In this document: piece after piece, positions 1 to 64,000 of the stretch
Numbering within the stretch: the first letter of the stretch is position 1
Layout: each line of letters opens with the position of its first letter
DNA from: a phage
Assembly: GCA_014435945.1 (NCBI GenBank)
Contig: GCA_014435945.1_4088.1
Length of the DNA: 64,000 nucleotides
Strand: one strand, 5' to 3'
The notes under the pieces: generated by a model
Told to the model about the DNA's origin: nothing
The model's input: only the letters and a program-made list of their open reading frames with translations
Database searches by the model: none
Program-made: the position numbers and the translations under genes

Positions 1-11
1 AGCACTTTGAG

Positions 12-221
12 GTGCAATGCTTAAATGAAGGAATGAATCGTTTAGTACAAATTTACATGAAATCATTTATAGGTGTTGACACCGCACGTCTACCAGTATA
101 TAATTACTTCATTGAAAGCGAAGAAGGTGAATCACTTCGTGATTATGGTGAAAGATTTAATAATAAAGTTTTCACTGCAATCGCAAACGAGATTCATTAC
201 TATAAACCGTATGTAATTTAA
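12..221 (+). CDS. hypothetical protein (GTG start; frame is open to the window edge, so possibly 5'-truncated)
   Basis: ORF track; no in-frame stop between position 3 and 12. Confidence 0.35.
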   Translation: MQCLNEGMNRLVQIYMKSFIGVDTARLPVYNYFIESEEGESLRDYGERFNNKVFTAIANEIHYYKPYVI

Positions 222-235
222 TTAGAGGATATATC

Positions 236-418
236 ATGCAAATCATCATTCTTATCGTAGGTATCATTCTTGGTGTATATGGTCACTCCTGGATGAACGA
301 GAAGTTTCCTAATACCCGTCCTGAGTATTGCAGTACTAATGTATTCCAGAATAGTGATAAACCAAAGGATAGTATTGGTAAGAAACTGGACAAAGTACTT
401 GACGTAATCAACGAATAA
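236..418 (+). CDS. hypothetical small protein with N-terminal hydrophobic segment
   Basis: ORF track; GAGG-like SD upstream; co-oriented compact gene run. Confidence 0.45.
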   Translation: MQIIILIVGIILGVYGHSWMNEKFPNTRPEYCSTNVFQNSDKPKDSIGKKLDKVLDVINE

Positions 419-427
419 GGGTAAAGT

Positions 428-628
428 ATGTTTAAATCAAATTCGAATGTTGGTAAGAAGGTTCAATTACTTGAGGATGTATCCACCTTGAGTGGAATTT
501 TCCCAAGAGGTCACATCATGACTATTATTGCCGAAACATCCCGTGGGTGGGATTTAGAAGATGCTGACGGTAATCGCATCCTTGAGGCTGGATTCTATGG
601 TCATCGTGAATATAAAATCATTGATTAA
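428..628 (+). CDS. hypothetical protein
   Basis: ORF track; SD-like AAGGG upstream. Confidence 0.45.
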   Translation: MFKSNSNVGKKVQLLEDVSTLSGIFPRGHIMTIIAETSRGWDLEDADGNRILEAGFYGHREYKIID

Positions 629-637
629 GGATGTAAC

Positions 638-721
638 ATGACTTTAGAGATTATCTTTGGTATTGTTAGCTTAGTCATCTGTGTGGGTTGGTTTGGGTAT
701 CTGATGATTTTTGGTGATTAA
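638..721 (+). CDS. putative 27-aa hydrophobic peptide (MTLEIIFGIVSLVICVGWFGYLMIFGD)
   Basis: Read manually; AAGGA upstream; below ORF-track cutoff. Confidence 0.25.
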   Translation: MTLEIIFGIVSLVICVGWFGYLMIFGD

Positions 722-724
722 TAC

Positions 725-755
725 TTGACATAAGATATCAGTACTGTATAATGTT
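725..755 (+). promoter_or_regulatory. sigma70-like promoter TTGACA-N17-TATAAT (spacer contains AGTACTG)
   Basis: ttgacataagatatcagtactgtataat seen directly. Confidence 0.55.
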
Positions 756-845
756 TATATCAAAGGGAATGCAGTGAAAGGAAAGACAGCATAATCGTAC
801 TCGTCACTGCGTTCCCGCCCTTTTAAATTAAATGAGGAATTAACT

Positions 846-1154
846 ATGTTTCAAACTAACACTCAAGGTTTTGTAATCATCGATTTGAACCAAAACAGCG
901 GTTATTGGATGAAACCTACTGACGCATGTATGCAGTTTGATTTTTTAGGTTACAGGATTAGTGTAAGTACTGGTGCTTCTGTACTGAGAGGTGGTTGTAT
1001 CGTTGAACATCTGGTAACTGATCCAGAAGGTCGTGAGTATGAAATCGCAGGTTCAGTACAAGATGCCATTATGTTTGTATGTCAGCGTGAAATGAATGGT
1101 TCGAATTCAAATGCACTGACTCATGCTCTTTCTCAAGAAGTGGAGGTTCGTTAA
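846..1154 (+). CDS. hypothetical protein
   Basis: ORF track; promoter and structured leader upstream. Confidence 0.5.
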   Translation: MFQTNTQGFVIIDLNQNSGYWMKPTDACMQFDFLGYRISVSTGASVLRGGCIVEHLVTDPEGREYEIAGSVQDAIMFVCQREMNGSNSNALTHALSQEVEVR

Positions 1155-1399
1155 TGAAATATATCGTAGCAGTACTCGTAGCATTTTTACTCACTGCATG
1201 TGATGCTTCAACCAAAGAACGCACAAGTGATTTTATTCTCCCGACTGAATTAAAAGAAGCCGGATGTAAGATTTATCGTATGCAAAAGGACGGTGCTGAC
1301 GTAACCTTGTATACAGTTTATTGTCCTAATGCAAATACAAGTACTGGATACACTAGCGGTAAAACACGAATCAACACTTCCGTAATTCATGGAGAATAA
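1154..1399 (+). CDS. putative lipoprotein (signal peptide with LTAC lipobox)
   Basis: N-terminus MKYIVAVLVAFLLTAC; start overlaps upstream stop. Confidence 0.5.
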   Translation: MKYIVAVLVAFLLTACDASTKERTSDFILPTELKEAGCKIYRMQKDGADVTLYTVYCPNANTSTGYTSGKTRINTSVIHGE

Positions 1400-1401
1400 C
1401 A

Positions 1402-1770
1402 ATGAGCCTTGATACAACACGTGTAGCAGGTGATTTAACTCGTCTGAATAATGAAGAATTTCTTGCTGAAATAAAGTACAAGCTTGAAAAACTGGCACGA
1501 AGTGCTGAAGTAATTGAAGTTGAAGGTCACTTACCAATGGACCAATTCCATACGTTCAACGAAGATATGGTTTATTATCCAAATGAAATTTGGATTGAGT
1601 GGGAGTCATGGACTAACAATGTTCTCCGAATCGAAGGGTATTGTGTGAATTATGAATCTGAACCTGGTGATGTTACAAAAACTCTCTCAATTTGGTGTAC
1701 AAAAACACATGAACTAGTTGAGGTGAATTTGAATTATATGAAGGGCTTCCGTTGGGGTGATGTTCAATGA
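1402..1770 (+). CDS. hypothetical protein
   Basis: ORF track. Confidence 0.5.
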   Translation: MSLDTTRVAGDLTRLNNEEFLAEIKYKLEKLARSAEVIEVEGHLPMDQFHTFNEDMVYYPNEIWIEWESWTNNVLRIEGYCVNYESEPGDVTKTLSIWCTKTHELVEVNLNYMKGFRWGDVQ

Positions 1771-2042
1771 TTAAAAAACTATTGACTGTGGTCTTTGTAT
1801 TCTGTACAATGTTTCTTACAGCATGTAATGATGACGGCAGGTTTAGTGCAAAAGACTTAGTTCGTCAGGATTGTACATTCACAGGTAAGTCTTTTATTAA
1901 CGAGTATGAAATATGTACACAATCAGGTCGTATCTGTGGTGGTTGGGAAAAACGTCAGGAGCGATTGTATGTATATGAATGCCCTGGACATCTCAACAAA
2001 GTACTAAGCACACACAAACTTGTTTATGATAAGGTTGAATAA
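1767..2042 (+). CDS. putative lipoprotein (LTAC lipobox)
   Basis: N-terminus MIKKLLTVVFVFCTMFLTAC; overlapping start/stop. Confidence 0.5.
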   Translation: MIKKLLTVVFVFCTMFLTACNDDGRFSAKDLVRQDCTFTGKSFINEYEICTQSGRICGGWEKRQERLYVYECPGHLNKVLSTHKLVYDKVE

Positions 2043-2257
2043 TGACTACCAATGAAATGATGCAGGTTATTTGGGATAAAGGTTGTGATATTAAAATCAC
2101 TAGTACTGATGTTCGTGTATTCAAAACTGAATACATGGAGTACTTGGACCTTGATACTTATAATAATATTGTATCAATTGAACACAAAGGTGCAGTACTG
2201 GAAACAATTGACGTAGTACTGAAGAAAGCTACCGACCTATTAGGAGTGGCAGTGTGA
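2042..2257 (+). CDS. hypothetical protein
   Basis: ORF track; overlapping start/stop coupling. Confidence 0.45.
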   Translation: MTTNEMMQVIWDKGCDIKITSTDVRVFKTEYMEYLDLDTYNNIVSIEHKGAVLETIDVVLKKATDLLGVAV

Positions 2258-2400
2258 ATAACAAAGAGTGGGAAGATTACCGCAAGAAGTGCAGGGAGTT
2301 TGATAAAGAACTTACTGGTGCAGTGAATGCGGTAATGTGGGTATCTTCAATTATTGCAGTACTTGGTTTGGGTTCTATTATTATTAATAAATTTTTATAG
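2254..2400 (+). CDS. putative 48-aa protein with C-terminal TM helix (GTG start)
   Basis: Read manually; fills gap between neighbours; GTG overlaps upstream stop. Confidence 0.3.
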   Translation: MNNKEWEDYRKKCREFDKELTGAVNAVMWVSSIIAVLGLGSIIINKFL

Positions 2401-2408
2401 GAATTCCC

Positions 2409-2609
2409 ATGCTTACTTTATATCTCGCAGTAGTTCTCACCAATGGTGAGATCACTCGTACTATTGGTGAAGGTGTATATAAAACACCTGACCAGTGCTA
2501 CTCTGCTACTCATTGGCCTCGCGATAGTGGGGATGAAACTCGCACTGAATTCAAATGCATGAAAGTAAAAGGTGATTTTGTTAACCTTAAGGTTATCGAG
2601 GCGAAATAA
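2409..2609 (+). CDS. hypothetical protein
   Basis: ORF track. Confidence 0.45.
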   Translation: MLTLYLAVVLTNGEITRTIGEGVYKTPDQCYSATHWPRDSGDETRTEFKCMKVKGDFVNLKVIEAK

Positions 2610-3124
2610 TGGATATTAATGAGTTGTTGATCTTATTGTTTAATCGTGGAAATGATGTAAGACGTTCTGAATATCAAGACAAAATTCACATTGAAACTGA
2701 TAAATGTTATGGTAAAACAACTCATGAGATTTTGAAGCCAAATGGCAAACGATATGCCGATGTATGTTTTCATGAACGAAGTGATGGTAGTGAAATAATC
2801 AGTACTGAAATTGTGTTTTATGATAGATCCTCGGCAGGTTCGTATGAAATAGAACTTATATATTGTCCTGGTTCAGAAACACACAATAAACGTCAGATAT
2901 TATATGATGTTTATTCACCACCAGGTGTAGCTGAATATTTTGTTATTGATTACAGTACTGAAGAAAGTGTGTTTCAACAGAGCTTGATTCATAACTTCCA
3001 GTTGAATGACCCAAATGTACCAAAGTTGTTCAAACTACTCGATACTATCGATGTTGATTTTGAATTTGTTATGTGCATTAGAACTTCCTTGATCGATGAA
3101 TTTATGGAACTACTTAATATATGA
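2609..3124 (+). CDS. hypothetical protein
   Basis: ORF track. Confidence 0.5.
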   Translation: MDINELLILLFNRGNDVRRSEYQDKIHIETDKCYGKTTHEILKPNGKRYADVCFHERSDGSEIISTEIVFYDRSSAGSYEIELIYCPGSETHNKRQILYDVYSPPGVAEYFVIDYSTEESVFQQSLIHNFQLNDPNVPKLFKLLDTIDVDFEFVMCIRTSLIDEFMELLNI

Positions 3125-3342
3125 ATCGTTACTACATTGTTTATGAGCATGTGTCTGAGTTTAATAATGTACGTGGCTATAAGAAAGAAGTACAGAAGAT
3201 TGATGTATTTGTTCGTGCATTAAGTCCAACACATGCACTATTTAAATTGTTTGATGAAGTAACTAAGTACAACACACCAAAAACACAACGCTATGTTGAA
3301 ACAGTACATAGTGTAATACTCACAGAATATGATGGAGAATGA
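3121..3342 (+). CDS. hypothetical protein
   Basis: ORF track. Confidence 0.45.
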   Translation: MNRYYIVYEHVSEFNNVRGYKKEVQKIDVFVRALSPTHALFKLFDEVTKYNTPKTQRYVETVHSVILTEYDGE

Positions 3343-3345
3343 CAA

Positions 3346-3564
3346 ATGAATTTATATCTAGTTGAAGGGTCAGTACAAGTATCCAAGCAAGACGGAGACG
3401 GGTATCGTTTTTCACATGTGGAAAATTTTAAGTACGTAGTAAAGGCCGATGGTCAGTACGACGCAGAAATTCAGGTTGAAGAATCATTCCGTAAGAAGAA
3501 TGATATTGGTAAATTCGAATACCAGAACTTACAATTCACTGTATGGCCTAGCATTAATGACTAA
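3346..3564 (+). CDS. hypothetical protein
   Basis: ORF track. Confidence 0.45.
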   Translation: MNLYLVEGSVQVSKQDGDGYRFSHVENFKYVVKADGQYDAEIQVEESFRKKNDIGKFEYQNLQFTVWPSIND

Positions 3565-3565
3565 A

Positions 3566-3769
3566 ATGTGGTGGTGTCATGGTGTCTACAATGTCTATGA
3601 ATATGGTAGATTCAAAATGAGCAGCACCTATGCCAGACGTGTTAATGCGAAAAACCAAGTTGATGCTGCTTGTGAGATTGTAGAGTGGTATGCAGAGTTC
3701 AATGCAATTGATTTTATGTACGAAATAGTTACAATAAATGTTGTACAAATTGACACGTCTTTGATATAA
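3566..3769 (+). CDS. hypothetical protein (internal ATG of track ORF 3449..3769 chosen to avoid overlap)
   Basis: ATG directly after upstream stop. Confidence 0.35.
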   Translation: MWWCHGVYNVYEYGRFKMSSTYARRVNAKNQVDAACEIVEWYAEFNAIDFMYEIVTINVVQIDTSLI

Positions 3770-3803
3770 TAACTGTATCAAAACAACCGCAACTGAGGAT
3801 ACT

Positions 3804-4466
3804 ATGTTAGTTAATCTTAATTTCATCACTTCTCCTGATTGGGCATTGCGTGGTGTTTCTTTGAACTTTAAAGAAACTAATTTCGACTACATTGGTGATT
3901 GTACTTTAGTTAATGCTACATTTGATCCTCATCATCCTTTTTGGGCTGAGATTCATGATCCTAATGTAAACAATAGTACATCTGTTATGACTATTGTACA
4001 GACGAAACATACAGGTATCCTCTCAGGTTACAGACCTGAACATGCCATCGAGCACTTCACTGATTATGATGTAGTAGATGCATATCCAATGATCCATGAA
4101 GATGGAAGTTTATACACGTCAGAAGACTTCCGTGCTATCTTTAATAGTACTGATAACATTCTACCAAGTGGTCGTCCACGCCCTGAGTCTTATCTTATGC
4201 ACCCGTCTTATGGTGTAGCAGATACGCTTGAACAGATTTTGACGAAGTACAAGAACCTTATTGAAGGTCCAGAAGAAATTGTCTTGTGCTATCATCCAGT
4301 ACTGAAGTCTGACCAACCAGAGAGTGGTGGGTGGCGTTGGCATAAGAATGGTGAGTACATCGGTACTAAGCGTAGTAAAGAACGCTTTGAGTACTTGTAT
4401 GATGAGCCAGATGTTGAGGTTGTTTTATGTTATAATTTTCTTAAGGTGAAAAAGAAATGTATCTAG
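3804..4466 (+). CDS. hypothetical protein (220 aa)
   Basis: ORF track; SD GAGGA upstream. Confidence 0.55.
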   Translation: MLVNLNFITSPDWALRGVSLNFKETNFDYIGDCTLVNATFDPHHPFWAEIHDPNVNNSTSVMTIVQTKHTGILSGYRPEHAIEHFTDYDVVDAYPMIHEDGSLYTSEDFRAIFNSTDNILPSGRPRPESYLMHPSYGVADTLEQILTKYKNLIEGPEEIVLCYHPVLKSDQPESGGWRWHKNGEYIGTKRSKERFEYLYDEPDVEVVLCYNFLKVKKKCI

Positions 4467-4699
4467 TATTGAGTTTTGTAGTCGCATTATTGTTTATGTT
4501 CTACCCTACACTAGTAGCAGTAGCCACTAAACGAAAGCTGGTGGATATCACTACGGTATTCTTGCTAAACGTGGCACTCGTTCTAGTGTCTATTATCATT
4601 CCCGTGAACTTTACGGTTATTGACATGGCATCTGTATTACTATTCGTCTTCAGTTATCTTATGCTTATTGAAGAAAAACCTGTTGACAAACGTTTGTAG
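4457..4699 (+). CDS. small membrane protein (2 predicted TM)
   Basis: Hydrophobic composition. Confidence 0.45.
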   Translation: MYLVLSFVVALLFMFYPTLVAVATKRKLVDITTVFLLNVALVLVSIIIPVNFTVIDMASVLLFVFSYLMLIEEKPVDKRL

Positions 4700-4712
4700 T
4701 ACTGTATAATGG
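4682..4712 (+). promoter_or_regulatory. sigma70-like promoter TTGACA-N16-TATAAT (AGTACTG before -10)
   Basis: ttgacaaacgtttgtagtactgtataat. Confidence 0.5.
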
Positions 4713-4757
4713 TTCTTGTAGTCTGAAACTTAACACTTAAACTTGAGGATATAAAAC

Positions 4758-5084
4758 ATGTTATCAGTTCTAATTTCAATTCCTGCTCTAATTCTGTTAT
4801 GGGTTATGGTTTTCGAATTCTTCATTAAAGACGAAACCGAGCGTGATGAGTTTCGTGAGTTGTTTATGTTAGACTCACCCATTGCACGAATCTTCTTCGT
4901 TGTAGTACTTATTTCAGTACTGTCATGGTTAGTAAGTTTTGTATTACCAATTGGACCATTTGTTTCAATTATGAATTTAGTTGAGAACATTGTTGGTATT
5001 GTATGGTTTACTAATGCATTGTTTGCTGGTAAAGTTTCCATTTGGTTTGATATCTTGAAAGATAAACTAACTAGTAAGAAGTAA
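4758..5084 (+). CDS. small membrane protein (about 3 TM)
   Basis: Hydrophobic composition; SD GAGGA. Confidence 0.5.
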   Translation: MLSVLISIPALILLWVMVFEFFIKDETERDEFRELFMLDSPIARIFFVVVLISVLSWLVSFVLPIGPFVSIMNLVENIVGIVWFTNALFAGKVSIWFDILKDKLTSKK

Positions 5085-5162
5085 CGTTCAAAAAGTCTCT
5101 AATAGTATTAAATACTTCTGTACAAATAATATGTGCAGAAGTATTGCTCGTTAGAGGTTATA

Positions 5163-5528
5163 ATGAAAAAATATATAAGAATGATAATGGTGTTTGTAGT
5201 ATTCATGCTTTATTCAAGGTTCAGTACAGCCGTACCTGCTTACCTTGATTGTATGGGAAACGATGGAACATGGCATGTACTTTCTAATGACCCACAAAAT
5301 GGAAACAATATTGTCGTAGATGATGAGGTTTACCGTTTCAGGGCCGAGAGTTTGATTGGGAATAAAAAGGTATCGACATATAAATCAGATGCTGGTATAA
5401 TAGCAAATGTAATATTGATAGTGGACCCCAAGACAAAGGATGGGGATATTTACATAGTCATTTATCAAGATTCGTCGAATAAACGCGATCAGGACATTGA
5501 TAAATTGAATATTCATTGTGAACTGTAA
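5163..5528 (+). CDS. secreted protein (signal peptide); start moved to internal ATG with SD
   Basis: N-terminus MKKYIRMIMVFVVFMLYS; GAGG upstream. Confidence 0.5.
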   Translation: MKKYIRMIMVFVVFMLYSRFSTAVPAYLDCMGNDGTWHVLSNDPQNGNNIVVDDEVYRFRAESLIGNKKVSTYKSDAGIIANVILIVDPKTKDGDIYIVIYQDSSNKRDQDIDKLNIHCEL

Positions 5529-5538
5529 GGTATAACAA

Positions 5539-5922
5539 ATGATAAACGATGTAATGCTTTATGTATTAATTACTCCGATTCTTATTAACTCAGTAATAAC
5601 TATTTCAATGGCATTATTTGGTATAGTAGCAATTGTTTATGCTGTTAGTACTGGAAAGTATACTTTAATTAGTAAGGTTGATTCATGGTTCGCATCTGAT
5701 AGTGTACCATATTCAGCTAGTATGATTACGATTGGTATTCTAATCGTTGCATTTACACTGCACTGTATTGGTTTTATTAATACAAGTATTTTTTCAGTTT
5801 TTATTGGTCTATCATTATATCCATCACTTTGGTACTTGATTTATGTAACCGATGTTTGGTATAATAACTACAAGCAGTACAAAGTGAAGAAATCCATTTT
5901 ATCCAAAGGAAACAAATCATGA
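5539..5922 (+). CDS. multi-pass membrane protein
   Basis: Hydrophobic composition. Confidence 0.5.
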   Translation: MINDVMLYVLITPILINSVITISMALFGIVAIVYAVSTGKYTLISKVDSWFASDSVPYSASMITIGILIVAFTLHCIGFINTSIFSVFIGLSLYPSLWYLIYVTDVWYNNYKQYKVKKSILSKGNKS

Positions 5923-6269
5923 AAGTAATTTTGTTTTTTGTTTGTATGATTATATGTGGTATGTCTTATGCAGAACCATTACCTGGACTAGTCTGTACTG
6001 AAGGTGATATTAAACACATTTACCAAGGTGATAGCGATGACCATACTATCGTTTATATCGACGGTGAAGTGTATAATTTTGTTAAAGAACATACCGTAGG
6101 TGACATTAGTTTTACGCAGTACTCGAACGATACTGATCCCAATATGCTTGCATTTCTTCAAGTTGATGTATATGAAGATAGTAATGGCGAACAGTATGTT
6201 AAACTTGTGATGATGCGTAAGGCAGCAAAACAGGCAACATTCGGTGGCTTGTGTAAATATGAGGACTAA
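5919..6269 (+). CDS. secreted protein (signal peptide)
   Basis: N-terminus MKVILFFVCMIICGMSYA. Confidence 0.5.
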   Translation: MKVILFFVCMIICGMSYAEPLPGLVCTEGDIKHIYQGDSDDHTIVYIDGEVYNFVKEHTVGDISFTQYSNDTDPNMLAFLQVDVYEDSNGEQYVKLVMMRKAAKQATFGGLCKYED

Positions 6270-6273
6270 ACAT

Positions 6274-6465
6274 ATGTTGATTTATCAATGTGATAACATT
6301 CGTGTTATGCAGCATCCCTACTTACAAATCTTTGATGTGCAGCAGTATATGGAAGGTGATGACCCAAGAACCTATGGTCGTAAGTATGATTACTTCACTG
6401 TAAAGCAGTGTCGTAACATCAAAGAAGTACGACAATTAGTTCAAGAACTTCAAAATAAAGGTTGA
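6274..6465 (+). CDS. hypothetical protein (internal ATG with GAGG SD)
   Basis: Avoids 26-nt overlap of track start 6244. Confidence 0.4.
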   Translation: MLIYQCDNIRVMQHPYLQIFDVQQYMEGDDPRTYGRKYDYFTVKQCRNIKEVRQLVQELQNKG

Positions 6466-6500
6466 CTTCGGTCAGCCTTTTTTGTTATAATTATTTCATC
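6458..6500 (+). promoter_or_regulatory. PeSL-like cassette: terminator hairpin (UUCG loop) with embedded TTGACT -35, T-run, TATAAT -10
   Basis: ggttgacttcggtcagccttttttgttataat; resembles RB49-type promoter-early stem-loops. Confidence 0.7.
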
Positions 6501-6520
6501 AAATACTGGGGATTTTAATT

Positions 6521-6961
6521 ATGTACGTATATCGTTTTGAACTTAAATTCAGTTATATTGAACCTAACTTAGATCCAGCAAAAACAGTAGGTCCGTTCGC
6601 ACGGTACTCTTCACGATACAGTACTAAAAATGGATTTGACCGTTTGTGCATGACCACGCCTTCGCAATTCCAACCAGAACCAACTGAAGATGGAATCTAT
6701 TCAATCAAACGTGGCTGGGCATTTGGCTGTCAGAGTTTGAATGATTTGTTTAAGTTCTTTACTATGGACTTGGGTAAATTACATCGTGCAGGGTTTGCTG
6801 TATCAGTATATGAAGTTCCTGATAATCATGTTGACATTGGTCGTAGTCAGGTTCAGTACTATTGTGGTAGTGCCAATCTGGTTCGTATCATGTCAGTGAG
6901 AGAAGCAAAGGATGAGTACCGCCAAAGTAAAAGAGTAATACATGAGGCTGTATATGGATAA
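6521..6961 (+). CDS. hypothetical protein
   Basis: ORF track; downstream of PeSL-like promoter. Confidence 0.5.
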   Translation: MYVYRFELKFSYIEPNLDPAKTVGPFARYSSRYSTKNGFDRLCMTTPSQFQPEPTEDGIYSIKRGWAFGCQSLNDLFKFFTMDLGKLHRAGFAVSVYEVPDNHVDIGRSQVQYYCGSANLVRIMSVREAKDEYRQSKRVIHEAVYG

Positions 6962-7298
6962 GACTCAAATAGAATTAAAAAAATTTGTATCGTTTTATCT
7001 ACCCAATGACCCACGTTGTACACAATATGATGTTGCATATTACAATGCATTGACTACACAGTTAATGAAGAAATTCAAACAGTGTTTGACTGTATTCAAT
7101 GATGATGGTAGACGTAGATATAGAATCATTCCAATGAATGATGAAAACGATAACTACTTTGACTTTGATGTTGTTTTTCGAGCATACAATGATGATAGAA
7201 TAAAATTAAATTATGAGCAAATAATGCTTGACCTGAGTGTTATCTGTGTTATAATTACTCACATAGCCGAACTTGATGGTTTAAAAGAATGGTATTAA
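6954..7298 (+). CDS. hypothetical protein
   Basis: Internal ATG with GAGG SD. Confidence 0.45.
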   Translation: MDKTQIELKKFVSFYLPNDPRCTQYDVAYYNALTTQLMKKFKQCLTVFNDDGRRRYRIIPMNDENDNYFDFDVVFRAYNDDRIKLNYEQIMLDLSVICVIITHIAELDGLKEWY

Positions 7299-7312
7299 CT
7301 TAGAGGATAATC

Positions 7313-7579
7313 ATGAAGCTTAAATTACAATACAATGGTTTTACTTTGCGTAACGACACTGAGTTTGTCAATCGTTCACCAGGTGCTGAGTTGTTTTTGC
7401 GAGAGATGAACATTCCTTTTGTCATCACTACTGTTGGTGACCGTGAAGTGCTACAATACGCAGAGCATCCTGAGATTGATGTTCCGTGGTATTCTGAGCA
7501 TATGTACATGGATATGGCCCGTCGCTACGACTGTAAGTTCGTAGTTGAAGGTGATAAAATTACAGTCCAATTCAAATAA
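7313..7579 (+). CDS. hypothetical protein
   Basis: ORF track; SD GAGGA. Confidence 0.5.
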   Translation: MKLKLQYNGFTLRNDTEFVNRSPGAELFLREMNIPFVITTVGDREVLQYAEHPEIDVPWYSEHMYMDMARRYDCKFVVEGDKITVQFK

Positions 7580-7590
7580 GGTAACTTAAA

Positions 7591-7884
7591 ATGATCAGTA
7601 CTTCAGTAAATGCAAGCATCGTGGCAGACGTAGAAATGGTTAAAGAATGTACAGACGAAACCCTTCGCAACATGTACATCAATGATTTGATTTCAGAGTA
7701 CGGAAGTCGTGGTGTTCATGAGTTTGTTCGCCTAAGCGGTGAATTGATGAAGAATCGCATTCGTATGAAGCTTAATGTGCATCCAAAAGCATGGGCGTTT
7801 ACAATGAAGTACGCTGAAGATATTGTTGAGTTGCGTCGCAATGATGTGTATAATCGTTTACACAATGGTACATTAAAGGACTAA
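7591..7884 (+). CDS. hypothetical protein
   Basis: ORF track. Confidence 0.5.
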   Translation: MISTSVNASIVADVEMVKECTDETLRNMYINDLISEYGSRGVHEFVRLSGELMKNRIRMKLNVHPKAWAFTMKYAEDIVELRRNDVYNRLHNGTLKD

Positions 7885-7890
7885 ATTATA

Positions 7891-7921
7891 GGAATCCGTA
7901 AAAGGATTCCTGTTCTTGTTT
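7891..7921 (+). terminator. intrinsic terminator (GGAATCC-N6-GGATTCC plus T-rich tail)
   Basis: Inverted repeat and T-run seen directly. Confidence 0.55.
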
Positions 7922-7934
7922 ATAAGGTAATAAA

Positions 7935-8159
7935 ATGAAATATCTAGTACTAGTACTGCTATTCTTGAGTACTGTTGTATGTGCTAAACCAAAGTATCAT
8001 GTAGTGTGTATCAACGAGATGGAAGGATATACTGAAACATATAAGAACCATATTGTTGAAGTTGCAGCCCAAGGTTCCTATGGGACCATCATCTTCCTTA
8101 AGAACAATGTGATTGTTCAGTACAAAAAAGATTCAAATTGTAAAGTGACTAAAAATTGA
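7935..8159 (+). CDS. small secreted protein (signal peptide)
   Basis: N-terminus MKYLVLVLLFLSTVVCA. Confidence 0.5.
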   Translation: MKYLVLVLLFLSTVVCAKPKYHVVCINEMEGYTETYKNHIVEVAAQGSYGTIIFLKNNVIVQYKKDSNCKVTKN

Positions 8160-8229
8160 TCTAGATCAATTTTTCAGATATTCTCTGTAAATAATAGCAG
8201 TACAGAACATTATTTTACGGAGGTGTAAT

Positions 8230-8466
8230 ATGGAAACTATAATCATCATATGTGCGTTGTTTGCATTTTTGGTAATGTGGTCACCAACATTCATTGCATA
8301 TAAAATGAAAAATAAAAATGCAGAAGCAATTATGTACGTAAACTTATGTTGCATACTAACTTATGGAATACTTTTATTCTTTACTGAATTTACATTAATC
8401 CCAGTAGTAGTTTGTTCATCAATGTTTATTTGGTTGTTTCTGCTTTATGAATCTATTAAAAAATAA
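8230..8466 (+). CDS. small membrane protein
   Basis: Hydrophobic composition; SD GGAGG. Confidence 0.45.
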   Translation: METIIIICALFAFLVMWSPTFIAYKMKNKNAEAIMYVNLCCILTYGILLFFTEFTLIPVVVCSSMFIWLFLLYESIKK

Positions 8467-8520
8467 AAGATATAGGGTTGGTAATATGCCATCCCTTTTA
8501 CTTTATGTGGGGTTTAATTA

Positions 8521-9093
8521 ATGAATAGAAAAGGTAAGTTCAAAGTATCAAAGAAGAACAAAAGTTCTAGATTTAGACCTATAACTTTAACTTTTAAGGC
8601 TAAAGAAGAATTAACTGCACTTAGTAAAAAGATAATTTCATCTAAGATTAAAGTATCATACGTAAATTCGTTAAAATTTCAGAAGGTTAAACCACAAGAC
8701 AAACTCATTTCACTTATATTTGAACGTAATGATTTTGAGATATTAGTAGATGATTATAGAGCCTATAATGCTGGATTCATCCATGTCACTTGTAATACCG
8801 AACTAACTGAGTTGGAACATTTGACATGTATCATAAGTGTAGATAACGGTGTGGTGAAGTACAAATTTTTACATTTTACCAATATCAATAATGGAATGGG
8901 TGTACAATCCAGAACTATAGTACCTACATGTGATGTGACTAATTTAGCAAAGCTCAATGAAGAAGAATATTTTCAAGAAAGCATTGTAACTGAGCATTTA
9001 GATGCTATAATAGCAACTTACAAAGAATGCATATGGGTTTTGAATGCGATAAAGCCCAAATTGTGTTTAATGAATGTCGTTCGTGATTTATAA
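8521..9093 (+). CDS. hypothetical protein (190 aa)
   Basis: ORF track. Confidence 0.5.
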   Translation: MNRKGKFKVSKKNKSSRFRPITLTFKAKEELTALSKKIISSKIKVSYVNSLKFQKVKPQDKLISLIFERNDFEILVDDYRAYNAGFIHVTCNTELTELEHLTCIISVDNGVVKYKFLHFTNINNGMGVQSRTIVPTCDVTNLAKLNEEEYFQESIVTEHLDAIIATYKECIWVLNAIKPKLCLMNVVRDL

Positions 9094-9106
9094 CTGGAGA
9101 TGTAGT

Positions 9107-9550
9107 ATGGGTTGGATTAACGTTAATAGCATTGAGCTAAATGAGCAAGACATATTTGCCTTTGTTAATTTGGTAGAGAACATTGCTATTAAAGGTCGTC
9201 TGTTTAGTTCATCGGACGGTAAAAAATGGATCTCTCTTATGAACGACAATGGCGAGATTTATGACGTTATGCAACTACCTCATTGGGCTTATAAGAATAC
9301 ATCTGATGATGTGATGGCTGCTGTTATGCGTGAGTTTGAGAAGCTGCCAGGTGGTGATATTAAGAACATCGTATTCAATGCAGAACGCATGAACTACACA
9401 CCAGAGCAGCTTCAACAGTTGGCAATTGCTGCCTATCAAGCTGCCATTAAGAAACCTGAATGTGTGATATTAAAGTACACACCGGACTTGAAGTTAACAC
9501 TAGAAGATATGGATTCCTTTATCTTCAGTTCAGAACTTAAACAGTACTGA
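9107..9550 (+). CDS. hypothetical protein
   Basis: Internal ATG after GGAG SD. Confidence 0.5.
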   Translation: MGWINVNSIELNEQDIFAFVNLVENIAIKGRLFSSSDGKKWISLMNDNGEIYDVMQLPHWAYKNTSDDVMAAVMREFEKLPGGDIKNIVFNAERMNYTPEQLQQLAIAAYQAAIKKPECVILKYTPDLKLTLEDMDSFIFSSELKQY

Positions 9551-9661
9551 TTTGACTTTGGGACAACCATTTCTTACGTGATATAATCTTAAGTGTCTGT
9601 AGAAATAAACAGCACATGAAGTATAAATATTAAAGTAATTTATCTCTTTAAGGAGTATGAA

Positions 9662-10045
9662 ATGGTTGATAAATGGAATAAGAAAGATCCATCGCATGAT
9701 GTGGATATTTCTGGAATTGATAATGCACATAAGCATAAGTATCTTGATTCACTAGGTCTACTAAAGCCTGACCAAAGTCTTGCACATGATCGTCCTTCAC
9801 GTGAAAAAGCTTTCAGTCTAGAATCACTAGGCCATGAATTGAATCGTGTATTTGAAGATCATCCAATTTATGTACGTGATATCATTGAGAAACTTAAAGT
9901 GACTCCTAAAGAGCACTTCAAGGCAACAGTACACGCAGCATTCCGTGCACTACATGAAGCACTAAAGAAAACTCATAACCTTCGCAAGATTCATGATGAC
10001 ATCGTGAACTCTATTGAAGGCGAAAAACATAAGTTTAAAAAATAA
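9662..10045 (+). CDS. hypothetical protein; shares an SLGLL motif with 10893..12404
   Basis: ORF track; SD AAGGAG. Confidence 0.5.
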   Translation: MVDKWNKKDPSHDVDISGIDNAHKHKYLDSLGLLKPDQSLAHDRPSREKAFSLESLGHELNRVFEDHPIYVRDIIEKLKVTPKEHFKATVHAAFRALHEALKKTHNLRKIHDDIVNSIEGEKHKFKK

Positions 10046-10051
10046 TTAAAA

Positions 10052-10085
10052 GGGGTTGACTTCAGTCAGCCCTTTGTCGTATAAT
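10052..10085 (+). promoter_or_regulatory. PeSL-like terminator-promoter cassette
   Basis: ggggttgacttcagtcagccctttgtcgtataat. Confidence 0.65.
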
Positions 10086-10132
10086 ATTTTCATCAAGTGA
10101 TACAAAATACAAACAACGTGAGGTATTAAATT

Positions 10133-10246
10133 ATGCAAGGTACTAAATTCATCATCGCTGCCCTAATCGCTGCTGTTGTAGTGGGTACAGTATGTTATTC
10201 AATTGACACCTATATCAATACACCTAGTGTTGAACAAACCAAATAA
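10133..10246 (+). CDS. putative 37-aa membrane peptide
   Basis: Read manually; SD GAGG; hydrophobic. Confidence 0.3.
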   Translation: MQGTKFIIAALIAAVVVGTVCYSIDTYINTPSVEQTK

Positions 10247-10254
10247 GGGATATC

Positions 10255-10518
10255 ATGGCTGAAACATTATCACTATATGCGTTAGTACTGTTATTTGTCG
10301 GATTTCTTCCTGCACTCATTACAGCCATTCGTGTTGTTAAACATGAAGCTGCATTGATTGTATGTAGTATTGGGTCGAACATTCTATTGTATTTCTTTTT
10401 GACAAATACTATTGTACTGTTTGCTTTCTTTATCATGATTCTGTGGGTACTTGTAATTCTCGGATTCTTCATTTGGTCATTGGTTGATCCTAAGAAAAAA
10501 ACAGGAGAAGTGAAATGA
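10255..10518 (+). CDS. small membrane protein
   Basis: Hydrophobic composition. Confidence 0.45.
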   Translation: MAETLSLYALVLLFVGFLPALITAIRVVKHEAALIVCSIGSNILLYFFLTNTIVLFAFFIMILWVLVILGFFIWSLVDPKKKTGEVK

Positions 10519-10811
10519 AATTAATTATAGCAATGATGATGTGTTTGGCTTTCCCTGTACTGGCTACTCCTAATCTGGACTGCACACTGTTGCGTTCAGA
10601 TGGTGACACACTTGAAATCAACACATATGAACTCTTTGGTCCAAGTGTAGTGGAGAATGAAACCACCTACAATTTCAAAGCTATTGACTTTGAAGGTAAT
10701 GTTCCAGTACTAACTACAATGACTATTGACAAAACTACTTTACTCGGACGAATCACCACACAACGCGGAGAAAGTAAAACATTCACAGCGAAAGCTGACT
10801 GTAACTACTAA
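10515..10811 (+). CDS. small secreted protein (signal peptide)
   Basis: N-terminus MKLIIAMMMCLAFPVLA. Confidence 0.5.
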   Translation: MKLIIAMMMCLAFPVLATPNLDCTLLRSDGDTLEINTYELFGPSVVENETTYNFKAIDFEGNVPVLTTMTIDKTTLLGRITTQRGESKTFTAKADCNY

Positions 10812-10830
10812 TGGTATAGTACAGTGAAAA

Positions 10831-10866
10831 TAGGGTTGACTTCGGTCAACCTTTTCTTTATACTAT
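10831..10866 (+). promoter_or_regulatory. PeSL-like terminator-promoter cassette
   Basis: gggttgacttcggtcaaccttttctttatact. Confidence 0.6.
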
Positions 10867-10892
10867 AAATATAGTCATAGAGAATAAACAAT

Positions 10893-12404
10893 ATGAAATC
10901 TATGGAGAGAAATCAAATGCCAGGTCAATTTACTGATAAAAATGGCGGGAACATGGCAGGTCACTCTGATAAATGGAGTGAACGCAATCGTCGTCAAAAT
11001 AGCTACCAAGCAGGACAGGGGTCACGTGGATCACGTAATCAAGGGACAGGTTTAGCTGGTAAGGCAAACGCAGAAGCAGGTGAAGTTAAGAGTACTGAGA
11101 ACATGACTGAGCTAGAAAAGCTACGTTATGTTAACTCATTAGGTCTTCTTAACGCAACACAGAAACAACGCCTTGCTGATATGGAACGTGCTGAGAAAGA
11201 ACAAGCAGTTCCTAAAGAAGAACCAAAACCAGAAGCTCCTAAAGCAGCTAACCCTGTTAAAGAGTTATCTGATAACTTAGGTAAGATCTTTGCTAACAAA
11301 CCACAGTTGATTCAGGGTATTGTCAAAGCACTACAGGCAGTTCCTAAAGAAGAACTCAAAGGTAAAGCACAAGCTGTACTTGATGCAATGAAAGGTAATA
11401 AGAGCACTGAACCCACTGAAGTATTCAGTACTATCATGCGTGCACTTGAAGGTACACACAAAGAAGATTCGAAAGAACCTGAACAGGGTGAAGCAAGTCT
11501 TGATGGTATTCTTAAAACTTTTGATAGTATTGGTAAAGCAGACCGTGCTAATGCCCAGCAAATCAAGAATGTACTGGCTAAACTTGAAAACCGTTTAGAA
11601 GGTAAAGACGATAAGGTTAAGCTCGTATCAGATGCAGTTAACAGTGCACTTAAATCTTATGTACAAGGTGAGAAAAGTCGCTTCGTAACAGCTATGGATG
11701 CTGCATTCAACACTATGAAAAAGTATGAAGCAGAACATGGTGAGAAGGTAACACCAGATGGTTATCTAAAGCGTGCAGATGAAGAAGGTGCAGTTGAACA
11801 GAAAGATGTAGAACCTGAACAAGAAGATCTACCTGATACCGTTGATATGGATGGATATATTCATCGTCCTGAGATGGAAGAGTTTGGGTCAGATAAAGAA
11901 GGTTTTGAACATGCAATGGCAGTATATAAAGCATTAGTTAAAAATCCAGATTATGCTAACCGTTTTGTTGACGAGTTTGATAGTGCATGGAATAACTACA
12001 AAGACAAAGGTTATGACTTCCCTGCTGAAGCTGCATTCTTTGAACTTGGTAAACTATTAGCTAAACATGGAATTGACGTTGGTTCATCTGATTCCGAAGG
12101 TATGGAAGAAGAACATCTTGAAATGACCGATAAATCAATTCATGAACTTCAAAAGCTAATGATGTGGATATCCGAGATTGGTAAAAAAGCAGGTGCTGAT
12201 AGTAAAAGTATCAACAAAAACATTAGTTGGATTAAAGATAATGTTGGTAACAATGCTCGTAAACTACAAAAGGCGTGGGCTGATTTAGTAAATGGTGCAG
12301 ATGATGTTGACATTGAATCACCAGAAGCATATGAGTATGCACTAACTACACTTGATAACTCATTCAAAGAGTACGACCGTGGTGTTGGAAAAGATAAAAA
12401 ATAA
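10893..12404 (+). CDS. large charged, low-complexity protein (503 aa; start could be ATG 10917)
   Basis: ORF track; K/E-rich. Confidence 0.55.
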   Translation: MKSMERNQMPGQFTDKNGGNMAGHSDKWSERNRRQNSYQAGQGSRGSRNQGTGLAGKANAEAGEVKSTENMTELEKLRYVNSLGLLNATQKQRLADMERAEKEQAVPKEEPKPEAPKAANPVKELSDNLGKIFANKPQLIQGIVKALQAVPKEELKGKAQAVLDAMKGNKSTEPTEVFSTIMRALEGTHKEDSKEPEQGEASLDGILKTFDSIGKADRANAQQIKNVLAKLENRLEGKDDKVKLVSDAVNSALKSYVQGEKSRFVTAMDAAFNTMKKYEAEHGEKVTPDGYLKRADEEGAVEQKDVEPEQEDLPDTVDMDGYIHRPEMEEFGSDKEGFEHAMAVYKALVKNPDYANRFVDEFDSAWNNYKDKGYDFPAEAAFFELGKLLAKHGIDVGSSDSEGMEEEHLEMTDKSIHELQKLMMWISEIGKKAGADSKSINKNISWIKDNVGNNARKLQKAWADLVNGADDVDIESPEAYEYALTTLDNSFKEYDRGVGKDKK

Positions 12405-12410
12405 ACATTT

Positions 12411-12447
12411 AAAAGGTTGACTTCGGTCAACCTTTTTTTGTAAATAT
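12411..12447 (+). promoter_or_regulatory. PeSL-like terminator-promoter cassette (weaker -10)
   Basis: aggttgacttcggtcaacctttttttgtaaat. Confidence 0.5.
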
Positions 12448-12475
12448 TGTAGAGGGTTTTATAAGAGGTAATGCA

Positions 12476-12727
12476 ATGTTTAAATATGTTTTATTTTCAC
12501 TTGTATTGTTTGCTGATATAGTTTATAGTACTGAATACCAGTGCTCCATTGCTAGACAGGAGTTTAGAAACGGTGAGTTCTATACCAAGTCTTACACTAG
12601 AGGATTGGTACATGACAATAATAAAACTATAGGGTTCAATGCATTTGATAACAAAGATCGATATACGTCTGGAATACTATCTGAACGTAAGTCGGATATA
12701 CTAGGTATCGAGCGTGAATTCCGGTGA
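12476..12727 (+). CDS. secreted protein fragment (signal peptide); possibly one gene with 12714..13055
   Basis: N-terminus MFKYVLFSLVLFADIVYS. Confidence 0.4.
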   Translation: MFKYVLFSLVLFADIVYSTEYQCSIARQEFRNGEFYTKSYTRGLVHDNNKTIGFNAFDNKDRYTSGILSERKSDILGIEREFR

Positions 12728-13055
12728 CACGGTTGCAATGTGTAATGATATTGAGAGTACTAAGAAAGTATATACTAATGGTGAAACTACCTTTAGATTC
12801 CACAATCTTACTACTAATGAAAGTTTATACTTCTACAACTGTAAAGAGTTCATTAAACCTGTGGATAACTCATGTGATATGCCGGAGCCAAAAGCTGCTG
12901 TATGTGAGGAACCACAATCCAAAGCTGACAAATCGGATAAAAAAGAAAACAAAAAGAAAGCTAAAGATGATAAAGATAAAAAGTCCCCTAAGCCAAATCC
13001 ATTTGAAAAGCCAAAGAATGAAAAGCCAAAACCAGACATGACATGTAAAATATAA
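12714..13055 (+). CDS. hypothetical protein with Lys-rich tail; overlaps 12476..12727 in another frame
   Basis: ORF track; overlap suggests frameshift or split gene. Confidence 0.35.
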   Translation: MNSGDTVAMCNDIESTKKVYTNGETTFRFHNLTTNESLYFYNCKEFIKPVDNSCDMPEPKAAVCEEPQSKADKSDKKENKKKAKDDKDKKSPKPNPFEKPKNEKPKPDMTCKI

Positions 13056-13060
13056 AAGAA

Positions 13061-13096
13061 AAGGGTTGACTTCGGTCGGCCCTTTTTGCTATAATC
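13061..13096 (+). promoter_or_regulatory. PeSL-like terminator-promoter cassette
   Basis: gggttgacttcggtcggccctttttgctataat. Confidence 0.7.
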
Positions 13097-13121
13097 ATTT
13101 CATCAACTACTGGAGGCAAAC

Positions 13122-13535
13122 ATGTTAAAAGTTATTTTCCGTTCTATCAGTTCATTACTTCTTATGATTAGTTCAGTTTGTTATGCAAATGAAGTATCTG
13201 ATTTATTTGAGAAGAATTACCCAACTGCACAAGAGATGGGTGTTTTAAAATGCAAGCTAACTTCGTACAACATCATCGGCAGTAAACTTGTACTGGAACA
13301 TGAACGTAGTACACCAATCCCTCTAGTAGAAGAAGGCAGTACCTTTAGCTTCAAGTACGGGGTGAACGTAACATCTGGTGTAATGAACAATGTTGATGCA
13401 GAGACTGGTTCAACATGGAGTACTAGCGGTAAAGATGTGTTTCATCGTATGCGTGAAAATGGTAAACTGAAGTACGTATATGAAAGTTCATTCATGAAAC
13501 GTGTATTCATTATAAAAAATTGTGTACCAGCATAA
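13122..13535 (+). CDS. secreted protein (signal peptide)
   Basis: N-terminus MLKVIFRSISSLLLMISSVCYA. Confidence 0.5.
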   Translation: MLKVIFRSISSLLLMISSVCYANEVSDLFEKNYPTAQEMGVLKCKLTSYNIIGSKLVLEHERSTPIPLVEEGSTFSFKYGVNVTSGVMNNVDAETGSTWSTSGKDVFHRMRENGKLKYVYESSFMKRVFIIKNCVPA

Positions 13536-13546
13536 GGAACAACATC

Positions 13547-13822
13547 ATGCGTTCATTTGAAAACTTAATCGGTAAACTTCGCTTACAAGAAATTGAAGCT
13601 GATGTGAAGGAATTATCTGAAACTAAGAGTTACATTCATTTAGATGAACTGTTTATTAAGTACGGTGAGATTGGTTTTAAGTCATTATTTGTTTTTGTCA
13701 TGAAGGTGCATAGTTTAAAGTACTTTGATTTGAGTTCAAAAGACGGACAACCAAATCTGTATTACATGTATTATCTTAAGAACATAGACGAAGCTAATAC
13801 ATTATTCTTAGAATATATGTAG
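13547..13822 (+). CDS. hypothetical protein
   Basis: Internal ATG with AAGGA SD. Confidence 0.45.
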   Translation: MRSFENLIGKLRLQEIEADVKELSETKSYIHLDELFIKYGEIGFKSLFVFVMKVHSLKYFDLSSKDGQPNLYYMYYLKNIDEANTLFLEYM

Positions 13823-13831
13823 GGGGTAAAA

Positions 13832-14170
13832 ATGGAACATCATTTTGAATTAATTAATAAGGTATCATTTTATATAGTATCGTTAGTTTGGGTGTATTAC
13901 ATGTTTGGTTACATTATTGCATTCTTCCGATACACGACCTTGTATCAACGCATATACTACGATGCACCAATTTCATTTTTGATGTTCTGTGCATGTACGT
14001 GGGGGATAATTGAAGCACTGGTATGTGGATATAGTACGGACGAATTAAATCTCGTATCGGTGTTGACATTACTAACAATTGCTACTATGATAGCTACAGT
14101 TCCAATATTTTTGCTCTTTAAACTGCTTCATCGCATCGATGAGTGGCGTAATAAAATCCCTGAAAAGTAA
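13832..14170 (+). CDS. small multi-pass membrane protein, paralog family M
   Basis: 3-4 hydrophobic segments; basic C-terminus RNKIPEK. Confidence 0.5.
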   Translation: MEHHFELINKVSFYIVSLVWVYYMFGYIIAFFRYTTLYQRIYYDAPISFLMFCACTWGIIEALVCGYSTDELNLVSVLTLLTIATMIATVPIFLLFKLLHRIDEWRNKIPEK

Positions 14171-14179
14171 GGATTGATA

Positions 14180-14521
14180 ATGATTTTTTACACTAATGCG
14201 TTTGCTTATGCCGTTGCATCAATCTACATTGTGTACTTCTTATTTGGTGGAGTACTGTACTTCTTTAAGTACAAAACATTGTTTAACCGAATGTATCCAA
14301 ATCATCCAATTGTAGTAGTACTTTTGATTATTTCTGTTGCTCACATCATTGTAGAAACAATAATGGGTATTAGTGCAGTACATTACAGTCTAGGTACTAT
14401 TGTGATTATTACTATGATCATCGCATACATTTTAGTAATGGGTTCTGGTTTATTTGGGAATGTAGCAATGAAATTGTATAATCGAATTAAAACCTTACGT
14501 GATAATCTACCGGAGCGTTGA
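14180..14521 (+). CDS. small multi-pass membrane protein, family M
   Basis: C-terminus LRDNLPER; shared FKYKTLFNRMYP-type motif. Confidence 0.5.
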   Translation: MIFYTNAFAYAVASIYIVYFLFGGVLYFFKYKTLFNRMYPNHPIVVVLLIISVAHIIVETIMGISAVHYSLGTIVIITMIIAYILVMGSGLFGNVAMKLYNRIKTLRDNLPER

Positions 14522-14522
14522 G

Positions 14523-14867
14523 ATGTATAATTTAAATTTAATATCATATATCATAACAACACTGTTTACTTTCTATGCCTTTGTTGGTATACTCCTACTG
14601 TACTTTAAATTTTATAAACTCTTTGACCGTTTTTATCCGTCATTAGAACATGAATTCTTATTGGTGATGTACATCTGTCTAACGTTTATGTCTACATTTT
14701 TCACTGCATCTGATGGTATCATTGGTATTAAAGCTGAAGAACCAAATGGGAGTACGCTTGTTGCCTTTATTCTGGTAGGATTTTTCAGTACTTATATTAC
14801 CTTTATTTCAGGATGTACCGTGATTGATTATCTTGTGAAATTACGAGATAAAATGCCAAATCGATAG
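14523..14867 (+). CDS. small multi-pass membrane protein, family M
   Basis: C-terminus LRDKMPNR; ATG after upstream stop. Confidence 0.5.
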   Translation: MYNLNLISYIITTLFTFYAFVGILLLYFKFYKLFDRFYPSLEHEFLLVMYICLTFMSTFFTASDGIIGIKAEEPNGSTLVAFILVGFFSTYITFISGCTVIDYLVKLRDKMPNR

Positions 14868-14876
14868 GGGATTGCT

Positions 14877-15134
14877 ATGTTTGCATTGCGTAATAAAAAT
14901 ACAAAAGAGATTCTATGTATCTCAACAGTATGGGATTGTGCAGGAAGTGAAATGATTCTCGAAGAAGGTTCAGGTGATTGTGTTTATGTTGTTCAGGATC
15001 GTCGCGAACTGGAATCATTACTTGACGAATTTAATGCTGGTGGAAATCCTAAAAGTACTCAATTCCCTGAGATCAGGAATCCAGCACCACCAGGCTCTTA
15101 TGAAATTCTACAACTGTGGGAGATGGATAAGTAA
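14877..15134 (+). CDS. hypothetical protein
   Basis: ORF track. Confidence 0.45.
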   Translation: MFALRNKNTKEILCISTVWDCAGSEMILEEGSGDCVYVVQDRRELESLLDEFNAGGNPKSTQFPEIRNPAPPGSYEILQLWEMDK

Positions 15135-15514
15135 TGCGTCAAATGCACAAAGTAACCGAGCTAAACAAGCGTCTGATTAAACAATCAATGTTTGAGGATA
15201 AAGAGTCTTACTATAACTTCAAACGTGCTGTAGAGGCTGCTATCCACATTCAGAAGCTTAAAGAACGTGGTTGTATTATTCTCGAAAATGGTTCTGACGT
15301 TGTGACGAATGACTTCAGTGTAGCGTTTGATGTTTCACCTGATGGTTCGCTATCAATGCCACGCTTAGGGACTGGTAACATGACTGTGTGGGTAGGTTTC
15401 ACTATGGGAAATGTACCAGGTACTGTGTATGTAGATGATGCTGAGTTGAAAGAAAGCTTCAAAAACTTATCGTATCTTGAACCACAACACGCACATGAAA
15501 TGAATTTATTTTGA
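15134..15514 (+). CDS. hypothetical protein
   Basis: ORF track; overlapping start/stop. Confidence 0.5.
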   Translation: MRQMHKVTELNKRLIKQSMFEDKESYYNFKRAVEAAIHIQKLKERGCIILENGSDVVTNDFSVAFDVSPDGSLSMPRLGTGNMTVWVGFTMGNVPGTVYVDDAELKESFKNLSYLEPQHAHEMNLF

Positions 15515-15524
15515 GTTGACAAAC

Positions 15525-15575
15525 TCATTCAGTACTGTATAATGTTTATCAAGGGGATGAACTTCTCATCCCCAC
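15525..15575 (+). promoter_or_regulatory. sigma70-like promoter (TTGACA..AGTACTG-TATAAT) followed by leader hairpin GGGGATGA/TCATCCCC
   Basis: Seen directly. Confidence 0.55.
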
Positions 15576-15590
15576 AATCGAGGAATTGTC

Positions 15591-16145
15591 ATGATTACTT
15601 TTAAGAAAACTGCTAACCACATCCATGAGATCTACATTAACGGTCACAAAGCTGGCCTTCTTCGTTTACTCGCCCATCATCCGAATATTACCGTATCTGA
15701 TAATGAACCTAAAGATTGGCGTGTATTTTTCTTTGGAAAGTACAGTGATTTTCAAGTATCAAACCTGAAGAACATTCGTTCAGTATGCACGTTAACTGAA
15801 ATTAAAGAAAAGTTAACCAAAGCATTGAAAACTAATCCAGATAGTGTTCTTCCACCTGATAACTTTGTAGAGAAAGGATATGCCTTAGCTCATTTCAAAG
15901 ATGGTACTATTCAATCTATCAGTACTGAATATGAATATCAATGGACTGAGTACTTCACTTATGGATCGCGTAATACATTGATGGCTTCACGTAGTAAATT
16001 GGAAGAAGTACTGACTCGTATGAATGAACGCGAGCGTCAATTATATGACAAACCAGAAATGTGGAGTTCAACTTACATTGACCGTATTGACTATGTTATT
16101 ATGACTCCAATCTTTGACACTGCTTACTATGATTCTTTGAAATAA
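15591..16145 (+). CDS. hypothetical protein (184 aa)
   Basis: ORF track; promoter and SD GAGG upstream. Confidence 0.55.
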   Translation: MITFKKTANHIHEIYINGHKAGLLRLLAHHPNITVSDNEPKDWRVFFFGKYSDFQVSNLKNIRSVCTLTEIKEKLTKALKTNPDSVLPPDNFVEKGYALAHFKDGTIQSISTEYEYQWTEYFTYGSRNTLMASRSKLEEVLTRMNERERQLYDKPEMWSSTYIDRIDYVIMTPIFDTAYYDSLK

Positions 16146-16156
16146 GGATAACTTAT

Positions 16157-16333
16157 ATGAAACTACGTACTCGTAATCGACTGATGGATGCACTGTACCA
16201 TGAACAGCTTTCACTGAATGAAGTGAAGCGACAGTTAATGTACACATATCTGTTACCCGCTCGCATTGCAAAACAACGTGCTAAAGAATTGCTGAAAGAA
16301 GCAATCGAGTACTGGGAATCTGATTCGTACTAA
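16157..16333 (+). CDS. putative 58-aa basic helical protein (MKLRTRNRLMDALYHEQ...)
   Basis: Read manually; SD AAGGA; below ORF-track cutoff. Confidence 0.35.
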   Translation: MKLRTRNRLMDALYHEQLSLNEVKRQLMYTYLLPARIAKQRAKELLKEAIEYWESDSY

Positions 16334-16361
16334 TTGTCACGTTAATTAAATGAGGCGATAA

Positions 16362-16613
16362 ATGAAAATTTTATTAGTTCTAATACTACTAATTGTTTTA
16401 CCATTTACGTTAGTATCCCCTGAACTTGCATGGAATGTGTTTGTGTACTTACTATGTACTATTGTAGTAAATGGTATCTTGTTCTTAGTTCTATTCATAA
16501 ATGGAATAGGACACGGTGGAGGATGGACCAGTACTGCTGATATTGTACATAAAACCACTATGTCTTTATTTGTAGTGTGGAATTTATTCTGGACTTGGTT
16601 TGTGTTCTTCTAA
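16362..16613 (+). CDS. small membrane protein
   Basis: Hydrophobic composition. Confidence 0.45.
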   Translation: MKILLVLILLIVLPFTLVSPELAWNVFVYLLCTIVVNGILFLVLFINGIGHGGGWTSTADIVHKTTMSLFVVWNLFWTWFVFF

Positions 16614-16622
16614 TTAAAAAAT

Positions 16623-16994
16623 ATGAATATAGATTTGAAAGGTGCAACACGAACTGTCATACTCATTGGGGAATATGCTATCAAGATTCCAACCTTTAAA
16701 AGTTGGAAGCTATTCTTAACAGGGATGATAGCTAACCTCAATGAACGTTCGTGGATGCAGTACTCCAAGCGTAGTGATACTGGTATCTGTCCTACTTTGT
16801 GGTCATCATGTACTGGACTAGTAACTGTACAGAAACGTTGTAAGCCAGTACAACATAGGGGTTTATTTTGGGTGGAGTTGTGTGCTTTAGCATTGAATTC
16901 AGAGTTAAGTACTGACTTCTTCTATTCAGATGCGAAGCCAGAAAACTTTGGGTATCTGTGTGGTAAGTTGGTTAAACTTGATTATGGAGATTAA
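16623..16994 (+). CDS. hypothetical protein
   Basis: ORF track. Confidence 0.45.
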   Translation: MNIDLKGATRTVILIGEYAIKIPTFKSWKLFLTGMIANLNERSWMQYSKRSDTGICPTLWSSCTGLVTVQKRCKPVQHRGLFWVELCALALNSELSTDFFYSDAKPENFGYLCGKLVKLDYGD

Positions 16995-16995
16995 T

Positions 16996-17265
16996 ATGTA
17001 CGCATTGTATAATAAAGAAAAGAAACGATTTGCTAAGGTTGAAATTTCGATTGATACATTTGACATGTTGGAGTACTGTATTGTAACGGATTTATATGCT
17101 AACTTGTATTACGTTCTTGATGACGTATCAGTACTGCAACGATTGCTTGAGAATTCCAAAAGCCAATGCCAGGGCATCTATGATGGTTCATCTTATGAAA
17201 CACCTGAGTGTTCCTACGGCTATCTGGACGGGTATGAGATTGTGAAGTTGGGGATTGTTGAATAA
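16996..17265 (+). CDS. hypothetical protein
   Basis: Internal ATG with GGAGA SD. Confidence 0.45.
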   Translation: MYALYNKEKKRFAKVEISIDTFDMLEYCIVTDLYANLYYVLDDVSVLQRLLENSKSQCQGIYDGSSYETPECSYGYLDGYEIVKLGIVE

Positions 17266-17356
17266 ATGGATTAAACAATGAAGAAGTGTATCATTCTTTG
17301 TTCTAATCACCATCGCATGGTACATTCTGGTAGACTATGTTTGATTGAAAGAAAAA

Positions 17357-17393
17357 AAGGGTTGACTTCAGTCGGCCCTTTTTGCTATAATCA
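17357..17393 (+). promoter_or_regulatory. PeSL-like terminator-promoter cassette
   Basis: gggttgacttcagtcggccctttttgctataat. Confidence 0.7.
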
Positions 17394-17419
17394 TTTCATC
17401 GAAACGAGAGGATGAATAC

Positions 17420-17935
17420 ATGACACGCATTAACTTAGTACACGTTAAAGAACTTGCTGACCAACATCTGATGGCTGAATATCGTGAACTCCCACGTGTG
17501 TTTGGTGCTGTACAAAAACATGTTCAAGCACGTAAGCGAGTCCGTGATTTCAAAATTAACAGTACTTACCTGTTAGGTTCAGGTCATGTAACATTCTTCT
17601 ACAACAAGTTATTGTACTTACAGAAGCGTCATATTGATATTGTTAACGAATGTTTGCGTCGTGGTATGAAGATTCAAAACACTGAAGTAAACGACATTAG
17701 CGGATTCCCTGCTGAGTTTTGTAATGACTACGTACCATCGGAGTCAGAGATTAAAATGTCTCGTGAGCGTTTGATTGAGAAGCTACAGATGAAGCCTACG
17801 TGGTATAAATTTACTGACGTTGAACGCCCACAGTATGTTAAAGATATGCAGGACGTAAGTAGTAATATAGAATCTAGTACTGATATGTTCGACGAAATTG
17901 AAGAACAAATCAAAGATGAAATGAATAATTATTAA
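17420..17935 (+). CDS. denV: endonuclease V / pyrimidine-dimer DNA glycosylase (DenV family), with about 35-aa acidic C-terminal extension
   Basis: Near-identical to T4 DenV over the N-terminal 60 aa ([42 protein letters not shown]), with weaker similarity through ..PTWYK; catalytic Thr2 and Glu23 conserved. Confidence 0.9.
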
Positions 17936-17940
17936 AGGAA

Positions 17941-17976
17941 AGGGTTGACTTCGGTCAGCCCTTTTTGCTATAATTA
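17941..17976 (+). promoter_or_regulatory. PeSL-like terminator-promoter cassette
   Basis: agggttgacttcggtcagccctttttgctataat. Confidence 0.7.
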
Positions 17977-18000
17977 TTTTATCGAAACGAGAGGTAATAC

Positions 18001-18213
18001 ATGAAACTATCTTTTATACGTTTAGCAGAATTCTTCGGTACTGATATTATTACTTTACAACAAATTGCAGACAATACTTCATTAAGTACACAAGAAGTAC
18101 TTGACTTAGATGTAATTCAGTGCGATAATACTTCCATTGATTTCAAAGAAGGTCTTGTCGAAAAAGATAAGATTCAAGCTAAGATTAATGGTGCTGGACG
18201 GGTTCAGTACTGA
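18001..18213 (+). CDS. hypothetical protein
   Basis: ORF track; downstream of PeSL-like promoter. Confidence 0.45.
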   Translation: MKLSFIRLAEFFGTDIITLQQIADNTSLSTQEVLDLDVIQCDNTSIDFKEGLVEKDKIQAKINGAGRVQY

Positions 18214-18229
18214 AAAGGAGTATTGAGTA

Positions 18230-19378
18230 ATGTTTGAAAAGTACTATTTAAATGAAGATGGTGAGAAAGTTTATATTATTGAAGAATTATGTACTAAATT
18301 TGAGTACATGAAAATAGAAAATGTTCCTGTAAAAAATAAAAAAACTATCGTTAGAATTGATGAAATTAAACTAAAAGCCATTGAAAAAGAAGATACTATT
18401 TTTGGCTTACAGATATCAAACAGTAATCAATTTTTTGGACTAGAAAAGAATAAAGTTCTGTTTAGATGTGGAACATGCAGCACTTTATGTACAAGTTCAC
18501 TGAAAAGTTATCTTATCTCTGGTGGATGTCAGATATGTGGTAAGAAGAAAAGAAAAGAGTACCAAAACACTATCAAAATATCTGAATCTGATGCATTAAA
18601 AGAAATACAAAAAGAGTGTAAACGCGAATCTATTACATTTATCAAATTTGAAGGTGAATTTACTACAAAATTCAAATCTAAATTTTGGTACAAATGTAAA
18701 AACAACCATACTCGTTTATGTGAGAACATTTATGATTTTCTTAATGGTCATAATTGTGTTGAATGTCGTGATTACAGCTCGGCAAAAAAGATTCGTTTGA
18801 ATATTCTAGTAGTCAAATATGAAATAGATAAAAGAAACGCAGTTTGTAATAATACCTTTATTGGATTTGTGGGAGGTGTTTATGAAACATCAAAAACAAA
18901 ATTACATTTACAGTGTAATGATTGTAATAACCCATTTTATCCATCATATCATAACTATATATCATCTGAGTCTTCATGTCCTACCTGTTCATCAGGTGAG
19001 AGTAAGAATTTAGTTGATATTGATGGTATGTTAGAAGATGATACCATAAAAGAGAAACGCTTCATTGATTGTAAGTTCAAAAAGCCATTACCTTTTGATC
19101 GATTTATTGAAAGTAAACGAATCCTTCTGGAATATGATGGAGTACAACATTTTCAATCAATCAAATTATGGGGCGGCAAAAGTGCTTTTGAACAAAGAAA
19201 GATAAAAGACGCAATAAAAACTGAGTACGCCATCAACAACGGTTACAACTTCATTAGGATTGCATACTATGAAGACCACGTTGCAGTACTGAAATCTTTT
19301 CTAAAACTTATCGAAGATAATCCAGAAAAGCAAATCGTACAGATTTATGGTGAAGTACAAATCTTAGACAAGAAATAA
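18230..19378 (+). CDS. Cys-rich multi-Zn-ribbon protein with C-terminal Vsr/DUF559-like (PD-(D/E)xK) endonuclease motif; candidate homing-type endonuclease
   Basis: Several CxxC pairs; C-terminal EYDGxQH..D..K..A...GY.FIRI pattern. Confidence 0.5.
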   Translation: MFEKYYLNEDGEKVYIIEELCTKFEYMKIENVPVKNKKTIVRIDEIKLKAIEKEDTIFGLQISNSNQFFGLEKNKVLFRCGTCSTLCTSSLKSYLISGGCQICGKKKRKEYQNTIKISESDALKEIQKECKRESITFIKFEGEFTTKFKSKFWYKCKNNHTRLCENIYDFLNGHNCVECRDYSSAKKIRLNILVVKYEIDKRNAVCNNTFIGFVGGVYETSKTKLHLQCNDCNNPFYPSYHNYISSESSCPTCSSGESKNLVDIDGMLEDDTIKEKRFIDCKFKKPLPFDRFIESKRILLEYDGVQHFQSIKLWGGKSAFEQRKIKDAIKTEYAINNGYNFIRIAYYEDHVAVLKSFLKLIEDNPEKQIVQIYGEVQILDKK

Positions 19379-19387
19379 CAATACAAA

Positions 19388-19423
19388 AGGGTTGACTTCG
19401 GTCAGCCCTTTTTGCTATAATTA
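19388..19423 (+). promoter_or_regulatory. PeSL-like terminator-promoter cassette
   Basis: gggttgacttcggtcagccctttttgctataat. Confidence 0.7.
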
Positions 19424-19449
19424 TTTCATCAACTGATGAGGATAACGAA

Positions 19450-20220
19450 ATGACCAGAGAAGCACGTAGCATTCAAATCCAGAAAAACTTCAACTCCATG
19501 ATGGTTGCTCTTGAGTGTTTGCTCGATGATAGCAGTACTGTAAAAAGTATGGTTGTCAGTGGTGCACCTGGTGTTGGTAAGACTTACACCCTGTCACAAC
19601 GCCTCCAGAAAGCTCATGACGCAGCAGAATGGAACGTAGCTACTATCAGTGGTAAGATGACTACTCTTGCTCTGTATGAAGTTCTGTACAAGAATCGTCA
19701 CAGCACTAACGTATTAGTACTGGATGATATGGACAGCATCTTTGATTCAGAAGACGGTATGAACCTGCTCAAAGCAGTACTGGACAGCGGTAAACGTACT
19801 GTGTCTTACATGACTAGCTCTAAGTACTTAACTACCAACGGTATCCCTAACAGCTTTGATTTTAACGGTCGTATCGTATTCATTACTAACAAAGATTTAG
19901 CACTGAATGCTAAAGCTAAAACCAAAATGTCTGCTCACTATGCTGCTCTTATGTCTCGCTCTGTGTATGTTGACTTACAGATCCAGACTAAAAGCGATAT
20001 CATGATTCACATTGAAAACGTAATGAACAAGACCAACATCCTGTCAACTAAAGGTGTTAATAGTAATGGTAGCAAAGCAATCCTGAATTGGATGCTGAAA
20101 CATGAAGATGCACTTCGTGCCCCTTCACTGCGTATGCCTCTGTTGATTTCAGCAGTATACAACAACAACCCGTATGATTGGGAAGAGCAGTGCGAAAATT
20201 TGTTCCTTGAGAAAATTTAA
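19450..20220 (+). CDS. P-loop NTPase (Walker A GAPGVGKT, Walker B VLVLDD)
   Basis: Motifs read directly; codon usage looks less AT-biased than neighbours. Confidence 0.65.
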   Translation: MTREARSIQIQKNFNSMMVALECLLDDSSTVKSMVVSGAPGVGKTYTLSQRLQKAHDAAEWNVATISGKMTTLALYEVLYKNRHSTNVLVLDDMDSIFDSEDGMNLLKAVLDSGKRTVSYMTSSKYLTTNGIPNSFDFNGRIVFITNKDLALNAKAKTKMSAHYAALMSRSVYVDLQIQTKSDIMIHIENVMNKTNILSTKGVNSNGSKAILNWMLKHEDALRAPSLRMPLLISAVYNNNPYDWEEQCENLFLEKI

Positions 20221-20287
20221 TTACATGTATTGACAGTACTACCATAGTGTAGTACTATAACTTAATATTCACCACCGGAGATACGAT

Positions 20288-20626
20288 ATGCTTGAGTTTT
20301 TTAATTCAGATACAATGCTTAGTATTACTTTGATTTATCTGTTTGGTTTTTTCTTTTATCATGCACTAGTTGTAGTACTATGGTATTTTAAAAAGAAAAT
20401 CGTTTTCAAACTGTATCCTGATGGAAACATTTCACTACTTCTTTTCACTATTATCCAAGGTATGTTTGCAATTGTTGGTCTTATCGCACACTTAATTTAT
20501 TGTGCTAATCCACAGTTGAACTCAATATCACAATATATTGTATTCCTTGGATTACTAATTTGGGTGCTGATATACTTGTTTAATCTCATCATCAATGGTA
20601 GAGCAAAAATTCGTGGGGACTTCTAA
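20288..20626 (+). CDS. small multi-pass membrane protein, family M
   Basis: Hydrophobic composition; tandem paralog run. Confidence 0.5.
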   Translation: MLEFFNSDTMLSITLIYLFGFFFYHALVVVLWYFKKKIVFKLYPDGNISLLLFTIIQGMFAIVGLIAHLIYCANPQLNSISQYIVFLGLLIWVLIYLFNLIINGRAKIRGDF

Positions 20627-20973
20627 TGTTTGAATCTTATCTTGAGTTTTTAAAGAGTAGTTCTGTTGCACATTCAATTGCAGGGATTATTCTAACAGGT
20701 TATGTAACATTTTGGGTAGTTATGTTTCTAGGATGGTATTTTAAACGACAATTCTATAAGCGTAATGGTGAAGATTTTATGAATTCTTTCATTAATCAAT
20801 CGTTGTTTGCATCAACATTGATAGCATCTATTGTAGCAACACTCACTGGAAAGGTACTGCCAGCATTCTCCGCAGTTTACGGTACATTGGGTATGATATG
20901 TGTAGTTTTTTACTTGATCATTAAACTTTGTTGTGTTATGATTGACCTTCGAAACAAGATACCGGAGGAATGA
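20626..20973 (+). CDS. small multi-pass membrane protein, family M
   Basis: C-terminus LRNKIPEE; overlapping start/stop. Confidence 0.5.
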   Translation: MFESYLEFLKSSSVAHSIAGIILTGYVTFWVVMFLGWYFKRQFYKRNGEDFMNSFINQSLFASTLIASIVATLTGKVLPAFSAVYGTLGMICVVFYLIIKLCCVMIDLRNKIPEE

Positions 20974-21308
20974 TGGAATATTTTTTACACTTACTGCCGT
21001 GGTATATGAAAGTTAGTACTATGTACTATATTCTTAGTGCTGGATTCTACTTTCTGATGTGGTTCTTCAAACGACCAATTTCAGTATTCATCTCTGATAA
21101 CATGCTGCAATTAAAATTACACGCATGGTTTGGTATGGCGATGATTATGCCAATTATTCACTACTCAATGATTAGTAGAGGGTTCCGTTCCAATGGTGAA
21201 CCAATTGTATTAGTATTCTATTGGGGTTCAACTATTGCATATGTAAGTTTGTTGTTGTTCCCAGTCGTTCATAAATTACGTGCTAAAGTTCCTGATGCGA
21301 GGTACTAA
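20970..21308 (+). CDS. small multi-pass membrane protein, family M
   Basis: C-terminus LRAKVPDARY. Confidence 0.5.
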   Translation: MMEYFLHLLPWYMKVSTMYYILSAGFYFLMWFFKRPISVFISDNMLQLKLHAWFGMAMIMPIIHYSMISRGFRSNGEPIVLVFYWGSTIAYVSLLLFPVVHKLRAKVPDARY

Positions 21309-21622
21309 TGGATATCGTAACATTGATTTACACGCTTTATTCATTCTATTTTATTATGTGTTGGGTTGGATTTTTATTTGTATTGAAGATGTTTGATTAT
21401 GTTGAAAAACAGATAAAAGAATTTTGTATTCCTTTTATTGGGTCAACCATAATTAGTATTACTTGTTTGTATTATTTGGTATGTGATCCACCTGTTAATA
21501 CAGCAATGATTGACTTCATGTTATTACCAACAACTGTTATTTTTTTATGTAGTCTGATGCCACCGATTAGTCGTGGGCTAACCGAATTTAGACGCAATCA
21601 AAAGCGTAAACGAGGGATGTGA
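21308..21622 (+). CDS. small multi-pass membrane protein, family M
   Basis: Hydrophobic; basic C-terminus. Confidence 0.5.
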   Translation: MDIVTLIYTLYSFYFIMCWVGFLFVLKMFDYVEKQIKEFCIPFIGSTIISITCLYYLVCDPPVNTAMIDFMLLPTTVIFLCSLMPPISRGLTEFRRNQKRKRGM

Positions 21623-21990
21623 TGGAAATTACACTTATTATATTAACTGCTATGTTGTTTATTAGTACAATTGTTATTATTGGCAAGTTCTTCTGTGTAT
21701 CCTTCTTGGAAACCGTATACGATGAAATTGCTGATGATTATGAATTACATGCGGGATTTTTTACTACGTATTGGATTAGTTTATTACTACTTATCACTGT
21801 ATGGATTTTACATATATTCAAATGGGGTATGGTAGATGGTGATCCAGTACTGGCAATTATCTGTGTAGTGTTTGGTCTACTCGGTGGTGCTGTCCATAAT
21901 CTGATGGTAATTTGGCAAACCGTACAATATGTATTAGTTCCACATTTTCAGAGAATGCACCAAAGCATCAAATACCGCAAACGAGGATAA
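21619..21990 (+). CDS. small multi-pass membrane protein, family M
   Basis: Hydrophobic; basic C-terminus. Confidence 0.5.
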   Translation: MMEITLIILTAMLFISTIVIIGKFFCVSFLETVYDEIADDYELHAGFFTTYWISLLLLITVWILHIFKWGMVDGDPVLAIICVVFGLLGGAVHNLMVIWQTVQYVLVPHFQRMHQSIKYRKRG

Positions 21991-21991
21991 C

Positions 21992-22354
21992 ATGAATAAT
22001 ATTGAATTATCTTTTATTGGTCAATTAATGGTAATGGCGTATACATTTATCTTCTCACTGAATGCATTCGTGTGCATTGGGAAGTACTTCCATAAGCGAC
22101 CATTATCAAATATATATGATGTAATACAAAGGAGATATAGCCCAGCATATACTGTGTTGAGTACAGCATTCAATTTTGGTTTTATTCTAATGCTGGTTGC
22201 ATTATTAACATCGAGTTTAAATTTTATAACATTTGGTATTATGGTATGTTCACTAACACTGAGTGTGGTTATTCTCTGTGCATCCGTTGAGTTGATGGCG
22301 TGGATGTATTATAAGATTTCCGAAATCCATGACCGTTTAGGTAAGAGGAACTAA
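21992..22354 (+). CDS. small multi-pass membrane protein, family M
   Basis: Hydrophobic; basic C-terminus. Confidence 0.5.
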   Translation: MNNIELSFIGQLMVMAYTFIFSLNAFVCIGKYFHKRPLSNIYDVIQRRYSPAYTVLSTAFNFGFILMLVALLTSSLNFITFGIMVCSLTLSVVILCASVELMAWMYYKISEIHDRLGKRN

Positions 22355-22355
22355 A

Positions 22356-22727
22356 ATGAGTTATCGTGAAATATTTTCGATCATTACTATTATTGTTTTT
22401 AGTTTAGGTTCTTTGGTGTGGTTATTGTATTACTTCTGTGTAACCCCAGTATATAATATGCTAAATTCAGTACGCTCTGATGTTGGTATTGTTTCTTTTA
22501 TTATCTTCATGGCATATTATATGCTAAGTATCACAGGTTTGGTTTTGGTTGTTATCTTTGACCTTGGACCGAATCAAGATGGTATGGAGGTGTGGGAATT
22601 GATAACGATGTTTGCATGTATGATACCTGCATTTGGTGTATGTGCTGGTGTATTTTATGGGTTATGTAAAGGTGTGAACTACTTAAAAAATATCCACAAT
22701 ACTATTCGTAAAAAACGTATGTTATAA
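22356..22727 (+). CDS. small multi-pass membrane protein, family M
   Basis: Hydrophobic; basic C-terminus. Confidence 0.5.
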   Translation: MSYREIFSIITIIVFSLGSLVWLLYYFCVTPVYNMLNSVRSDVGIVSFIIFMAYYMLSITGLVLVVIFDLGPNQDGMEVWELITMFACMIPAFGVCAGVFYGLCKGVNYLKNIHNTIRKKRML

Positions 22728-22732
22728 TAAAA

Positions 22733-22757
22733 ATCCAGTACTATTATAGTACTGGAT
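22733..22757. terminator. bidirectional terminator hairpin (ATCCAGTACTA-tta-TAGTACTGGAT) between convergent genes
   Basis: Perfect 11-bp inverted repeat with A/T runs on both sides. Confidence 0.6.
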
Positions 22758-22762
22758 TAATT

Positions 22763-23887
22763 TTAATTATCTAAGCCACCAATTACACTGAACTGTGTGG
22801 TAACGTCTGAACTATTATCTATGTAAGTTCTTCTACCAACATAATATAGTTGTCCTTTTGCTTGTATAAAAGTTACTGTCCCTGTATTGAATGTTATAAT
22901 ATCATTGTATGTAATGTCAGGTGGTAGTGCTGCTGATAACGCAGTAACTTTACTTAATGCAGCACTAGTACTACCATTTATACCAGCAGCAATACTACCA
23001 GTACCATAGAACTTATTATCTTTACCAATGAATACGTTGGCTGATGCTTGTGTAGCTGATGTTATTGCCTTACCAATTTGGAATGCGGTTCCTATGGTGT
23101 ATGGTGTGCTCCTGGCTGCGTCTATGCTTTGTGTATATCCATCCCCTAGCTGACCATTAACTTTGTCACCACATGAGTATAGAGTACCATTGAGGCTGTA
23201 TATGATCCCACGGTTAGAGAAGCTAACAGCTTCTGCATTAGTCCATACTGGTGCGGTGTATGAGTTTACACGACTAGCGGTAGTTCCTAGACCTAGTATA
23301 CCATATGTGTTATCACCACATCCAAACCATTGCCCAGAACTGTTTTGATAGAACACTGAACGTTCTGTTGATTCCATGCGTACAGCATCCACAGCACCAC
23401 TTTTAACGAACGAAGTGGATGAGGATGTAGTACCAGTACCCAATGCACCATAAGTGTTTGTACCAATCGCATAGATTGATCCTAGTGGTGTCATAACACG
23501 TATGCAGTTATATCCCAATTGAACTTTACATTCAAATAGGTTGTCCCATATTTCAGGAACAGCAGAAAATAAATTTGTAATTTCGAACCATGATGTTGTC
23601 GAACCAGTTAATCCTATACTGCTTTTGTTTCCTAAAATGAAAACAGTTTTGTCCTTCTTAATTATCCATGATGATAGGAAACCTATCTCACAGCTATGAA
23701 CATTTGATTCTATTTGGGTAATATAATACTTAACTGTGTTATCACCCATGAATGCCGCAGCACCGGATGCAAAAAGGTTTCCAGTTTGTTTATTTAAAAT
23801 GTAGTTATTGTTTCCATATACTCTAACATCATAAGAACTTTCTTGTTTTTCGTTCCCATAATCAAATAACAATACGAAAGGTAACAT
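22763..23887 (-). CDS. RCC1-like repeat protein, array member 17 (divergent leader MLPFVLLFDYGN)
   Basis: Repeated G-x-N-x-x-GQLG-x-G-like motifs; paralog of array. Confidence 0.7.
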   Translation of the reverse strand: MLPFVLLFDYGNEKQESSYDVRVYGNNNYILNKQTGNLFASGAAAFMGDNTVKYYITQIESNVHSCEIGFLSSWIIKKDKTVFILGNKSSIGLTGSTTSWFEITNLFSAVPEIWDNLFECKVQLGYNCIRVMTPLGSIYAIGTNTYGALGTGTTSSSTSFVKSGAVDAVRMESTERSVFYQNSSGQWFGCGDNTYGILGLGTTASRVNSYTAPVWTNAEAVSFSNRGIIYSLNGTLYSCGDKVNGQLGDGYTQSIDAARSTPYTIGTAFQIGKAITSATQASANVFIGKDNKFYGTGSIAAGINGSTSAALSKVTALSAALPPDITYNDIITFNTGTVTFIQAKGQLYYVGRRTYIDNSSDVTTQFSVIGGLDN

Positions 23888-23964
23888 GATAAAATCTCCT
23901 TGTGTTATACTTTATTTAATCATTTTATAATGTACAATTTTACAGCGATTTAATTGAGGTACTC

Positions 23965-24615
23965 ATGAATAAAAGAAGTAAGTTCTATCAAGAATATTTC
24001 ACTAAACAGAAACGATTCACAAAAAAATACTTTACATCATCCCACCGACCAGTTGCAAGTTACAAACGTCCTAATACTAACTATCTTACTGGTGGCAAGT
24101 TTAGTGCAAAGTTCGAATTACTTATGCGTGAAAAGAATATCAAGATGCATTACGCAGAGACGAGAAAAAACTCATCAATTATTTGCTCTGATTTTCTTGA
24201 GTACGGTTGCTTAACTTATAAATTCAACGATGTATATTTGTATATTGATGTTGATTGTAACAGTACTCGTATGTTTGAGATTTCAATTCACCCAAATCAC
24301 AACCGTTATATAAACATTAACTTGGTTGATAAAGTACTGATTGGTATATCTAGTACTGATGGTGGTGGATTTGAATTTATTGCTTCAAAATATGATGAAG
24401 ATTTCGTACTTTACCCAGTACTTGATGATGTGAAAGATATTCTCAATTCATTAAAAGGAAGTCAATACAAATTATCTGAAGAACAGCTATTCCAGTACTC
24501 ACTTATTCATGATGATATCGAGATATACTTAGAGTGTGCGAGAATCTTGGAGTATCTTTATAATGAACTAACAACAACTGGTAAAGTGACTGCATTCACA
24601 TTATATAATATGTAA
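23965..24615 (+). CDS. hypothetical basic protein (216 aa), opposite strand, embedded inside the RCC1-like array
   Basis: ORF track; SD GAGG; TATAAT upstream. Confidence 0.5.
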   Translation: MNKRSKFYQEYFTKQKRFTKKYFTSSHRPVASYKRPNTNYLTGGKFSAKFELLMREKNIKMHYAETRKNSSIICSDFLEYGCLTYKFNDVYLYIDVDCNSTRMFEISIHPNHNRYININLVDKVLIGISSTDGGGFEFIASKYDEDFVLYPVLDDVKDILNSLKGSQYKLSEEQLFQYSLIHDDIEIYLECARILEYLYNELTTTGKVTAFTLYNM

Positions 24616-24622
24616 AAGAAAA

Positions 24623-24641
24623 GCCAGTACATAGTACTGGC
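24623..24641. terminator. bidirectional terminator hairpin GCCAGTAC-ata-GTACTGGC
   Basis: Inverted repeat between convergent genes. Confidence 0.55.
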
Positions 24642-24647
24642 ATTATA

Positions 24648-25784
24648 TTAAACTGGTGGAGAATTATATGGCTCAAATTTATAAGTTGTCGTAGCAGTAC
24701 CAGCAATGGCGTTGTTAGCTAGTATGTACATAGTCCTGTAGTCGATTACCACCACAGTAATACTACCACCAAAAGCATAGTCTGTTATGTTATTAGTGTT
24801 GAATGGTAAATTAGATGAACTGGTCCATGTATTAGCTGTTGTGCTATTTGTACCATTGGAATAGCCGACACTAGATGCACCAGTTGTCCATAAGTTTCCA
24901 TCATTGAACAACGATACATGGTTAGCTGTATATGATTTATTAGGTATAGAACTATCAATTGGTGTATTCCAAACTTTAGTAACCCATGTTGTAACTGCTG
25001 TATTATTAGTAACGCCATTACCTAATGAACCATTTATTGGTATACCTCTTATATAAGAAGTGTTAGTACTAGGGTCAACATATCCAAATGTATATGTATC
25101 AAATGCAAATTGAAAACAATCAGAACTCGGTAATGTGTACAGTAATGTATATGAAGACGTGTTTATTGATGAATTTGTACCGTTCACGCCTTGGTATAAA
25201 ATACCACTAGCCAATATTTGATTATTATTTTTTGTTATAGTGTTCATTGACGGATATGTTTTCACATCACGCACATCATTAGTCACATATGTTTGTGTTG
25301 ATAATGCAACATTACTACCATTACCTATAACTCCTGTATTTGCACCACTCCCATAAAGTGAACCATCATTCAAAAGAACCATTGTGACATTACCATTTCC
25401 CGTAATTGTTTTAATATTACTAACATCCACCGCAGCAAATACAGTTGATGTTAAATCAGTGAAACGTGTATAATGTGATGTTGTGCCATTGATTGGTGTC
25501 GCAAAACCAGAATACAAAATTCTATTTTCTTTGGTAATAAGGAATGTGCCAGTAACACCATTTGAATGGATATCAACAATATTATCGCCCATTAATACCC
25601 AATCACTTACGAATGTTGTTGTGCCAGTACCTAACCCATATGTAGTGTTGTAACCACGTCCATATACTCTACCATCACTGAGTAATGTTACCACACATTG
25701 ACCACCACCACCAAGTATAACTTTTTGTATAGTACTCTTTACTTTTATATTCCCGTACTTAACCATTCTTGCAAAAGGTAACAT
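24648..25784 (-). CDS. RCC1-like repeat protein, array member 16 (leader MLPFARMVKYGN)
   Basis: Conserved N-terminus; GQLG-type repeats; own promoter/SD cassette. Confidence 0.75.
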   Translation of the reverse strand: MLPFARMVKYGNIKVKSTIQKVILGGGGQCVVTLLSDGRVYGRGYNTTYGLGTGTTTFVSDWVLMGDNIVDIHSNGVTGTFLITKENRILYSGFATPINGTTSHYTRFTDLTSTVFAAVDVSNIKTITGNGNVTMVLLNDGSLYGSGANTGVIGNGSNVALSTQTYVTNDVRDVKTYPSMNTITKNNNQILASGILYQGVNGTNSSINTSSYTLLYTLPSSDCFQFAFDTYTFGYVDPSTNTSYIRGIPINGSLGNGVTNNTAVTTWVTKVWNTPIDSSIPNKSYTANHVSLFNDGNLWTTGASSVGYSNGTNSTTANTWTSSSNLPFNTNNITDYAFGGSITVVVIDYRTMYILANNAIAGTATTTYKFEPYNSPPV

Positions 25785-25856
25785 AATTCCCTCCTTTATT
25801 CATTATACTATATTTAATCAAAAAAGAAAAGCCAGTACTCAAGTACTGGCATTATT
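25785..25856 (-). promoter_or_regulatory. array intergenic cassette: hairpin terminator (25831-25850), T-run, TATAAT, AAGGAGG SD
   Basis: Near-identical sequence recurs between array genes. Confidence 0.65.
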
Positions 25857-27017
25857 TTAAATTGGTGAATCTTCAACAAATATAGTACTAGCAGTACCAC
25901 CAGATACTAGGTTAGTACCACTTGAATATATTTTGTTTCCATCTGTCATATATGTTTTACCATAGCAACTTTGGATTTTAACATCATTGAAATTTAAATC
26001 AGGAGTAATAGACTTAGTGTAAGTTAATACGTTAGTAGTTGAACCTGTACTTAATTGTCCATAGTATGAAGTCGCTGAGTTATTACCAGCAACGTATACA
26101 CCTGTGTCAGTAATAACAAAGTTAGAGTAATATCCGTACCCATATCCTATATCTAATATATTTCCTTGTGGTTGATTTGCCACAACAGTTGTCAATATGT
26201 TGGTTGATGCTGCTGTATTAGTAGCAGTCTGTCCATATGATTGGTCACCACCAGTATACACAGTAACAACAGACGTACTTTTGTTTCTAGCAATACCTTG
26301 AACCATACCATTAACAGTACTTATAAATGCTATAGTACTAACAGTTGCTGGTAATCCATCTGATAATGCGAATACATTATAAAAACTCACGGTTGAAGTA
26401 CTGTTAGTATCACCTTTAACTTCACCTGTGTAATATAATCTACCACTTTCGGCAATAAATGAACACATGTTTATACCTGCAATAATCCTTTTCGGAACCG
26501 CACCACTTGGTATAATTGATTTTACTAATGTAGTAAAACTGTTAGAATAAGAAGCATTGCCAAGCTGTCCTCCTGTGTTATAACCACCACTCCAAATAGT
26601 TCCATTACTCATAAGTATTGAAATGAAGTTATTTCCTAATGATATTTCAGTAATTGTTCCTTGAGAATTAACTTGATTAATAAGAGTTTGCATAGAAGTC
26701 CATGCATTAACAGATGATGTACCCATACACACATTGTATTGTCGCCCTGTGTATTGATATGTACCATCTGATTTGTGAATCATTGTAGCATACTGACCAC
26801 ACCATACATCAATGACATCCGATGCAGTTACTGTCCATGATGTTCTGGTTGTATTGTCTCCTAAACCCAACTGACCACTTGAATTGGCACCACGGGTATA
26901 TAATTTACCATTATTACCCAATACCATAACCCAGTTATACCCTGCAACTAATTTTTTAATGGCAGCAGGGGATGGTGCAATGTTTCCGTAATCAAACATT
27001 CTAACAAAAGGTAACAT
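25857..27017 (-). CDS. RCC1-like repeat protein, array member 15 (MLPFVRMFDYGN)
   Basis: As above; 12-nt gap to upstream gene. Confidence 0.75.
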   Translation of the reverse strand: MLPFVRMFDYGNIAPSPAAIKKLVAGYNWVMVLGNNGKLYTRGANSSGQLGLGDNTTRTSWTVTASDVIDVWCGQYATMIHKSDGTYQYTGRQYNVCMGTSSVNAWTSMQTLINQVNSQGTITEISLGNNFISILMSNGTIWSGGYNTGGQLGNASYSNSFTTLVKSIIPSGAVPKRIIAGINMCSFIAESGRLYYTGEVKGDTNSTSTVSFYNVFALSDGLPATVSTIAFISTVNGMVQGIARNKSTSVVTVYTGGDQSYGQTATNTAASTNILTTVVANQPQGNILDIGYGYGYYSNFVITDTGVYVAGNNSATSYYGQLSTGSTTNVLTYTKSITPDLNFNDVKIQSCYGKTYMTDGNKIYSSGTNLVSGGTASTIFVEDSPI

Positions 27018-27029
27018 AATTATTCTCTC

Positions 27030-28148
27030 CTATATTACTATTTTTTCTTCAGTATATATTAATGCTTTATCTGAGGTAGTGTATCCAGGTAAAGGATACA
27101 ATCTACCTGCAACATAACATATGTCATTTTCTATATAATATGATGAATATGTACTGTCAAAGAATATAGGCTCTATTGAAGTTGGTGCATTGATCATCTT
27201 AGTAAATGCTGGAACCGGTCCAGGTGCAAAACTTGCATTTGTACTGGTAAACCCATAATTATCGGAAACTGCTGACGCATAATAATCGGTTCCATTCTGG
27301 ATTATTATTCTTGCTGCAACCGAACTACTATTATGAACGATTTTAGGAAATGCAAATGTAGCTGCATTATATGTGAATGGTAACGAACAAGAAACTAAAG
27401 TTGCAGTTGCACCAGACACTGATGTTCCATATGTATTGTTGACGTTTCCTCTGGCAAATACACCACTAGCTGTATTAAGCACTACAACAGCAACTGTTGC
27501 TGAATAACCCAAAACCCCTGTTGCAATTTGGGTAAACCCAGTGGAACTAGGTATTTGACTAGCGTTTGGGTTTCCAGAACCATAAAGAACCCCAGAATTA
27601 GTTAATGCCCATACGTTTGCATACATTAATTTGAATGACTTGACATCACTGACTATTGTATTTTTAACAAAAGATGTACTACTACTTGGTGTGCTCATTC
27701 CAAATATATATTGCGTATTCGTACCAATGAACCACAATTCTCCTAAATTTGTTAGCACACCTATACAGTTACGTAACACATTAACTTGAACATCAATTAT
27801 TGTACCAGTTATTGCATTAAAAATCGAACTACAATTAACAAATATATTACTTGTTGGATAACCAAATGCAGTAGTTACACCGCTACACATATACTGACCG
27901 TCTTTGAGTTTTAAAAATGTCCACGTAGGTGAATTGTAAAAGTCATCAACATTTTCATATATCAAAGTCCACTTATCAGCAGATGTAGTAACATCACCAA
28001 ACTGACCATTTGTATTTGGTCCAGTAGCATATAATTTCCCACTTGTTGTTAGTAATAAAACTCCATTACTACCATCCGTGACCAATTTGCGTATTTTCGT
28101 AACTTCTCTTACATTCCCGAACTTAACCATTCTTGCAAAAGGTAACAT
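27030..28148 (-). CDS. RCC1-like repeat protein, array member 14 (MLPFARMVKFGN)
   Basis: As above; 9-nt gap, SD only. Confidence 0.75.
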   Translation of the reverse strand: MLPFARMVKFGNVREVTKIRKLVTDGSNGVLLLTTSGKLYATGPNTNGQFGDVTTSADKWTLIYENVDDFYNSPTWTFLKLKDGQYMCSGVTTAFGYPTSNIFVNCSSIFNAITGTIIDVQVNVLRNCIGVLTNLGELWFIGTNTQYIFGMSTPSSSTSFVKNTIVSDVKSFKLMYANVWALTNSGVLYGSGNPNASQIPSSTGFTQIATGVLGYSATVAVVVLNTASGVFARGNVNNTYGTSVSGATATLVSCSLPFTYNAATFAFPKIVHNSSSVAARIIIQNGTDYYASAVSDNYGFTSTNASFAPGPVPAFTKMINAPTSIEPIFFDSTYSSYYIENDICYVAGRLYPLPGYTTSDKALIYTEEKIVI

Positions 28149-28157
28149 ATTTCCCTC

Positions 28158-29315
28158 CTAATTTATATTCAATTTGATTTCTGTGTAGTTCATCAGTTTT
28201 GGATTATTACCTGGAAAATAAGTTAAAGAATCATCATTAAAAGGCCCACTACCAAATACTTTCCCATCAGAGTTTATAAGAGTTGTATAATTACTTGCAC
28301 TAACAACTGTCTCAATATTACCATCCACTGAACTGAAATCCTGTAATGTAAAGTTTGAACCAGCACCTGGCACAGTTGGGTTGGTGAATCCCATTCTGTT
28401 AGTACTACTGCTATTTGCACCAACACCATAATGAACGACTGAATTGGAAATCCACACACTGACGGTCGCTGTCTGTTCATCTGTTAGAATCTTAAATGTA
28501 CTTACATCATAAGAAAACGGCAATGTAATCTTGCTATTAATTGCACGCTGTTCTGCACTGAATGAATAACCATATCTGTTCGACGATAAACCACGGAAAT
28601 ATAAACCATCACTTTTTGTGTATAACAATTCACCATTTAAACCATTACCGTAGATATTAAGTATAGCAGTATCACCAAGGTTCGTAAATGTAGTCACATC
28701 AGTATTACCACTAATAAACTGATAATTACCACAGAACCACGCTGTATTATCATTCTTAAGAGCCACTATAGTCTCATAAGAACAACTTACAAAATTCCTG
28801 CAATTGGTGTTTATCTTCGTAAATGTTCCTAAACTATTACTTTTGCCTAACCCCAATTGACCACGGTTTCCATATCCAATACCATATAAATCACCATCAG
28901 TGTTTAATGCATATACTGTGTACGAAGCATTATTCCTTCTGGTAAAATCAATCTTCTTGATAGTTCCTAATGCAGAGAACGTAGAACTAACATCAATATA
29001 ATTCAATCCTGAACTACCACCCAGTACTGTAGAGTCGCCAGCAGCAAGATAACGTCCATCAGACATTATTAATAATGTACATCTGGGATGACATATCATA
29101 TCCGATACACCCTGCATTACCATCTGCGGAACTCCCCCACTAATCTCACTAGAACTACCACTACCAAATCTCCAGTTGGTGTTTTGACCATATGCATACA
29201 CGTCACCTGTATTCGTCAATATCATCTGACTAGTACCGAAAGAGTTTATCTTCTTAATCCCAGCAGGTACTGGTGCAATATTCCCGTACTTAACCATTCT
29301 TGCAAAAGGTAACAT
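28158..29315 (-). CDS. RCC1-like repeat protein, array member 13 (MLPFARMVKYGN)
   Basis: As above. Confidence 0.75.
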   Translation of the reverse strand: MLPFARMVKYGNIAPVPAGIKKINSFGTSQMILTNTGDVYAYGQNTNWRFGSGSSSEISGGVPQMVMQGVSDMICHPRCTLLIMSDGRYLAAGDSTVLGGSSGLNYIDVSSTFSALGTIKKIDFTRRNNASYTVYALNTDGDLYGIGYGNRGQLGLGKSNSLGTFTKINTNCRNFVSCSYETIVALKNDNTAWFCGNYQFISGNTDVTTFTNLGDTAILNIYGNGLNGELLYTKSDGLYFRGLSSNRYGYSFSAEQRAINSKITLPFSYDVSTFKILTDEQTATVSVWISNSVVHYGVGANSSSTNRMGFTNPTVPGAGSNFTLQDFSSVDGNIETVVSASNYTTLINSDGKVFGSGPFNDDSLTYFPGNNPKLMNYTEIKLNIN

Positions 29316-29324
29316 ATTTCCCTC

Positions 29325-30500
29325 CTATTCTGGTAAAATCATTTTCTTCATTTTAACTTGTTGTGTACCTGGACTCTGTTCCTGAAACATAGAGCCGTTC
29401 CCACACCAGTACACCTCATTAGTCCCCACTAACGCGTATAACACACCAGAACCACCTTGAACTGAAAATGCATTAACATCTGGTGCAACATCCATATCCT
29501 CATATTGTACCTGGTGGTAATAAGATCTTTCTGATGCAGTAGTAACAGGCCAACCAAGAGGAACACCACTACCACATGTATAAAGTTTACCATTCTGTGT
29601 CATTGCCATTATAAAATAATTCAAACTGTGATTGTTCATCGACCCAGCATCTGGTATAATACCACTAATTGCGGGAGTGGCACTAAATGGACTCATGATA
29701 CTAGTAGTGTCGCCATAACCAATACCTAAAGTATAATCAGTGTTTATACCAGCAGTATATACTCTAATATTACCATTATTAGATGTAAGTACTAAAGTCG
29801 TTAATGTAGTACATGAAATACCAATAACTGTTCCCGATATATCAGTACTTACCGTAAATGTCGAAAGTTTAGAAGAACCTGACCCTAAGTTGTAACTTGC
29901 GTTATTCCCACATCTGTAGTATTGATTATTTTTAACATAATGGAAAGCATCCCCAGCCGTTGTTCCCGCAATTATAGTAACTCCAGTAGCAATCTGAATT
30001 GGCGTTGTTTTTCTACCAGTAACACCCAATGCACCTCCTGTATTACGCCCAATCCCATATAAGTCCCCATTACTTAACAAAATCAATAACGCACCATTTG
30101 ATGCAGTAGTTTCAGTAGCAGCTATATCTACTACTGTAGTAAGTGCTGGTATTGTAGACAATAAAGATGTGATATTAGTCCATCCAGGAACTGGTGATGC
30201 AGATACACCGACATAACCCATTTGACCAGCTAAGTAAAATGCTCCGTCAGTCGTAAGTATAATTGTTGCTGCAAAGAAGCACCAAACATTAGAAACTTTA
30301 TATGGACACTGTACCCACCCATTTTGCACATACGCAGTGCTATTATTTCCTAGCATATAGTTTGCACCATTTCCACGTAGATATAAGTTACCACTATCAA
30401 ATAACATACCCATATGTGATGGAGATGTACTTATCTTCATAACACCTGAAGGTGCTGGAACTCTGTTTCCGTACTTAACCATTCTTGCAAAAGGTAACAT
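29325..30500 (-). CDS. RCC1-like repeat protein, array member 12 (MLPFARMVKYGN)
   Basis: As above; first gene of an apparent 4-gene operon. Confidence 0.75.
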   Translation of the reverse strand: MLPFARMVKYGNRVPAPSGVMKISTSPSHMGMLFDSGNLYLRGNGANYMLGNNSTAYVQNGWVQCPYKVSNVWCFFAATIILTTDGAFYLAGQMGYVGVSASPVPGWTNITSLLSTIPALTTVVDIAATETTASNGALLILLSNGDLYGIGRNTGGALGVTGRKTTPIQIATGVTIIAGTTAGDAFHYVKNNQYYRCGNNASYNLGSGSSKLSTFTVSTDISGTVIGISCTTLTTLVLTSNNGNIRVYTAGINTDYTLGIGYGDTTSIMSPFSATPAISGIIPDAGSMNNHSLNYFIMAMTQNGKLYTCGSGVPLGWPVTTASERSYYHQVQYEDMDVAPDVNAFSVQGGSGVLYALVGTNEVYWCGNGSMFQEQSPGTQQVKMKKMILPE

Positions 30501-30571
30501 ATTTCCCTCCTTTATTCATTATACTATATTTAATACAAATAAGAAAGCCAGTATCAAGTACTGGCCTATAT
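30501..30571 (-). promoter_or_regulatory. array intergenic cassette (hairpin 30546-30564, TATAAT, AAGGAGG)
   Basis: Seen directly. Confidence 0.65.
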
Positions 30572-31741
30572 TTAAACTGGTGAATCTAATATAAATTCTA
30601 AACTACTAATGCCACCATATGTGACATCTGTTCCCGTGCTATATACAAAATTACCATCAGTTATATAAGTTCGGTGATAACTACCTGCCATCTGTGACTT
30701 ACTATAATCAAACCCATCAGGTACGATTGCTTTGGTATATACTAATGCATTAGTAGATGTACCAATACCTAACATACCAGCTTGTGTAGATTTATTGTAA
30801 CCGCAACAATATATACCATCTGTTGTAGCAATAACTTGGTTATAATATGAAGTATTGTTAGCAATGCTTACTACATCACCAGGTGGCATTAGTGATGCTG
30901 TTTGTACCTCAAATGCTCTATAATCGTTGAGAGAACCATCGTTCCCATCTGCTTGTGCACCAAATATTCTTGAACCACCATTTGCGATGATAGTTTTACC
31001 AGTGGGATCAGTGCCTATTGCCATTGCCATTGAAGTACCATTATTCACATAGTATTTTATATTAATTGTATTACTTAAGCTGGTAGGAGCACCATAATAT
31101 ATATTATATAACTTACTTCCTGAACTTGTAACTGCATTGACTCTTCCTGTATAAAATAGCCATCCTTGGTTTGTAACATAACCGTGCATTAAATTACTTG
31201 CAAACAATTTAACAGGTAATTGATTTGCTGCGGTCGGGACAGTACTTTTGACGAATCTACCAGAAACATAGTTAGTTGTTGTCCCATCACCCAACTGACC
31301 ATCCGACCCTACTCCAGTACTCCATATTGTTTGGTCTGATAGTAACACACTTGTAGTCTGATAACTAACGGCTATATCTAATATTGGTAATGTTAATGTA
31401 TTGAATATAGGCATAGCAGATGTCCATATTGATACTCCTGCCCCTTTCATACCAACAGTTGTTGAACTTCCACTGTACCATATTTCATTATTGCTTTTCT
31501 TAACAACTATCGACGTGGTTCCCATCCAAAAATCTTCAACACCAGAAGTACTAAAAGTCCATGTAGTAACAGTATTTTCGTGACCTAAACCCAAAAGACC
31601 ATATGCATTATCACCACGCACATATAAATCACCACTGTTTGTTAAAACAGCAACATTATAGTTGTTAGCAAGTATTTTTTTAATATTTGGTTTAGTAGGT
31701 GCAATATTCCCGTAATCAAACATTCTAACAAAAGGTAACAT
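30572..31741 (-). CDS. RCC1-like repeat protein, array member 11 (MLPFVRMFDYGN); track start 31777 is translated promoter
   Basis: Start set at conserved MLPF codon after AAGGAGG. Confidence 0.75.
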   Translation of the reverse strand: MLPFVRMFDYGNIAPTKPNIKKILANNYNVAVLTNSGDLYVRGDNAYGLLGLGHENTVTTWTFSTSGVEDFWMGTTSIVVKKSNNEIWYSGSSTTVGMKGAGVSIWTSAMPIFNTLTLPILDIAVSYQTTSVLLSDQTIWSTGVGSDGQLGDGTTTNYVSGRFVKSTVPTAANQLPVKLFASNLMHGYVTNQGWLFYTGRVNAVTSSGSKLYNIYYGAPTSLSNTINIKYYVNNGTSMAMAIGTDPTGKTIIANGGSRIFGAQADGNDGSLNDYRAFEVQTASLMPPGDVVSIANNTSYYNQVIATTDGIYCCGYNKSTQAGMLGIGTSTNALVYTKAIVPDGFDYSKSQMAGSYHRTYITDGNFVYSTGTDVTYGGISSLEFILDSPV

Positions 31742-31811
31742 ATTTCCTCCTTTATTCATTATACTATATTTAATCAAAAAGAAAAGCCAGTATCAAGTAC
31801 TGGCATTATTG
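31742..31811 (-). promoter_or_regulatory. array intergenic cassette (hairpin 31786-31804)
   Basis: Seen directly. Confidence 0.65.
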
Positions 31812-33002
31812 TTATAGTTGTCTTGGAGTATCAAGTACATATCTATTTGTACTAGGACCACCATCATCATAAGTTCCGGTTGAATATATATTTTTCATAT
31901 CAGCAGTTAGGAAAGTACGTAACGACCCTCGATATATTTTTATTTTATCATACATAGAATATGTTATTTCTGACGGCAATGGACATGCAGTAAATTTACC
32001 AATGGTAACATTAGAACCAACACCCAATGAACCAGCATAACTACTCGCATTTAAACCTGTTGCATATACACCAGAACTCGTAACTAGTATACTAGATTGT
32101 GCTGGGTATCCAGTATGAATTGAATACAAAGTACCGGGTGGTAAGGTTGTACTATTATTTCCTAATACTGCTCGTGCTGTACTAGACGTAGTGTTATTAC
32201 CCCATGCCCCATTATTGGCGTTCCCACCCACTAGGAACTGACGTGCTCCTGTACTTGGATTCTCCACTAAAGCACTGACTGCACCAATTGTACATACAAC
32301 ATATTGTAATGTTTTTGTATATGTTGTACTTGGCTGATATAAAGTATATTGATTGTATGGAGTCCATGTATCAGTAGTACTTATACCTGATGTACTACCA
32401 CCAATATATAAATTATTTTGTGTATCATAAAACATTACACAGCTATTTGTTGACTGTATTCGTGCAATATCAACATTAGGCGTGACAGCTTTTACAAATG
32501 ATCCATCTGTTATTTGTTGAGTACTACCAGTACCATCAGCGAATTGTCTAGCCCCACTCCAACCAGTACTCCATATTGTATTATTATCCATTAAGAAAGT
32601 AAACCAAGTAGTACCTGCATACATCTGTTTAATTGAAGTACCTGAACTTTGTGTGTACAAATTTTCAATATATTGGTTATAACTTAAAAATGATGTAGTA
32701 CTAGTTTCTAAACCAATATGACCACCATATCCACAATAAAAATAATTTAAGTCCTTATCTTGAACTAACAAAGTTCCTTGTGTCATCCAGCAATCTTTGA
32801 CATTTTCTCTAATTAATGTCCACGACCTTACTGCATTATTATTTCCGCGACCGAACTTCCCATAACTATTATTTCCTCGTGCGTATAGTTGACCGTCAGT
32901 ATAAAGTACAACCACATCAGTATCAGTTGGTATTATTTTCTTAATTAGAAGAGGTTCAGGTGTGATATTCCCATAATCAAACAATCTAACAAAAGGTAAC
33001 AT
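31812..33002 (-). CDS. RCC1-like repeat protein, array member 10 (MLPFVRLFDYGN)
   Basis: As above. Confidence 0.75.
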   Translation of the reverse strand: MLPFVRLFDYGNITPEPLLIKKIIPTDTDVVVLYTDGQLYARGNNSYGKFGRGNNNAVRSWTLIRENVKDCWMTQGTLLVQDKDLNYFYCGYGGHIGLETSTTSFLSYNQYIENLYTQSSGTSIKQMYAGTTWFTFLMDNNTIWSTGWSGARQFADGTGSTQQITDGSFVKAVTPNVDIARIQSTNSCVMFYDTQNNLYIGGSTSGISTTDTWTPYNQYTLYQPSTTYTKTLQYVVCTIGAVSALVENPSTGARQFLVGGNANNGAWGNNTTSSTARAVLGNNSTTLPPGTLYSIHTGYPAQSSILVTSSGVYATGLNASSYAGSLGVGSNVTIGKFTACPLPSEITYSMYDKIKIYRGSLRTFLTADMKNIYSTGTYDDGGPSTNRYVLDTPRQL

Positions 33003-33073
33003 ATTTTCCTCCTTTATTCATTATACTATATTTAACCAAAAAGAAAAGCCAGTGCTCAAGTACTGGAGTAATG
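33003..33073 (-). promoter_or_regulatory. array intergenic cassette (hairpin 33049-33066)
   Basis: Seen directly. Confidence 0.65.
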
Positions 33074-34216
33074 TCAATAAGTATCCCAAGGTAATGGTGT
33101 CTTCCTAAATCCATACCTGGTTGTGCTCGCACCATCACCAGCAATGTATCTACCTATACCACATTGGTATAACTCTGTACTACTACATATAGCACCACCT
33201 ATAGTACCACTACTCCACTGAATTATATTAGAATATGTTATTGGTAAATCACTACATTTAGTATATATCCCAACGGTAGCACCACCACTAATACCACCAA
33301 ACATACTTCGGTTAGCACCAGTGTAATATATACCATCTGGACTCATAAATGCAGAGGTGTAAGTTGTACTGCAATCCACTGGACTTCTTATTGTATTAAG
33401 ATCGCCTGGGTATGTCCTGACACCAAAGGTGTATACATTACCATCAGTTGTAATACCATTACCTAACTGTCCACTGTTTTGTCCACCACATGTAAGCAAC
33501 AATGCAGAACCAGAAACAATTGCAGTAGCATTATACGAAGTACCCATTGCAATAGAAGCACCAGACAATAGTTTTGGAGTAACAATAGCTGTTGTATTAC
33601 CCTGGCCTAATTCACCATTGATATTTCGTCCCCATGCGTATATAGAAGTCGTATCCAATCGACATAGTACTGAACCATAACTAAACGTATATCGCATGTC
33701 ATTTACAGCAGAAGGCAAATTAACCTTAGTTGCAACACTAATAACACCACCAGTAACACCACTGTTTGCGTACATGTTACGACCATATGCATATAAAGAA
33801 CCATCTGAAGTTTTAATATGCATCATACCATCTGTACAATATAATGCATCTATACTCTCCACCGCAACCGGACCCATACTGGTAGTTATATCGGTCCACC
33901 CAAGCGTGGTAGTACTAGAAATTAAGTTATTTCCGGCGTATAGTATTCTATTATTATTAGTAACTACAACTGTATATCTGGCAGTAACACCAATTAATCG
34001 AACATCAGTATATATCTTAGACCACGCACCTAATGAATTGGTGTTTGCATCCAAAAAGCCCAACTGCCCATCTGTATTGTATCCAATACCCCATACATCA
34101 CCTGCACTGTCCAATAACACTTCATGTGAAAATCCAATCTTAAAATCTTTTATTGTAGGAACTACCGGAACTGGTGCAATATTCCCGTACTTAACCATTC
34201 TTGCAAAAGGTAACAT
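33074..34216 (-). CDS. RCC1-like repeat protein, array member 9 (MLPFARMVKYGN)
   Basis: As above. Confidence 0.75.
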   Translation of the reverse strand: MLPFARMVKYGNIAPVPVVPTIKDFKIGFSHEVLLDSAGDVWGIGYNTDGQLGFLDANTNSLGAWSKIYTDVRLIGVTARYTVVVTNNNRILYAGNNLISSTTTLGWTDITTSMGPVAVESIDALYCTDGMMHIKTSDGSLYAYGRNMYANSGVTGGVISVATKVNLPSAVNDMRYTFSYGSVLCRLDTTSIYAWGRNINGELGQGNTTAIVTPKLLSGASIAMGTSYNATAIVSGSALLLTCGGQNSGQLGNGITTDGNVYTFGVRTYPGDLNTIRSPVDCSTTYTSAFMSPDGIYYTGANRSMFGGISGGATVGIYTKCSDLPITYSNIIQWSSGTIGGAICSSTELYQCGIGRYIAGDGASTTRYGFRKTPLPWDTY

Positions 34217-34281
34217 AATTCCCTCCTTTATTCATTATACTATATTTAATACAAATAAGAATGCCAGTATCAAGTACTGGC
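34217..34281 (-). promoter_or_regulatory. array intergenic cassette; hairpin 34263-34281 overlaps last codons of upstream gene
   Basis: Seen directly. Confidence 0.6.
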
Positions 34282-35466
34282 ATTAATTGTTGGGAGTGGG
34301 AATTCTTTCATGACAGATGAACTACTTGCTGAAATATTATCAGGAGATTTCCCCGCGTAGTATAATTTATTATTAATGTACATATACAACGTTGCATCGT
34401 TCCCTGCTACAAGGGATTCACTTTTCTTAAAGTTAACACCAGCAGGTAAAATTGCTTCAACAAATGATCCTGAATCGCGTGTGGTATTATTTGCTAACTG
34501 ACCATTGTTATTATAACCAGTACTATAAATTTTACCTGAACTATAATATACAAGACCACGTGTACTAGTGTTTTCTATTCGAATGAATTCACTATCATCT
34601 GGGACTGTAGTTGATAGTACTGCGTTTAACCTATAAGCAGTTGATACATTATTATTGCCCAGTTGTCCATAACCTTGAAAACCTAGTGCATACATAGGAC
34701 ATGATTCTGGTGATGTTGGTGTTCCTTTTGTTATAATACCAATATAATTCGCACTACAAAAAATATCTACTGCTTCTACAACAGGTGTACCCTTATATTG
34801 AACCCAAGGGAATACATACGATTGTTGTCTGCCATCTGCCAAAGTACCAGAAGATGTTGTTCCTGTACGCCACATTGTATCATCAAGTTTAATAATCCAG
34901 TTAGCTGATGTAATTGATGAACAGAATTTTTTAACATTATCTACTACAAATGTAAATCTATTATAATATGATGCCGTGTTTATACCAAACTTAGCACCAG
35001 TATTATCACCTAACACATATAAACTATTATCAGTTCCTAAAATCACAGCATAATTATAACCTACGTATATCTCTTTAATTCTTGAAATTCCAAATTGTGT
35101 AAAATAGCTTGTACATTCAGTGAATGTTGTTACATTATTGGTGGTATTATTACCCAGCCAAGTATCCAAACCACTATAAAAGAATCTATCATCATTAGTG
35201 CGTATTAGACAAAAAGCGTTCATAGTACTGCACCAAAAATCTTTAACATTGCTATATATTTTTGTCCATTCAGTTACTTGATTAGTATGACCTAAACCAA
35301 AAATTCCACCATTCTGAAGACCCATAGCCCATACTGAACCATTTACATCAAGTAGCATTGTACATGTATATGAATAACCACCCGATGGGGTGACTAATTT
35401 AGTAAAATTTGGTACATATGGAATGACTACATTCCCGTACTTAACCATTCTTGCAAAAGGTAACAT
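34270..35466 (-). CDS. RCC1-like repeat protein, array member 8 (MLPFARMVKYGN)
   Basis: As above. Confidence 0.75.
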   Translation of the reverse strand: MLPFARMVKYGNVVIPYVPNFTKLVTPSGGYSYTCTMLLDVNGSVWAMGLQNGGIFGLGHTNQVTEWTKIYSNVKDFWCSTMNAFCLIRTNDDRFFYSGLDTWLGNNTTNNVTTFTECTSYFTQFGISRIKEIYVGYNYAVILGTDNSLYVLGDNTGAKFGINTASYYNRFTFVVDNVKKFCSSITSANWIIKLDDTMWRTGTTSSGTLADGRQQSYVFPWVQYKGTPVVEAVDIFCSANYIGIITKGTPTSPESCPMYALGFQGYGQLGNNNVSTAYRLNAVLSTTVPDDSEFIRIENTSTRGLVYYSSGKIYSTGYNNNGQLANNTTRDSGSFVEAILPAGVNFKKSESLVAGNDATLYMYINNKLYYAGKSPDNISASSSSVMKEFPLPTINAST

Positions 35467-35537
35467 ATTTCCCTCCTTTATTCATTATACTATATTTAAT
35501 TCAAAAAGAAAAGCCAGTATCAAGTACTGGCATTATG
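35467..35537 (-). promoter_or_regulatory. array intergenic cassette (hairpin 35513-35531)
   Basis: Seen directly. Confidence 0.65.
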
Positions 35538-36647
35538 TTATTTTGGTAAATCAATTTTAGTAAAGACTGCAACATCCTCGCTTGCCCCTGGGATGGCGTA
35601 ATAAGAACCAGTACTATATACATCTCCGTCTTTTGTTAATATTGATGTCAAACCATCACTAAAAAGAACATCCCTAATTGCACTAACTTCAACGGGTAAT
35701 TGTAAATTTGTAGCACTATATATAGCACCAGTTTGAGAATTGTTTAATCCCAAACCACGGTTCGCCCCAACACCCTTCTGATATGTACTAGTAATTACCA
35801 TTTGTGTCGCAGTATTTAAGGCAGGTGAATTCGTCATAAACAACGGAGAACTATTCGGCAAAGTACTTACAGGAACTGCACGGAATGTAGTTGTATCTGA
35901 ACTAAGAAAGTTTGGCGTTTGACCACATACGAAATATGATGTACCATTATAGTAATTAAATGCATTACCACCTATAGCTGCATCTATTACTCCAGTACTA
36001 CGTAATCCCCACGTGTTAATTTGTGTTCGGTTCCCCGTGCCATGCTGACCCCTGTCATTCCACCCAGAACTATATAACTTATTATCTAATGTAATATACA
36101 TACTGTCATTTGCATTCGTCATTACTTTACGCACATTAGTAGCACATTGAGTTAATGTGTAAATTGATGATGAACCAATACCTAAAGCACCACGATATCC
36201 ATTAGCCCCTGCACCATAGAGTACTGAACTAGTGCTAAGTACAAATATTAAACCATACGAACATACTATATCAGCAATTTCATTTACCGATAGTACACTC
36301 GTAAACCACGCAGTCCTATCAACTAATACAGTACTGTAAGAAGTCCCAGTAGAAGACGAAAACCAATAAGTCTCACCAGCAGTCCATATAGTATTGTCAC
36401 TCTTAATAACAACAACTGTACGATCACCAGCAAAAAAATTAGTAACTCCTGTACTCACTAATCTCCATGAAGATACAGTGTTGGTATTACCATTACCAGA
36501 TTCACCACCTTGATTTCTTCCTATGTAATATAAATCATGTGAATCAGTCAATAAGAATTGACCCTGTGTGGAAGCACCAACTTTAATTATATTTTTAGGA
36601 CCAGGTGCAACATTCCCATACTCCAACATCCTTACAAAAGGTAACAT
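35538..36647 (-). CDS. RCC1-like repeat protein, array member 7 (MLPFVRMLEYGN)
   Basis: As above. Confidence 0.75.
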   Translation of the reverse strand: MLPFVRMLEYGNVAPGPKNIIKVGASTQGQFLLTDSHDLYYIGRNQGGESGNGNTNTVSSWRLVSTGVTNFFAGDRTVVVIKSDNTIWTAGETYWFSSSTGTSYSTVLVDRTAWFTSVLSVNEIADIVCSYGLIFVLSTSSVLYGAGANGYRGALGIGSSSIYTLTQCATNVRKVMTNANDSMYITLDNKLYSSGWNDRGQHGTGNRTQINTWGLRSTGVIDAAIGGNAFNYYNGTSYFVCGQTPNFLSSDTTTFRAVPVSTLPNSSPLFMTNSPALNTATQMVITSTYQKGVGANRGLGLNNSQTGAIYSATNLQLPVEVSAIRDVLFSDGLTSILTKDGDVYSTGSYYAIPGASEDVAVFTKIDLPK

Positions 36648-36657
36648 ATTTCTCTCC

Positions 36658-37788
36658 TTAATTTAATAATGCCCCTGGCAAATCCACTTTGACGAATTGT
36701 GCATATGCTGAGGAATTTTGATCAAAGTTTGGTCCCAATCCATAAAATGAGCTAATGCCGTCTTCATTTGTGTATATGATATAAACGTTCTTTACATCAT
36801 TTCCGCATATAAATCGAATGTCTTTCGTTTGTGTTCCCGCTGGAACATTACGAAGGTTCACAACGCCATTACTTGCATTGTTATCAGCCGCCGCAATTGG
36901 TAATTGATTTTGACCATATTGACCACGCATATTTTTTGCATCTAAACCAAACACAGTATCTGATACCGCACCAACTTTCAAAAATGAACCAAAACTATTA
37001 TTGAATGACTTTGGAAATGTACCACTATAAACACTTCTCCCATCTGATAATACCGCTGAACTGAATTTCCCGCTATTCGATATGGCAAATTCATTGTAAG
37101 GAAGTGTACCCATTTTGGTATATACAGAATATGAATTAGTGGAAGTATTATCAATAATCTTATTACCATTATATCCAATACCATACTGGTATCCGTCTGC
37201 ATCTTGAACTATACACAAAGGACCACTTGGGGTTTGTGTCAACGAAACAACACGTTCAACTTGTATATCACCAAATGTATTTCTTCGCCATGTTCTATCT
37301 ATTATAGTACTAGTATTACCCAAAGATAATGCCACACTATATAATAGATTGTTTTCAGTAAAAATGGCAACATAATATGCGTGGTTAATAACTTGCTTCA
37401 TCCCAGCATCAATAACTTCCTGTGGAATATGATCAGTAACATCCAACCAATCAAGGTTAGATGATGCAATATCTGGAGTACTGAATTTGTCAAATCTAGT
37501 TGAGCCACAAACTAGCACTCTATCATCATTTGTCAAAGCCACTGTGCTAGTCTGCATATTAGAACTGAATGATTTAACATTACTAATGTTAGACTTGTAC
37601 CAACCCTTATCAGCAGCACCCACCGTGAATCCGGTTCCCATTGATCCACTTGTACTTGTACCATAAGCCCACATCTCACCACTATATGTTAGTGCCATAC
37701 AGTGGCTTCCATTTGCTTGGAAATCCTTTATACCAGTGGGAGCAACCACTGTATTCCCATAATCAAACATTCTAACAAAAGGTAACAT
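36658..37788 (-). CDS. RCC1-like repeat protein, array member 6 (MLPFVRMFDYGN); start at conserved MLPF codon
   Basis: Track start 37803 adds MEILV. Confidence 0.7.
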   Translation of the reverse strand: MLPFVRMFDYGNTVVAPTGIKDFQANGSHCMALTYSGEMWAYGTSTSGSMGTGFTVGAADKGWYKSNISNVKSFSSNMQTSTVALTNDDRVLVCGSTRFDKFSTPDIASSNLDWLDVTDHIPQEVIDAGMKQVINHAYYVAIFTENNLLYSVALSLGNTSTIIDRTWRRNTFGDIQVERVVSLTQTPSGPLCIVQDADGYQYGIGYNGNKIIDNTSTNSYSVYTKMGTLPYNEFAISNSGKFSSAVLSDGRSVYSGTFPKSFNNSFGSFLKVGAVSDTVFGLDAKNMRGQYGQNQLPIAAADNNASNGVVNLRNVPAGTQTKDIRFICGNDVKNVYIIYTNEDGISSFYGLGPNFDQNSSAYAQFVKVDLPGALLN

Positions 37789-37803
37789 AACTAAAATCTC
37801 CAT

Positions 37804-37863
37804 ATAATAATTATAATGTATTTACAAAAAAATACCAGTACGTATTTCAGTACTGGTATAATG
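37804..37863 (-). promoter_or_regulatory. array intergenic cassette variant (hairpin ACCAGTAC..GTACTGGT, TATAAT, GGAG)
   Basis: Seen directly. Confidence 0.55.
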
Positions 37864-39045
37864 TTATGGTAAAATAATAGCTTGTAACGAACTCATACCC
37901 AATGTTGGGACACTCGCCTGTGGTGCTGGTGAATTCAATTTTGGTGATGAAACCGCATATGACATTCCTGAACCCAAATCTGGATCAAAAACTACAGCAC
38001 AATAATTCCCACTATATATAAGTCCATTCTTGTATCCTTGTGCACTTTGAATGCATTTCGTGAACGTACCAATATCTGTAGTGGCATTTATTAAGTTCCT
38101 CCCACGATAACCGCAGGTGTATATGAAATTATCATCGCCTATGTACATACTAGAATCCCCAGAAGAACTACATAGATACGACATATAAGCACGCATGTTT
38201 TTAGGAGCAACTGACAATGTACCTGCATAGAATTTATTATTCGAACCCGTAATATCACCATCACCCAATGCACCAAAACTTCCCCAGCCAGTACCGTAAT
38301 ATCTCTTATCACTCAAAAATATAATACAGTTGTTATTACACATCTTGATTTGATATATCAATGAAGGATCAACCCCAGGGAATGATTCAGTGAATGTTAG
38401 AACAGCCGGATCAGTACTAGCATTACATTGATGATATGTATTAGTACCAGCGGACAAGATTGTTCCATTAGCTAACAGAATTCTCGCAGTACCAGTACCA
38501 GCAGTACAAGCAACTGCACTTCCTGCACTTCCGGTGTATATTTGTCTGAAAGTAAAGAAACCAACAGTTTTACTTCCCTGCCCACTCCAACCAGTATTAT
38601 CAACTCCACACGCCCATACTGAACCATCTTGCATGATCATCATTACACCAAAGCGTTCTATTGAAATATAAACAATCTTCGTTGTATCAACTGCACTAAA
38701 TCTAGAAGTTATATCAGTCCATACCTTAACACTTACCGCCGTCGCACTGGAAGTAGGATCTTCACCAGCTATCATTATCCTCCCATTGTTAGTAAGATAC
38801 ATTGTCTGACTATAACCAGTACTACAAAACTTAACACTATTAGTCTCTGGAACTTTTAACCACTCGTTGTAACGTGTTACGTTAGTGTTATTACCTAACT
38901 GATAATAGTTATTCATCCCAGATACATATAACACACCATCCTTTATTAAACTATAAGTCGCACTATAGTCACTACAGGTATAACGTGTACCCACAGGTCG
39001 CTCAACGACGTTCCCATAATCAAACATTCTAACAAAAGGTAACAT
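37864..39045 (-). CDS. RCC1-like repeat protein, array member 5 (MLPFVRMFDYGN)
   Basis: As above. Confidence 0.75.
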   Translation of the reverse strand: MLPFVRMFDYGNVVERPVGTRYTCSDYSATYSLIKDGVLYVSGMNNYYQLGNNTNVTRYNEWLKVPETNSVKFCSTGYSQTMYLTNNGRIMIAGEDPTSSATAVSVKVWTDITSRFSAVDTTKIVYISIERFGVMMIMQDGSVWACGVDNTGWSGQGSKTVGFFTFRQIYTGSAGSAVACTAGTGTARILLANGTILSAGTNTYHQCNASTDPAVLTFTESFPGVDPSLIYQIKMCNNNCIIFLSDKRYYGTGWGSFGALGDGDITGSNNKFYAGTLSVAPKNMRAYMSYLCSSSGDSSMYIGDDNFIYTCGYRGRNLINATTDIGTFTKCIQSAQGYKNGLIYSGNYCAVVFDPDLGSGMSYAVSSPKLNSPAPQASVPTLGMSSLQAIILP

Positions 39046-39118
39046 AATAAAATCTCCGTAATTAAATTATATAGTATTTACAAAAAATACCAGTACATAT
39101 TTCAGTACTGACCTATTA
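39046..39118 (-). promoter_or_regulatory. array intergenic cassette variant
   Basis: Seen directly. Confidence 0.55.
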
Positions 39119-40240
39119 TTAAAAGGGCAACGGTAACTCAGTAAAAGTACTTACGTCCGGTAAACCATACATTGAATTAGCATCACCACAGTAATACCAC
39201 TTCGTAGAATCATGTACCACCGATAAACGCTGTGCACATAACACTTCCTGTATGTCATTAAACACCATCGGGACTAACTCATATGTATCCGCAAATGAAG
39301 ATACACCACCACTCGCATGAAAAGTATTCGTCCCAGCATAAAATAACTGATTAGTGTTCTTACCCACAGCAAATGTCATCAATATCCCATCATTCGCCCA
39401 TAAAGAAGAAAACTTATCAACACTACCAGAAAGCTCTGTGTAAGTACTCGTAATGGCACTCGCAGCCGCCGCATTACCCATCTGTTTATTCAAGTTCTGT
39501 CCAGCAATAAAATATCTCGTGCGTGCACTAGAATCAGTATATAATAACCCAGTGTTCGTAGTCATCATTCCAATGTCCTTAATCGTCATACCAGTCTGTG
39601 AATAACTTAGATACGAAGTTAAATTAACATTATTACCCAACGAACCGTTATCACTCATACCACAACGATGTAATATACCACTTGTATCAACGTAGATTGT
39701 ACTAACTAAACTCGTATACAACTCTTGTACATTATTCGCAATAAACACAGCAGTCGCCTTATTACTAACCCCACCAAATGATAGGTTATTATCAAATCCC
39801 TTAGCGTATAATTGATTATTAGTAGTCAATAATCCAATCGTGAAATAAGACATTTTCATATCCCTTACTGTACTCAAATCTACTGCCCCAAATTGGTGCG
39901 TAACATCTGTCCATGTGAAAATCTGTGCACTACCAACACCACCCGTTTCAAACCATTTGTCACCACAGTACAATATGCGATTACCCTTAGTAAAGATAAC
40001 TGTTACCAATCCACTACCACACGCAAACTTTACATCACTTCTAACCTTCGTCCAATTAAGTACATAGGTAGTGGTGTTATTACCTATACCTAACTTGCCA
40101 TAACGGTTATAACCACGCACCCACAAATCACCACTCTTAGTAATTAATAGTAATGCGTCTCCTGTACTTATTATTCGAAATCCCGAACTAGGATCAGGTG
40201 TAATATTTCCATAATCAAACAATCTAACAAAAGGTAACAT
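39119..40240 (-). CDS. RCC1-like repeat protein, array member 4 (MLPFVRLFDYGN)
   Basis: As above. Confidence 0.75.
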   Translation of the reverse strand: MLPFVRLFDYGNITPDPSSGFRIISTGDALLLITKSGDLWVRGYNRYGKLGIGNNTTTYVLNWTKVRSDVKFACGSGLVTVIFTKGNRILYCGDKWFETGGVGSAQIFTWTDVTHQFGAVDLSTVRDMKMSYFTIGLLTTNNQLYAKGFDNNLSFGGVSNKATAVFIANNVQELYTSLVSTIYVDTSGILHRCGMSDNGSLGNNVNLTSYLSYSQTGMTIKDIGMMTTNTGLLYTDSSARTRYFIAGQNLNKQMGNAAAASAITSTYTELSGSVDKFSSLWANDGILMTFAVGKNTNQLFYAGTNTFHASGGVSSFADTYELVPMVFNDIQEVLCAQRLSVVHDSTKWYYCGDANSMYGLPDVSTFTELPLPF

Positions 40241-40249
40241 GATTTTCTC

Positions 40250-41443
40250 CTATGATTGCCATAACTGCGTTGGCATTAATGTTAATGTTTTAATTACGGA
40301 AGTACCATCCGGTAAGTTACCACCTGAACCGTTAAAGCCCCCACATGCATATAATTTATAATCTTTAGTTATAATTATTGTTCTGGACCAGTCTTTGGAT
40401 GCCATAAGAACATTGTCATATCCACCCTGTATCGCACTTAAAGAAAACGCCCCCCACGAAGTAATTACTGTTGTATTTCCCGTCCCTTCTTGACCATATG
40501 TATTGATGCCTGCACTCCTGACATATGATGGGTATTGAGCCATAGGTGCACCAATTGTTGAGTTACCCATATTACTAGGACACAGGAAACCATCACTAAT
40601 ATTCACTATAACCTGTGAATTCTGAACTGTAGTTAATTGGTTTGTAGTTGAAGTAGTACCATTCCCAGCTTGTCCAGAATTGTTTCTACCACTCCAGTAC
40701 ACCCTACCGGCAGTGAACCACCAGGTAACATCATAAGTAGCACTTATATAATCGACGTTGGATCGTATTAATTTATTAGTAAAAACGTATGAGCTAGTCC
40801 CACCACCACTTTCACCAAAGTTATCCTTACCACAAAACCATGCTTCTTTATTTGTTTTGAGATAGTGCGTACCCTGTAATGAACACGCCAATTGAGAAAC
40901 TTCACCCATACCAGTAACAACTGTTAGTACTGGAATGGAATTTTGGTTACCTGTTCCACATTCGGCATTTGCATTTTTACCACAAACAACTACTCTTCCA
41001 TCGTGTAGTAATATTCTAGTACTTTCACCTATATGTACACTCTTGATTAAATTAGCGTGTACATTTATTTTGTTAAATGCGGCAGTAACATCAGTCCATG
41101 TTCTAAAATAACCATTAACTGGAGTTGCATCTCCATAATCGGGGAATGCTACAGTATTCCCTGTGAAATATATTCTATTATCCAAGTCAATCATCAATGA
41201 GCCATGAACGCCTAACCAAAAGGCTGCACAGTGCGTTGCCAGTACTGTAAAAGTAGAAACTGTCGATTGATTCCCTAGACCTAATTGGCTCAAGTTATTA
41301 CCACCATAACCGTATAGTGTATTCGTGGGCTTATGTAGATACATAGCATTAGTATAATGTTGCTGTAAAACATCAGTGAACTCAACTGGATCAGGAATAG
41401 GCAGTTTATTCCCGTATTTAACCATTCTTGCAAAAGGTAACAT
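40250..41443 (-). CDS. RCC1-like repeat protein, array member 3 (MLPFARMVKYGN)
   Basis: As above. Confidence 0.75.
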   Translation of the reverse strand: MLPFARMVKYGNKLPIPDPVEFTDVLQQHYTNAMYLHKPTNTLYGYGGNNLSQLGLGNQSTVSTFTVLATHCAAFWLGVHGSLMIDLDNRIYFTGNTVAFPDYGDATPVNGYFRTWTDVTAAFNKINVHANLIKSVHIGESTRILLHDGRVVVCGKNANAECGTGNQNSIPVLTVVTGMGEVSQLACSLQGTHYLKTNKEAWFCGKDNFGESGGGTSSYVFTNKLIRSNVDYISATYDVTWWFTAGRVYWSGRNNSGQAGNGTTSTTNQLTTVQNSQVIVNISDGFLCPSNMGNSTIGAPMAQYPSYVRSAGINTYGQEGTGNTTVITSWGAFSLSAIQGGYDNVLMASKDWSRTIIITKDYKLYACGGFNGSGGNLPDGTSVIKTLTLMPTQLWQS

Positions 41444-41513
41444 ATTTCCCTCCTTTATTCATTATACTATATTTAATCAAAAATAAATGCCAGTACACAG
41501 TACTGGCATAATA
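41444..41513 (-). promoter_or_regulatory. array intergenic cassette (hairpin 41489-41507)
   Basis: Seen directly. Confidence 0.65.
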
Positions 41514-42692
41514 TTATCGGTTAAATTTAAAATCTGTTATGTGTGTCCATGTATGATTTAATGGTGTACTCATTGGTGTAAAGCCAGCAGGGTCTGACAA
41601 AGCTGTACCACGTGCGTACATAAATTGATTGCCAGTACAATCCATTATAGCATAAGAACGTTTTGCTGTGCCACATTTGAACCCAACTGCACTACTTGGG
41701 GTCGGTAATACTTCAAATGTAGGTGCATTTGAACTACCACCCCCATCTTTTGTTCCAGCTATGTACAGAACTCCATTAGTATCAATGATTAAGTTAGTCC
41801 AATATACTTGTTCTCGTCCAGCAAAAAAATATGTTAAATCACCTGGTACAAATGGTAACGTTCCTTTATATATTGTGGTATTAACATCCACTGGTGCACC
41901 AGCTACACCCCATGAACTCATATAGTTTCTCCCACTTGCGTAGAATGTAGTTCCTTTACCGTAAAGTATTAATGTTGCTAGACTTGTTCGCATTGCATTA
42001 TATTCAAACTCAGGATCATCAGTAGCGTCCTTAAAAATCTGTGTCCATGTTGTTATATTGCCAGTAGTTGTAACACCCATTTGATAATAATAATTATCAC
42101 CAGTAGCATAGAATTCTTTAGGGCCAGTTTGTACAATTGCATTCCTATTAGTTAACCAAAAATCTAATGTATTAGTCTTGATCTTGGTTGGTGTGTAATT
42201 CGCCACGGTATTTCCTTTTCCGAAATAACCATTAGCGTTATTTCCATGACCCCATAAATCACCATTAGTTGTGCGTAGGAATAATGTACCAATATTGAAT
42301 CCAACTTTTTCTATAGTACTTATGTCAATACCAACAGTCGTGTACTTCGTTGTAAAATCTTGAAAAGTACTCCAATAATTAGATGAACCATTAAACATGG
42401 TTTGTTTACCAGTGTACTTCACTTTATTATCTTTAGTGATAAGTAATGTCCCCCACACTGACGCGAACATCAACTTAACATTTTCCATAACAAAGTATGG
42501 CTTACCGTATGCTGACGCGGTAGAGTTCAAACCTAATAGTTGTCCATTATTACTACAACCCCATACTTCGCCGTTATCCAAAAGCATCAACATAGTAGGT
42601 TTGCCAGATGATACATCCAAAAAGAAATCTTTTGGTGTTGGTACACCAGGTGTAATATTTCCATAATCAAACATTCTAACAAAAGGTAACAT
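41514..42692 (-). CDS. RCC1-like repeat protein, array member 2 (MLPFVRMFDYGN)
   Basis: As above. Confidence 0.75.
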   Translation of the reverse strand: MLPFVRMFDYGNITPGVPTPKDFFLDVSSGKPTMLMLLDNGEVWGCSNNGQLLGLNSTASAYGKPYFVMENVKLMFASVWGTLLITKDNKVKYTGKQTMFNGSSNYWSTFQDFTTKYTTVGIDISTIEKVGFNIGTLFLRTTNGDLWGHGNNANGYFGKGNTVANYTPTKIKTNTLDFWLTNRNAIVQTGPKEFYATGDNYYYQMGVTTTGNITTWTQIFKDATDDPEFEYNAMRTSLATLILYGKGTTFYASGRNYMSSWGVAGAPVDVNTTIYKGTLPFVPGDLTYFFAGREQVYWTNLIIDTNGVLYIAGTKDGGGSSNAPTFEVLPTPSSAVGFKCGTAKRSYAIMDCTGNQFMYARGTALSDPAGFTPMSTPLNHTWTHITDFKFNR

Positions 42693-42764
42693 ATTTCCCT
42701 CCTTTATTCATTATACTATATTTAATCAAAAATAAAAGCCAGTACTCTGTACTGGCATATTAAT
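42693..42764 (-). promoter_or_regulatory. array intergenic cassette (hairpin 42738-42756)
   Basis: Seen directly. Confidence 0.65.
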
Positions 42765-43913
42765 TCATTGTATAAATGACATATCTACTTCTGTATAATT
42801 AAGAACGTTCTGTCCAGAAATACCACCCATTACTACTATTGCAATGCCACAATAATATAATTTTCCAGTATCCGTAAGTATAAGTGAACCAGATGGACTG
42901 CGTACCAAATTACACGAAGTATTAAACGAAGTATATGAAGGAGTATAGGAGTACTGATTATTATTATTACCAACACCTAATTGCCCAAACCCATTCGATC
43001 CAGAAGCATATAGAACTTCATCTGCTTTGACAATATGTGATGCCATGTTACCAACACAAGTATATAGAGTATAAACTCCTGAACTCAATAATGTCGGAGT
43101 TTTATATTGTATATCTGTAGATGTAGAAGTACCACCTGTACCAAATTCGTTCCCATATTGTGCACCGAACTGTTTACCACAAGCGTACAAATTATTATCC
43201 GATTTGATAAAAAATGTACTCTGATAACTTACATTAAAATCTATAACATCCGAAGAAATCATCGTCACCCCAGTAATAGAAGTTTGATTACCCGTGCCCA
43301 ACTGGTAGTAATAGTTAAAACCACAACCCCATAAAGTATTATCTTCTCGCAAATAAATGTTACCAACTGCCTTTTTAACCGAAGTTATAGTATCTACTCT
43401 TTTGAATGTGTTAAAAGAATTAATGTTTGTGCCATCACCAAATGATGATATGTTCGATATATTGTTAGCTCCACAACAATACAATGTACCATCGTTTGTT
43501 ATCAAATTCACCTTCATATCATAAAAACTACTCATGTATTTTATATCAGAAACATTAATACCACTTGATGTTATCCACGTAGTACAGTCCGTCCACAAAG
43601 TTTTTCTATCAGTTACACCAGTGAATGCCTTCGTGTTACCAGTGATAAAAACTTTTCCAGTACCTTTCTCTTCATACAATTGACAATCACTACTGTTATC
43701 TTCCAATAGAACTCGTTTAACATTCTCCGCACAAAGAATAAATTTACTCGATGCTACACCTGTACCAGTACCCCAATTCGTCGCAGAAGATGCATACAAC
43801 TTATCAGTATAAGTATCATGAAGATACATAGAATCACTGGAATATATTTTAAAACGCCCTTCTTTCTCAGGTATAATATTCCCATAATCAAACATTCTAA
43901 CAAAAGGTAACAT
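42765..43913 (-). CDS. RCC1-like repeat protein, array member 1 (MLPFVRMFDYGN); track start 43931 is translated SD region
   Basis: Start at conserved MLPF codon. Confidence 0.75.
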   Translation of the reverse strand: MLPFVRMFDYGNIIPEKEGRFKIYSSDSMYLHDTYTDKLYASSATNWGTGTGVASSKFILCAENVKRVLLEDNSSDCQLYEEKGTGKVFITGNTKAFTGVTDRKTLWTDCTTWITSSGINVSDIKYMSSFYDMKVNLITNDGTLYCCGANNISNISSFGDGTNINSFNTFKRVDTITSVKKAVGNIYLREDNTLWGCGFNYYYQLGTGNQTSITGVTMISSDVIDFNVSYQSTFFIKSDNNLYACGKQFGAQYGNEFGTGGTSTSTDIQYKTPTLLSSGVYTLYTCVGNMASHIVKADEVLYASGSNGFGQLGVGNNNNQYSYTPSYTSFNTSCNLVRSPSGSLILTDTGKLYYCGIAIVVMGGISGQNVLNYTEVDMSFIQ

Positions 43914-44015
43914 ATTTCCTCCTTTATTCATTATATCATATTTACCCCATAAACAAAACCCTTGACATCCTTTCAGTACTGGTGTACTATAGAAGGAATA
44001 TAAGGAGAACTGTAC
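43914..44015. promoter_or_regulatory. divergent promoter region: -10/SD cassette for the minus array and TTGACA-N17-TACTAT plus AAGGAG for the + strand mini-gene array
   Basis: cccttgacatcctttcagtactggtgtactat on + strand; TATAATGAATAAAGGAGG on - strand. Confidence 0.55.
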
Positions 44016-44243
44016 ATGACAACTACACTTAAGTACTACCTCAATACTCTAAATGAACTAGAGTACGCGAAGTTTCTCGCGGATAGTTCGTGGCTAATTG
44101 AGCTAAAAACACATAACAGTACTGGATGTAACCTTATGCTGAACAATGCACTTGATACCCTTGTAGTGAGTATTTTACACAGCAACATCTGCGGGGATAG
44201 CAATAAACAATTATCAAAAATCTTAGTACTGGTAGCTCTATGA
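44016..44243 (+). CDS. mini-protein family S member
   Basis: ORF track; SD AAGGAG. Confidence 0.5.
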   Translation: MTTTLKYYLNTLNELEYAKFLADSSWLIELKTHNSTGCNLMLNNALDTLVVSILHSNICGDSNKQLSKILVLVAL

Positions 44244-44452
44244 ACACTATGAACATTGAACAGTACTACATTGATGCACTACCAACAAAAGGTCTACGAG
44301 AAAGCCTACTGTATACACAAAATAATTATATAAACCTCAAACATTGTCCTAAACTCTTGAACTCGTACAGGAATAATAAAATAAGAAATGCTGTACAAGG
44401 GGTAGAAAGTATGCAATACTATTACATCCTAACCCTTTTAATCGAACACTAA
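44240..44452 (+). CDS. mini-protein family S member (N-terminal ..QYYIDALP, Tyr/Leu-rich C-terminus)
   Basis: ORF track; tandem paralogs. Confidence 0.5.
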   Translation: MNTMNIEQYYIDALPTKGLRESLLYTQNNYINLKHCPKLLNSYRNNKIRNAVQGVESMQYYYILTLLIEH

Positions 44453-44453
44453 T

Positions 44454-44639
44454 ATGTATAAAGAATTCTACTGTAGTAAGCTGCACAAACAATACAGAGA
44501 TTCATTTCCCAATGAACCTATGGATATGAATAGTCCCTTTTATAAATTTGACTTCAGACTGGAGACACGTTATGCAATAGAACATCAATTTCCTGAAACT
44601 AAGTACTTATCTATCATGAACCTCATCTTTAAGTTCTAA
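44454..44639 (+). CDS. mini-protein family S member
   Basis: ORF track. Confidence 0.45.
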   Translation: MYKEFYCSKLHKQYRDSFPNEPMDMNSPFYKFDFRLETRYAIEHQFPETKYLSIMNLIFKF

Positions 44640-44650
44640 AAGAGTACTAT

Positions 44651-44863
44651 ATGAAAACTATGAACATACACCAGTACTACTTAGATATTCTCCCTAAAGA
44701 TGTACAGTTCATCCTTAAACAAGAATACAGTACTTTAAAAAACCTTAAAAGAACCGCACCGAATGTATTAATCCTGCACCAAGAAAATGTAGTTGATAAT
44801 ATTCTACAAGGTGTACCAGGGACCGAGTACTTTAACATAATAAGGCTAATTACATTACCATGA
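44651..44863 (+). CDS. mini-protein family S member
   Basis: ORF track. Confidence 0.5.
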   Translation: MKTMNIHQYYLDILPKDVQFILKQEYSTLKNLKRTAPNVLILHQENVVDNILQGVPGTEYFNIIRLITLP

Positions 44864-45045
44864 ATCATATATTATACTATTACCAAAATCTATCCGACAG
44901 GGACAAGTACACCCACAACTCCAATGTATGGTACTACAAACGCGGTAGTATAAGAGACAAACAACATTACTTCTGTATTGCTATAAAAGAAGCACTAACA
45001 ACTAAGTACACGTACAGAGCAGTACTGAAACTTATTGATATGTAA
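44860..45045 (+). CDS. mini-protein family S member
   Basis: ORF track. Confidence 0.5.
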   Translation: MNHILYYYQNLSDRDKYTHNSNVWYYKRGSIRDKQHYFCIAIKEALTTKYTYRAVLKLIDM

Positions 45046-45055
45046 AGAGAATACT

Positions 45056-45238
45056 ATGAGCATTGAATTGTACTTAAGTAAATTACAGCCTGGCGATAGA
45101 TTCATCTACAATAAGTTCGAATTCAACTACAAGAACGGGAGCAACAAATATCGTCGAGGATACCTATATACAAGCACAAGAGATGCACAAAACGAAAAGT
45201 ACACATACAGAGAAGTACTTAAACTAATCTCTATTTGA
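45056..45238 (+). CDS. mini-protein family S member (C-terminus YTYREVLKLISI)
   Basis: ATG after upstream stop. Confidence 0.5.
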   Translation: MSIELYLSKLQPGDRFIYNKFEFNYKNGSNKYRRGYLYTSTRDAQNEKYTYREVLKLISI

Positions 45239-45246
45239 GGTAATAT

Positions 45247-45432
45247 ATGAACACATTTGAGTACTATACAAATAAACTATCTATGCCTGAAAGATCTCAT
45301 CTCTATGTGTGGAGAAATGCGTATAAAAGCGGCAATAAACTTATACAAAGAAATTCCCTTACAGTGTGTACAAATTTAATTAAAGCAGAGTACCGCACAT
45401 ATATTGAAGTACTCAAACTGATAGCAATATAA
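45247..45432 (+). CDS. mini-protein family S member
   Basis: ORF track. Confidence 0.5.
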   Translation: MNTFEYYTNKLSMPERSHLYVWRNAYKSGNKLIQRNSLTVCTNLIKAEYRTYIEVLKLIAI

Positions 45433-45440
45433 GGTACTCT

Positions 45441-45620
45441 ATGCAAGAATTCTATATCTATAACCTCCAGCACAAAGATAGATACAACTATAATAAATTC
45501 CAAAGGTACTACACAGTCGGGAACAAAAGAGATAAAAAACGTTATCTACTCTCGTGTACAGTAGAAGCACAAAACGAAAAGTACAGGTACAGAGAAGTAC
45601 TTAAACTAATCTCAATCTAA
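45441..45620 (+). CDS. mini-protein family S member (59 aa, missed by 60-aa cutoff)
   Basis: Read manually; MQEFYIYNL...YRYREVLKLISI. Confidence 0.5.
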   Translation: MQEFYIYNLQHKDRYNYNKFQRYYTVGNKRDKKRYLLSCTVEAQNEKYRYREVLKLISI

Positions 45621-45627
45621 GGTAGAC

Positions 45628-45816
45628 ATGAACACTTTTGAGTACTACTTCAATAAACTAAACCACATAGAACAAAGTATGCACAACTCATTTATTCAGC
45701 ACCATCAATCATCTGCATCTGGAATTAAAAATATATCGATTGAGATTATAACTACCCGTGTACTGTCATCTGAACGTTATATGTATATTGATGTACTGAA
45801 ACTCATCTCTATGTAA
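45628..45816 (+). CDS. mini-protein family S member
   Basis: ORF track. Confidence 0.5.
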   Translation: MNTFEYYFNKLNHIEQSMHNSFIQHHQSSASGIKNISIEIITTRVLSSERYMYIDVLKLISM

Positions 45817-45824
45817 GGAATAAT

Positions 45825-46004
45825 ATGCAAGAATACTATATAGAACACATAAACATTAAAGACCGTTTCATGTACGACACCTTCGTGAAGTACTACAACC
45901 TGGCAACTAACAGTACTAAAAATATTAATCTCAATAGCTGCATTCATCACGCACTAACAAAAGATAATCCCTTCAGGGAAATCCTCGCTCTCGCATCTGT
46001 ATAA
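45825..46004 (+). CDS. mini-protein family S member (59 aa, missed by cutoff)
   Basis: Read manually; MQEYYIEHI... Confidence 0.45.
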   Translation: MQEYYIEHINIKDRFMYDTFVKYYNLATNSTKNINLNSCIHHALTKDNPFREILALASV

Positions 46005-46014
46005 AGGAAACCAA

Positions 46015-46674
46015 ATGAAACTTAATGCACACAGCAAACAATACCTTAAGCACTTTAAGTACCTCAACAGTATTCAAGCAGAATCTTTTACATCTGCATA
46101 TACGTATCACCCAAATGTACTAAAGAAACGAAATAAAAAGAAAAAATCCAGAAATGTTCTCGTATCTAAGAACCTCAAATCGTACTTGAAGAAAAATAAT
46201 ATAGCTCTTGCTTTTATTAATATCTATAATACTGATTTAAAAGTATTGAGTACTAATACCAGCACAAAAGCACTAAAGAATGCATCTATCTATATACACA
46301 TGGATAATATCCCGTGTACTATAATTCTATCTTTCGGGAATGTATACTTCTTCGGGAATTGTAATAGCACCCATGATATCAGTACTGCACAATTCCAAAT
46401 CGGAGATATGTACTGCATGGGTTCAGAAAAAATACACGATAACATGCACTTCTTCCAAAAGCAACGTACTAACGAAACTGATACAGTACTGCAATTCCTC
46501 AAAGAACTACAAAACAAAGAATTAACACCAGAAGAAGAATTCATGTACAGTACTGTAATCGATAATCCAGAACTCTATAAAAACGCGTACAAACTAACAA
46601 AACATGTACAGGAACTTATCAGTACTGATAAGAAATTTCATAACCTCATTACGTATATTACAAACTATGTATAA
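46015..46674 (+). CDS. hypothetical protein (219 aa) interrupting the mini-gene array
   Basis: ORF track. Confidence 0.5.
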   Translation: MKLNAHSKQYLKHFKYLNSIQAESFTSAYTYHPNVLKKRNKKKKSRNVLVSKNLKSYLKKNNIALAFINIYNTDLKVLSTNTSTKALKNASIYIHMDNIPCTIILSFGNVYFFGNCNSTHDISTAQFQIGDMYCMGSEKIHDNMHFFQKQRTNETDTVLQFLKELQNKELTPEEEFMYSTVIDNPELYKNAYKLTKHVQELISTDKKFHNLITYITNYV

Positions 46675-46849
46675 AGAATACTACAAAGATAAAATCCCAA
46701 TGCATCTACAACACCATATACCAAACGTTGCATTGGGTATCAAAGATCACACAAAGATAATGTTCCAACAATGTACTAAGTACACGCTCATATACGATGA
46801 TAATCCATATATGCTGTACTACGTAGTAATGCTAACATTCAGGTACTAA
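46667..46849 (+). CDS. mini-protein family S member (MYKEYYKDKIP...)
   Basis: ATG overlapping upstream stop. Confidence 0.5.
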   Translation: MYKEYYKDKIPMHLQHHIPNVALGIKDHTKIMFQQCTKYTLIYDDNPYMLYYVVMLTFRY

Positions 46850-46850
46850 T

Positions 46851-47030
46851 ATGCACAAATATAAAGAATTCTACCTCTCGTACCTTAATTCCGATATAGT
46901 AACATCCAATACATTCAGTACTAAAATTATCTATAATGAAGTAATGAAAGAATGTATTAAAGGTGCTATTAACCCTAAAGATACGTATGACTTGTACTAT
47001 GCAGTACTAACCCTTGTTTTCACGAAATAA
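46851..47030 (+). CDS. mini-protein family S member (59 aa, missed by cutoff)
   Basis: Read manually; MHKYKEFYLSYL... Confidence 0.5.
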   Translation: MHKYKEFYLSYLNSDIVTSNTFSTKIIYNEVMKECIKGAINPKDTYDLYYAVLTLVFTK

Positions 47031-47038
47031 CACATAAT

Positions 47039-47230
47039 ATGAATAACCACAAAGAATACTACATAGAGAAACTCCCAATGTATCTACAACACCTTGTACC
47101 AACAGAACCATTGCGTATAGAAAAAGACTACGAAAAAGACTATTTCATTAAGTGCACTAAATCCTCGATAGATATTGAGGACTATAATAGAGTACTGTAT
47201 CACATCCTTTTACTAATATATAAGTACTAA
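47039..47230 (+). CDS. mini-protein family S member (MNNHKEYYIEKLP...)
   Basis: ORF track. Confidence 0.55.
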   Translation: MNNHKEYYIEKLPMYLQHLVPTEPLRIEKDYEKDYFIKCTKSSIDIEDYNRVLYHILLLIYKY

Positions 47231-47240
47231 AGAGAACAAT

Positions 47241-47429
47241 ATGAATAACCACAAAGAATACTACACACAATTTCTCCCCAGCATTTTTGAACACTACGCC
47301 AGATATAAAGTCCCCCTGGATAACGATTTGGCAGTACTGGGATTCAATAATTGCATAGAACGCAGTATAGAAAATAGTAGTAGCTATGACCAATTATATA
47401 ACACTATCCTACTTATATTCAGGTACTAA
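47241..47429 (+). CDS. mini-protein family S member
   Basis: ORF track. Confidence 0.55.
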   Translation: MNNHKEYYTQFLPSIFEHYARYKVPLDNDLAVLGFNNCIERSIENSSSYDQLYNTILLIFRY

Positions 47430-47430
47430 T

Positions 47431-47619
47431 ATGCATAAAGAATACTACACAAAATATTTCCCAATGTACCTCAGTACTAATCTATTAGATAAACCTCGCG
47501 GTATCAATGCACAAAACGATAAAGTGTACTTTACTATGTGCACTAAAGCATGTATACTAGATTTTGATAGCTATCATCGAGTACTATACCACACTCTGTA
47601 CCTCGCGTTCGTGTACTAA
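47431..47619 (+). CDS. mini-protein family S member (MHKEYYTKYFP...)
   Basis: ATG immediately after upstream stop. Confidence 0.55.
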   Translation: MHKEYYTKYFPMYLSTNLLDKPRGINAQNDKVYFTMCTKACILDFDSYHRVLYHTLYLAFVY

Positions 47620-47629
47620 AGAGGCCAAT

Positions 47630-47836
47630 ATGAACGAACAGAAAGAATTTTACACCAAATACCTCAGCAACGAAGAACAATTGTTTCTAAGGAGTGTATC
47701 ACCTTTAAGTTTAGATACACCACACGCCAGACATTGCTTTAATAATTGTATACGTAGTACTCTAGAAGCTTTAGAAAACAATAACAAAAAGATTCAGTAC
47801 TCAGGTGTAATAGGACTAATATTCTTCTATGAATAA
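47630..47836 (+). CDS. mini-protein family S member (MNEQKEFYTKYL...)
   Basis: Internal ATG of track ORF. Confidence 0.55.
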   Translation: MNEQKEFYTKYLSNEEQLFLRSVSPLSLDTPHARHCFNNCIRSTLEALENNNKKIQYSGVIGLIFFYE

Positions 47837-48008
47837 CTATAAAGAATTCTACATAAGCCATCTGGATATAAACTCCCAAATGCTTATACCACTAAAACCA
47901 ATAGATTTCAAGGATAAGAAAAATACCCAACAATTTATTGACCATACTGACTGTGCGGTGAACCAAAATTATATGTACTACATTCTCGCCCTAATATACA
48001 GGTACTAA
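47829..48008 (+). CDS. mini-protein family S member (59 aa, missed by cutoff)
   Basis: Read manually; MNNYKEFYISHL... Confidence 0.5.
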   Translation: MNNYKEFYISHLDINSQMLIPLKPIDFKDKKNTQQFIDHTDCAVNQNYMYYILALIYRY

Positions 48009-48009
48009 T

Positions 48010-48195
48010 ATGCATAGAGAATACTACACACAATTTGTTAAAGGGAACTACAAACACGCCGTCCCCGTAAACCCCTTAAATTCTAATGACCCAAGTACTA
48101 TATTCTTGTTCCATGACGCAATACGTACAGTACTCAATACTAAAGATGAACAGGTGCAGTACGTATTCTTACTTTTACTTATATACAGACACTAA
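48010..48195 (+). CDS. mini-protein family S member
   Basis: ORF track. Confidence 0.55.
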   Translation: MHREYYTQFVKGNYKHAVPVNPLNSNDPSTIFLFHDAIRTVLNTKDEQVQYVFLLLLIYRH

Positions 48196-48200
48196 CTAAT

Positions 48201-48410
48201 ATGAATAATGAACATAAAGAATTCTATTCCAAACACCTCAGCCAATCAGAACAAATGTTTCTAAGGACTACACCACCTTTAAGTACTAATACATATTTCG
48301 GCAGAGTATGCTACAATAATTGTATTCAAATGACTTTAAACGCAAACGCCAATGGTAACAGTACTAACCTGTACTCAGGCATCATAGGTATACTATTTCT
48401 ATATGAATAA
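48201..48410 (+). CDS. mini-protein family S member
   Basis: ORF track. Confidence 0.55.
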   Translation: MNNEHKEFYSKHLSQSEQMFLRTTPPLSTNTYFGRVCYNNCIQMTLNANANGNSTNLYSGIIGILFLYE

Positions 48411-48585
48411 AGAACATAAAGACTTCTATATAAGAAAACTAACATTCGTCCCCGTAAGAATATACAAAGAATGCGACCCAAGATTATACCTATGGCACTT
48501 CAATGAGTGCATAAAAGATTCTATATACCCTAAGAACTATAAAGAACAATTGATCTCAGTACTAACACTAGTACTATCATATTAA
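48403..48585 (+). CDS. mini-protein family S member
   Basis: ORF track; ATGA overlap. Confidence 0.55.
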   Translation: MNKEHKDFYIRKLTFVPVRIYKECDPRLYLWHFNECIKDSIYPKNYKEQLISVLTLVLSY

Positions 48586-48598
48586 TAGAGATAATACT

Positions 48599-48781
48599 AT
48601 GTATAAAGACTTCTATATAAGTAAACTAAAAGAAAACGAACAAGCATGGGTTAACAATTTAATCCCCTTGGCAATGACTCAATACGAATTTAATATGTGT
48701 ACAAAGATTGTTTTAACTACTAATGATATCTCTAATACGTACTACTTCCTAGTAAGAGTACTATATGGTACTTTGAAATAA
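48599..48781 (+). CDS. mini-protein family S member
   Basis: ORF track. Confidence 0.5.
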   Translation: MYKDFYISKLKENEQAWVNNLIPLAMTQYEFNMCTKIVLTTNDISNTYYFLVRVLYGTLK

Positions 48782-48792
48782 TAAGGTATACT

Positions 48793-48999
48793 ATGCAGAA
48801 CATAAAAAATTATAAAGAGTACTATATAAGTAAACTACCACCGACTGACCAAGCATGGATTAGATCTATAATAGTACTTGCATTTAATAGATATGCATTT
48901 AACAGATGTACCGAGATTGCTATAGACCCTTATAATATTAAAGAGAATGTACAGCATAATCAGTACTACTATATGTTAATGCTTATATATAGGAAGTAA
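48793..48999 (+). CDS. mini-protein family S member
   Basis: ORF track. Confidence 0.55.
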   Translation: MQNIKNYKEYYISKLPPTDQAWIRSIIVLAFNRYAFNRCTEIAIDPYNIKENVQHNQYYYMLMLIYRK

Positions 49000-49124
49000 T
49001 TCAACATATAGACAGGGGAAGCTCCGCAGGGAAAGCATTGGACAGGCTTTAACATATGTTATATATGTTAAAATTCAGCCTGGACAAATGCGATCACTAG
49101 GATTCTCCCCAGGCTAAACCCCGT

Positions 49125-49410
49125 AATCATATGTAGTCATAAGTAATCATATATAAACATTTAAGTAATCATTTATAATCACAGTAGTGATCAGTAGTGA
49201 GTACTAGAGTGTAATAGAGTGTAATAGAGTACAGGAATGTGCACGTTTAATCAAGAACGTAGCAGTACTGCCCCAAAAGTATTCAGTACTGAAGGTGTCG
49301 ATATGCCACTAAGTAGGCAGAGGAAGTCTGCCGTACTTTGTAGTTTCCAAGCTCCTTTTCCATTTTGCAAATTACATCAAATGTAATCAAAAGTAATCAC
49401 GCAATGATTA
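49125..49410. repeat. cluster of short direct repeats (GTAATCA about 6 times; AGTGTAATAGAGT twice)
   Basis: Read directly in ORF-free region. Confidence 0.5.
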
Positions 49411-49448
49411 GTACTGAATTATTACTTTCACCTTAATTACAATTACCC

Positions 49449-49468
49449 TTTTACCCTTCGGGGTAAAA
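49449..49468 (+). other. perfect hairpin TTTTACCC-TTCG-GGGTAAAA (UUCG tetraloop) with no T-run
   Basis: 8-bp inverted repeat. Confidence 0.5.
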
Positions 49469-49686
49469 TTCCATTACCCCTTGAGGCTCCAGCAAAAAGT
49501 TGGTTAGTACTCCATCCTAAATCTCGATCCTAAAAATTTTGGAGTACCTATGAAATAAAAGTTGGATCTTCGAAAGTTGAAATTTACGTTGGGACGTTTA
49601 TGATTTGTGGGATATAATGATGTTTGTAGTCGGGTAGTTCTCAAGAATATCAGTACTGAATGGTGAAAGAAAGTTATTGACATTAT

Positions 49687-49716
49687 GATTCAGTACTGTA
49701 TAATGTTCTACATAGA
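49687..49716 (+). promoter_or_regulatory. orphan sigma70-like promoter (TTGACA-N17-TATAAT) with no ORF for over 1 kb
   Basis: ttgacattatgattcagtactgtataat. Confidence 0.45.
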
Positions 49717-50029
49717 GAGATGAGTTGCTGCGAACAATTCATTTACTCTACCTCCTGTCGTGAGACAGTACAGAAAAGATAGTTCCTCCTATTGGTGGTG
49801 CATCTTTTTGAACCTCATATGAAAATCGTAATAACAGTACTGATATTAACAGAATGGTATTAGTACTGATTTTAATCTAAAGCATTATGCCACCAGCTTG
49901 TGCTGGTGGATTCCCTCTAACAGTATTCAGTACTACATGATGGTCTTCATCCTCCTAGGGTAACATAGTGAGGGCTATGATGGCAGTACTGAATACTCCT
50001 TTCACAAGATAGATCTATGGTATAGTACT

Positions 50030-50225
50030 GACGGATTTTGGGCGTAGTTACCCTGGGTGGATTTTGGACGTAGATATGTCTAGCCCTCCAGAAGTCTGGA
50101 AGTAAAGATGGCTATCCATCTAGACGGCTAAACGGCTAGATTTCTAGATGGCTGTATGGCTAGACGTTTGGACGGCTAAACGGCTAGATGGTTACACGTC
50201 TGGATGTATAGACGGCTAAATCAAA
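50030..50225. repeat. iteron-like direct repeats: GACGGCTAAACGGCTAGAT twice (50123-50141, 50171-50189), partial copy at 50211, and GGATTTTGG(G/A)CGTAG twice
   Basis: Read directly. Confidence 0.6.
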
Positions 50226-50916
50226 ATTTTTATTTTGTTTTTTCCAATAGTTCCCCTACCGCGTGGGGATAGTTTCCCCGCAGTATCTGGAGTTAGATTT
50301 TTCTGAATCTGGAATCATTATCCCCGTTTTAGCCTGGTATGTCAACCGCCTGGATGAATATTTTTAAAAAATAATCTAGTACTGAATTTTGGGCGTAACT
50401 ATGCACCCGGTGGGCTTGAGTCTTTCTCGACTTGATGGAACTATTATACAGTACTGGAAAAATAAAGCAATACCCTGGAAGCAAAAAAGTTTTAATTAAT
50501 TTGCTTGCTATCCTGGGCCGGACTATGGTACTATATTTCAGTACTGAGAAAGTGCGTTTACCTGCTAGGGTGCGGGAGTGTATCCTTTTTAAATTTACTG
50601 AATTTTGGGCGTAATTCCGCACCCCCAGGGGTATCCGCTTTCTCGCGTCTATGTAGTAATTATACGCTTTTTCGGTGCTGAGTCAATAGCTAAAAACAAA
50701 ATAATTGAAAATAATTTAACGCGTTTAAACGGCCCGTAAAGCCCTGGTTAGCTGGTGGCGGTGCAAATGTATAGCTTAGGTGTATTAATGCGTTAGAATG
50801 CGATTGAGGACGTTTTACGGGGTATAGTACTGATTCAGTACTGAAAGATTGTTCTCCCTGGATTGTTCCAGTACTCCTATATAGAAAGAAAACTATTTTA
50901 AAAGTATTTGTAGAAA

Positions 50917-50950
50917 GTACTTGCAAAGTATTGGGAAAGGTGTAGAATGT
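50917..50950 (+). promoter_or_regulatory. sigma70-like promoter (TTGCAA-N16-TAGAAT) followed by leader hairpin
   Basis: Seen directly. Confidence 0.5.
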
Positions 50951-51005
50951 TTTACATCGAGACGGGGGATACGCTCCCGACTCACTTTTAAAAGAGATTA
51001 AAACG

Positions 51006-51368
51006 ATGGCGACTCAAATCAATACTATCATGCTTAACCTGGTTTCTTTCCGTGAAGAGATGAAAGATCTTCCCGCTGAGACTGTACGGATTCACATTGC
51101 AGCTTATCGGGAATTGATTGCAATGCTGCCGCTTAAGCGTGAACAGTACGCCGCTACTGCAATGCTGGACGCAATGATACATAAGATGATCCAGACTGAT
51201 TTAACGATGGCTTATCAGTACATGGGCGAAATGTTTGCAGTGTATAGCAAGCCAGTACCAGGAATGGAAAGTACAGAAGTATTACACGGCTTAAACTTAA
51301 AACAAGATGCATGGGATAATATGCCTCGTTTCCTGGTATGGGCTGATAGTGGAAAGATTTACGAATAA
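51006..51368 (+). CDS. hypothetical protein
   Basis: ORF track; promoter and hairpin upstream. Confidence 0.5.
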   Translation: MATQINTIMLNLVSFREEMKDLPAETVRIHIAAYRELIAMLPLKREQYAATAMLDAMIHKMIQTDLTMAYQYMGEMFAVYSKPVPGMESTEVLHGLNLKQDAWDNMPRFLVWADSGKIYE

Positions 51369-51375
51369 GTTTTTA

Positions 51376-51440
51376 AAAGTACTTGCAAAGTAAGTTTAAA
51401 GGCGTATAATACTTTACATCAGGTGGGGAATAGTTCCCCA
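51376..51440 (+). promoter_or_regulatory. right-region promoter unit: AGTACTTGCAA(-35)-N16-TATAAT then leader hairpin GTGGGGAA-tag-TTCCCCAC
   Basis: Same unit recurs before most genes from 51 to 64 kb. Confidence 0.6.
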
Positions 51441-51461
51441 CTATATAAGAGGATTAAAAAA

Positions 51462-51701
51462 ATGGCTAAATCAAAAATGTTCTTAGGTCACAAAAACAAA
51501 ACTCAATGGAATGTAAGCCTTTGGATTAATAACGACGAATCATTATACCGGTTGGCCCAGGACTTTATTGCCGCTAACACTAATCGTAATGATGCGGCCC
51601 GTCATATGATGCTATTTTTAGAACAGACTGGACAAGATAAAACGCCGGACGGCTTTAAGTATAGCACTACTGCGATCCGTGCGGCGATGGTTGGAATGTA
51701 A
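51462..51701 (+). CDS. hypothetical protein; paralog of 53854..54093
   Basis: Shared GHKNKTQWNVSLWINN..ESLYRLAQ...TPDGFKYSTTAIRAAMVGM. Confidence 0.55.
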   Translation: MAKSKMFLGHKNKTQWNVSLWINNDESLYRLAQDFIAANTNRNDAARHMMLFLEQTGQDKTPDGFKYSTTAIRAAMVGM

Positions 51702-51784
51702 TAGAATATATTAAAAGTACTATTGCACGGTGATAGTACTTTATAATAGTGTTTTATTCATACACCAACGATAAGGGTAACAGC

Positions 51785-52051
51785 ATGAATATTATATATT
51801 TTGCGACGCGTGAACAAGCTCGGATCGCCGCACGCCAGGACGGGGCGACGTTTAAAGATATGGGCGTACAATCGGAACGTGGTAAACGTTGGGCCATTGT
51901 AAAGCGTAGTACCGCCAGATCATTACAGTACTGGTTAGCGGCCTTAAAAAGACCCGATAGTGTATCGCGACGAGTGGTAGAAATAAAGCTCGACCGAAAG
52001 GGCAACCGCGTGACCGTGTACCGTACTAAAAAGATTGCAGTACTTGAATAA
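51785..52051 (+). CDS. hypothetical basic protein
   Basis: Internal ATG with AAGGG SD. Confidence 0.45.
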   Translation: MNIIYFATREQARIAARQDGATFKDMGVQSERGKRWAIVKRSTARSLQYWLAALKRPDSVSRRVVEIKLDRKGNRVTVYRTKKIAVLE

Positions 52052-52138
52052 AAAGTACTTGCAAACTAAGTTTAAAAGCGTATAATGTTTTACATCGAGA
52101 GCGGGAATAGTTCCCGCCTATAACCTGGAGTAATAAAA

Positions 52139-52369
52139 ATGACTAATATGTATATGACTGAAGTTAAAACCGTAAAAGATACTACCACTAATAAAACTAC
52201 TTACTTACAGCGGATCTGTGGTGTATGGCAACGTATCAGAAAATCAAAGTACTTTAAATTAACATCATATGCAAACCGTTCGGATTCATTCAGTACTGAA
52301 ATAAAAGGTAATAAAGTACACCAATACGGCACTTATTATTATTATAGCCTGGACGCGATTGCAGTATAA
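52139..52369 (+). CDS. hypothetical protein
   Basis: ORF track; promoter unit at about 52061. Confidence 0.45.
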   Translation: MTNMYMTEVKTVKDTTTNKTTYLQRICGVWQRIRKSKYFKLTSYANRSDSFSTEIKGNKVHQYGTYYYYSLDAIAV

Positions 52370-52639
52370 GCAGTTTACAAATCTTTACAATTGCCAGTAT
52401 TGACTTATTTTGTCAGTACTGGCATAATGTATTCATTGGCAGATAAGCCGTAGCCCATAGGGTGCGGAAGTGTATCTATAGAAAAAGTAGTTTAGTACAG
52501 TTACAATTGTGCACCCGGTGGGTTAGCTGTTGTCATGGGGTATATTATACCAGTACTGGATAGTGCTGTCAATACTTTTTTTACTATTCAGTACTGAAAA
52601 ACTATTTGATAAAAAGTACTTGCAAACTATGTTTAAAGG

Positions 52640-52735
52640 CGTATAATGTTTTACATCAGGACGGGGAACGAAATAAGTAACTTCCCGTTAAGTAGCCCAG
52701 GAGTAAGGCACACGAAAAACTCCCCTGATAAAATA
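52640..52735 (+). ncRNA. candidate structured RNA element between tandem promoters (copy 1)
   Basis: About 90-nt segment nearly identical to 63797-63885; compensatory change in ACGGGG/CCCCGT stem. Confidence 0.35.
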
Positions 52736-52797
52736 GTTTGACAATTGTTTTTAAAAGCGTATAATACTTACATAAACTACTGAATGAGGGTTACAAA

Positions 52798-53409
52798 ATG
52801 AAAACTATCACTACTACTACTTATGTTATGGATTTTTCTGAATTGAACGCAGAACAAAAAACGTCAGCTATCGAACTAGTTCGGGAACGTGAAAAAAACT
52901 CAAACGACGATTATTTTTCTGAAAGTGAAATTGAACACTATAAAGAAACAGTATTGCCGGAATATGGCATTAATGACGCTGAAATACAATTCAGTGGTTT
53001 TTGGTCCCAGGGTGACGGTGCATCAATCAGTACTGACCACGTTGACGCAGTGAAGTTTTTACGCAAGGTAAGAGCATTAACTAAGTATCGCTCAATCCGT
53101 CACCTGCTGAATGAAGATGATTTGGCGATGAGTGTAAAGCGTTCGCACTCCCACTACTCGCATGAGAATACTGTAAGCGGGTACATTGAATCGGCTTACA
53201 CTGATTTAACCGCAAAACAAGAAACGTTAGTTAATGAGCTTGAGGAACTACTCACTGACACTATTCGTGAATTATCCCGCAAGTTGTACCGTGATTTAGA
53301 GAATGCATATGAGGATCAATTCACTACTGAAAACATTACGGCACTGATTGAGGGTAACGAATATCAATTCAATGTTATTGATGGCGTAGTAGAATCAATC
53401 GAATATTAA
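52798..53409 (+). CDS. hypothetical acidic protein (203 aa)
   Basis: ORF track; SD GAGGG. Confidence 0.5.
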   Translation: MKTITTTTYVMDFSELNAEQKTSAIELVREREKNSNDDYFSESEIEHYKETVLPEYGINDAEIQFSGFWSQGDGASISTDHVDAVKFLRKVRALTKYRSIRHLLNEDDLAMSVKRSHSHYSHENTVSGYIESAYTDLTAKQETLVNELEELLTDTIRELSRKLYRDLENAYEDQFTTENITALIEGNEYQFNVIDGVVESIEY

Positions 53410-53502
53410 TTTAAAAAGTACTTGCAAACTAAGTTTAAAGGCGTATAATACTTTATATCGAGGCGGGGAGTGGTTCCCCGCTCATACTAAAAGGGTAACA
53501 AA

Positions 53503-53769
53503 ATGAAAACTTTAAATATCACAACTGCACATCAATTGGTTCGGGATGCGATGGATCATGTGCAAGATTTCTTCCCTGATGTAAGTGTAGTGACTTATGA
53601 AAAAGGTACTTGGACTTATTCAACAATTAACGGTTATGAGCCTGATTTTGATGATCTGGAAGAAATGGAATTTAATTTTGATCTGCTGAATGATGCCGCC
53701 CGTGAAGTGGGAAACGATGTTCAATACATTGATGGAGTAGTCGCACCTGATGCCGTAAAAGGATTATAA
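53503..53769 (+). CDS. hypothetical acidic protein
   Basis: ORF track; promoter unit upstream. Confidence 0.5.
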   Translation: MKTLNITTAHQLVRDAMDHVQDFFPDVSVVTYEKGTWTYSTINGYEPDFDDLEEMEFNFDLLNDAAREVGNDVQYIDGVVAPDAVKGL

Positions 53770-53853
53770 AAGTACTTGCAAACTAAGTTTAAAGGCGTAT
53801 AATACTTTATATCGAGGCGGGGAGTGGTTCCCCGCTCAAACGAGGATTAAAAA

Positions 53854-54093
53854 ATGGCTAGTACTAAAACTTACAACGGGCACAAAAACAAAACTCATTG
53901 GAATGTTTCCTTATGGATTAATAACGGTGAGTCATTGTATCGGCTTGCTCAAAGTTGCATCGCACAAAGTAGAACTAAAGATATTGCTGCGGAATGTATG
54001 TACCGCAGATTAAAAGCCAACGGTACTACTACAACGCCGGACGGATTCAAGTATAGCACTACGGCGATCCGTGCTGCAATGGTTGGAATGTAA
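53854..54093 (+). CDS. hypothetical protein; paralog of 51462..51701
   Basis: Shared motifs; identical promoter unit. Confidence 0.55.
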   Translation: MASTKTYNGHKNKTHWNVSLWINNGESLYRLAQSCIAQSRTKDIAAECMYRRLKANGTTTTPDGFKYSTTAIRAAMVGM

Positions 54094-54151
54094 TATTCAG
54101 TACTGTAACAATGGCGGGGAATGGTTCCCGCCTTTATTGAGGGTTTATCTA

Positions 54152-54412
54152 ATGAGTAAAGTAATTAACTATACAGTACTAAGCAAGTCATTATCTATTA
54201 GCCAGTGCACCGATGGTTATTGGTTTTATGATGAAACGCGTGGAATGAATTTAGCTATGCGTGCAAAAACTGCTGAGGCGGCGTATCTTGAGGCACTGGA
54301 ATACTACCAGGAACGTTTAACGGAAGTAGAAGAAGATTATAAAAGCCTCAAAGCGAAAGTAGATCATTTCGTCGGTCAATTCATCGAGGAAGACGCCGAC
54401 AAACAATATTGA
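54152..54412 (+). CDS. hypothetical protein
   Basis: Internal ATG with GAGGG SD. Confidence 0.45.
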   Translation: MSKVINYTVLSKSLSISQCTDGYWFYDETRGMNLAMRAKTAEAAYLEALEYYQERLTEVEEDYKSLKAKVDHFVGQFIEEDADKQY

Positions 54413-54498
54413 AAAAGTACTTGCAATTAGTTTTCAGTACTGTATAATGGTTTACATCAAAGGGAGAAATGGTTCTCCCTGGTAATGAGGAAAATAAA

Positions 54499-54720
54499 AT
54501 GGCTAATATCACTACTCTTTCCCAACTGGAAGCACTGGTTAAATCTATGCGGGAACATGCCGACAAAATCGGCGTACAAGATCCAGCCGTTTGCTTCTGC
54601 GACGAATTGAATGATGATACCCTGGTAATAGCAGAAGTCCAGGACGTTTCTAACTATTCCTCGCGTTACACTGGCGGCGTAGCAAATAAAGGTGACTTCT
54701 GTTTATACCTTACAAAATAA
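54499..54720 (+). CDS. hypothetical protein
   Basis: ATG after SD GAGGA. Confidence 0.5.
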   Translation: MANITTLSQLEALVKSMREHADKIGVQDPAVCFCDELNDDTLVIAEVQDVSNYSSRYTGGVANKGDFCLYLTK

Positions 54721-54963
54721 CAACGCGGGGAGATAATAACTCCCCGTTACTTTTTCAGTACTGAATCATTTAATAGACGGATCTCGGCACCCGGTGGGTT
54801 AGTGACTGTTTCGTCTTGATGTAGTAATTATGCCAGTACTGGATGCACTTGTCAACAATTATTTTCCAAATACTTTTTATTAAAATACTTGCTATTAGTT
54901 TTTAAACGCGTATAATGTTTTGCATAGGGGGAGCGGTTCCCCTGGTAACTAAGGAATAAGAAA

Positions 54964-55200
54964 ATGGTCGAACAAATCAAATCAACGTCTTCGAATGTAA
55001 CGGGAACGGTAGCACACTTTACTAGTGATGAATCGCGGGGCGTTCCCTATTGTGCTGTACATGTAAACACTGAGGGTAACTACTGGTTTACGGTTTACGG
55101 ATCATATTCATTTGGACGGCCAGGGCATCAAAAAATTCTGGATAAAGTACAACCAACGGGTAAAAATATCACTGCCGAAATGTTTTATAAAAAATCATAA
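54964..55200 (+). CDS. hypothetical protein
   Basis: ORF track. Confidence 0.5.
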   Translation: MVEQIKSTSSNVTGTVAHFTSDESRGVPYCAVHVNTEGNYWFTVYGSYSFGRPGHQKILDKVQPTGKNITAEMFYKKS

Positions 55201-55284
55201 AGTACTTGCAATTAGTTTTTAGTACTGTATAATATTTTACATCGCAAGGGGAAACGGTTTCCCCTGGTAACTAAGGATAATCAA

Positions 55285-55584
55285 ATGAAAGTAGCAATCA
55301 TCGCCCTGGCTTTATCTGTTTCCTCTTTCGCTGTTAATGCGTCGTTAGATGTACCTGGTGATAAATTCATTCAGTGCACCGTAGCAATGACAGATGAAAG
55401 TACTGGCGAGATTGTATTAAAGGATTTAGAGATCCAGCCGGAAGCATTTAAAAACGGCCCGTTCCATGAAGAAGACGAAAACGGTAGCACAACAATTTAT
55501 TATGATGCCAGTACTAAACGTGGTTCTGTCACTGTAATGGATACGGAGAAAGTAACTCACACCGGAGTAATTAACTGTTTATAA
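55285..55584 (+). CDS. secreted protein (signal peptide)
   Basis: N-terminus MKVAIIALALSVSSFAVNA. Confidence 0.55.
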   Translation: MKVAIIALALSVSSFAVNASLDVPGDKFIQCTVAMTDESTGEIVLKDLEIQPEAFKNGPFHEEDENGSTTIYYDASTKRGSVTVMDTEKVTHTGVINCL

Positions 55585-55666
55585 TAGTTTGACTATGTAT
55601 TACAGTACTGTATAATAGATACATAAGGGGCGAATAGTTTGCCCCTGGCATAAAGGGGAAAACATT

Positions 55667-55897
55667 ATGACAGCACGAATTGTTTTACTTAACGCTGGAA
55701 GTACTACACAACTCCTTAACGCCGTGCATTATGATATTGAAACGAGCGTTAATCTTATCAGTACTGTAGTACTATTGGACACTGGAAAGGTCGCCAATGA
55801 TAAAGCGATTGCAGGTATACTAACTGATCTCAAGCCTGGTAGCAGTACGCCAATAACGTTAAATGGCAAAGTGTTTAATATTTTACTTACTGATTAA
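55667..55897 (+). CDS. hypothetical protein
   Basis: ORF track. Confidence 0.45.
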   Translation: MTARIVLLNAGSTTQLLNAVHYDIETSVNLISTVVLLDTGKVANDKAIAGILTDLKPGSSTPITLNGKVFNILLTD

Positions 55898-55903
55898 GTA
55901 CAT

Positions 55904-55926
55904 AGCCCACCTGGTGGGCTTTTTTG
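55904..55926 (+). terminator. intrinsic terminator AGCCCAC-ctg-GTGGGCT plus T5
   Basis: Inverted repeat and T-run. Confidence 0.65.
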
Positions 55927-55994
55927 TTTTTGTAGTATCGTAGTACTGAGATACTTTAAAAATAGTTTTAAAAAAGTAGTTGACATTACCACAA

Positions 55995-56085
55995 AAAGGC
56001 GTAGAATGTATTACATCAAGACGGGGAGCACTAAGTAGACCGCCAGTAAGTCGAACGAAAAACTGGACACGTCGAGAAAACTTTG
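55995..56085 (+). ncRNA. candidate structured RNA element, divergent copy
   Basis: Shares acgggga...aagtag.cc..cagtaag..acgaaaaact with 52640 and 63797. Confidence 0.25.
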
Positions 56086-56130
56086 ATACACTAATAAACG
56101 TAAACTAAACTTTAATTGAGGATTTATAAA

Positions 56131-56613
56131 ATGGCTAATGTAAAATCATTCATCAAAGCACTGGTAGCAAATGAAACTAACGTCGCGGCAGAGATCCTGG
56201 CTGAACTGGATAACGATACCATGAAAGCGGTACGCAATAATTTTAACATCGCGTACAGTACTGCGAAAGAACTACAAGCAAATAAAGCGGCAGAAATTGA
56301 AGCGGCAAAGGCGGCCCGTGAAGCAGAACTACAAGCAACAATCGAAAGTATTCAGGCGGCAGTAGTTGGATTGGATCTGGAAGTAGTTACAGAGATGGCA
56401 CAAAAAGCCCTGGCGGTTAAGTATGGGGAAGACAAGCCAGAAGTAAAAGCCAAAAAATGGATTCAGGAACGCGTAGCGGTAGTACTGGACAACGGGGAAG
56501 AATATCTGATTCCGGTGCGTGGTAACTGCATTGCGGTAGTACTGGATGCGATTAACTCCAGTGGTATGACTCGCGAGGAATGGATCGAAGCTCATCGCAA
56601 AGTTGAAGCATAA
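56131..56613 (+). CDS. hypothetical Ala/Glu-rich protein
   Basis: ATG after SD GAGGA; track start 56116 is TTG. Confidence 0.5.
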   Translation: MANVKSFIKALVANETNVAAEILAELDNDTMKAVRNNFNIAYSTAKELQANKAAEIEAAKAAREAELQATIESIQAAVVGLDLEVVTEMAQKALAVKYGEDKPEVKAKKWIQERVAVVLDNGEEYLIPVRGNCIAVVLDAINSSGMTREEWIEAHRKVEA

Positions 56614-56634
56614 CAATTAAAGTACTGAATCACT

Positions 56635-56662
56635 AGCCCACCTTAAACGGTGGGCTTTTTTG
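56635..56662 (+). terminator. intrinsic terminator AGCCCACC..GGTGGGCT plus T6
   Basis: Inverted repeat and T-run. Confidence 0.65.
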
Positions 56663-56898
56663 TGTTTATCGTTTACCAGCTCCACATCACCGCCTAGAAA
56701 CGATTCTAACGCATTAAACTGATTATCTGATGCATTGCCCTAGCTGGTGGCGTTAAGGTCGTTGTAATGCGATTGAGAGCGTTTAAAGTATTTTGCAAAA
56801 AGTAATAAAAAGTACTTGCACGATTAAGAGATTAGCGTATAATGTTTTACATCGAGAGGGGGAAACGGTTCTCCTTCCAAATCAAAGGAATAAAAACA

Positions 56899-57126
56899 AT
56901 GGCTATTATCATTACTCGCGTATCTGGTACTACTGGCAACGAACAAGTAGTTGCAGTCATTACCAACAAGGAAGGTGCGGAATTGCAAAATGCAATGAAT
57001 ACCTGGGCCGTTAATGAGTTCGGTCAGTGGGCAAGTGTAGCATACATTGAAACCTATCAAGTGCCGTCGATTAGTTTAACTGATTTGGGCGTTGAGCGTA
57101 TCCTTTGCCTGGATGAATTAAATTAA
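56899..57126 (+). CDS. hypothetical protein
   Basis: ATG after SD AAGGAA. Confidence 0.5.
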   Translation: MAIIITRVSGTTGNEQVVAVITNKEGAELQNAMNTWAVNEFGQWASVAYIETYQVPSISLTDLGVERILCLDELN

Positions 57127-57212
57127 AAAAAGTACTTGCAAAGTAAATCGAATAAAGTATAATACATTACATCAAGGGGAGAAATGGTTCTCCCCACTAC
57201 AAGGAAACTAAA

Positions 57213-57356
57213 ATGAAAACTTGTCAATGTGGTCAGAAATCTATTACGGGTTTAAAGCGGGGCGTTGCTCTTTGCCAGTACCATTATAATTTACAAGTAT
57301 GGGGTAAAGAATGGGCCGACCAGGTGGAAGCAGCAAAGAAAGCAAAAAGTAAGTAA
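57213..57356 (+). CDS. putative 47-aa Cys-containing basic protein (MKTCQCGQKS...KAKSK)
   Basis: Read manually; promoter, hairpin and SD upstream. Confidence 0.4.
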   Translation: MKTCQCGQKSITGLKRGVALCQYHYNLQVWGKEWADQVEAAKKAKSK

Positions 57357-57435
57357 AAATATTATCACAGTACTATTGACATAGTTTGATAGTACTGGCA
57401 TAATAGATTTTATCAAGACAACTGAGGAAAATAAA

Positions 57436-57648
57436 ATGGCTATCATCACTAAAATCAAAGTTAACAAATCACTGGTTAAGCTGGAAGAAGTGAAAGAAGG
57501 TTATAAAGTATCTTGGTGCGGCATGTATCGGATATTCACTGATATTGATGACGCAATCAATTATTACAGCGACACGGTTAAAAACTTTGTTCGTGCTGAT
57601 GTGGTTATGGCAGTGGCAACGCACAAAGCAGCGAAAGAAAGTAAGTAA
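57436..57648 (+). CDS. hypothetical protein
   Basis: ORF track; same 3' end and downstream promoter as 57213..57356. Confidence 0.5.
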   Translation: MAIITKIKVNKSLVKLEEVKEGYKVSWCGMYRIFTDIDDAINYYSDTVKNFVRADVVMAVATHKAAKESK

Positions 57649-57737
57649 AAATATTATCACAGTACTATTGACATAGTTTGATAGTACTGGCATAATAGAT
57701 TTTATCAAGACAACATATTAATTTAAGGAATACAAAA

Positions 57738-58061
57738 ATGGCTAAAACTATCATTAACACCGTTTCCCTGGCTGCAATCCGTGCAATCAATGTTGACGGT
57801 AAACGTTGGACTGATTCATATGGCAATACTTATCATTCTTGTCATGTAAGCGTTGAACTGGATAACGGTTTGAATGATCTGGCGGTTGAATCATTTACTT
57901 ATGGCTATGAAGATGCATATCAACAAACGGCGTTATCTCTCTTAAAGGAATCAGTAGACGGGCTTAATACTGATGAAACCTCCCTTACTCGTGTGTGCAA
58001 TGATCTTAATATCCCGTTGCATTGTACTGTACAGAATGTTAAACGCAAAAAAGATCTTTAA
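57738..58061 (+). CDS. hypothetical protein
   Basis: ORF track. Confidence 0.5.
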   Translation: MAKTIINTVSLAAIRAINVDGKRWTDSYGNTYHSCHVSVELDNGLNDLAVESFTYGYEDAYQQTALSLLKESVDGLNTDETSLTRVCNDLNIPLHCTVQNVKRKKDL

Positions 58062-58141
58062 TTAGCTTTACTTTATGCAGATACTTTGATATAGTGTCTG
58101 CATAGGGGAAAGAAATTAAATTAACTTAAGAGGATCGTATA

Positions 58142-58411
58142 ATGAAAAATATCAGTACTTTAATCGATGCAGGTACTCATGTTCGTCGGTCTATGGTTGC
58201 AACCAGTACTACAAAACAAGTAGCGAGCGGTTATCTTGTATTTGTGCACGATGGTAAACTCCTGGAACGTTCAATCAATTTTGATGTTAAAAACAATTGC
58301 CGTTTTATTATCTTTAAGCGTGAGCAATATAAAATTGATTTACCAGCAAAGCCCATTAGTGGGGCGTACAACGTGCAATCATTGTTTGAACGTCAACCAT
58401 ACACCTATTAA
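58142..58411 (+). CDS. hypothetical protein
   Basis: ORF track; SD GAGGA. Confidence 0.5.
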   Translation: MKNISTLIDAGTHVRRSMVATSTTKQVASGYLVFVHDGKLLERSINFDVKNNCRFIIFKREQYKIDLPAKPISGAYNVQSLFERQPYTY

Positions 58412-58462
58412 TCAAAACATCGTTAGCGGTCGATTCAGGCCGCTTATATTGGGGATTATACC

Positions 58463-58735
58463 ATGAACGTTAATCAAGTACTGAATGAGATCGAAAGCAT
58501 CATTAAACCGATGAAGCGTACTGATGCTATGTTAACACCGGAAGAATGCCGCCTTTATGAGCGTTACAGCGTCGAACAAGTCCAGGCAATGGCTATGGCT
58601 ACCCCAGCCGTTAAACCGCCTGAGAATGCGTTACAGGACGTTACAGGGGATTATATCATCAATCCAGTACTAGGGAAGATGGCTGCAATCACCGAAGATC
58701 AACAAGACTACTTAAGCCAGTACTTAAAAGGTTAA
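58463..58735 (+). CDS. hypothetical protein
   Basis: ORF track. Confidence 0.5.
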   Translation: MNVNQVLNEIESIIKPMKRTDAMLTPEECRLYERYSVEQVQAMAMATPAVKPPENALQDVTGDYIINPVLGKMAAITEDQQDYLSQYLKG

Positions 58736-58740
58736 TTAAT

Positions 58741-58950
58741 ATGCTTACTGTACAGGATAAGATCGACATCTTAAAGGTTAATATGTATGTGATTGATGCC
58801 GTACCTGGTAAAGTATTTGCATACGATGACACTACTGTAAGCGATTTCTACTATAGCCAGGCCGTGGGGGATCTTTCTGTACAGTCGGTTATTGAAAACG
58901 TAGTTAATGCAGCGTATGAGCATTTACTTTCAAATAGTACTTGCAATTAG
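58741..58950 (+). CDS. hypothetical protein
   Basis: ORF track. Confidence 0.45.
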   Translation: MLTVQDKIDILKVNMYVIDAVPGKVFAYDDTTVSDFYYSQAVGDLSVQSVIENVVNAAYEHLLSNSTCN

Positions 58951-59019
58951 TTTTTAAACGCGTATAATGTTTTACATGAAGGGGAGAAATGATTCTCCCC
59001 ACTAATTAAGGAATATGAA

Positions 59020-59166
59020 ATGAAAGCATCAAAAAAGAGTACTAACAAGAAAGCACGTTCAACCTTAGATGGGGTATTCCCTTTACGTTTTGTTGATGAA
59101 GTAGTTTCCTACCCGCCGGGCCTTACTCCTGAGATGGTAGAAAGTTTGCGTAAATCTAAAAAATAG
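59020..59166 (+). CDS. putative 48-aa basic protein (MKASKKSTNKKARS...)
   Basis: Read manually; promoter, hairpin and SD AAGGAA upstream. Confidence 0.4.
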   Translation: MKASKKSTNKKARSTLDGVFPLRFVDEVVSYPPGLTPEMVESLRKSKK

Positions 59167-59248
59167 TACTTGCAATTAGTTTTTAGTACTGTATAATAGT
59201 TTACATGAAGGGGAAAACGTTCCCCTTACACCTAACGAGGAAAGTATA

Positions 59249-59500
59249 ATGGAAACAATTTTAATCAAAGACACTGCTACTACTGTAACTTATGATAATG
59301 ATTGCATTATCCCAGGGACTGAGTACGGCGAACGTGTACCCGTTCAAGTAGAGATTGATACCACATACATCGACAAGGCTGACCAGTGTATCACTATTGT
59401 AATTGGTGAATATCGTTTTCTACCAGAAGAGATCCAAAAATGGCAGAATATGATTGACCGTGCGAAATTAGTCGCACAAAGTTTAAAATACAAAGTTTAA
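59249..59500 (+). CDS. hypothetical protein
   Basis: ORF track. Confidence 0.5.
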   Translation: METILIKDTATTVTYDNDCIIPGTEYGERVPVQVEIDTTYIDKADQCITIVIGEYRFLPEEIQKWQNMIDRAKLVAQSLKYKV

Positions 59501-59586
59501 AATAATACTTGCAATTAGTTTTTAAACGCGTATAATGTTTTACATGAAGGGGAGAAATGATTCTCCCCAATAACAGGAGAAACAAA

Positions 59587-59739
59587 ATGAAACAATACAA
59601 CGCTCGGTTTGATGTTACTATCGGTAACGGCAAAGGTCAATTCTCTTTCAGTACTCGCAAAAGTTATACAGAAAACTTCCTGCGTAATTGTGCACTGACC
59701 GCCGCACAAATTAAACATTACTTTCAGGCTAAAAAATGA
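59587..59739 (+). CDS. putative 50-aa protein
   Basis: ATG after SD AGGAGA. Confidence 0.4.
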   Translation: MKQYNARFDVTIGNGKGQFSFSTRKSYTENFLRNCALTAAQIKHYFQAKK

Positions 59740-59825
59740 AATCATTAGCTTATTACAGTTCGGCCCTGGTCGGTGCATTGATCGCGGCATTGTTAGTAAC
59801 CTATCTATTCTTTATGGTGATTTAA
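59736..59825 (+). CDS. putative 29-aa single-TM peptide (MKSLAYYSSALVGALIAALLVTYLFFMVI)
   Basis: Read manually; ATGA overlap with upstream stop. Confidence 0.3.
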   Translation: MKSLAYYSSALVGALIAALLVTYLFFMVI

Positions 59826-59969
59826 ATGAATCCAACAGGCTTAAATTATAAAAGTTGTTCGGCGTTTACGAAAGCAAATAAAGCGAATGCACGTAAAGCG
59901 AAAGTACAGGAATACATCAAGCAAGGCATGACGCGAAAGGCGGCGATTCTAAAAGCTAAAAATAAATGA
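59826..59969 (+). CDS. putative 47-aa basic protein
   Basis: Read manually; directly follows previous stop. Confidence 0.35.
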   Translation: MNPTGLNYKSCSAFTKANKANARKAKVQEYIKQGMTRKAAILKAKNK

Positions 59970-59974
59970 AAAAA

Positions 59975-60010
59975 GTGGTTGACTCCGGTCAGCCATTTTG
60001 CTATTATATA
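59975..60010 (+). promoter_or_regulatory. PeSL-like terminator-promoter cassette
   Basis: gtggttgactccggtcagccattttgctattat. Confidence 0.6.
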
Positions 60011-60179
60011 TTCATTGAGAGATAGCTCACTAGCCCACAGGGTGCATAAGTGTATCTATTATATAAGTATTGAGTACTGAAAACTATTTTTAAAAAGTAC
60101 TTGCAAACTATCTCAATAAGCGTATAATGTTTTACATCGCAAGGGGAAATGGTTTCCCCTGGTAATAAGGAAACGAATC

Positions 60180-60521
60180 ATGACTATCTCAATTGCTCAA
60201 TCTAACTTTGAAAATGAAATCATCGCCCAGGCACTGCGTTTAAATGATGGTCGGGCCGAAATTAATTACGGTTTCAATTCAGGCGGTTGTGAAAAATATC
60301 AGTACTTTGTAACGGCTGATGGCGGTGTCCTGGGGATCAATACAGTTATTGTAAACATTCAGAAAATTAATTTCAATGATCCAGAAGATAGCCAGTTTTA
60401 CATCACGGGCGTGAACGTGAACTATGAGGATGATTATCTAACTGATGATCACACTGGCGAGAAGTTAGAAAGTGCATACGGTGAAGATGATTATCAGTCC
60501 GGTCCAGAAGATTTCGAATAA
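60180..60521 (+). CDS. hypothetical acidic protein
   Basis: ORF track. Confidence 0.5.
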   Translation: MTISIAQSNFENEIIAQALRLNDGRAEINYGFNSGGCEKYQYFVTADGGVLGINTVIVNIQKINFNDPEDSQFYITGVNVNYEDDYLTDDHTGEKLESAYGEDDYQSGPEDFE

Positions 60522-60616
60522 TATAAAAAATAGTTTGACAATAGATTATAGTACTGTATAATAGTTTACATCAAGGGGAGAGATGATTCTCCCCACTAAC
60601 AGAGAGAGAAAACAAA

Positions 60617-60799
60617 ATGGCTGAATTAATCGCTCGGAATACAATTGAAGGCATTGAAGATGTAACGTTGTCCTATGATTCAGATAAAAAAGTTTATGTT
60701 GTTCGTTATGGTTTGATTGGTGTTAACGTTGATTATATTGATGAAGCCTTTGAAAAATACTTTGAATTTATTAATATGGCTTATAATGATTATCGTTAA
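60617..60799 (+). CDS. hypothetical protein
   Basis: ORF track. Confidence 0.5.
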   Translation: MAELIARNTIEGIEDVTLSYDSDKKVYVVRYGLIGVNVDYIDEAFEKYFEFINMAYNDYR

Positions 60800-60889
60800 A
60801 AAATAGTTTGACAATAGTTTTAAGTACTGTATAATAGTTTTCATCAAGGGGAGAAAAACTTCTCCCCACTAACAGAGAGAGAAAGCAAA

Positions 60890-61102
60890 ATGGCTAATAT
60901 CTGCACTGTACTGAAAAATGCAAAACAAGTTTTATTTTCTGATCACGATCATTTAAACAAGGATATTACGGGCGTTCGGAATATCAAAGATGTAAAAAGT
61001 GTTATGGGTATCTATTGCAATATGAAACGTGTTGGTACGTTCGGCGACAAAGTACTATACCAGGCAGGGGATTATAACTTTACATTAACCATTATCAATT
61101 AA
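60890..61102 (+). CDS. hypothetical protein
   Basis: ORF track. Confidence 0.5.
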   Translation: MANICTVLKNAKQVLFSDHDHLNKDITGVRNIKDVKSVMGIYCNMKRVGTFGDKVLYQAGDYNFTLTIIN

Positions 61103-61192
61103 AATATATTACCAGTACTATTGACAACGTTTGATAGTACTGTATAATAAGTTTTATAAACAGTAGTTAACTTAACCTAAGAGAGAAACAAA

Positions 61193-61336
61193 ATGATCGC
61201 ACTGGATTCATTCATCGACGCAGTACTGGCAAAAACTGGCGAGGATCTGACCGCAGAACAATACGCGATGATCGAGCAATGTCAGCAAAACGGTAAATCG
61301 GTGAAAGATACTGTTAAGATTATCCGCAAGATGTAA
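61193..61336 (+). CDS. putative 47-aa protein (MIALDSFIDAVLAK...)
   Basis: Read manually; promoter at 61120-61150; SD GAGAGA; terminator follows. Confidence 0.4.
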   Translation: MIALDSFIDAVLAKTGEDLTAEQYAMIEQCQQNGKSVKDTVKIIRKM

Positions 61337-61342
61337 GATTAT

Positions 61343-61370
61343 AGCCCACTGGTTAACGCTGGTGGGCTTT
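61343..61370 (+). terminator. probable terminator hairpin AGCCCAC..GTGGGCT with short T tail
   Basis: Inverted repeat. Confidence 0.45.
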
Positions 61371-61441
61371 AATCATTTACCCTATACAATGCCAGTACTA
61401 AACCGTTTATCTCGTTAGAATGCGTTACAGGACGTTTAACA

Positions 61442-61639
61442 ATGATTAGCATGAAATCAGTACAAAAACAAATAGAAACATTATCAAAAATTAAACGTAA
61501 ACAATACTCCTTAGAATATACAATCAATGGTAACTATCATCTAATGAAAGAAAATAATTTTATAGTCATTGATGAATCATTGCAAATTATTAGTATAGTA
61601 CTGAAAGCATTAATCAATGACAGAAAAAAATTAAAATAA
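61442..61639 (+). CDS. hypothetical protein
   Basis: ORF track. Confidence 0.4.
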   Translation: MISMKSVQKQIETLSKIKRKQYSLEYTINGNYHLMKENNFIVIDESLQIISIVLKALINDRKKLK

Positions 61640-61968
61640 TCTATTGACAATATCCTCCAGTACTGGCATAATACTTACATCAAGACGAGAACGTCACTAA
61701 CCCATAGGGTGCACAAATGTAACTATATAATATCGATCAATAAATGATCAAAAAAGTACTGGATCAATTTAGCATAAGGAGTATAATTCTGATCAATTCT
61801 TGATCAAAGGCAATAAACGCAGTTGAATTTATATAGACAATACAAAGGCGTTACTATCCGTGGTAATGCTGGTGGATATGTAGTATCATATGGTTTGAAT
61901 AAGATAAACACTAGTAGTATTATTGTAGCATTACAGTACTATAGTATTTTTATAATGAGGTTAAAATA

Positions 61969-62226
61969 ATGGCTGTAGGATTTGCGAAGGACGGGGCCGA
62001 ACAAGACGAGATTAACGCAGTGATTCAGGCCGCTGTAAACCACGCTAGAAAGCAAATTAACGCACAAAGAGAATCACTGGTACATTGCCTCGACTGCGGC
62101 GATAAAATTCCTGAGAATCGACGCCAGGCCGTTATAGGGTGCATGTATTGTATTACTTGCCAGGAGGATCATGATAGTACTTTTAAAAGAGATCCGCGTA
62201 ATTGTTGGCATAGATCTATGAGATAA
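61969..62226 (+). CDS. TraR/DksA-family C4 zinc-finger protein
   Basis: CLDCGDKIPENRRQAVIGCMYCITCQ matches the CxxC-N17-CxxC DksA/TraR signature. Confidence 0.7.
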   Translation: MAVGFAKDGAEQDEINAVIQAAVNHARKQINAQRESLVHCLDCGDKIPENRRQAVIGCMYCITCQEDHDSTFKRDPRNCWHRSMR

Positions 62227-62290
62227 AAAGTAATTGACAGTACTGAAAGATAGTGTATAATGTTTTATATCTTAACTGAGGATAGAAATC

Positions 62291-62647
62291 ATGGGAATAC
62301 AACATATCACGCGTACTACTGACAATGGCGAGATCACTGGTTATCAAGTACAGGGCAAAGTAGCACAATTGCAGTACTGGTTTGTTAAACGTGGAATCAT
62401 TGCACCGGATCTTGATTATGACCGTGTAGCGTTTATTGATTCTCTTTATGTTGATCCTGATAGTCGGGGCAATGGTGAAGGTAACGAATTAATGAATGCC
62501 TTTATCGATGCCGCCGATGATTCAGATTGTATCATCTTAGAATGCGATACGGGAGAAGATAACGCCTTTAATCTTAAAGAATGGTACGAAGGTTTCGGAT
62601 TCGAGGTATTGATAGATAGTGAATATCCTATCATGATTTTATCATAG
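62291..62647 (+). CDS. possible small GNAT-like acetyltransferase
   Basis: Weak motif-A-like segment VDPDSRGNGEGNELMNAF. Confidence 0.35.
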   Translation: MGIQHITRTTDNGEITGYQVQGKVAQLQYWFVKRGIIAPDLDYDRVAFIDSLYVDPDSRGNGEGNELMNAFIDAADDSDCIILECDTGEDNAFNLKEWYEGFGFEVLIDSEYPIMILS

Positions 62648-62725
62648 TACTTGCATTTAGTTTTCAGTACTGTTATAGTACTTGCATCAAGGGGAAACAT
62701 CTTCCCCTACTAAGAGGAAATAAAA

Positions 62726-62914
62726 ATGGAAAACTTATCAAGTATTTTAGTACAAGATGATTTCGGTAATCCTGGAAGTGCTATCATTGTTCGGGGTAAT
62801 AAAGCAACGTTTGTTATTGCTGGTGGACCCGTACAGCGTAGCATTAAAAATAATGCTGTTACCATTAATAATGTACGCTATCGCTTAGATAAAGAATTAA
62901 TTCATAAACTGTAA
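62726..62914 (+). CDS. hypothetical protein
   Basis: ORF track. Confidence 0.5.
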   Translation: MENLSSILVQDDFGNPGSAIIVRGNKATFVIAGGPVQRSIKNNAVTINNVRYRLDKELIHKL

Positions 62915-62999
62915 AAAAGTACTGGACAATAGATTATAGTACTGTATAATAAGTTACATGAAGGGGAGAAATGATTCTCCCCACTAAGAGGAAAGAAAA

Positions 63000-63212
63000 A
63001 TGCAAGGTCAACTAATCGTTCGTAAATGGTCTGATACTAACGCTAAACCGTGGGATGTACAATACATCGCCCCCAATGGTGAATCACGTTATCAGCCAGG
63101 TGTAACGCATAGTACTGAGCAATTCGCCGCCGCTCACCGTGAACGCCTGTTACAATCAATGCAGCAAGGTTTCGGTGAAAAATTCATTCAGGATCATTGG
63201 CTGAAAGATTAA
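63000..63212 (+). CDS. hypothetical protein
   Basis: ORF track. Confidence 0.5.
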   Translation: MQGQLIVRKWSDTNAKPWDVQYIAPNGESRYQPGVTHSTEQFAAAHRERLLQSMQQGFGEKFIQDHWLKD

Positions 63213-63298
63213 AAAGTACTTGCACTGTACTGAATAAAGTGTATAATGTTTTATATCGGAAGGGGAATAGTTCCCCTCCGAACAAAGAGGAAAGTATA

Positions 63299-63472
63299 AT
63301 GGTCCAGGTAGAATTAACAGTACTGAAAGATCTGTTTTATCGGATTGGTACTACTGGCGAATATCCGAAGGGTGATAATGCAAAACTTTACGTATCACTC
63401 GACTTATGGCAACGCGAACAATTAGCAACGGCCTGGCGTAAAGGCAAAGCAGATAGCGAGGTGAAAGCATGA
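63299..63472 (+). CDS. hypothetical 57-aa protein
   Basis: ATG after SD AGAGGAAAG. Confidence 0.45.
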   Translation: MVQVELTVLKDLFYRIGTTGEYPKGDNAKLYVSLDLWQREQLATAWRKGKADSEVKA

Positions 63473-63618
63473 AAGAATTCTTATTTGAAGTAGTGTTTCA
63501 AGGTGTCGGTAGTAACCAACTGATTCGCTCAAGTGGTTATAATGTTAACCAGGCATGGAATAACATTAAACAAATGTACCCGAACGCTATCACATATCGC
63601 AACCCGAAAGAAGTTTAA
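63469..63618 (+). CDS. putative 49-aa protein
   Basis: Read manually; ATGA overlap with upstream stop. Confidence 0.35.
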   Translation: MKEFLFEVVFQGVGSNQLIRSSGYNVNQAWNNIKQMYPNAITYRNPKEV

Positions 63619-63634
63619 AAATAATTGAAAAAGG

Positions 63635-63668
63635 GATTGACTCCGGTCAGTCCCTTTGCTATTATATA
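63635..63668 (+). promoter_or_regulatory. PeSL-like terminator-promoter cassette
   Basis: gggattgactccggtcagtccctttgctattat. Confidence 0.6.
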
Positions 63669-63796
63669 CGCATAGAAACAAATCAGCCCACAGGGTGCAT
63701 AAATGTATCTATTGTTTGCTGGTGGCTAGTACTGAAAACTATTTTTAAAAAGTACTTGCATTGTACTTAGAATAAAGTATAATGTTTTACATCAGG

Positions 63797-63885
63797 ACGG
63801 GGAACGAAACAAGTAACCCCGTTAAGTAGTCCAGGAGTAAGACATACGAAAAACTCCCCTGATAAAATAGTTTGACAATAGAAAG
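63797..63885 (+). ncRNA. candidate structured RNA element between tandem promoters (copy 2)
   Basis: Near-identical to 52640-52735. Confidence 0.35.
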
Positions 63886-63931
63886 TAAAAGAGTATAATA
63901 CTTACATCAACCACTGATAAGGAAACATAAA

Positions 63932-64000
63932 ATGCGGATTCTACTGACAGCTAACGAAATCGAACAAGTACTGACTACTAACCTGGAAGACTGGAAACGT
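63932..64000 (+). CDS. hypothetical protein, 3'-truncated by window end
   Basis: ATG after SD AAGGAAA; open to the edge. Confidence 0.35.
   Translation, partial: MRILLTANEIEQVLTTNLEDWKR

Follow-up and report, generated by a model that had tools for sequence, protein, structure and literature searches.

Aptamers of the preQ1-I type are laid out as an H-type pseudoknot with a short L1 and an A-rich L3, and ToxI-type antitoxins are A-rich pseudoknot RNAs of about 35 nt that act in phage-host conflict, mimics of which are carried by phages. The put RNA of phage HK022 is a structured RNA of about 70 nt, located directly after an early sigma70 promoter of the phage, which does not require a phage protein; its Stem I is a triplex, and a -10-like sequence in putL is thought to give a sigma-dependent pause (PMC9378689). 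PeSL cassettes of T4-type phages comprise a strong sigma70 promoter, an AT-rich upstream tract, a G-run/C-run stem-loop, an SD sequence and a small ORF; they are repeated through dispensable-gene regions and have been implicated in modular shuffling, and their stem-loops are simple hairpins said to be terminators or attenuators (Arbiol 2010; Comeau 2014; PMC2839356).

The locus described here lies in a 64-kb stretch of DNA (the window), which corresponds to the left terminal-repeat region of a jumbo coliphage, an Asteriusvirus (121Q/PBECO4-like). A segment of about 80 nt is genuinely repeated in it, and is a small folded RNA located at the very start of the earliest phage transcripts. The genome ends are annotated in one relative, where the copies lie 3.7, 6.7 and 14.2 kb in from the left one, all three within a 21.5-kb terminal repeat.

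Copies and Their Genomic Context

Copies A and B are nearly identical, as the original prediction had indicated: the 21-mer ACATCAGGACGGGGAACGAAA occurs exactly twice, at 52653 and 63789, and the 34-mer ACGAAAAACTCCCCTGATAAAATAGTTTGACAAT exactly twice, at 52712 and 63846, all on the + strand, with 0 occurrences of either expected from shuffled sequences. A covariance model of the conserved core, run against the 64-kb window, gave exactly three matches, all on the + strand and with E about 1e-11, the fourth-ranked match having E 0.57; thus, the divergent third copy (C), which had also been predicted, is real. The predicted locations were roughly right, while their limits are revised (Table 1): 52640-52735 for copy A takes in the upstream -10 box, and 63797-63885 for copy B starts 8 nt inside the element.

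Each copy is preceded by a strong sigma70 promoter and begins about 2 nt past the start site predicted for it. Copies A and B sit, as proposed, between this promoter (P1) and a consensus one (P2), which drives the ORF 52798-53409 (phrog_5162, function unknown) in copy A and an ORF starting at 63932 (phrog_14947 in the relative L119) in copy B. The tandem arrangement is common and does not define the element, the second promoter being absent in three relatives (L454, L235 and L239). Copy C heads a single-gene unit (ORF 56131-56613, phrog_27871), with strong intrinsic terminators on both sides. P1 of copy A belongs to a set of at least 16 paralogous promoters (families D1/D7); the region at 50.9-64 kb contains at least 16 promoter and stem-loop cassettes, three of which bear the element, and the sister promoters carry plain G/C hairpins at its position. 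The genes downstream of the copies are mutually unrelated, and so are the flanks; therefore, duplication of the whole region with its flanking ORFs, proposed as the explanation that would undo the claim, does not account for the repeats.

The ORF scan found no conserved ORF within the element, in agreement with the prediction that none fits; a 31-codon ORF in copy A, which starts inside the -10 box and is missing from copy B, was rejected as not being conserved coding sequence. No match was obtained in tRNA scans of the element, in E. coli genomes searched with it, or in Rfam, the database search that had been suggested, and no paper describing the element was found in the literature. The terminator scan of the window found no terminator between the element and the next promoter; this, together with the three relatives devoid of a second promoter, identifies a 5′ leader module. 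Thus, of the two roles first put forward, the regulatory leader is the safer one, and a discrete sRNA is unproven.

Table 1. Coordinates of the three copies and their flanking signals (CM, covariance model).
Copy	Feature	Position	Strand	Details
A	Element, whole transcribed module	52653..52729	+	
A	Closing helix	52655-52660 with 52724-52729	+	ATCAGG with CCTGAT; RNAalifold and cognate-duplex test
A	Accessory hairpin HP1	52661-52688	+	ACGGGGA / TTCCCGT, one G.U pair
A	Pseudoknot core	52689..52723	+	CM match 52687-52726, 52.2 bits, E 1.7e-11
A	S1	52692-52697 with 52707-52713	+	GTAGCC with GGC-A-CAC
A	S2	52700-52703 with 52720-52723	+	GGAG with CTCC
A	L2; L3	52704-52706; 52714-52719	+	TAA; GAAAAA
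A	Upstream promoter P1	52620..52647	+	TTGCAA-16-TATAAT; -10 52642-52647; predicted start about 52653; families D1/D7
A	Downstream promoter P2	52738..52765	+	TTGACA-16-TATAAT, 12/12
B	Element	63789..63863	+	
B	Closing helix	63791-63796 with 63858-63863	+	ATCAGG with CCTGAT
B	HP1	63797-63822	+	ACGGGG / CCCCGT
B	Pseudoknot core	63823..63857	+	CM match 63821-63860, 54.5 bits, E 4e-12
B	S1	63826-63831 with 63841-63847	+	GTAGTC with GAC-A-TAC
B	S2	63834-63837 with 63854-63857	+	GGAG with CTCC
B	L3	63848-63853	+	GAAAAA
B	Upstream promoter P1	63756..63783	+	TTGCAT-16-TATAAT; -10 63778-63783; predicted start about 63789; family D1
B	Downstream promoter P2	63872..63899	+	TTGACA-16-TATAAT
C	Element, minimal form without HP1	56013..56087	+	
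C	Outer closing pairs	56015-56020 with 56082-56087	+	ATCAAG with TTTGAT
C	Inner closing pairs	56020-56023 with 56070-56073	+	GACG with CGTC
C	Junction	56024-56031	+	GGGAGCAC
C	Pseudoknot core	56032..56066	+	CM match 56030-56069, 52.0 bits
C	S1	56035-56040 with 56050-56056	+	GTAGAC with GTC-G-AAC
C	S2	56043-56046 with 56063-56066	+	CCAG with CTGG
C	L3	56057-56062	+	GAAAAA
C	Promoter P1	55980..56007	+	TTGACA-16-TAGAAT; predicted start about 56013
C	Intrinsic terminator immediately 5′	55904..55920	+	AGCCCACCTGGTGGGCT and T-run
C	Intrinsic terminator ending the one-gene unit	56635..56656	+	

Structure of the Element

Sequence comparison indicates that the conserved part is an H-type pseudoknot of about 35 nt, clamped by a lineage-specific closing helix. 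It is composed of S1 (6 bp, GUAGNC / GNC(N)UAC), L1 (1-2 nt), S2 (4-5 bp of free sequence), L2 (3-4 nt) and an A-rich L3 (6 nt), with invariant UAA and GAAAAA loops; the A-rich loop probably lies in a helix groove. Both helices covary across 30 distinct cores. In S2 the paired fraction is 96%, and two-sided changes are seen in four of its five pairs (CG/GC/UA and UA/AU/UG). For S1 the paired fraction is 94%; the middle pair is AU in 21 cores, CG in 4, UA in 4 and unpaired in 1, over at least 4-5 separate lineages, with the caveat that S1 has no other covarying pair and that its A-U pair 8-26 is disrupted in 9 of the 30 sequences. When the 3′ partners were slid by 1-3 columns as a control, only 19-38% were paired. 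Closing helices differ in sequence in every lineage and keep their complementarity, the cognate duplexes having a mean of -10.9 kcal/mol vs. -7.2 kcal/mol for the non-cognate ones (permutation p < 5e-5), and G.U pairs are compatible with the transcribed strand only. Taken singly, the helices are weak (S1, +0.4 to -2.8 kcal/mol; S2, -2.0 to -6.4 kcal/mol). For copy A, RNAalifold recovers the same three helices, and the copy B element has a folding z of -3.7. Covariation supports an RNA fold, in line with the structured, transcribed and non-coding element that had been proposed.

The predicted ACGGGG/CCCCGT hairpin is present as HP1; however, it is an optional accessory upstream of the conserved pseudoknot, and copy C lacks it. 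The difference between copies A and B in this stem, first read as compensatory, does keep the pairing, but it is one-sided and structure-neutral: the 5′ arm is identical, and the 3′ arm has a 2-nt indel and a C-to-U change, which turns G-C into G.U. Genuine compensation, with both sides of a pair changed, is seen only once copy C and outside relatives enter the comparison. In type-1 elements HP1 and S2 face competition from a long alternative helix (G-run with C-run), and in phage muut an additional G is matched by an additional C; S2 and the closing helix of this type reuse the sequence of a local GGAG...CTCCCC hairpin.

Distribution among Phages

The element is a widespread family, found at the start of the earliest transcripts in many enterobacterial phages that are unrelated to one another, T7 and T3 among them. 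Copies A and B recur at >90% identity in rV5-like and Justusliebigvirus phages, and the type-1 element is >90% identical across Asteriusvirus, Vequintavirinae and Justusliebigvirus, with unalignable flanks. The core of copy C matches the T7-like phiA1122 (553-587) and jumbo phages, recurring in those of Salmonella, Klebsiella and Erwinia, and is present in 507 T7/T3-like records, where it is flanked by the early promoters A1 and A2. Across 40 distinct T7-like sequences, almost every column of this core has a conservation of at least 90%, while the A1 initial transcript, A2 spacer and A2 -10 box are as low as about 40-50%. The core is kept from podoviruses to jumbo myoviruses in leaders otherwise unalignable, always promoter-proximal and in sense orientation, and the phages carrying it share almost no genes. 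Element and P2 move together between phage groups, the gap from the element to the next -35 box ranging from 2 to about 100 nt.

In T7, the element falls within the A1-A3 fragment, termed “internalisation signal” in one paper. Many T7-like phages have an rrn-type boxA 150-410 nt downstream in the same leader, and for L235 and L239 this distance shrinks to 54-60 nt, the pseudoknot there taking the place that boxB has in the rrn leader; no boxA was found with the window copies or other myovirus copies. In T7-like phages the block abuts the A2 -35 box, with GAAAAACAGG about where a proximal UP subsite would sit, and some records have a “promoter” annotated under the element.

Possible Functions

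The element is best explained as a structured 5′ leader module of immediate-early transcripts made by the host RNA polymerase. Its invariant loops, its weak lone helices and the scarcity of genes shared by its carriers suggest most readily that a conserved host component docks on it; this docking site, we tentatively propose, may act in cis on early transcription. The preferred target would be the transcription elongation complex, the nascent pseudoknot acting on its own polymerase as HK022 put RNA or rrn boxB-boxA do, with less pausing and less Rho-dependent loss in the untranslated leader; intrinsic terminators would stay functional, and the promoter-like -10 that usually follows could hold sigma-retaining polymerases while the RNA folds. 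The closing helix may also shield the 5′ end from 5′-end-dependent decay, as the plain hairpins at sister promoters may do. The fold is supported by the S1/S2 covariation, the complementary closing helices and the transcribed-strand G.U pairs, and the cis role by position: promoter-proximal, sense and sometimes upstream of boxA. Transcripts that start at the second promoter without the element, and the myovirus copies without boxA, count against this role. T7 early transcripts stop at TE, which, together with the terminators bounding the copy C unit, makes a put-like read-through unlikely. T7 deletion mutants devoid of A2 and A3 grow in laboratory hosts; thus, the element is probably dispensable there.

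The main rival, which we consider somewhat unlikely, is a stable trans-acting RNA (decoy or aptamer), with promoter and element together making up a very small, self-contained RNA gene. A cut in the A/U-rich spacer past the closing helix or, in T7, cleavage by RNase III would free a compact RNA of 65-85 nt. Already in the first seconds of infection, this RNA would titrate or inhibit a host protein, for example a nuclease used in defence or a factor of RNA decay. Invariant loops around a compact fold, strong promoters, three copies per terminal repeat, the probable dispensability in laboratory hosts and horizontal movement between unrelated phages, before unrelated genes and among small early ORFs, all agree with this; the second promoter would belong to the downstream gene, hence being usual and not universal. 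However, neither a terminator nor a demonstrated processing site defines the 3′ end, and the tandem repeats and partner toxin gene of type III antitoxins, as well as an Rfam family, are missing. Because RNase III removes the T7 leader from the first mRNA, the leader could not stabilize that transcript, which weighs against a 5′ stabilizer only, an elaborate G/C hairpin that pairs the 5′ end against RppH- and RNase E-dependent decay. This reading, unlikely in our view, fits the position shared with short hairpins at the at least 16 paralogous promoters, the closing helix of copies A and B beginning about 2 nt past the predicted start, and the reuse of the GGAG...CTCCCC hairpin, but leaves unexplained why the unpaired UAA, GAAAAA and GUAG never change from lineage to lineage, the helices being free to vary.

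A ligand-sensing, riboswitch-like aptamer of preQ1-I-type layout and size, which may sense a host metabolite, would accord with the pseudoknot architecture and its A-rich L3, with helices whose weakness calls for a stabilizing partner and with the type-1 alternative helix and its matched change in muut; it is nevertheless improbable, given that no riboswitch model matched at E <= 10, that an expression platform (terminator or SD sequestration) is absent and that the downstream genes are mutually unrelated. Conservation of the block as DNA bound by polymerase or a factor, with the block serving the second promoter (A2 in T7) as its UP element or upstream region, would suit its abutment on the A2 -35 box, the position of the putative UP subsite and the “promoter” annotations; the variable -35 distance, the three members without a second promoter, the two covarying helices with G.U pairs, unpredicted by DNA recognition, and a conservation exceeding that of the A2 spacer and -10 box render it very improbable. 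Equally remote is a functionless passenger of recent spread and gene conversion of PeSL-like promoter cassettes: the region is indeed an array of promoter and stem-loop cassettes, as described for T4-type phages, and element and P2 travel together between phage groups, but the compensatory changes and the conservation gradient from core to promoter spacers show selection on the fold, and the core persists in otherwise unalignable leaders.

Comparison with Known Systems

Like type III antitoxin RNAs, the element is a short (about 35 nt), A-rich pseudoknot-forming RNA; unlike them, it occurs as single copies and not in tandem arrays, with no adjacent toxin gene and no Rfam match. The preQ1-I aptamers share its topology, its length of about 34-35 nt, the short L1 and the A-rich L3 before the 3′ strand of S2, whereas the conserved nucleotides differ, and both a queuosine-related gene context and an expression platform are missing. 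The cassettes of the window, three of the at least 16 bearing the element, resemble PeSL; however, the element folds into a pseudoknot whose loops are conserved, it has no U-tract, it is present in podoviruses without a cassette array, and its conservation far exceeds what recombination homology needs.

As in rrn boxB-boxA-boxC and lambda nut, a hairpin with an A-rich loop lies in an untranslated leader close to boxA; L235 and L239 resemble the rrn leader, with the pseudoknot 54-60 nt upstream of GCTCTTTAA(C/A)AA, and the E. coli rrnB operon has tandem promoters too. Unlike these systems, the window and myovirus copies lack boxA, the lambda boxB loop is a GNRA-like pentaloop from which the element's loop differs, and the covariance model did not match the rrnB leader or the HK022 genome. 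HK022 put consists of two long stem-loops without a pseudoknot and lets polymerase pass intrinsic terminators; the element, by contrast, is a pseudoknot, and its units end at strong ones. Like put, the element is a structured RNA close behind an early sigma70 promoter: it is 65-85 nt long, starts at about +3 and is usually followed by a promoter-like -10. The put RNA provides a precedent for a promoter-proximal nascent RNA of about 70 nt acting on RNA polymerase.

Three copies of the element and their promoters

The covariance model of the conserved core (R1), run over the whole window, recovered exactly three sites, all on the plus strand and scoring 52-54 bits; no further copy was found, the next best match having an E value of 0.57. 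Copies A and B are indeed nearly identical, as predicted from the sequence: they share an exact 21-nt block (at 52653 and 63789) and an exact 34-nt block (at 52712 and 63846), and matches of that length were absent from the shuffled window sequence. Since the model picks only these three sites, copy C, described in the original prediction as a more divergent version, is a genuine relative.

The element has a promoter of its own, as expected for a stand-alone sRNA, and it starts about 2 nt past the predicted start site of the upstream promoter (P1) in all three copies. A position between tandem promoters holds for copies A and B, which are followed by a second promoter (P2), but not for copy C, which has a weak promoter-like sequence at best on its 3′ side. 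It also fails for the relatives L454, L235 and L239, in which promoter, pseudoknot and gene follow each other without a consensus-grade second promoter. There is no U-tract 3′ of the element, and the terminator scan found no terminator-like site between it and P2 or the next ORF, ruling out a terminated sRNA gene; with a terminator-defined 3′ end missing, the regulatory leader is the safer of the two proposed readings. The view that no ORF fits was borne out, as no ORF is common to the copies: the only one, of 31 codons in copy A, begins in the -10 box and has no counterpart on that strand in copy B, so a small peptide was rejected.

Elements, promoters and terminators of the three copies
Feature	Position	Strand	Source
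Copy A core	52687-52726	+	core covariance model
Copy A upstream promoter, -10 box	52642-52647	+	promoter scan
Copy A downstream promoter, perfect TTGACA-16-TATAAT	52738-52765	+	promoter scan
Copy B core	63821-63860	+	core covariance model
Copy B upstream promoter, -10 box	63778-63783	+	
Copy B downstream promoter, perfect TTGACA-16-TATAAT	63872-63899	+	promoter scan
Copy C core	56030-56069	+	core covariance model
Copy C upstream promoter, TTGACA-16-TAGAAT	55980-56007	+	
Intrinsic terminator upstream of the copy C unit	55904-55920		
Strong intrinsic terminator closing the one-gene copy C unit	56635-56656		

Genomic setting

Asteriusvirus jumbo coliphages of the 121Q/PBECO4 group match the window at 97% identity. 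The annotation of vB_Ec-M-J gives the corresponding region as a direct terminal repeat of 21.5 kb, in which the three elements, all directed inward, are found at 3.7, 6.7 and 14.2 kb from the left physical end. Strong sigma70 promoters of one paralogous type, AAAAAGTACTTGCAA-N17-TATAAT-gTTTTACATC, occur at least 16 times between 50900 and 64000. After most of them come a short G-run/C-run hairpin, a Shine-Dalgarno (SD) sequence and a small ORF; in three of these cassettes the element takes the place of the plain hairpin.

Other repeats were observed in the window. A run of 8-bp periodic repeats (ACGGCTAA / ATGGCTAG / ACGTCTGG variants) at 50108-50219 is located in a mostly non-coding stretch, about 1.2 kb inside the left genome end predicted by comparison with vB_Ec-M-J. 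On the minus strand, at 23850-43925, a conserved block of SD, ATG and N-terminal coding sequence (reverse complement AGGAGGGAAATATGTTACCTTTTGCAAGAATGGTTAAGTACGG) occurs 14 times with a spacing of about 1.2 kb, forming a tandem array of paralogous genes. The composite hairpin-promoter AAAGGGTTGACTTCGGTCAGCCCTTTTTGCTATAAT is present in 13 copies (6436-19454, 59953-60018 and 63611-63676); its -35 box is inside the stem and its -10 box just past it, so that it looks like a terminator and a promoter combined. Converging consensus promoters at 52400-52428 (+) and 52572-52544 (-) surround a non-coding piece of about 120 bp (window 52400-52600) with inverted copies of the motif AGCCCAYNGGGTGC, which is found again upstream of copy B (63686-63699), at 50567-50586 and in Salmonella phage Munch (L007, 3190-3250); this piece could encode a further conserved small transcript or serve as a terminator in both directions. 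A Chi site (GCTGGTGG) at 63717-63724, just 5′ of the copy B promoter, is kept in CMSTMSU and EJP2; in the right-hand terminal repeat, it would be oriented towards RecBCD coming in from the right end. The Munch group has a Chi site within the spacer of the promoter 3′ of the element (L007, about 3590; L111).

The fold

Covariation was evaluated on an alignment (A4) of 30 distinct cores, many of which are related sequences. Helix S2, formed by 4-5 bp around a 16-17-nt loop, is 96% paired in the 30 cores, and four of its five pairs are changed on both sides; its arms are CCUG/CAGG, CCAG/CUGG, CUUG/CAAG or CCUUG/CAAGG, and GGAG/CUCC in copies A and B. Helix S1 joins the conserved linker GUAG-N-C, 5′ of S2, to G-N-C-(N)-UAC within the S2 loop. 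Its N:N pair is A-U in 21 cores, C-G in four and U-A in four, and the changes go back to at least four to five separate lineages (copies A and B, one T7-like phage, one Munch-like phage and the L235/L239 pair); the sole unpaired case, C.A in EmilieFrey, looks like an intermediate. Together, S1 and S2 constitute an H-type pseudoknot of about 35 nt, with loops L1 of 1-2 nt, L2 (A)UAA and L3 GAAAAA. The whole structure is 94.8% paired, a figure that shifting the 3′ partners by 1-3 columns lowers to 19-38%, and none of 500 shuffles reached the observed covariation score.

The pseudoknot is clamped by a closing helix, in which the first nucleotides of the transcript pair with those just 3′ of S2. 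Its sequence differs in every lineage (AUCAGG/CCUGAU, GACGG/CCGUC, GGUCAG/CUGACC, GCGACG/CGUUGC, UCGGUUA/UAAUCGA, ACGAA/UUCGU), and cognate duplexes have a mean energy of -10.9 kcal/mol versus -7.2 for non-cognate ones (permutation p < 5e-5). Between closing helix and pseudoknot, an accessory hairpin (HP1) is present in copies A and B, in the Munch group and in the T7-likes. In the window, HP1 is the ACGGGG/CCCCGT stem noticed at the outset; the change between the copies that had been regarded as compensatory is, however, one-sided, from G-C to G.U. The G.U pairs of HP1, S1 and S2 are compatible with the transcribed strand only.

S1 contributes a single covarying pair, and 9 of the 30 sequences have its A-U pair 8-26 disrupted; no covariation is found within the type 1 copies (the A/B form). 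Taken singly the helices are weak, from +0.4 to -2.8 kcal/mol for S1 and from -2.0 to -6.4 for S2, and folding of single sequences is of little help, the z scores of the three copies being -1.9, -3.7 and -0.15. On the whole, the RNA structure is very probably real.

Relatives in unrelated phages

Copies A and B do not align beyond the promoter hexamers and the transcribed element, and the proteins encoded downstream belong to different PHROGs (phrog_5162 for A, phrog_14947 for B). A recent duplication of the whole region with its flanking ORFs, considered in the original prediction as a competing explanation of the conservation, is therefore rejected. The element of about 85 nt, together with its second promoter, was found with 90-100% identity in 45 phage records, which include Vequintavirinae (A73, A7_1) and Stephanstirmvirinae/Justusliebigvirus (outra, muut, EmilieFrey); the Vequintavirinae and Justusliebigvirus carriers are phages of about 140 kb, unrelated to the jumbo phage, and the element again precedes unrelated genes. 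Compared with its sister outra, muut (L227, 301-389) has an additional G in the 5′ G-run of the element and an additional C in its 3′ C-run; these may be a matched pair backing an alternative long 5′-3′ helix, or else both are homopolymer sequencing errors.

The copy C core, CTAAGTAGACCGCCAGTAAGTCGAACGAAAAACTGG, matches jumbo phages of Salmonella, Klebsiella and Erwinia (Munch, fENko-Kae01, Hallingskeid), in which the gene after the element is an orthologue of that after copy C (phrog_27871/20181); it also matches the rV5-like phage LTH01 and, at 553-587, the T7-like Yersinia phage phiA1122. Pattern scans and BLAST identified the core once per genome in 507 phage records, among them T7, T3, Kayfunavirus, Klebsiella KP32-like phages and phages of Yersinia, Salmonella, Enterobacter, Citrobacter, Serratia and Cronobacter. 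The idea that the 5′ end pairs with the transcribed P2 -35 box was dropped, such pairing being present in copy C, LTH01 and the T3-likes but not in Munch and Hallingskeid.

In the podoviruses the core is located between the early promoters A1 and A2 and ends 2 nt 5′ of the A2 -35 box. The T7 sequence in PMC11863960 bears out this A1-core-A2 layout. Nearly all columns of the core are at least 90% conserved across 40 distinct T7-like sequences, whereas conservation goes down to about 40-50% in the initial transcript of A1 and in the spacer and -10 box of A2. The T3-like A1 initial transcript (GTCAACGGGACAACGGCC ... CTGAGA; L015, about 1960-2020) resembles the E. coli rrnB P1 transcript (ACTGACACGGAACAACGGCA ... 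CTGAGA; L264, 170-250); judging from this likeness and from the rrn-type boxA carried by T7-likes, the podovirus early leader may imitate or derive from an rRNA operon leader.

The Rfam search proposed with the original prediction gave no family, either for the whole window at gathering score or for the element (52640-52760) at E ≤ 10. With the T7-like leader, the sole match at E ≤ 10 was Ysr197, a chance match driven by boxA. No tRNA or tmRNA gene was detected in the window by ARAGORN. The element has no copy in 5,426 complete E. coli genomes, and the genome-collection scan gave, among the matches listed, only chance matches and two short T7-like contaminant contigs; thus, host or prophage origin was discarded. 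By-eye likenesses to the pistol ribozyme linker (GUUAAAUAG), the tmRNA resume-codon region, the 16S leader (GUCGCAAGACGAAAAA) and ToxI were treated as chance, since no model matched and the matching letters were not the conserved ones. The search pattern also met an archaeal sequence, CAAGTAG(T/C)CCTGCAGTAAG(A/G)CTGAGGAAAAAGCTG, in contigs of Nitrososphaeraceae MAGs (L299, L317, L348, L492, L493 and others); it is conserved and its N:N positions covary too, but it probably represents a hairpin, unrelated to the element, of some conserved gene or RNA.

Possible function

The element is a promoter-proximal, sense-strand RNA domain, whose helices are free to vary and whose loops are not; the constraint is stronger than on the surrounding promoters, and the phages that share the element or have exchanged it have hardly a gene in common. 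From free helices and fixed loops we infer recognition of shape and loops by a partner common to all carriers, that is, an Enterobacterales host component.

Tentatively, we prefer a model in which the element acts in cis on the elongation complex. It stands at the head of the earliest transcription units, on the DNA that is first to enter, and the nascent RNA would modify the polymerase by itself, with put RNA of phage HK022 as a precedent; a promoter-like -10 sequence just downstream might, as a speculation, pause sigma-retaining polymerases while the RNA folds. A further point in its favor is an rrn-type boxA: among the relatives, boxA was found in podoviruses only, in the same untranslated leader as the element, and in L235 and L239 it is only 54-60 nt 3′ of the element, where rrn has boxB. 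Against this link, the myovirus copies have no boxA. T7 early RNA stops at TE and the copy C unit is closed by a strong intrinsic terminator, suggesting that the effect would be on pausing or Rho and not on intrinsic terminators.

Release of a stable RNA acting in trans as a decoy would suit the horizontal mobility of the element, its multicopy presence and its probable dispensability in laboratory hosts; the missing terminator-defined 3′ end speaks against it, and we regard it as unlikely. A mere stabilizer of the 5′ end is, in our opinion, quite unlikely. A ligand-sensing aptamer would explain the layout, which is that of preQ1-I-type pseudoknots, but with neither a model match nor an expression platform it is very improbable. 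The spacing between the core and the next -35 box, ranging from 2 to about 100 nt across the family, and the relatives with no consensus-grade second promoter (L454, L235, L239) rule out a mere UP element of the second promoter; they also leave hardly any room for a promoter feature acting at the DNA level, and a functionless passenger of cassette recombination is scarcely credible.

It is also possible, although doubtful, that the pseudoknot is an autonomous, horizontally mobile RNA 'gene', the first RNA of the infection in T7/T3-like podoviruses, rV5-like and phAPEC8-like myoviruses and Rak2/121Q-like jumbo phages, working as an aptamer. It may then act in trans, inhibiting or serving as a decoy for a host protein of defence or RNA decay, sense a host metabolite, or be a factor-independent modifier of the host RNA polymerase with a fold unrelated to put; if true, this would represent a new class of phage RNA device within the most-studied 100 nt of T7.

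T7 and T3 serve as reference systems, and the A1 promoter with the first ~100 transcribed nt is among the commonest templates of transcription biochemistry. The most conserved block of this region is a covarying pseudoknot and not merely the 'upstream part of A2', and four unrelated groups of virulent enterobacterial phages have retained the same RNA core or passed it between them. Its constant position at the start of the first transcripts points to a shared need for a host component in the first seconds of infection; once found, the partner would provide a testable entry into one of three subjects: early transcription and genome entry, evasion of RNA decay, or RNA-based counter-defence. The family would be an addition to RNA databases and would account for a gap that recurs, unannotated, in hundreds of phage genomes.

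Comparison with known systems

Structured RNAs in phage early leaders are known in kind, with put and nut as precedents; family and fold appear to be new, in one of the best-studied stretches of phage DNA. No description was found in the full-text literature on T7 A1/A2 leader RNA, T7-like early pseudoknots and Asteriusvirus/Vequintavirinae promoters, which covers older T7 papers thinly, so that an early mention is possible; the T7 sequence appears there only as a cloned 'internalisation signal' or promoter fragment.

The put RNA of HK022 is about 70 nt and forms two long stem-loops (PMC9378689); it binds the zinc-binding domain of the RNA polymerase beta′ subunit and suppresses pausing and termination. 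Like put, which is transcribed from an early promoter, the element is transcribed just 3′ of an early sigma70 promoter (about 2 nt past the predicted start); unlike put, it consists of a closing helix and a pseudoknot. Model R1 found nothing in the HK022 genome (best E 1.4) and, together with the different fold, this excludes that the element is put. The rrn and lambda nut sites have a hairpin-adjacent boxA, which is absent at the window copies, as at the other myovirus copies: the nine GCTCTTTAACAA-like matches with up to two mismatches are all elsewhere in the window, at chance level.

With preQ1-I riboswitches the element shares the architecture only, a small H-type pseudoknot with an A-rich 3′ loop; it differs in having no Rfam match at E ≤ 10, no terminator or SD sequestration as expression platform, and downstream genes belonging to PHROGs of unknown function, with no queuosine-related genes seen among them. 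ToxI-like type III antitoxins are tandem 34-45-nt repeats next to a toxin gene, whereas the element copies are single and 3-8 kb apart, and no toxin domain was found in the ORFs downstream of the element.

The PeSL cassettes of T4-type phages comprise a strong sigma70 promoter, an AT-rich upstream tract, a G/C stem-loop and an SD/start, repeated among small ORFs (PMC2839356). The PeSL stem-loop can be viewed as a terminator or attenuator; the element has no U-tract, and no terminator-like site was called there. The promoter/AT-tract/stem-loop/SD layout is seen both in the array at 50900-64000 and at the element-bearing promoters, and the presence of the same element and P2 before unrelated PHROGs in unrelated phages is consistent with the modular shuffling of PeSL.

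Follow-up and report, generated by a model that had tools for sequence, protein, structure and literature searches.

A duplicated promoter cassette as a probable site of modular gene shuffling in the terminal repeat of an Asteriusvirus jumbo coliphage

Why should two unrelated neighbouring genes of a phage end in the same codons and be followed by the same promoter? The question is raised by a locus in a 64,000-nt stretch of phage DNA (contig GCA_014435945.1_4088.1 of assembly GCA_014435945.1; hereafter the window, with all coordinates counted from its first nucleotide). An initial annotation of this DNA, made by eye from the sequence, had described there a duplicated segment of about 75 bp and taken it for a footprint of recombination between promoter cassettes. 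Here we compare the locus with its counterparts in related and in distant phages. We conclude, with a probability of roughly 0.8, that the cassette pair mediates modular shuffling of small early genes, serving both as expression signal and as conserved linker, and that the same holds for cassettes across the terminal repeat.

The duplicated cassette and its genomic setting

The window comes from an Asteriusvirus jumbo coliphage of the PBECO4/121Q group (RaK2-like), with phage Turkey5 as its best match (98.3%). The locus is an array of small plus-strand ORFs, mostly each with its own promoter (Table 1). In PHROGs, ORFs A, C, D and E fall into families of no known function and ORF B into none, while Pfam searches with ORFs A-E returned nothing credible (no match for A-D, two matches below the curated cut-off for E). 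The A-B-C block is common to Vequintavirinae and Stephanstirmvirinae phages. In some relatives a diverged allele, D', stands in place of ORF D, and phage UB has lost the gene. The homologous region of phage vB_Ec-M-J is annotated within a direct terminal repeat of 21,525 bp, and the terminal repeat of fEgEco12 measures 20,993 bp, as confirmed by restriction digests (PMC13070987). Since position 1 of fEgEco12 aligns to window position 49312, the duplicated locus lies about 8 kb inside a terminal repeat of about 21 kb.

A repeat search and a direct string comparison both identify an exact direct repeat of 77 nt, which we call R77, with a start-to-start spacing of 292. The initial annotation had placed the duplication at 57340-57420 and 57633-57713, which is essentially right, and the pairwise alignment that it proposed as a check gives identity over the full 77 nt, with no shortfall against the reading by eye. 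The edges are sharp: gapless identity is absent to the left of 57346 and to the right of 57422, and if one 3-nt gap is allowed, weak similarity in A/G-rich codons reaches 57332/57627 (86 of 91 positions). An exact match of this length in 64 kb cannot have arisen by chance. Diverged copies were sought in the window by blastn-short, which found only partial R77-like sites at 61113-61142 and 52398-52428. Across 36 Asteriusvirus records the cassette is 97-100% identical.

The repeat begins 8 nt ahead of the TAA stops of B and C and runs on into AAAAATATTAT. Its left part, AA AGT AAG TAA, encodes the ..KSK end of either gene with the stop and is followed by 66 nt, so that the reported identity of the last codons (..KAKSK of 57213..57356 and ..KESK of 57436..57648) and of 65 bp beyond them is borne out to within a nucleotide. 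The two ORFs themselves are unrelated, as had been stated, B and C being without protein similarity. From left to right, R77 thus holds an ORF end with its stop codon, an A/T-rich stretch, a sigma-70 promoter lying within an inverted repeat, and the first 11 nt or so of a leader. Past the -10 hexamer some 18 nt are common to both copies, and different 5' UTRs with ribosome-binding sites follow: the Shine-Dalgarno sequence and start codon of C (GAGGAAAATAAA-ATG) and of D (AAGGAATACAAAA-ATG) stand just beyond the 77-nt identity, 13-23 nt after the repeat.

Table 1 Features of the locus in the window (positions in nucleotides).
Feature	Position	Strand	Description
ORF A	56899..57126	+	75 aa, PHROG 13850 of no known function; first gene of the A-B-C block
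Class I promoter cassette (pB) upstream of B	57127..57212	+	AAAGTAC-TTGCAA-N16-TATAAT, leader stem-loop GGGGAGAA..TTCTCCCC, ribosome-binding site
ORF B	57213..57356	+	47 aa, CxC...CxxH pattern, no family match; last codons inside copy 1
Cassette R77 copy 1	57346..57422	+	from the last 11 nt of ORF B, stop included, to about 11 nt of the ORF C leader
Inverted repeat copy 1	57368..57397	+	CAGTACTATTG (57368-57378) pairs with TGATAGTACTG (57387-57397), 8-nt loop
Predicted promoter copy 1	57376..57404	+	-35 TTGACA 57376-57381, 17-nt spacer, extended -10 TG-n-CATAAT, hexamer 57399-57404
292-bp unit	57423..57714 (equivalently 57346-57637)	+	C 5' UTR, ORF C and a single cassette; occurs or is missing as a whole
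ORF C	57436..57648	+	70 aa, PHROG 35559 of no known function; cargo between two cassettes
Cassette R77 copy 2	57638..57714	+	same sequence as copy 1; after ORF C, ahead of ORF D
Inverted repeat copy 2	57660..57689	+	sequence identical to copy 1, offset 292
Predicted promoter copy 2	57668..57696	+	-35 TTGACA 57668-57673, -10 hexamer 57691-57696; same hexamers as copy 1
ORF D	57738..58061	+	107 aa, PHROG 6246 of no known function; copy 2 upstream

In a consensus scan the R77 promoter matches the sigma-70 consensus at 11 of 12 positions and carries the additional TG. Its -35 and -10 hexamers show little or no variation among 15 diverged copies drawn from four phage groups. The consensus match and the conservation argue for promoter activity, and copy 1 is predicted to drive C, copy 2 to drive D, with transcription probably starting at about 57411 (copy 1) and about 57703 (copy 2). 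The RaK2-like clade is reported to encode a phage sigma factor and no phage RNA polymerase (PMC11895373), and its RpoD-like promoters to cluster before the short ORFs of the early region (PMC5259590). A divergent promoter on the minus strand, for which the mirrored arm would read TGTGATAAT, was considered and set aside: the scan gives no good -35 there and no minus-strand genes lie nearby.

Scanning the window together with the terminal repeats of two further phages, Muenster (Klebsiella) and Hallingskeid (Erwinia), reveals two promoter classes that recur across the clade; in both, AGTACT immediately precedes the -35 and AGTACTG the -10. Class I reads AAAGTAC-TTGCAA/TTGACA-N9-CAGTACTG-TATAAT, and many of its copies are followed by a leader stem-loop with a G-run and a C-run; class II, the R77 type, reads CAGTACTA-TTGACA-N7-GATAGTACTGG-CATAAT. 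The R77 architecture is conserved in Muenster and in Vequintavirinae. At least nine class II copies occur in Hallingskeid, where near-identical neighbours again bracket single small ORFs, and a 44-nt core, ATTATCACAGTACTATTGACATAGTTTGATAGTACTGGCATAAT, is identical in this phage and in R77. Diverged class II copies were taken from the terminal repeats of Muenster and Hallingskeid. A scan of viral contigs with CTATTGACA-N7-GATAG, in which outer arm positions are free, gave only chance matches among the matches listed, and the core pattern AGTACTATTGACA-N7-GATAGTACTG had no match in IMG/VR.

Gene content of the locus across phages

If the cassettes recombine, relatives should differ by the gene between them. 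We searched 33 related Asteriusvirus genomes, after removal of duplicates, for C and for B and cross-tabulated the results. ORF C is present in 16 genomes and absent from 17, ORF B present in 25 and absent from 8; both genes occur together in 8 of the 33, C alone in 8 and B alone in 17. We also compared the junction sequences in ten relatives. The order A-B-C-D is found in the window, Turkey5, 121Q, A4 and vB_Ec-M-J; A-B-D in EC.P1 and WPEC5 and, with the diverged D allele, in SP27 and ph0011; A-C-D in CRJP21 and E9.1; and A-B-E in UB. Wherever B or C occurs at these junctions, R77 stands 3' of it.

The single-copy versions that the initial annotation had proposed looking for do exist. C-less genomes such as fEgEco12, WPEC5 and EC.P1 have exactly one R77 cassette and a locus that is 292 bp shorter (in EC.P1 the span is 1209 bp, against 1501 bp in the window). 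In EC.P1 and WPEC5 the junction reads B-R77-D, a single cassette and then D's own 5' UTR, which is the product expected of a crossover between two R77 copies. When fEgEco12 is aligned to the window, the two blocks share exactly the 77 nt and the window has a net 292 bp more, namely gene C and one cassette. Not every rearrangement at this locus uses the cassette, since in B-less genomes the ATG of C is fused to the promoter and leader of B at a 7-nt microhomology, TAAAATG, and the junction in phage UB likewise falls at start-codon/ribosome-binding-site microhomology and not in a cassette.

The R77 pair has counterparts elsewhere in the terminal repeat. Over the 14.7 kb shared by the window and fEgEco12 there are three more one-unit indels, of 340, 272 and 261 bp, whose alignment overlaps of 59, 101 and 62 nt each lie on a duplicated promoter cassette. 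Against fEgEco12, then, four out of four overlapping-block indels break within duplicated cassettes (overlaps 59-101 nt). The cassette pairs that flank further indels in the window are only 76.7% and 90.9% identical, and the R77 pair is therefore the most perfect example. Among related jumbo phages identity is 94-100% for the cassettes, namely pB, R77 (itself 97-100%) and the region between D and E, against 76-100% for the ORF modules of the same phages (82-95% for C), which show discordant patterns: a 483-nt ORF has 83% identity to Turkey5 and 99% to EC.P1, whereas ORF A has 100% identity to Turkey5 and 89% to vB_Ec-M-J. Thus the cassettes behave as conserved linkers between variable cargo.

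Similar arrangements occur in other coliphage families. About ten small ORFs of Vequintavirinae and Stephanstirmvirinae phages are homologous to ORFs of the window's terminal repeat (57-91% amino-acid identity) and stand in a different order: gene X, for example, lies between B and C in Vequintavirinae and at 60890-61102 in the window, and the order in phage outra (Stephanstirmvirinae) is A-X-B. In the Vequintavirinae phages A7_1 and W70 the order is A-B-X-C, with C bracketed by two R77-type cassettes that have diverged from each other. Phage A73, also of the Vequintavirinae, is without C and has a single, chimeric cassette, which corresponds through the -10 region to the copy upstream of C and from there on to the downstream copy; the crossover is confined to 19 shared nt, CATAATAACTTTTATCAAG. 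Judged by this cassette, A73 is an independent replicate of cassette recombination in which the chimera is visible. The Vequintavirinae further suggest where the first window copy came from. Their B ends in ..AAAGTAATTGA and has no R77 after it, and this end and that of their C (..AAAGTAAGTAA) have only AAAGTAA in common; the left edge of the window repeat coincides with the same AAAGTAA microhomology. By inference, the copy after B may have arisen by a microhomology-mediated join to sequence natively 3' of C.

The view of the duplication as a footprint of recombination between promoter cassettes is therefore supported by the 77-nt block overlap, the B-R77-D junctions and the A73 chimera. It needs two refinements: what we see is a segregating polymorphism in a general cassette-shuffling system rather than one fossilised event, and some junctions lie outside the cassette. 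Module identities are discordant and recombination scrambles the phylogeny, so that no single tree applies by which gain could be told from loss at each event.

Competing readings of the cassette and the AGTACT word

The recombination history has to be weighed against readings in which the identity of the copies, or the inverted repeat inside them, has another origin. The inverted repeat overlaps the -35 and holds two AGTACT boxes (57369-57374 and 57391-57396 in copy 1). Its minimum-energy RNA fold is a 24-bp hairpin with interruptions (57353-57413), at -19.5 kcal/mol and with a z-score of -4.1 relative to shuffled sequences. As a conserved structure the full 24-bp hairpin was rejected, since relatives support the inner 11 pairs only: the inner 11-bp stem, which is mostly invariant, pairs in each of the 15 diverged copies of class II; one change is compensatory (U-A to C-G), and four others, each on one side only, keep the pairing in every case. 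Across the same 15 copies the outer helices pair no better than column shuffles. A canonical intrinsic (Rho-independent) terminator was rejected as well, given that the stem is A/U-rich, that UUUU follows 8 nt beyond the inner stem and that a terminator scan, which lists canonical G+C-rich terminators at 55904-55920 and 56635-56656, does not list this hairpin. Rfam has no family at or above its gathering threshold at either R77 copy; the only hit, which falls on both copies, was mir-1000, itself hairpin-shaped, with 22.9 bits against a threshold of 50.

It is possible, and we put it forward tentatively, that the hairpin acts in RNA as a terminator, attenuator or processing/stabilising signal for the upstream transcript, with the cassette insulating each small gene as a separate transcription unit. 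The stable fold, the pairing that survives all five departures in the diverged copies and the short U-run after the stem agree with such a role, as do the stem-loops of the promoter-early stem-loop (PeSL) cassettes, which overlap promoter boxes and were shown to terminate transcription (PMC2839356). The A/U-rich stem, a U-run that is either 8 nt from the inner stem or inside the outer one, the negative scan and the occurrence of canonical terminators elsewhere in the array weigh on the other side, and the conservation could stem from the AGTACT words themselves. A rather doubtful reading is that the twin-AGTACT inverted repeat is a DNA operator for a dimeric phage or host protein acting on early promoters, with the duplication as a by-product of placing one operator ahead of several co-regulated genes. 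Its palindrome straddles the -35 and the extended -10, AGTACT adjoins both hexamers in two promoter classes and three genera, and the word is in excess (11-fold in the window, about 3-fold over a synonymous-codon shuffle) as one would expect of a DNA word recognised by a protein. On the other hand, class I promoters have two AGTACT boxes without the extended palindrome, and the one-sided arm changes (T to C or A to G, giving G-U on the plus strand) keep RNA pairing and break DNA symmetry. The pattern of pairing slightly favours an RNA-level hairpin over a DNA-level site. Any terminator, attenuator or operator role of the inverted repeat is putative, and the operator reading, which concerns function, is compatible with a history of recombination.

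The high conservation of R77 could be explained by selection on the promoter alone, and in that case the identity of the copies would reflect no more than purifying selection on a promoter in frequent use, or else a single tandem duplication, with changes in gene content due to unrelated illegitimate events. We regard this as very improbable. Selection alone can hold much sequence constant, as the 44-nt promoter core that is identical even in an Erwinia phage illustrates, and some rearrangements at the locus do use start-codon microhomology instead of the cassette. The identity of the copies, however, takes in, besides the promoter, the 3' end of the coding sequence and part of the leader, the lost unit is exactly one repeat period (292 bp), all four overlapping-block indels against fEgEco12 break in duplicated cassettes, and the A73 cassette is a chimera of two flanking copies. 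Hardly credible is an origin of the 77-nt element as a miniature mobile element, a host-derived repeat or an assembly artefact. The element does have an internal inverted repeat and occurs in several phage families, as a mobile element might; it lacks target-site duplications, however, and always sits at gene junctions in one orientation. The cassette is unmatched in 5,426 E. coli genomes and 72,556 plasmids, which excludes a repeat of the host or a widespread mobile element as its source. An artefact is contradicted by the two-copy arrangement in at least eight independently sequenced genomes.

The AGTACT word is an observation in its own right. It occurs 266 times in the window against an expectation of 23.8 +/- 5.4, an 11-fold over-representation, and 75 times in long ORFs against 24.9 +/- 4.6 after synonymous-codon shuffling, an excess of about 3-fold. 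The word adjoins both promoter hexamers, and an excess is also present in the Erwinia and Klebsiella relatives. In the literature we found no report of AGTACT enrichment in jumbo phages. That the twin-AGTACT inverted repeat is a recognition element for a factor of RaK2-like jumbo phages, with AGTACT selected genome-wide and the duplicated cassette as one visible piece of this signal, appears unlikely on present evidence; the candidate factor may be an early-transcription regulator, or a DNA-marking or binding system. Such a genome-wide DNA signal, if true, has not been described before, and if functional it would be a lead separate from cassette shuffling, and a more novel one.

Proposed mechanism and comparison with known systems

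Our preferred explanation remains modular shuffling at the cassettes. Two R77 copies 292 bp apart offer 77 bp of perfect homology, and recombination between them would remove gene C together with one cassette. Candidate routes are crossover, single-strand annealing and copy-choice, and the partners of the exchange could be sequences within one genome, the two terminal repeats, or co-infecting genomes. The reverse process, or unequal exchange, would insert a gene or swap alleles. The same process would act at other promoter cassettes throughout the ~21-kb terminal repeat, and cassettes would also be exchanged with unrelated coliphage families. Given shuffling at cassettes across the repeat and exchange between families, the promoter would have two roles, as an expression signal and as a conserved linker for modular shuffling.

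The terminal repeat carries early, probably host-takeover, genes, and many small early genes of other phages are anti-defence or host-shutoff factors. Cassette shuffling would provide a concrete route for the rapid turnover of small early genes that are functionally uncharacterised. The comparisons also show that jumbo phages and two unrelated coliphage families with genomes of about 140 kb draw on a common pool of promoter-plus-gene cassettes. For annotation and comparison of these regions the shuffling model supplies a rule, namely that breakpoints fall in cassettes, and in phage engineering the cassettes would mark places where genes can be inserted or removed without harm.

T5-like phages have clusters of pre-early and early genes in long terminal repeats. 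In both cases a long direct terminal repeat carries small host-takeover genes in arrays, with strong promoters of the host type. Homology between the genes is lacking, so that the comparison is limited to location and gene type, and the two-step DNA injection of T5-like phages is not indicated for the window phage. Another parallel is found in the conserved linkers at gene boundaries that figure in accounts of phage modular evolution, from the module theory of Susskind and Botstein to the boundary sequences of lambdoid phages. In both cases short conserved sequences between functionally unrelated genes are crossover points at which modules are reassorted. The R77 linker differs in being a promoter cassette that stands in tandem within one genome, and beyond exchange between genomes it also causes intragenomic deletion or duplication.

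The closest known system is that of the PeSLs, the promoter-early stem-loop regulatory cassettes of T4-like phages (Arbiol et al. 2010, PMC2839356; Comeau et al. 2014, PMC4122927). A PeSL starts at a stop codon within A/T-rich sequence, continues with a sigma-70 promoter and a stem-loop, which can overlap the promoter boxes, and ends in a Shine-Dalgarno sequence and a start codon; PeSLs cluster in hyperplastic regions, lie on either side of ORFs by which sister phages differ, and have been proposed to recombine, excising mini-circles (PMC2839356, PMC4122927). Several differences separate R77 from them. It is found in RaK2-like jumbo phages and not in T4-like myoviruses, and has no sequence similarity to published PeSLs; this mismatch of lineage limits membership only in the taxonomic sense, because PeSLs are defined by architecture and not by homology. 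R77 lies in a direct terminal repeat of about 21 kb, whereas PeSLs lie in internal hyperplastic regions, its stem is A/U-rich around two AGTACT boxes instead of being built from a G-run and a C-run, and cassettes of its type, together with their cargo, are common to Vequintavirinae and Stephanstirmvirinae phages. Promoter activity, terminator activity and mini-circles have been shown for PeSLs; in R77 the first is predicted and the other two are putative. In the literature we found no report of PeSL-type shuffling in the RaK2/121Q group.

The likeness extends to the whole architecture. R77 likewise combines a stop codon amid A/T-rich sequence with a near-consensus sigma-70 promoter and an overlapping stem-loop, and the Shine-Dalgarno sequence and start codon of the next gene follow at its 3' end, in this case just outside the 77 nt. 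It too sits in a hyperplastic region of small uncharacterised ORFs that vary between close relatives, and in both systems a cargo ORF lies between two cassettes in one phage and is replaced by a single cassette, chimeric after excision, in another. The configuration of RB49, where ORF192 lies between two PeSLs, as against the single PeSL of phi1 (PMC2839356), is that of C in the window as against fEgEco12. Promoter-cassette shuffling of the PeSL type would thus extend from T4-like phages to RaK2-like jumbo phages, where it would operate inside a long terminal repeat.

The terminal-repeat boundary and the AGTACT hexamer

Window position ~49312 aligns with the left physical end of the genome of the related jumbo phage fEgEco12, which is the start of an experimentally confirmed direct terminal repeat of 20,993 bp. 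The window therefore spans the junction from unique sequence to repeat, and 49312-64000 is terminal-repeat sequence.

The palindrome AGTACT is the most over-represented hexamer in the whole window, with 266 sites where dinucleotide shuffles predict 23.8 ± 5.4. Its density rises from ~2.9 per kb across 1-44000 to ~7 per kb across 44000-64000. The long ORFs of the window contain 75 copies, compared with 24.9 ± 4.6 expected under synonymous-codon shuffling, and encode Ser-Thr as AGT-ACT in 50 of 123 cases (expectation 17%). Enrichment is ~20-fold in the terminal-repeat loci of two relatives, Hallingskeid (Erwinia) and Muenster (Klebsiella), and weak in the Vequintavirinae; our literature search found no report of AGTACT over-representation.

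Promoter classes and cassette pairs

We find that both predicted, clade-wide sigma-70-type promoter classes, namely class I and class II (the type of R77, the 77-nt predicted promoter cassette), carry AGTACT directly 5' of the -35 and AGTACTG directly 5' of the -10. A scan of Muenster positions 1-21000, most of which belong to the terminal repeat, yields 16 such twin-AGTACT promoters, and a scan of the first 24 kb of the Hallingskeid record yields 13. The twin boxes may represent a phage-specific promoter element.

Class I cassettes also have a conserved leader stem-loop, GGGGAGAA-N4-TTCTCCCC, which lies between the -10 and the ribosome-binding site and has no U-tract 3' of the stem; it is probably a stabilising or regulatory hairpin at the mRNA 5' end.

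Two other cassette pairs each bracket a single small ORF, and fEgEco12 lacks both of these units. Of the cassette at 61100-61161, the window has one copy and fEgEco12 has two, which there surround an additional 261-bp unit.

Features of the window (coordinates in nt)
Feature	Position	Strand	Details
Class I predicted promoters	54421, 55206, 59170		
Class II predicted promoters	57376, 57668, 61121		
Class I leader stem-loops	57157-57220, 58962-59025, 59530-59593 and similar sites		
Promoter-cassette pair	59160-59259 / 59499-59596		76.7% identical; brackets ORF 59249-59500
Promoter-cassette pair	60524-60622 / 60797-60895		90.9% identical; brackets ORF 60617-60799
Tandem array	22763-43931	minus	~19 paralogous ORFs, 369-398 aa, RCC1-repeat (beta-propeller) domains
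99-aa ORF	55285-55584		N-terminus signal-peptide-like
ORF B	57213-57356		47 aa

Individual genes and early ORFs shared with other coliphages

The RCC1-repeat paralogues are strongly diverged from one another, as illustrated by two members with 26% identity. The homologue of the 99-aa ORF in fEgEco12, g10, is annotated as 'protein spackle' (a T4 superinfection-exclusion protein), and a counterpart with 30% identity is present in the Vequintavirinae phage W70. ORF B contains a CxC...CxxH pattern (C4, C6, C21, H24), which suggests a small zinc-binding protein, and its C-terminal residues vary among phage families exactly from the start of the R77 cassette.

About 10 small early ORFs of the terminal repeat in the window (51462-61102) have homologues in the ~140-kb Vequintavirinae phages A7_1, W70 and A73, with 57-91% amino-acid identity and a changed gene order. 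In the Stephanstirmvirinae phage outra, at least ORF A (56899-57126), ORF B and the small ORF X (60890-61102) are present. The occurrence of homologous small ORFs in both groups indicates that unrelated coliphages draw on a common pool of early-gene cassettes.
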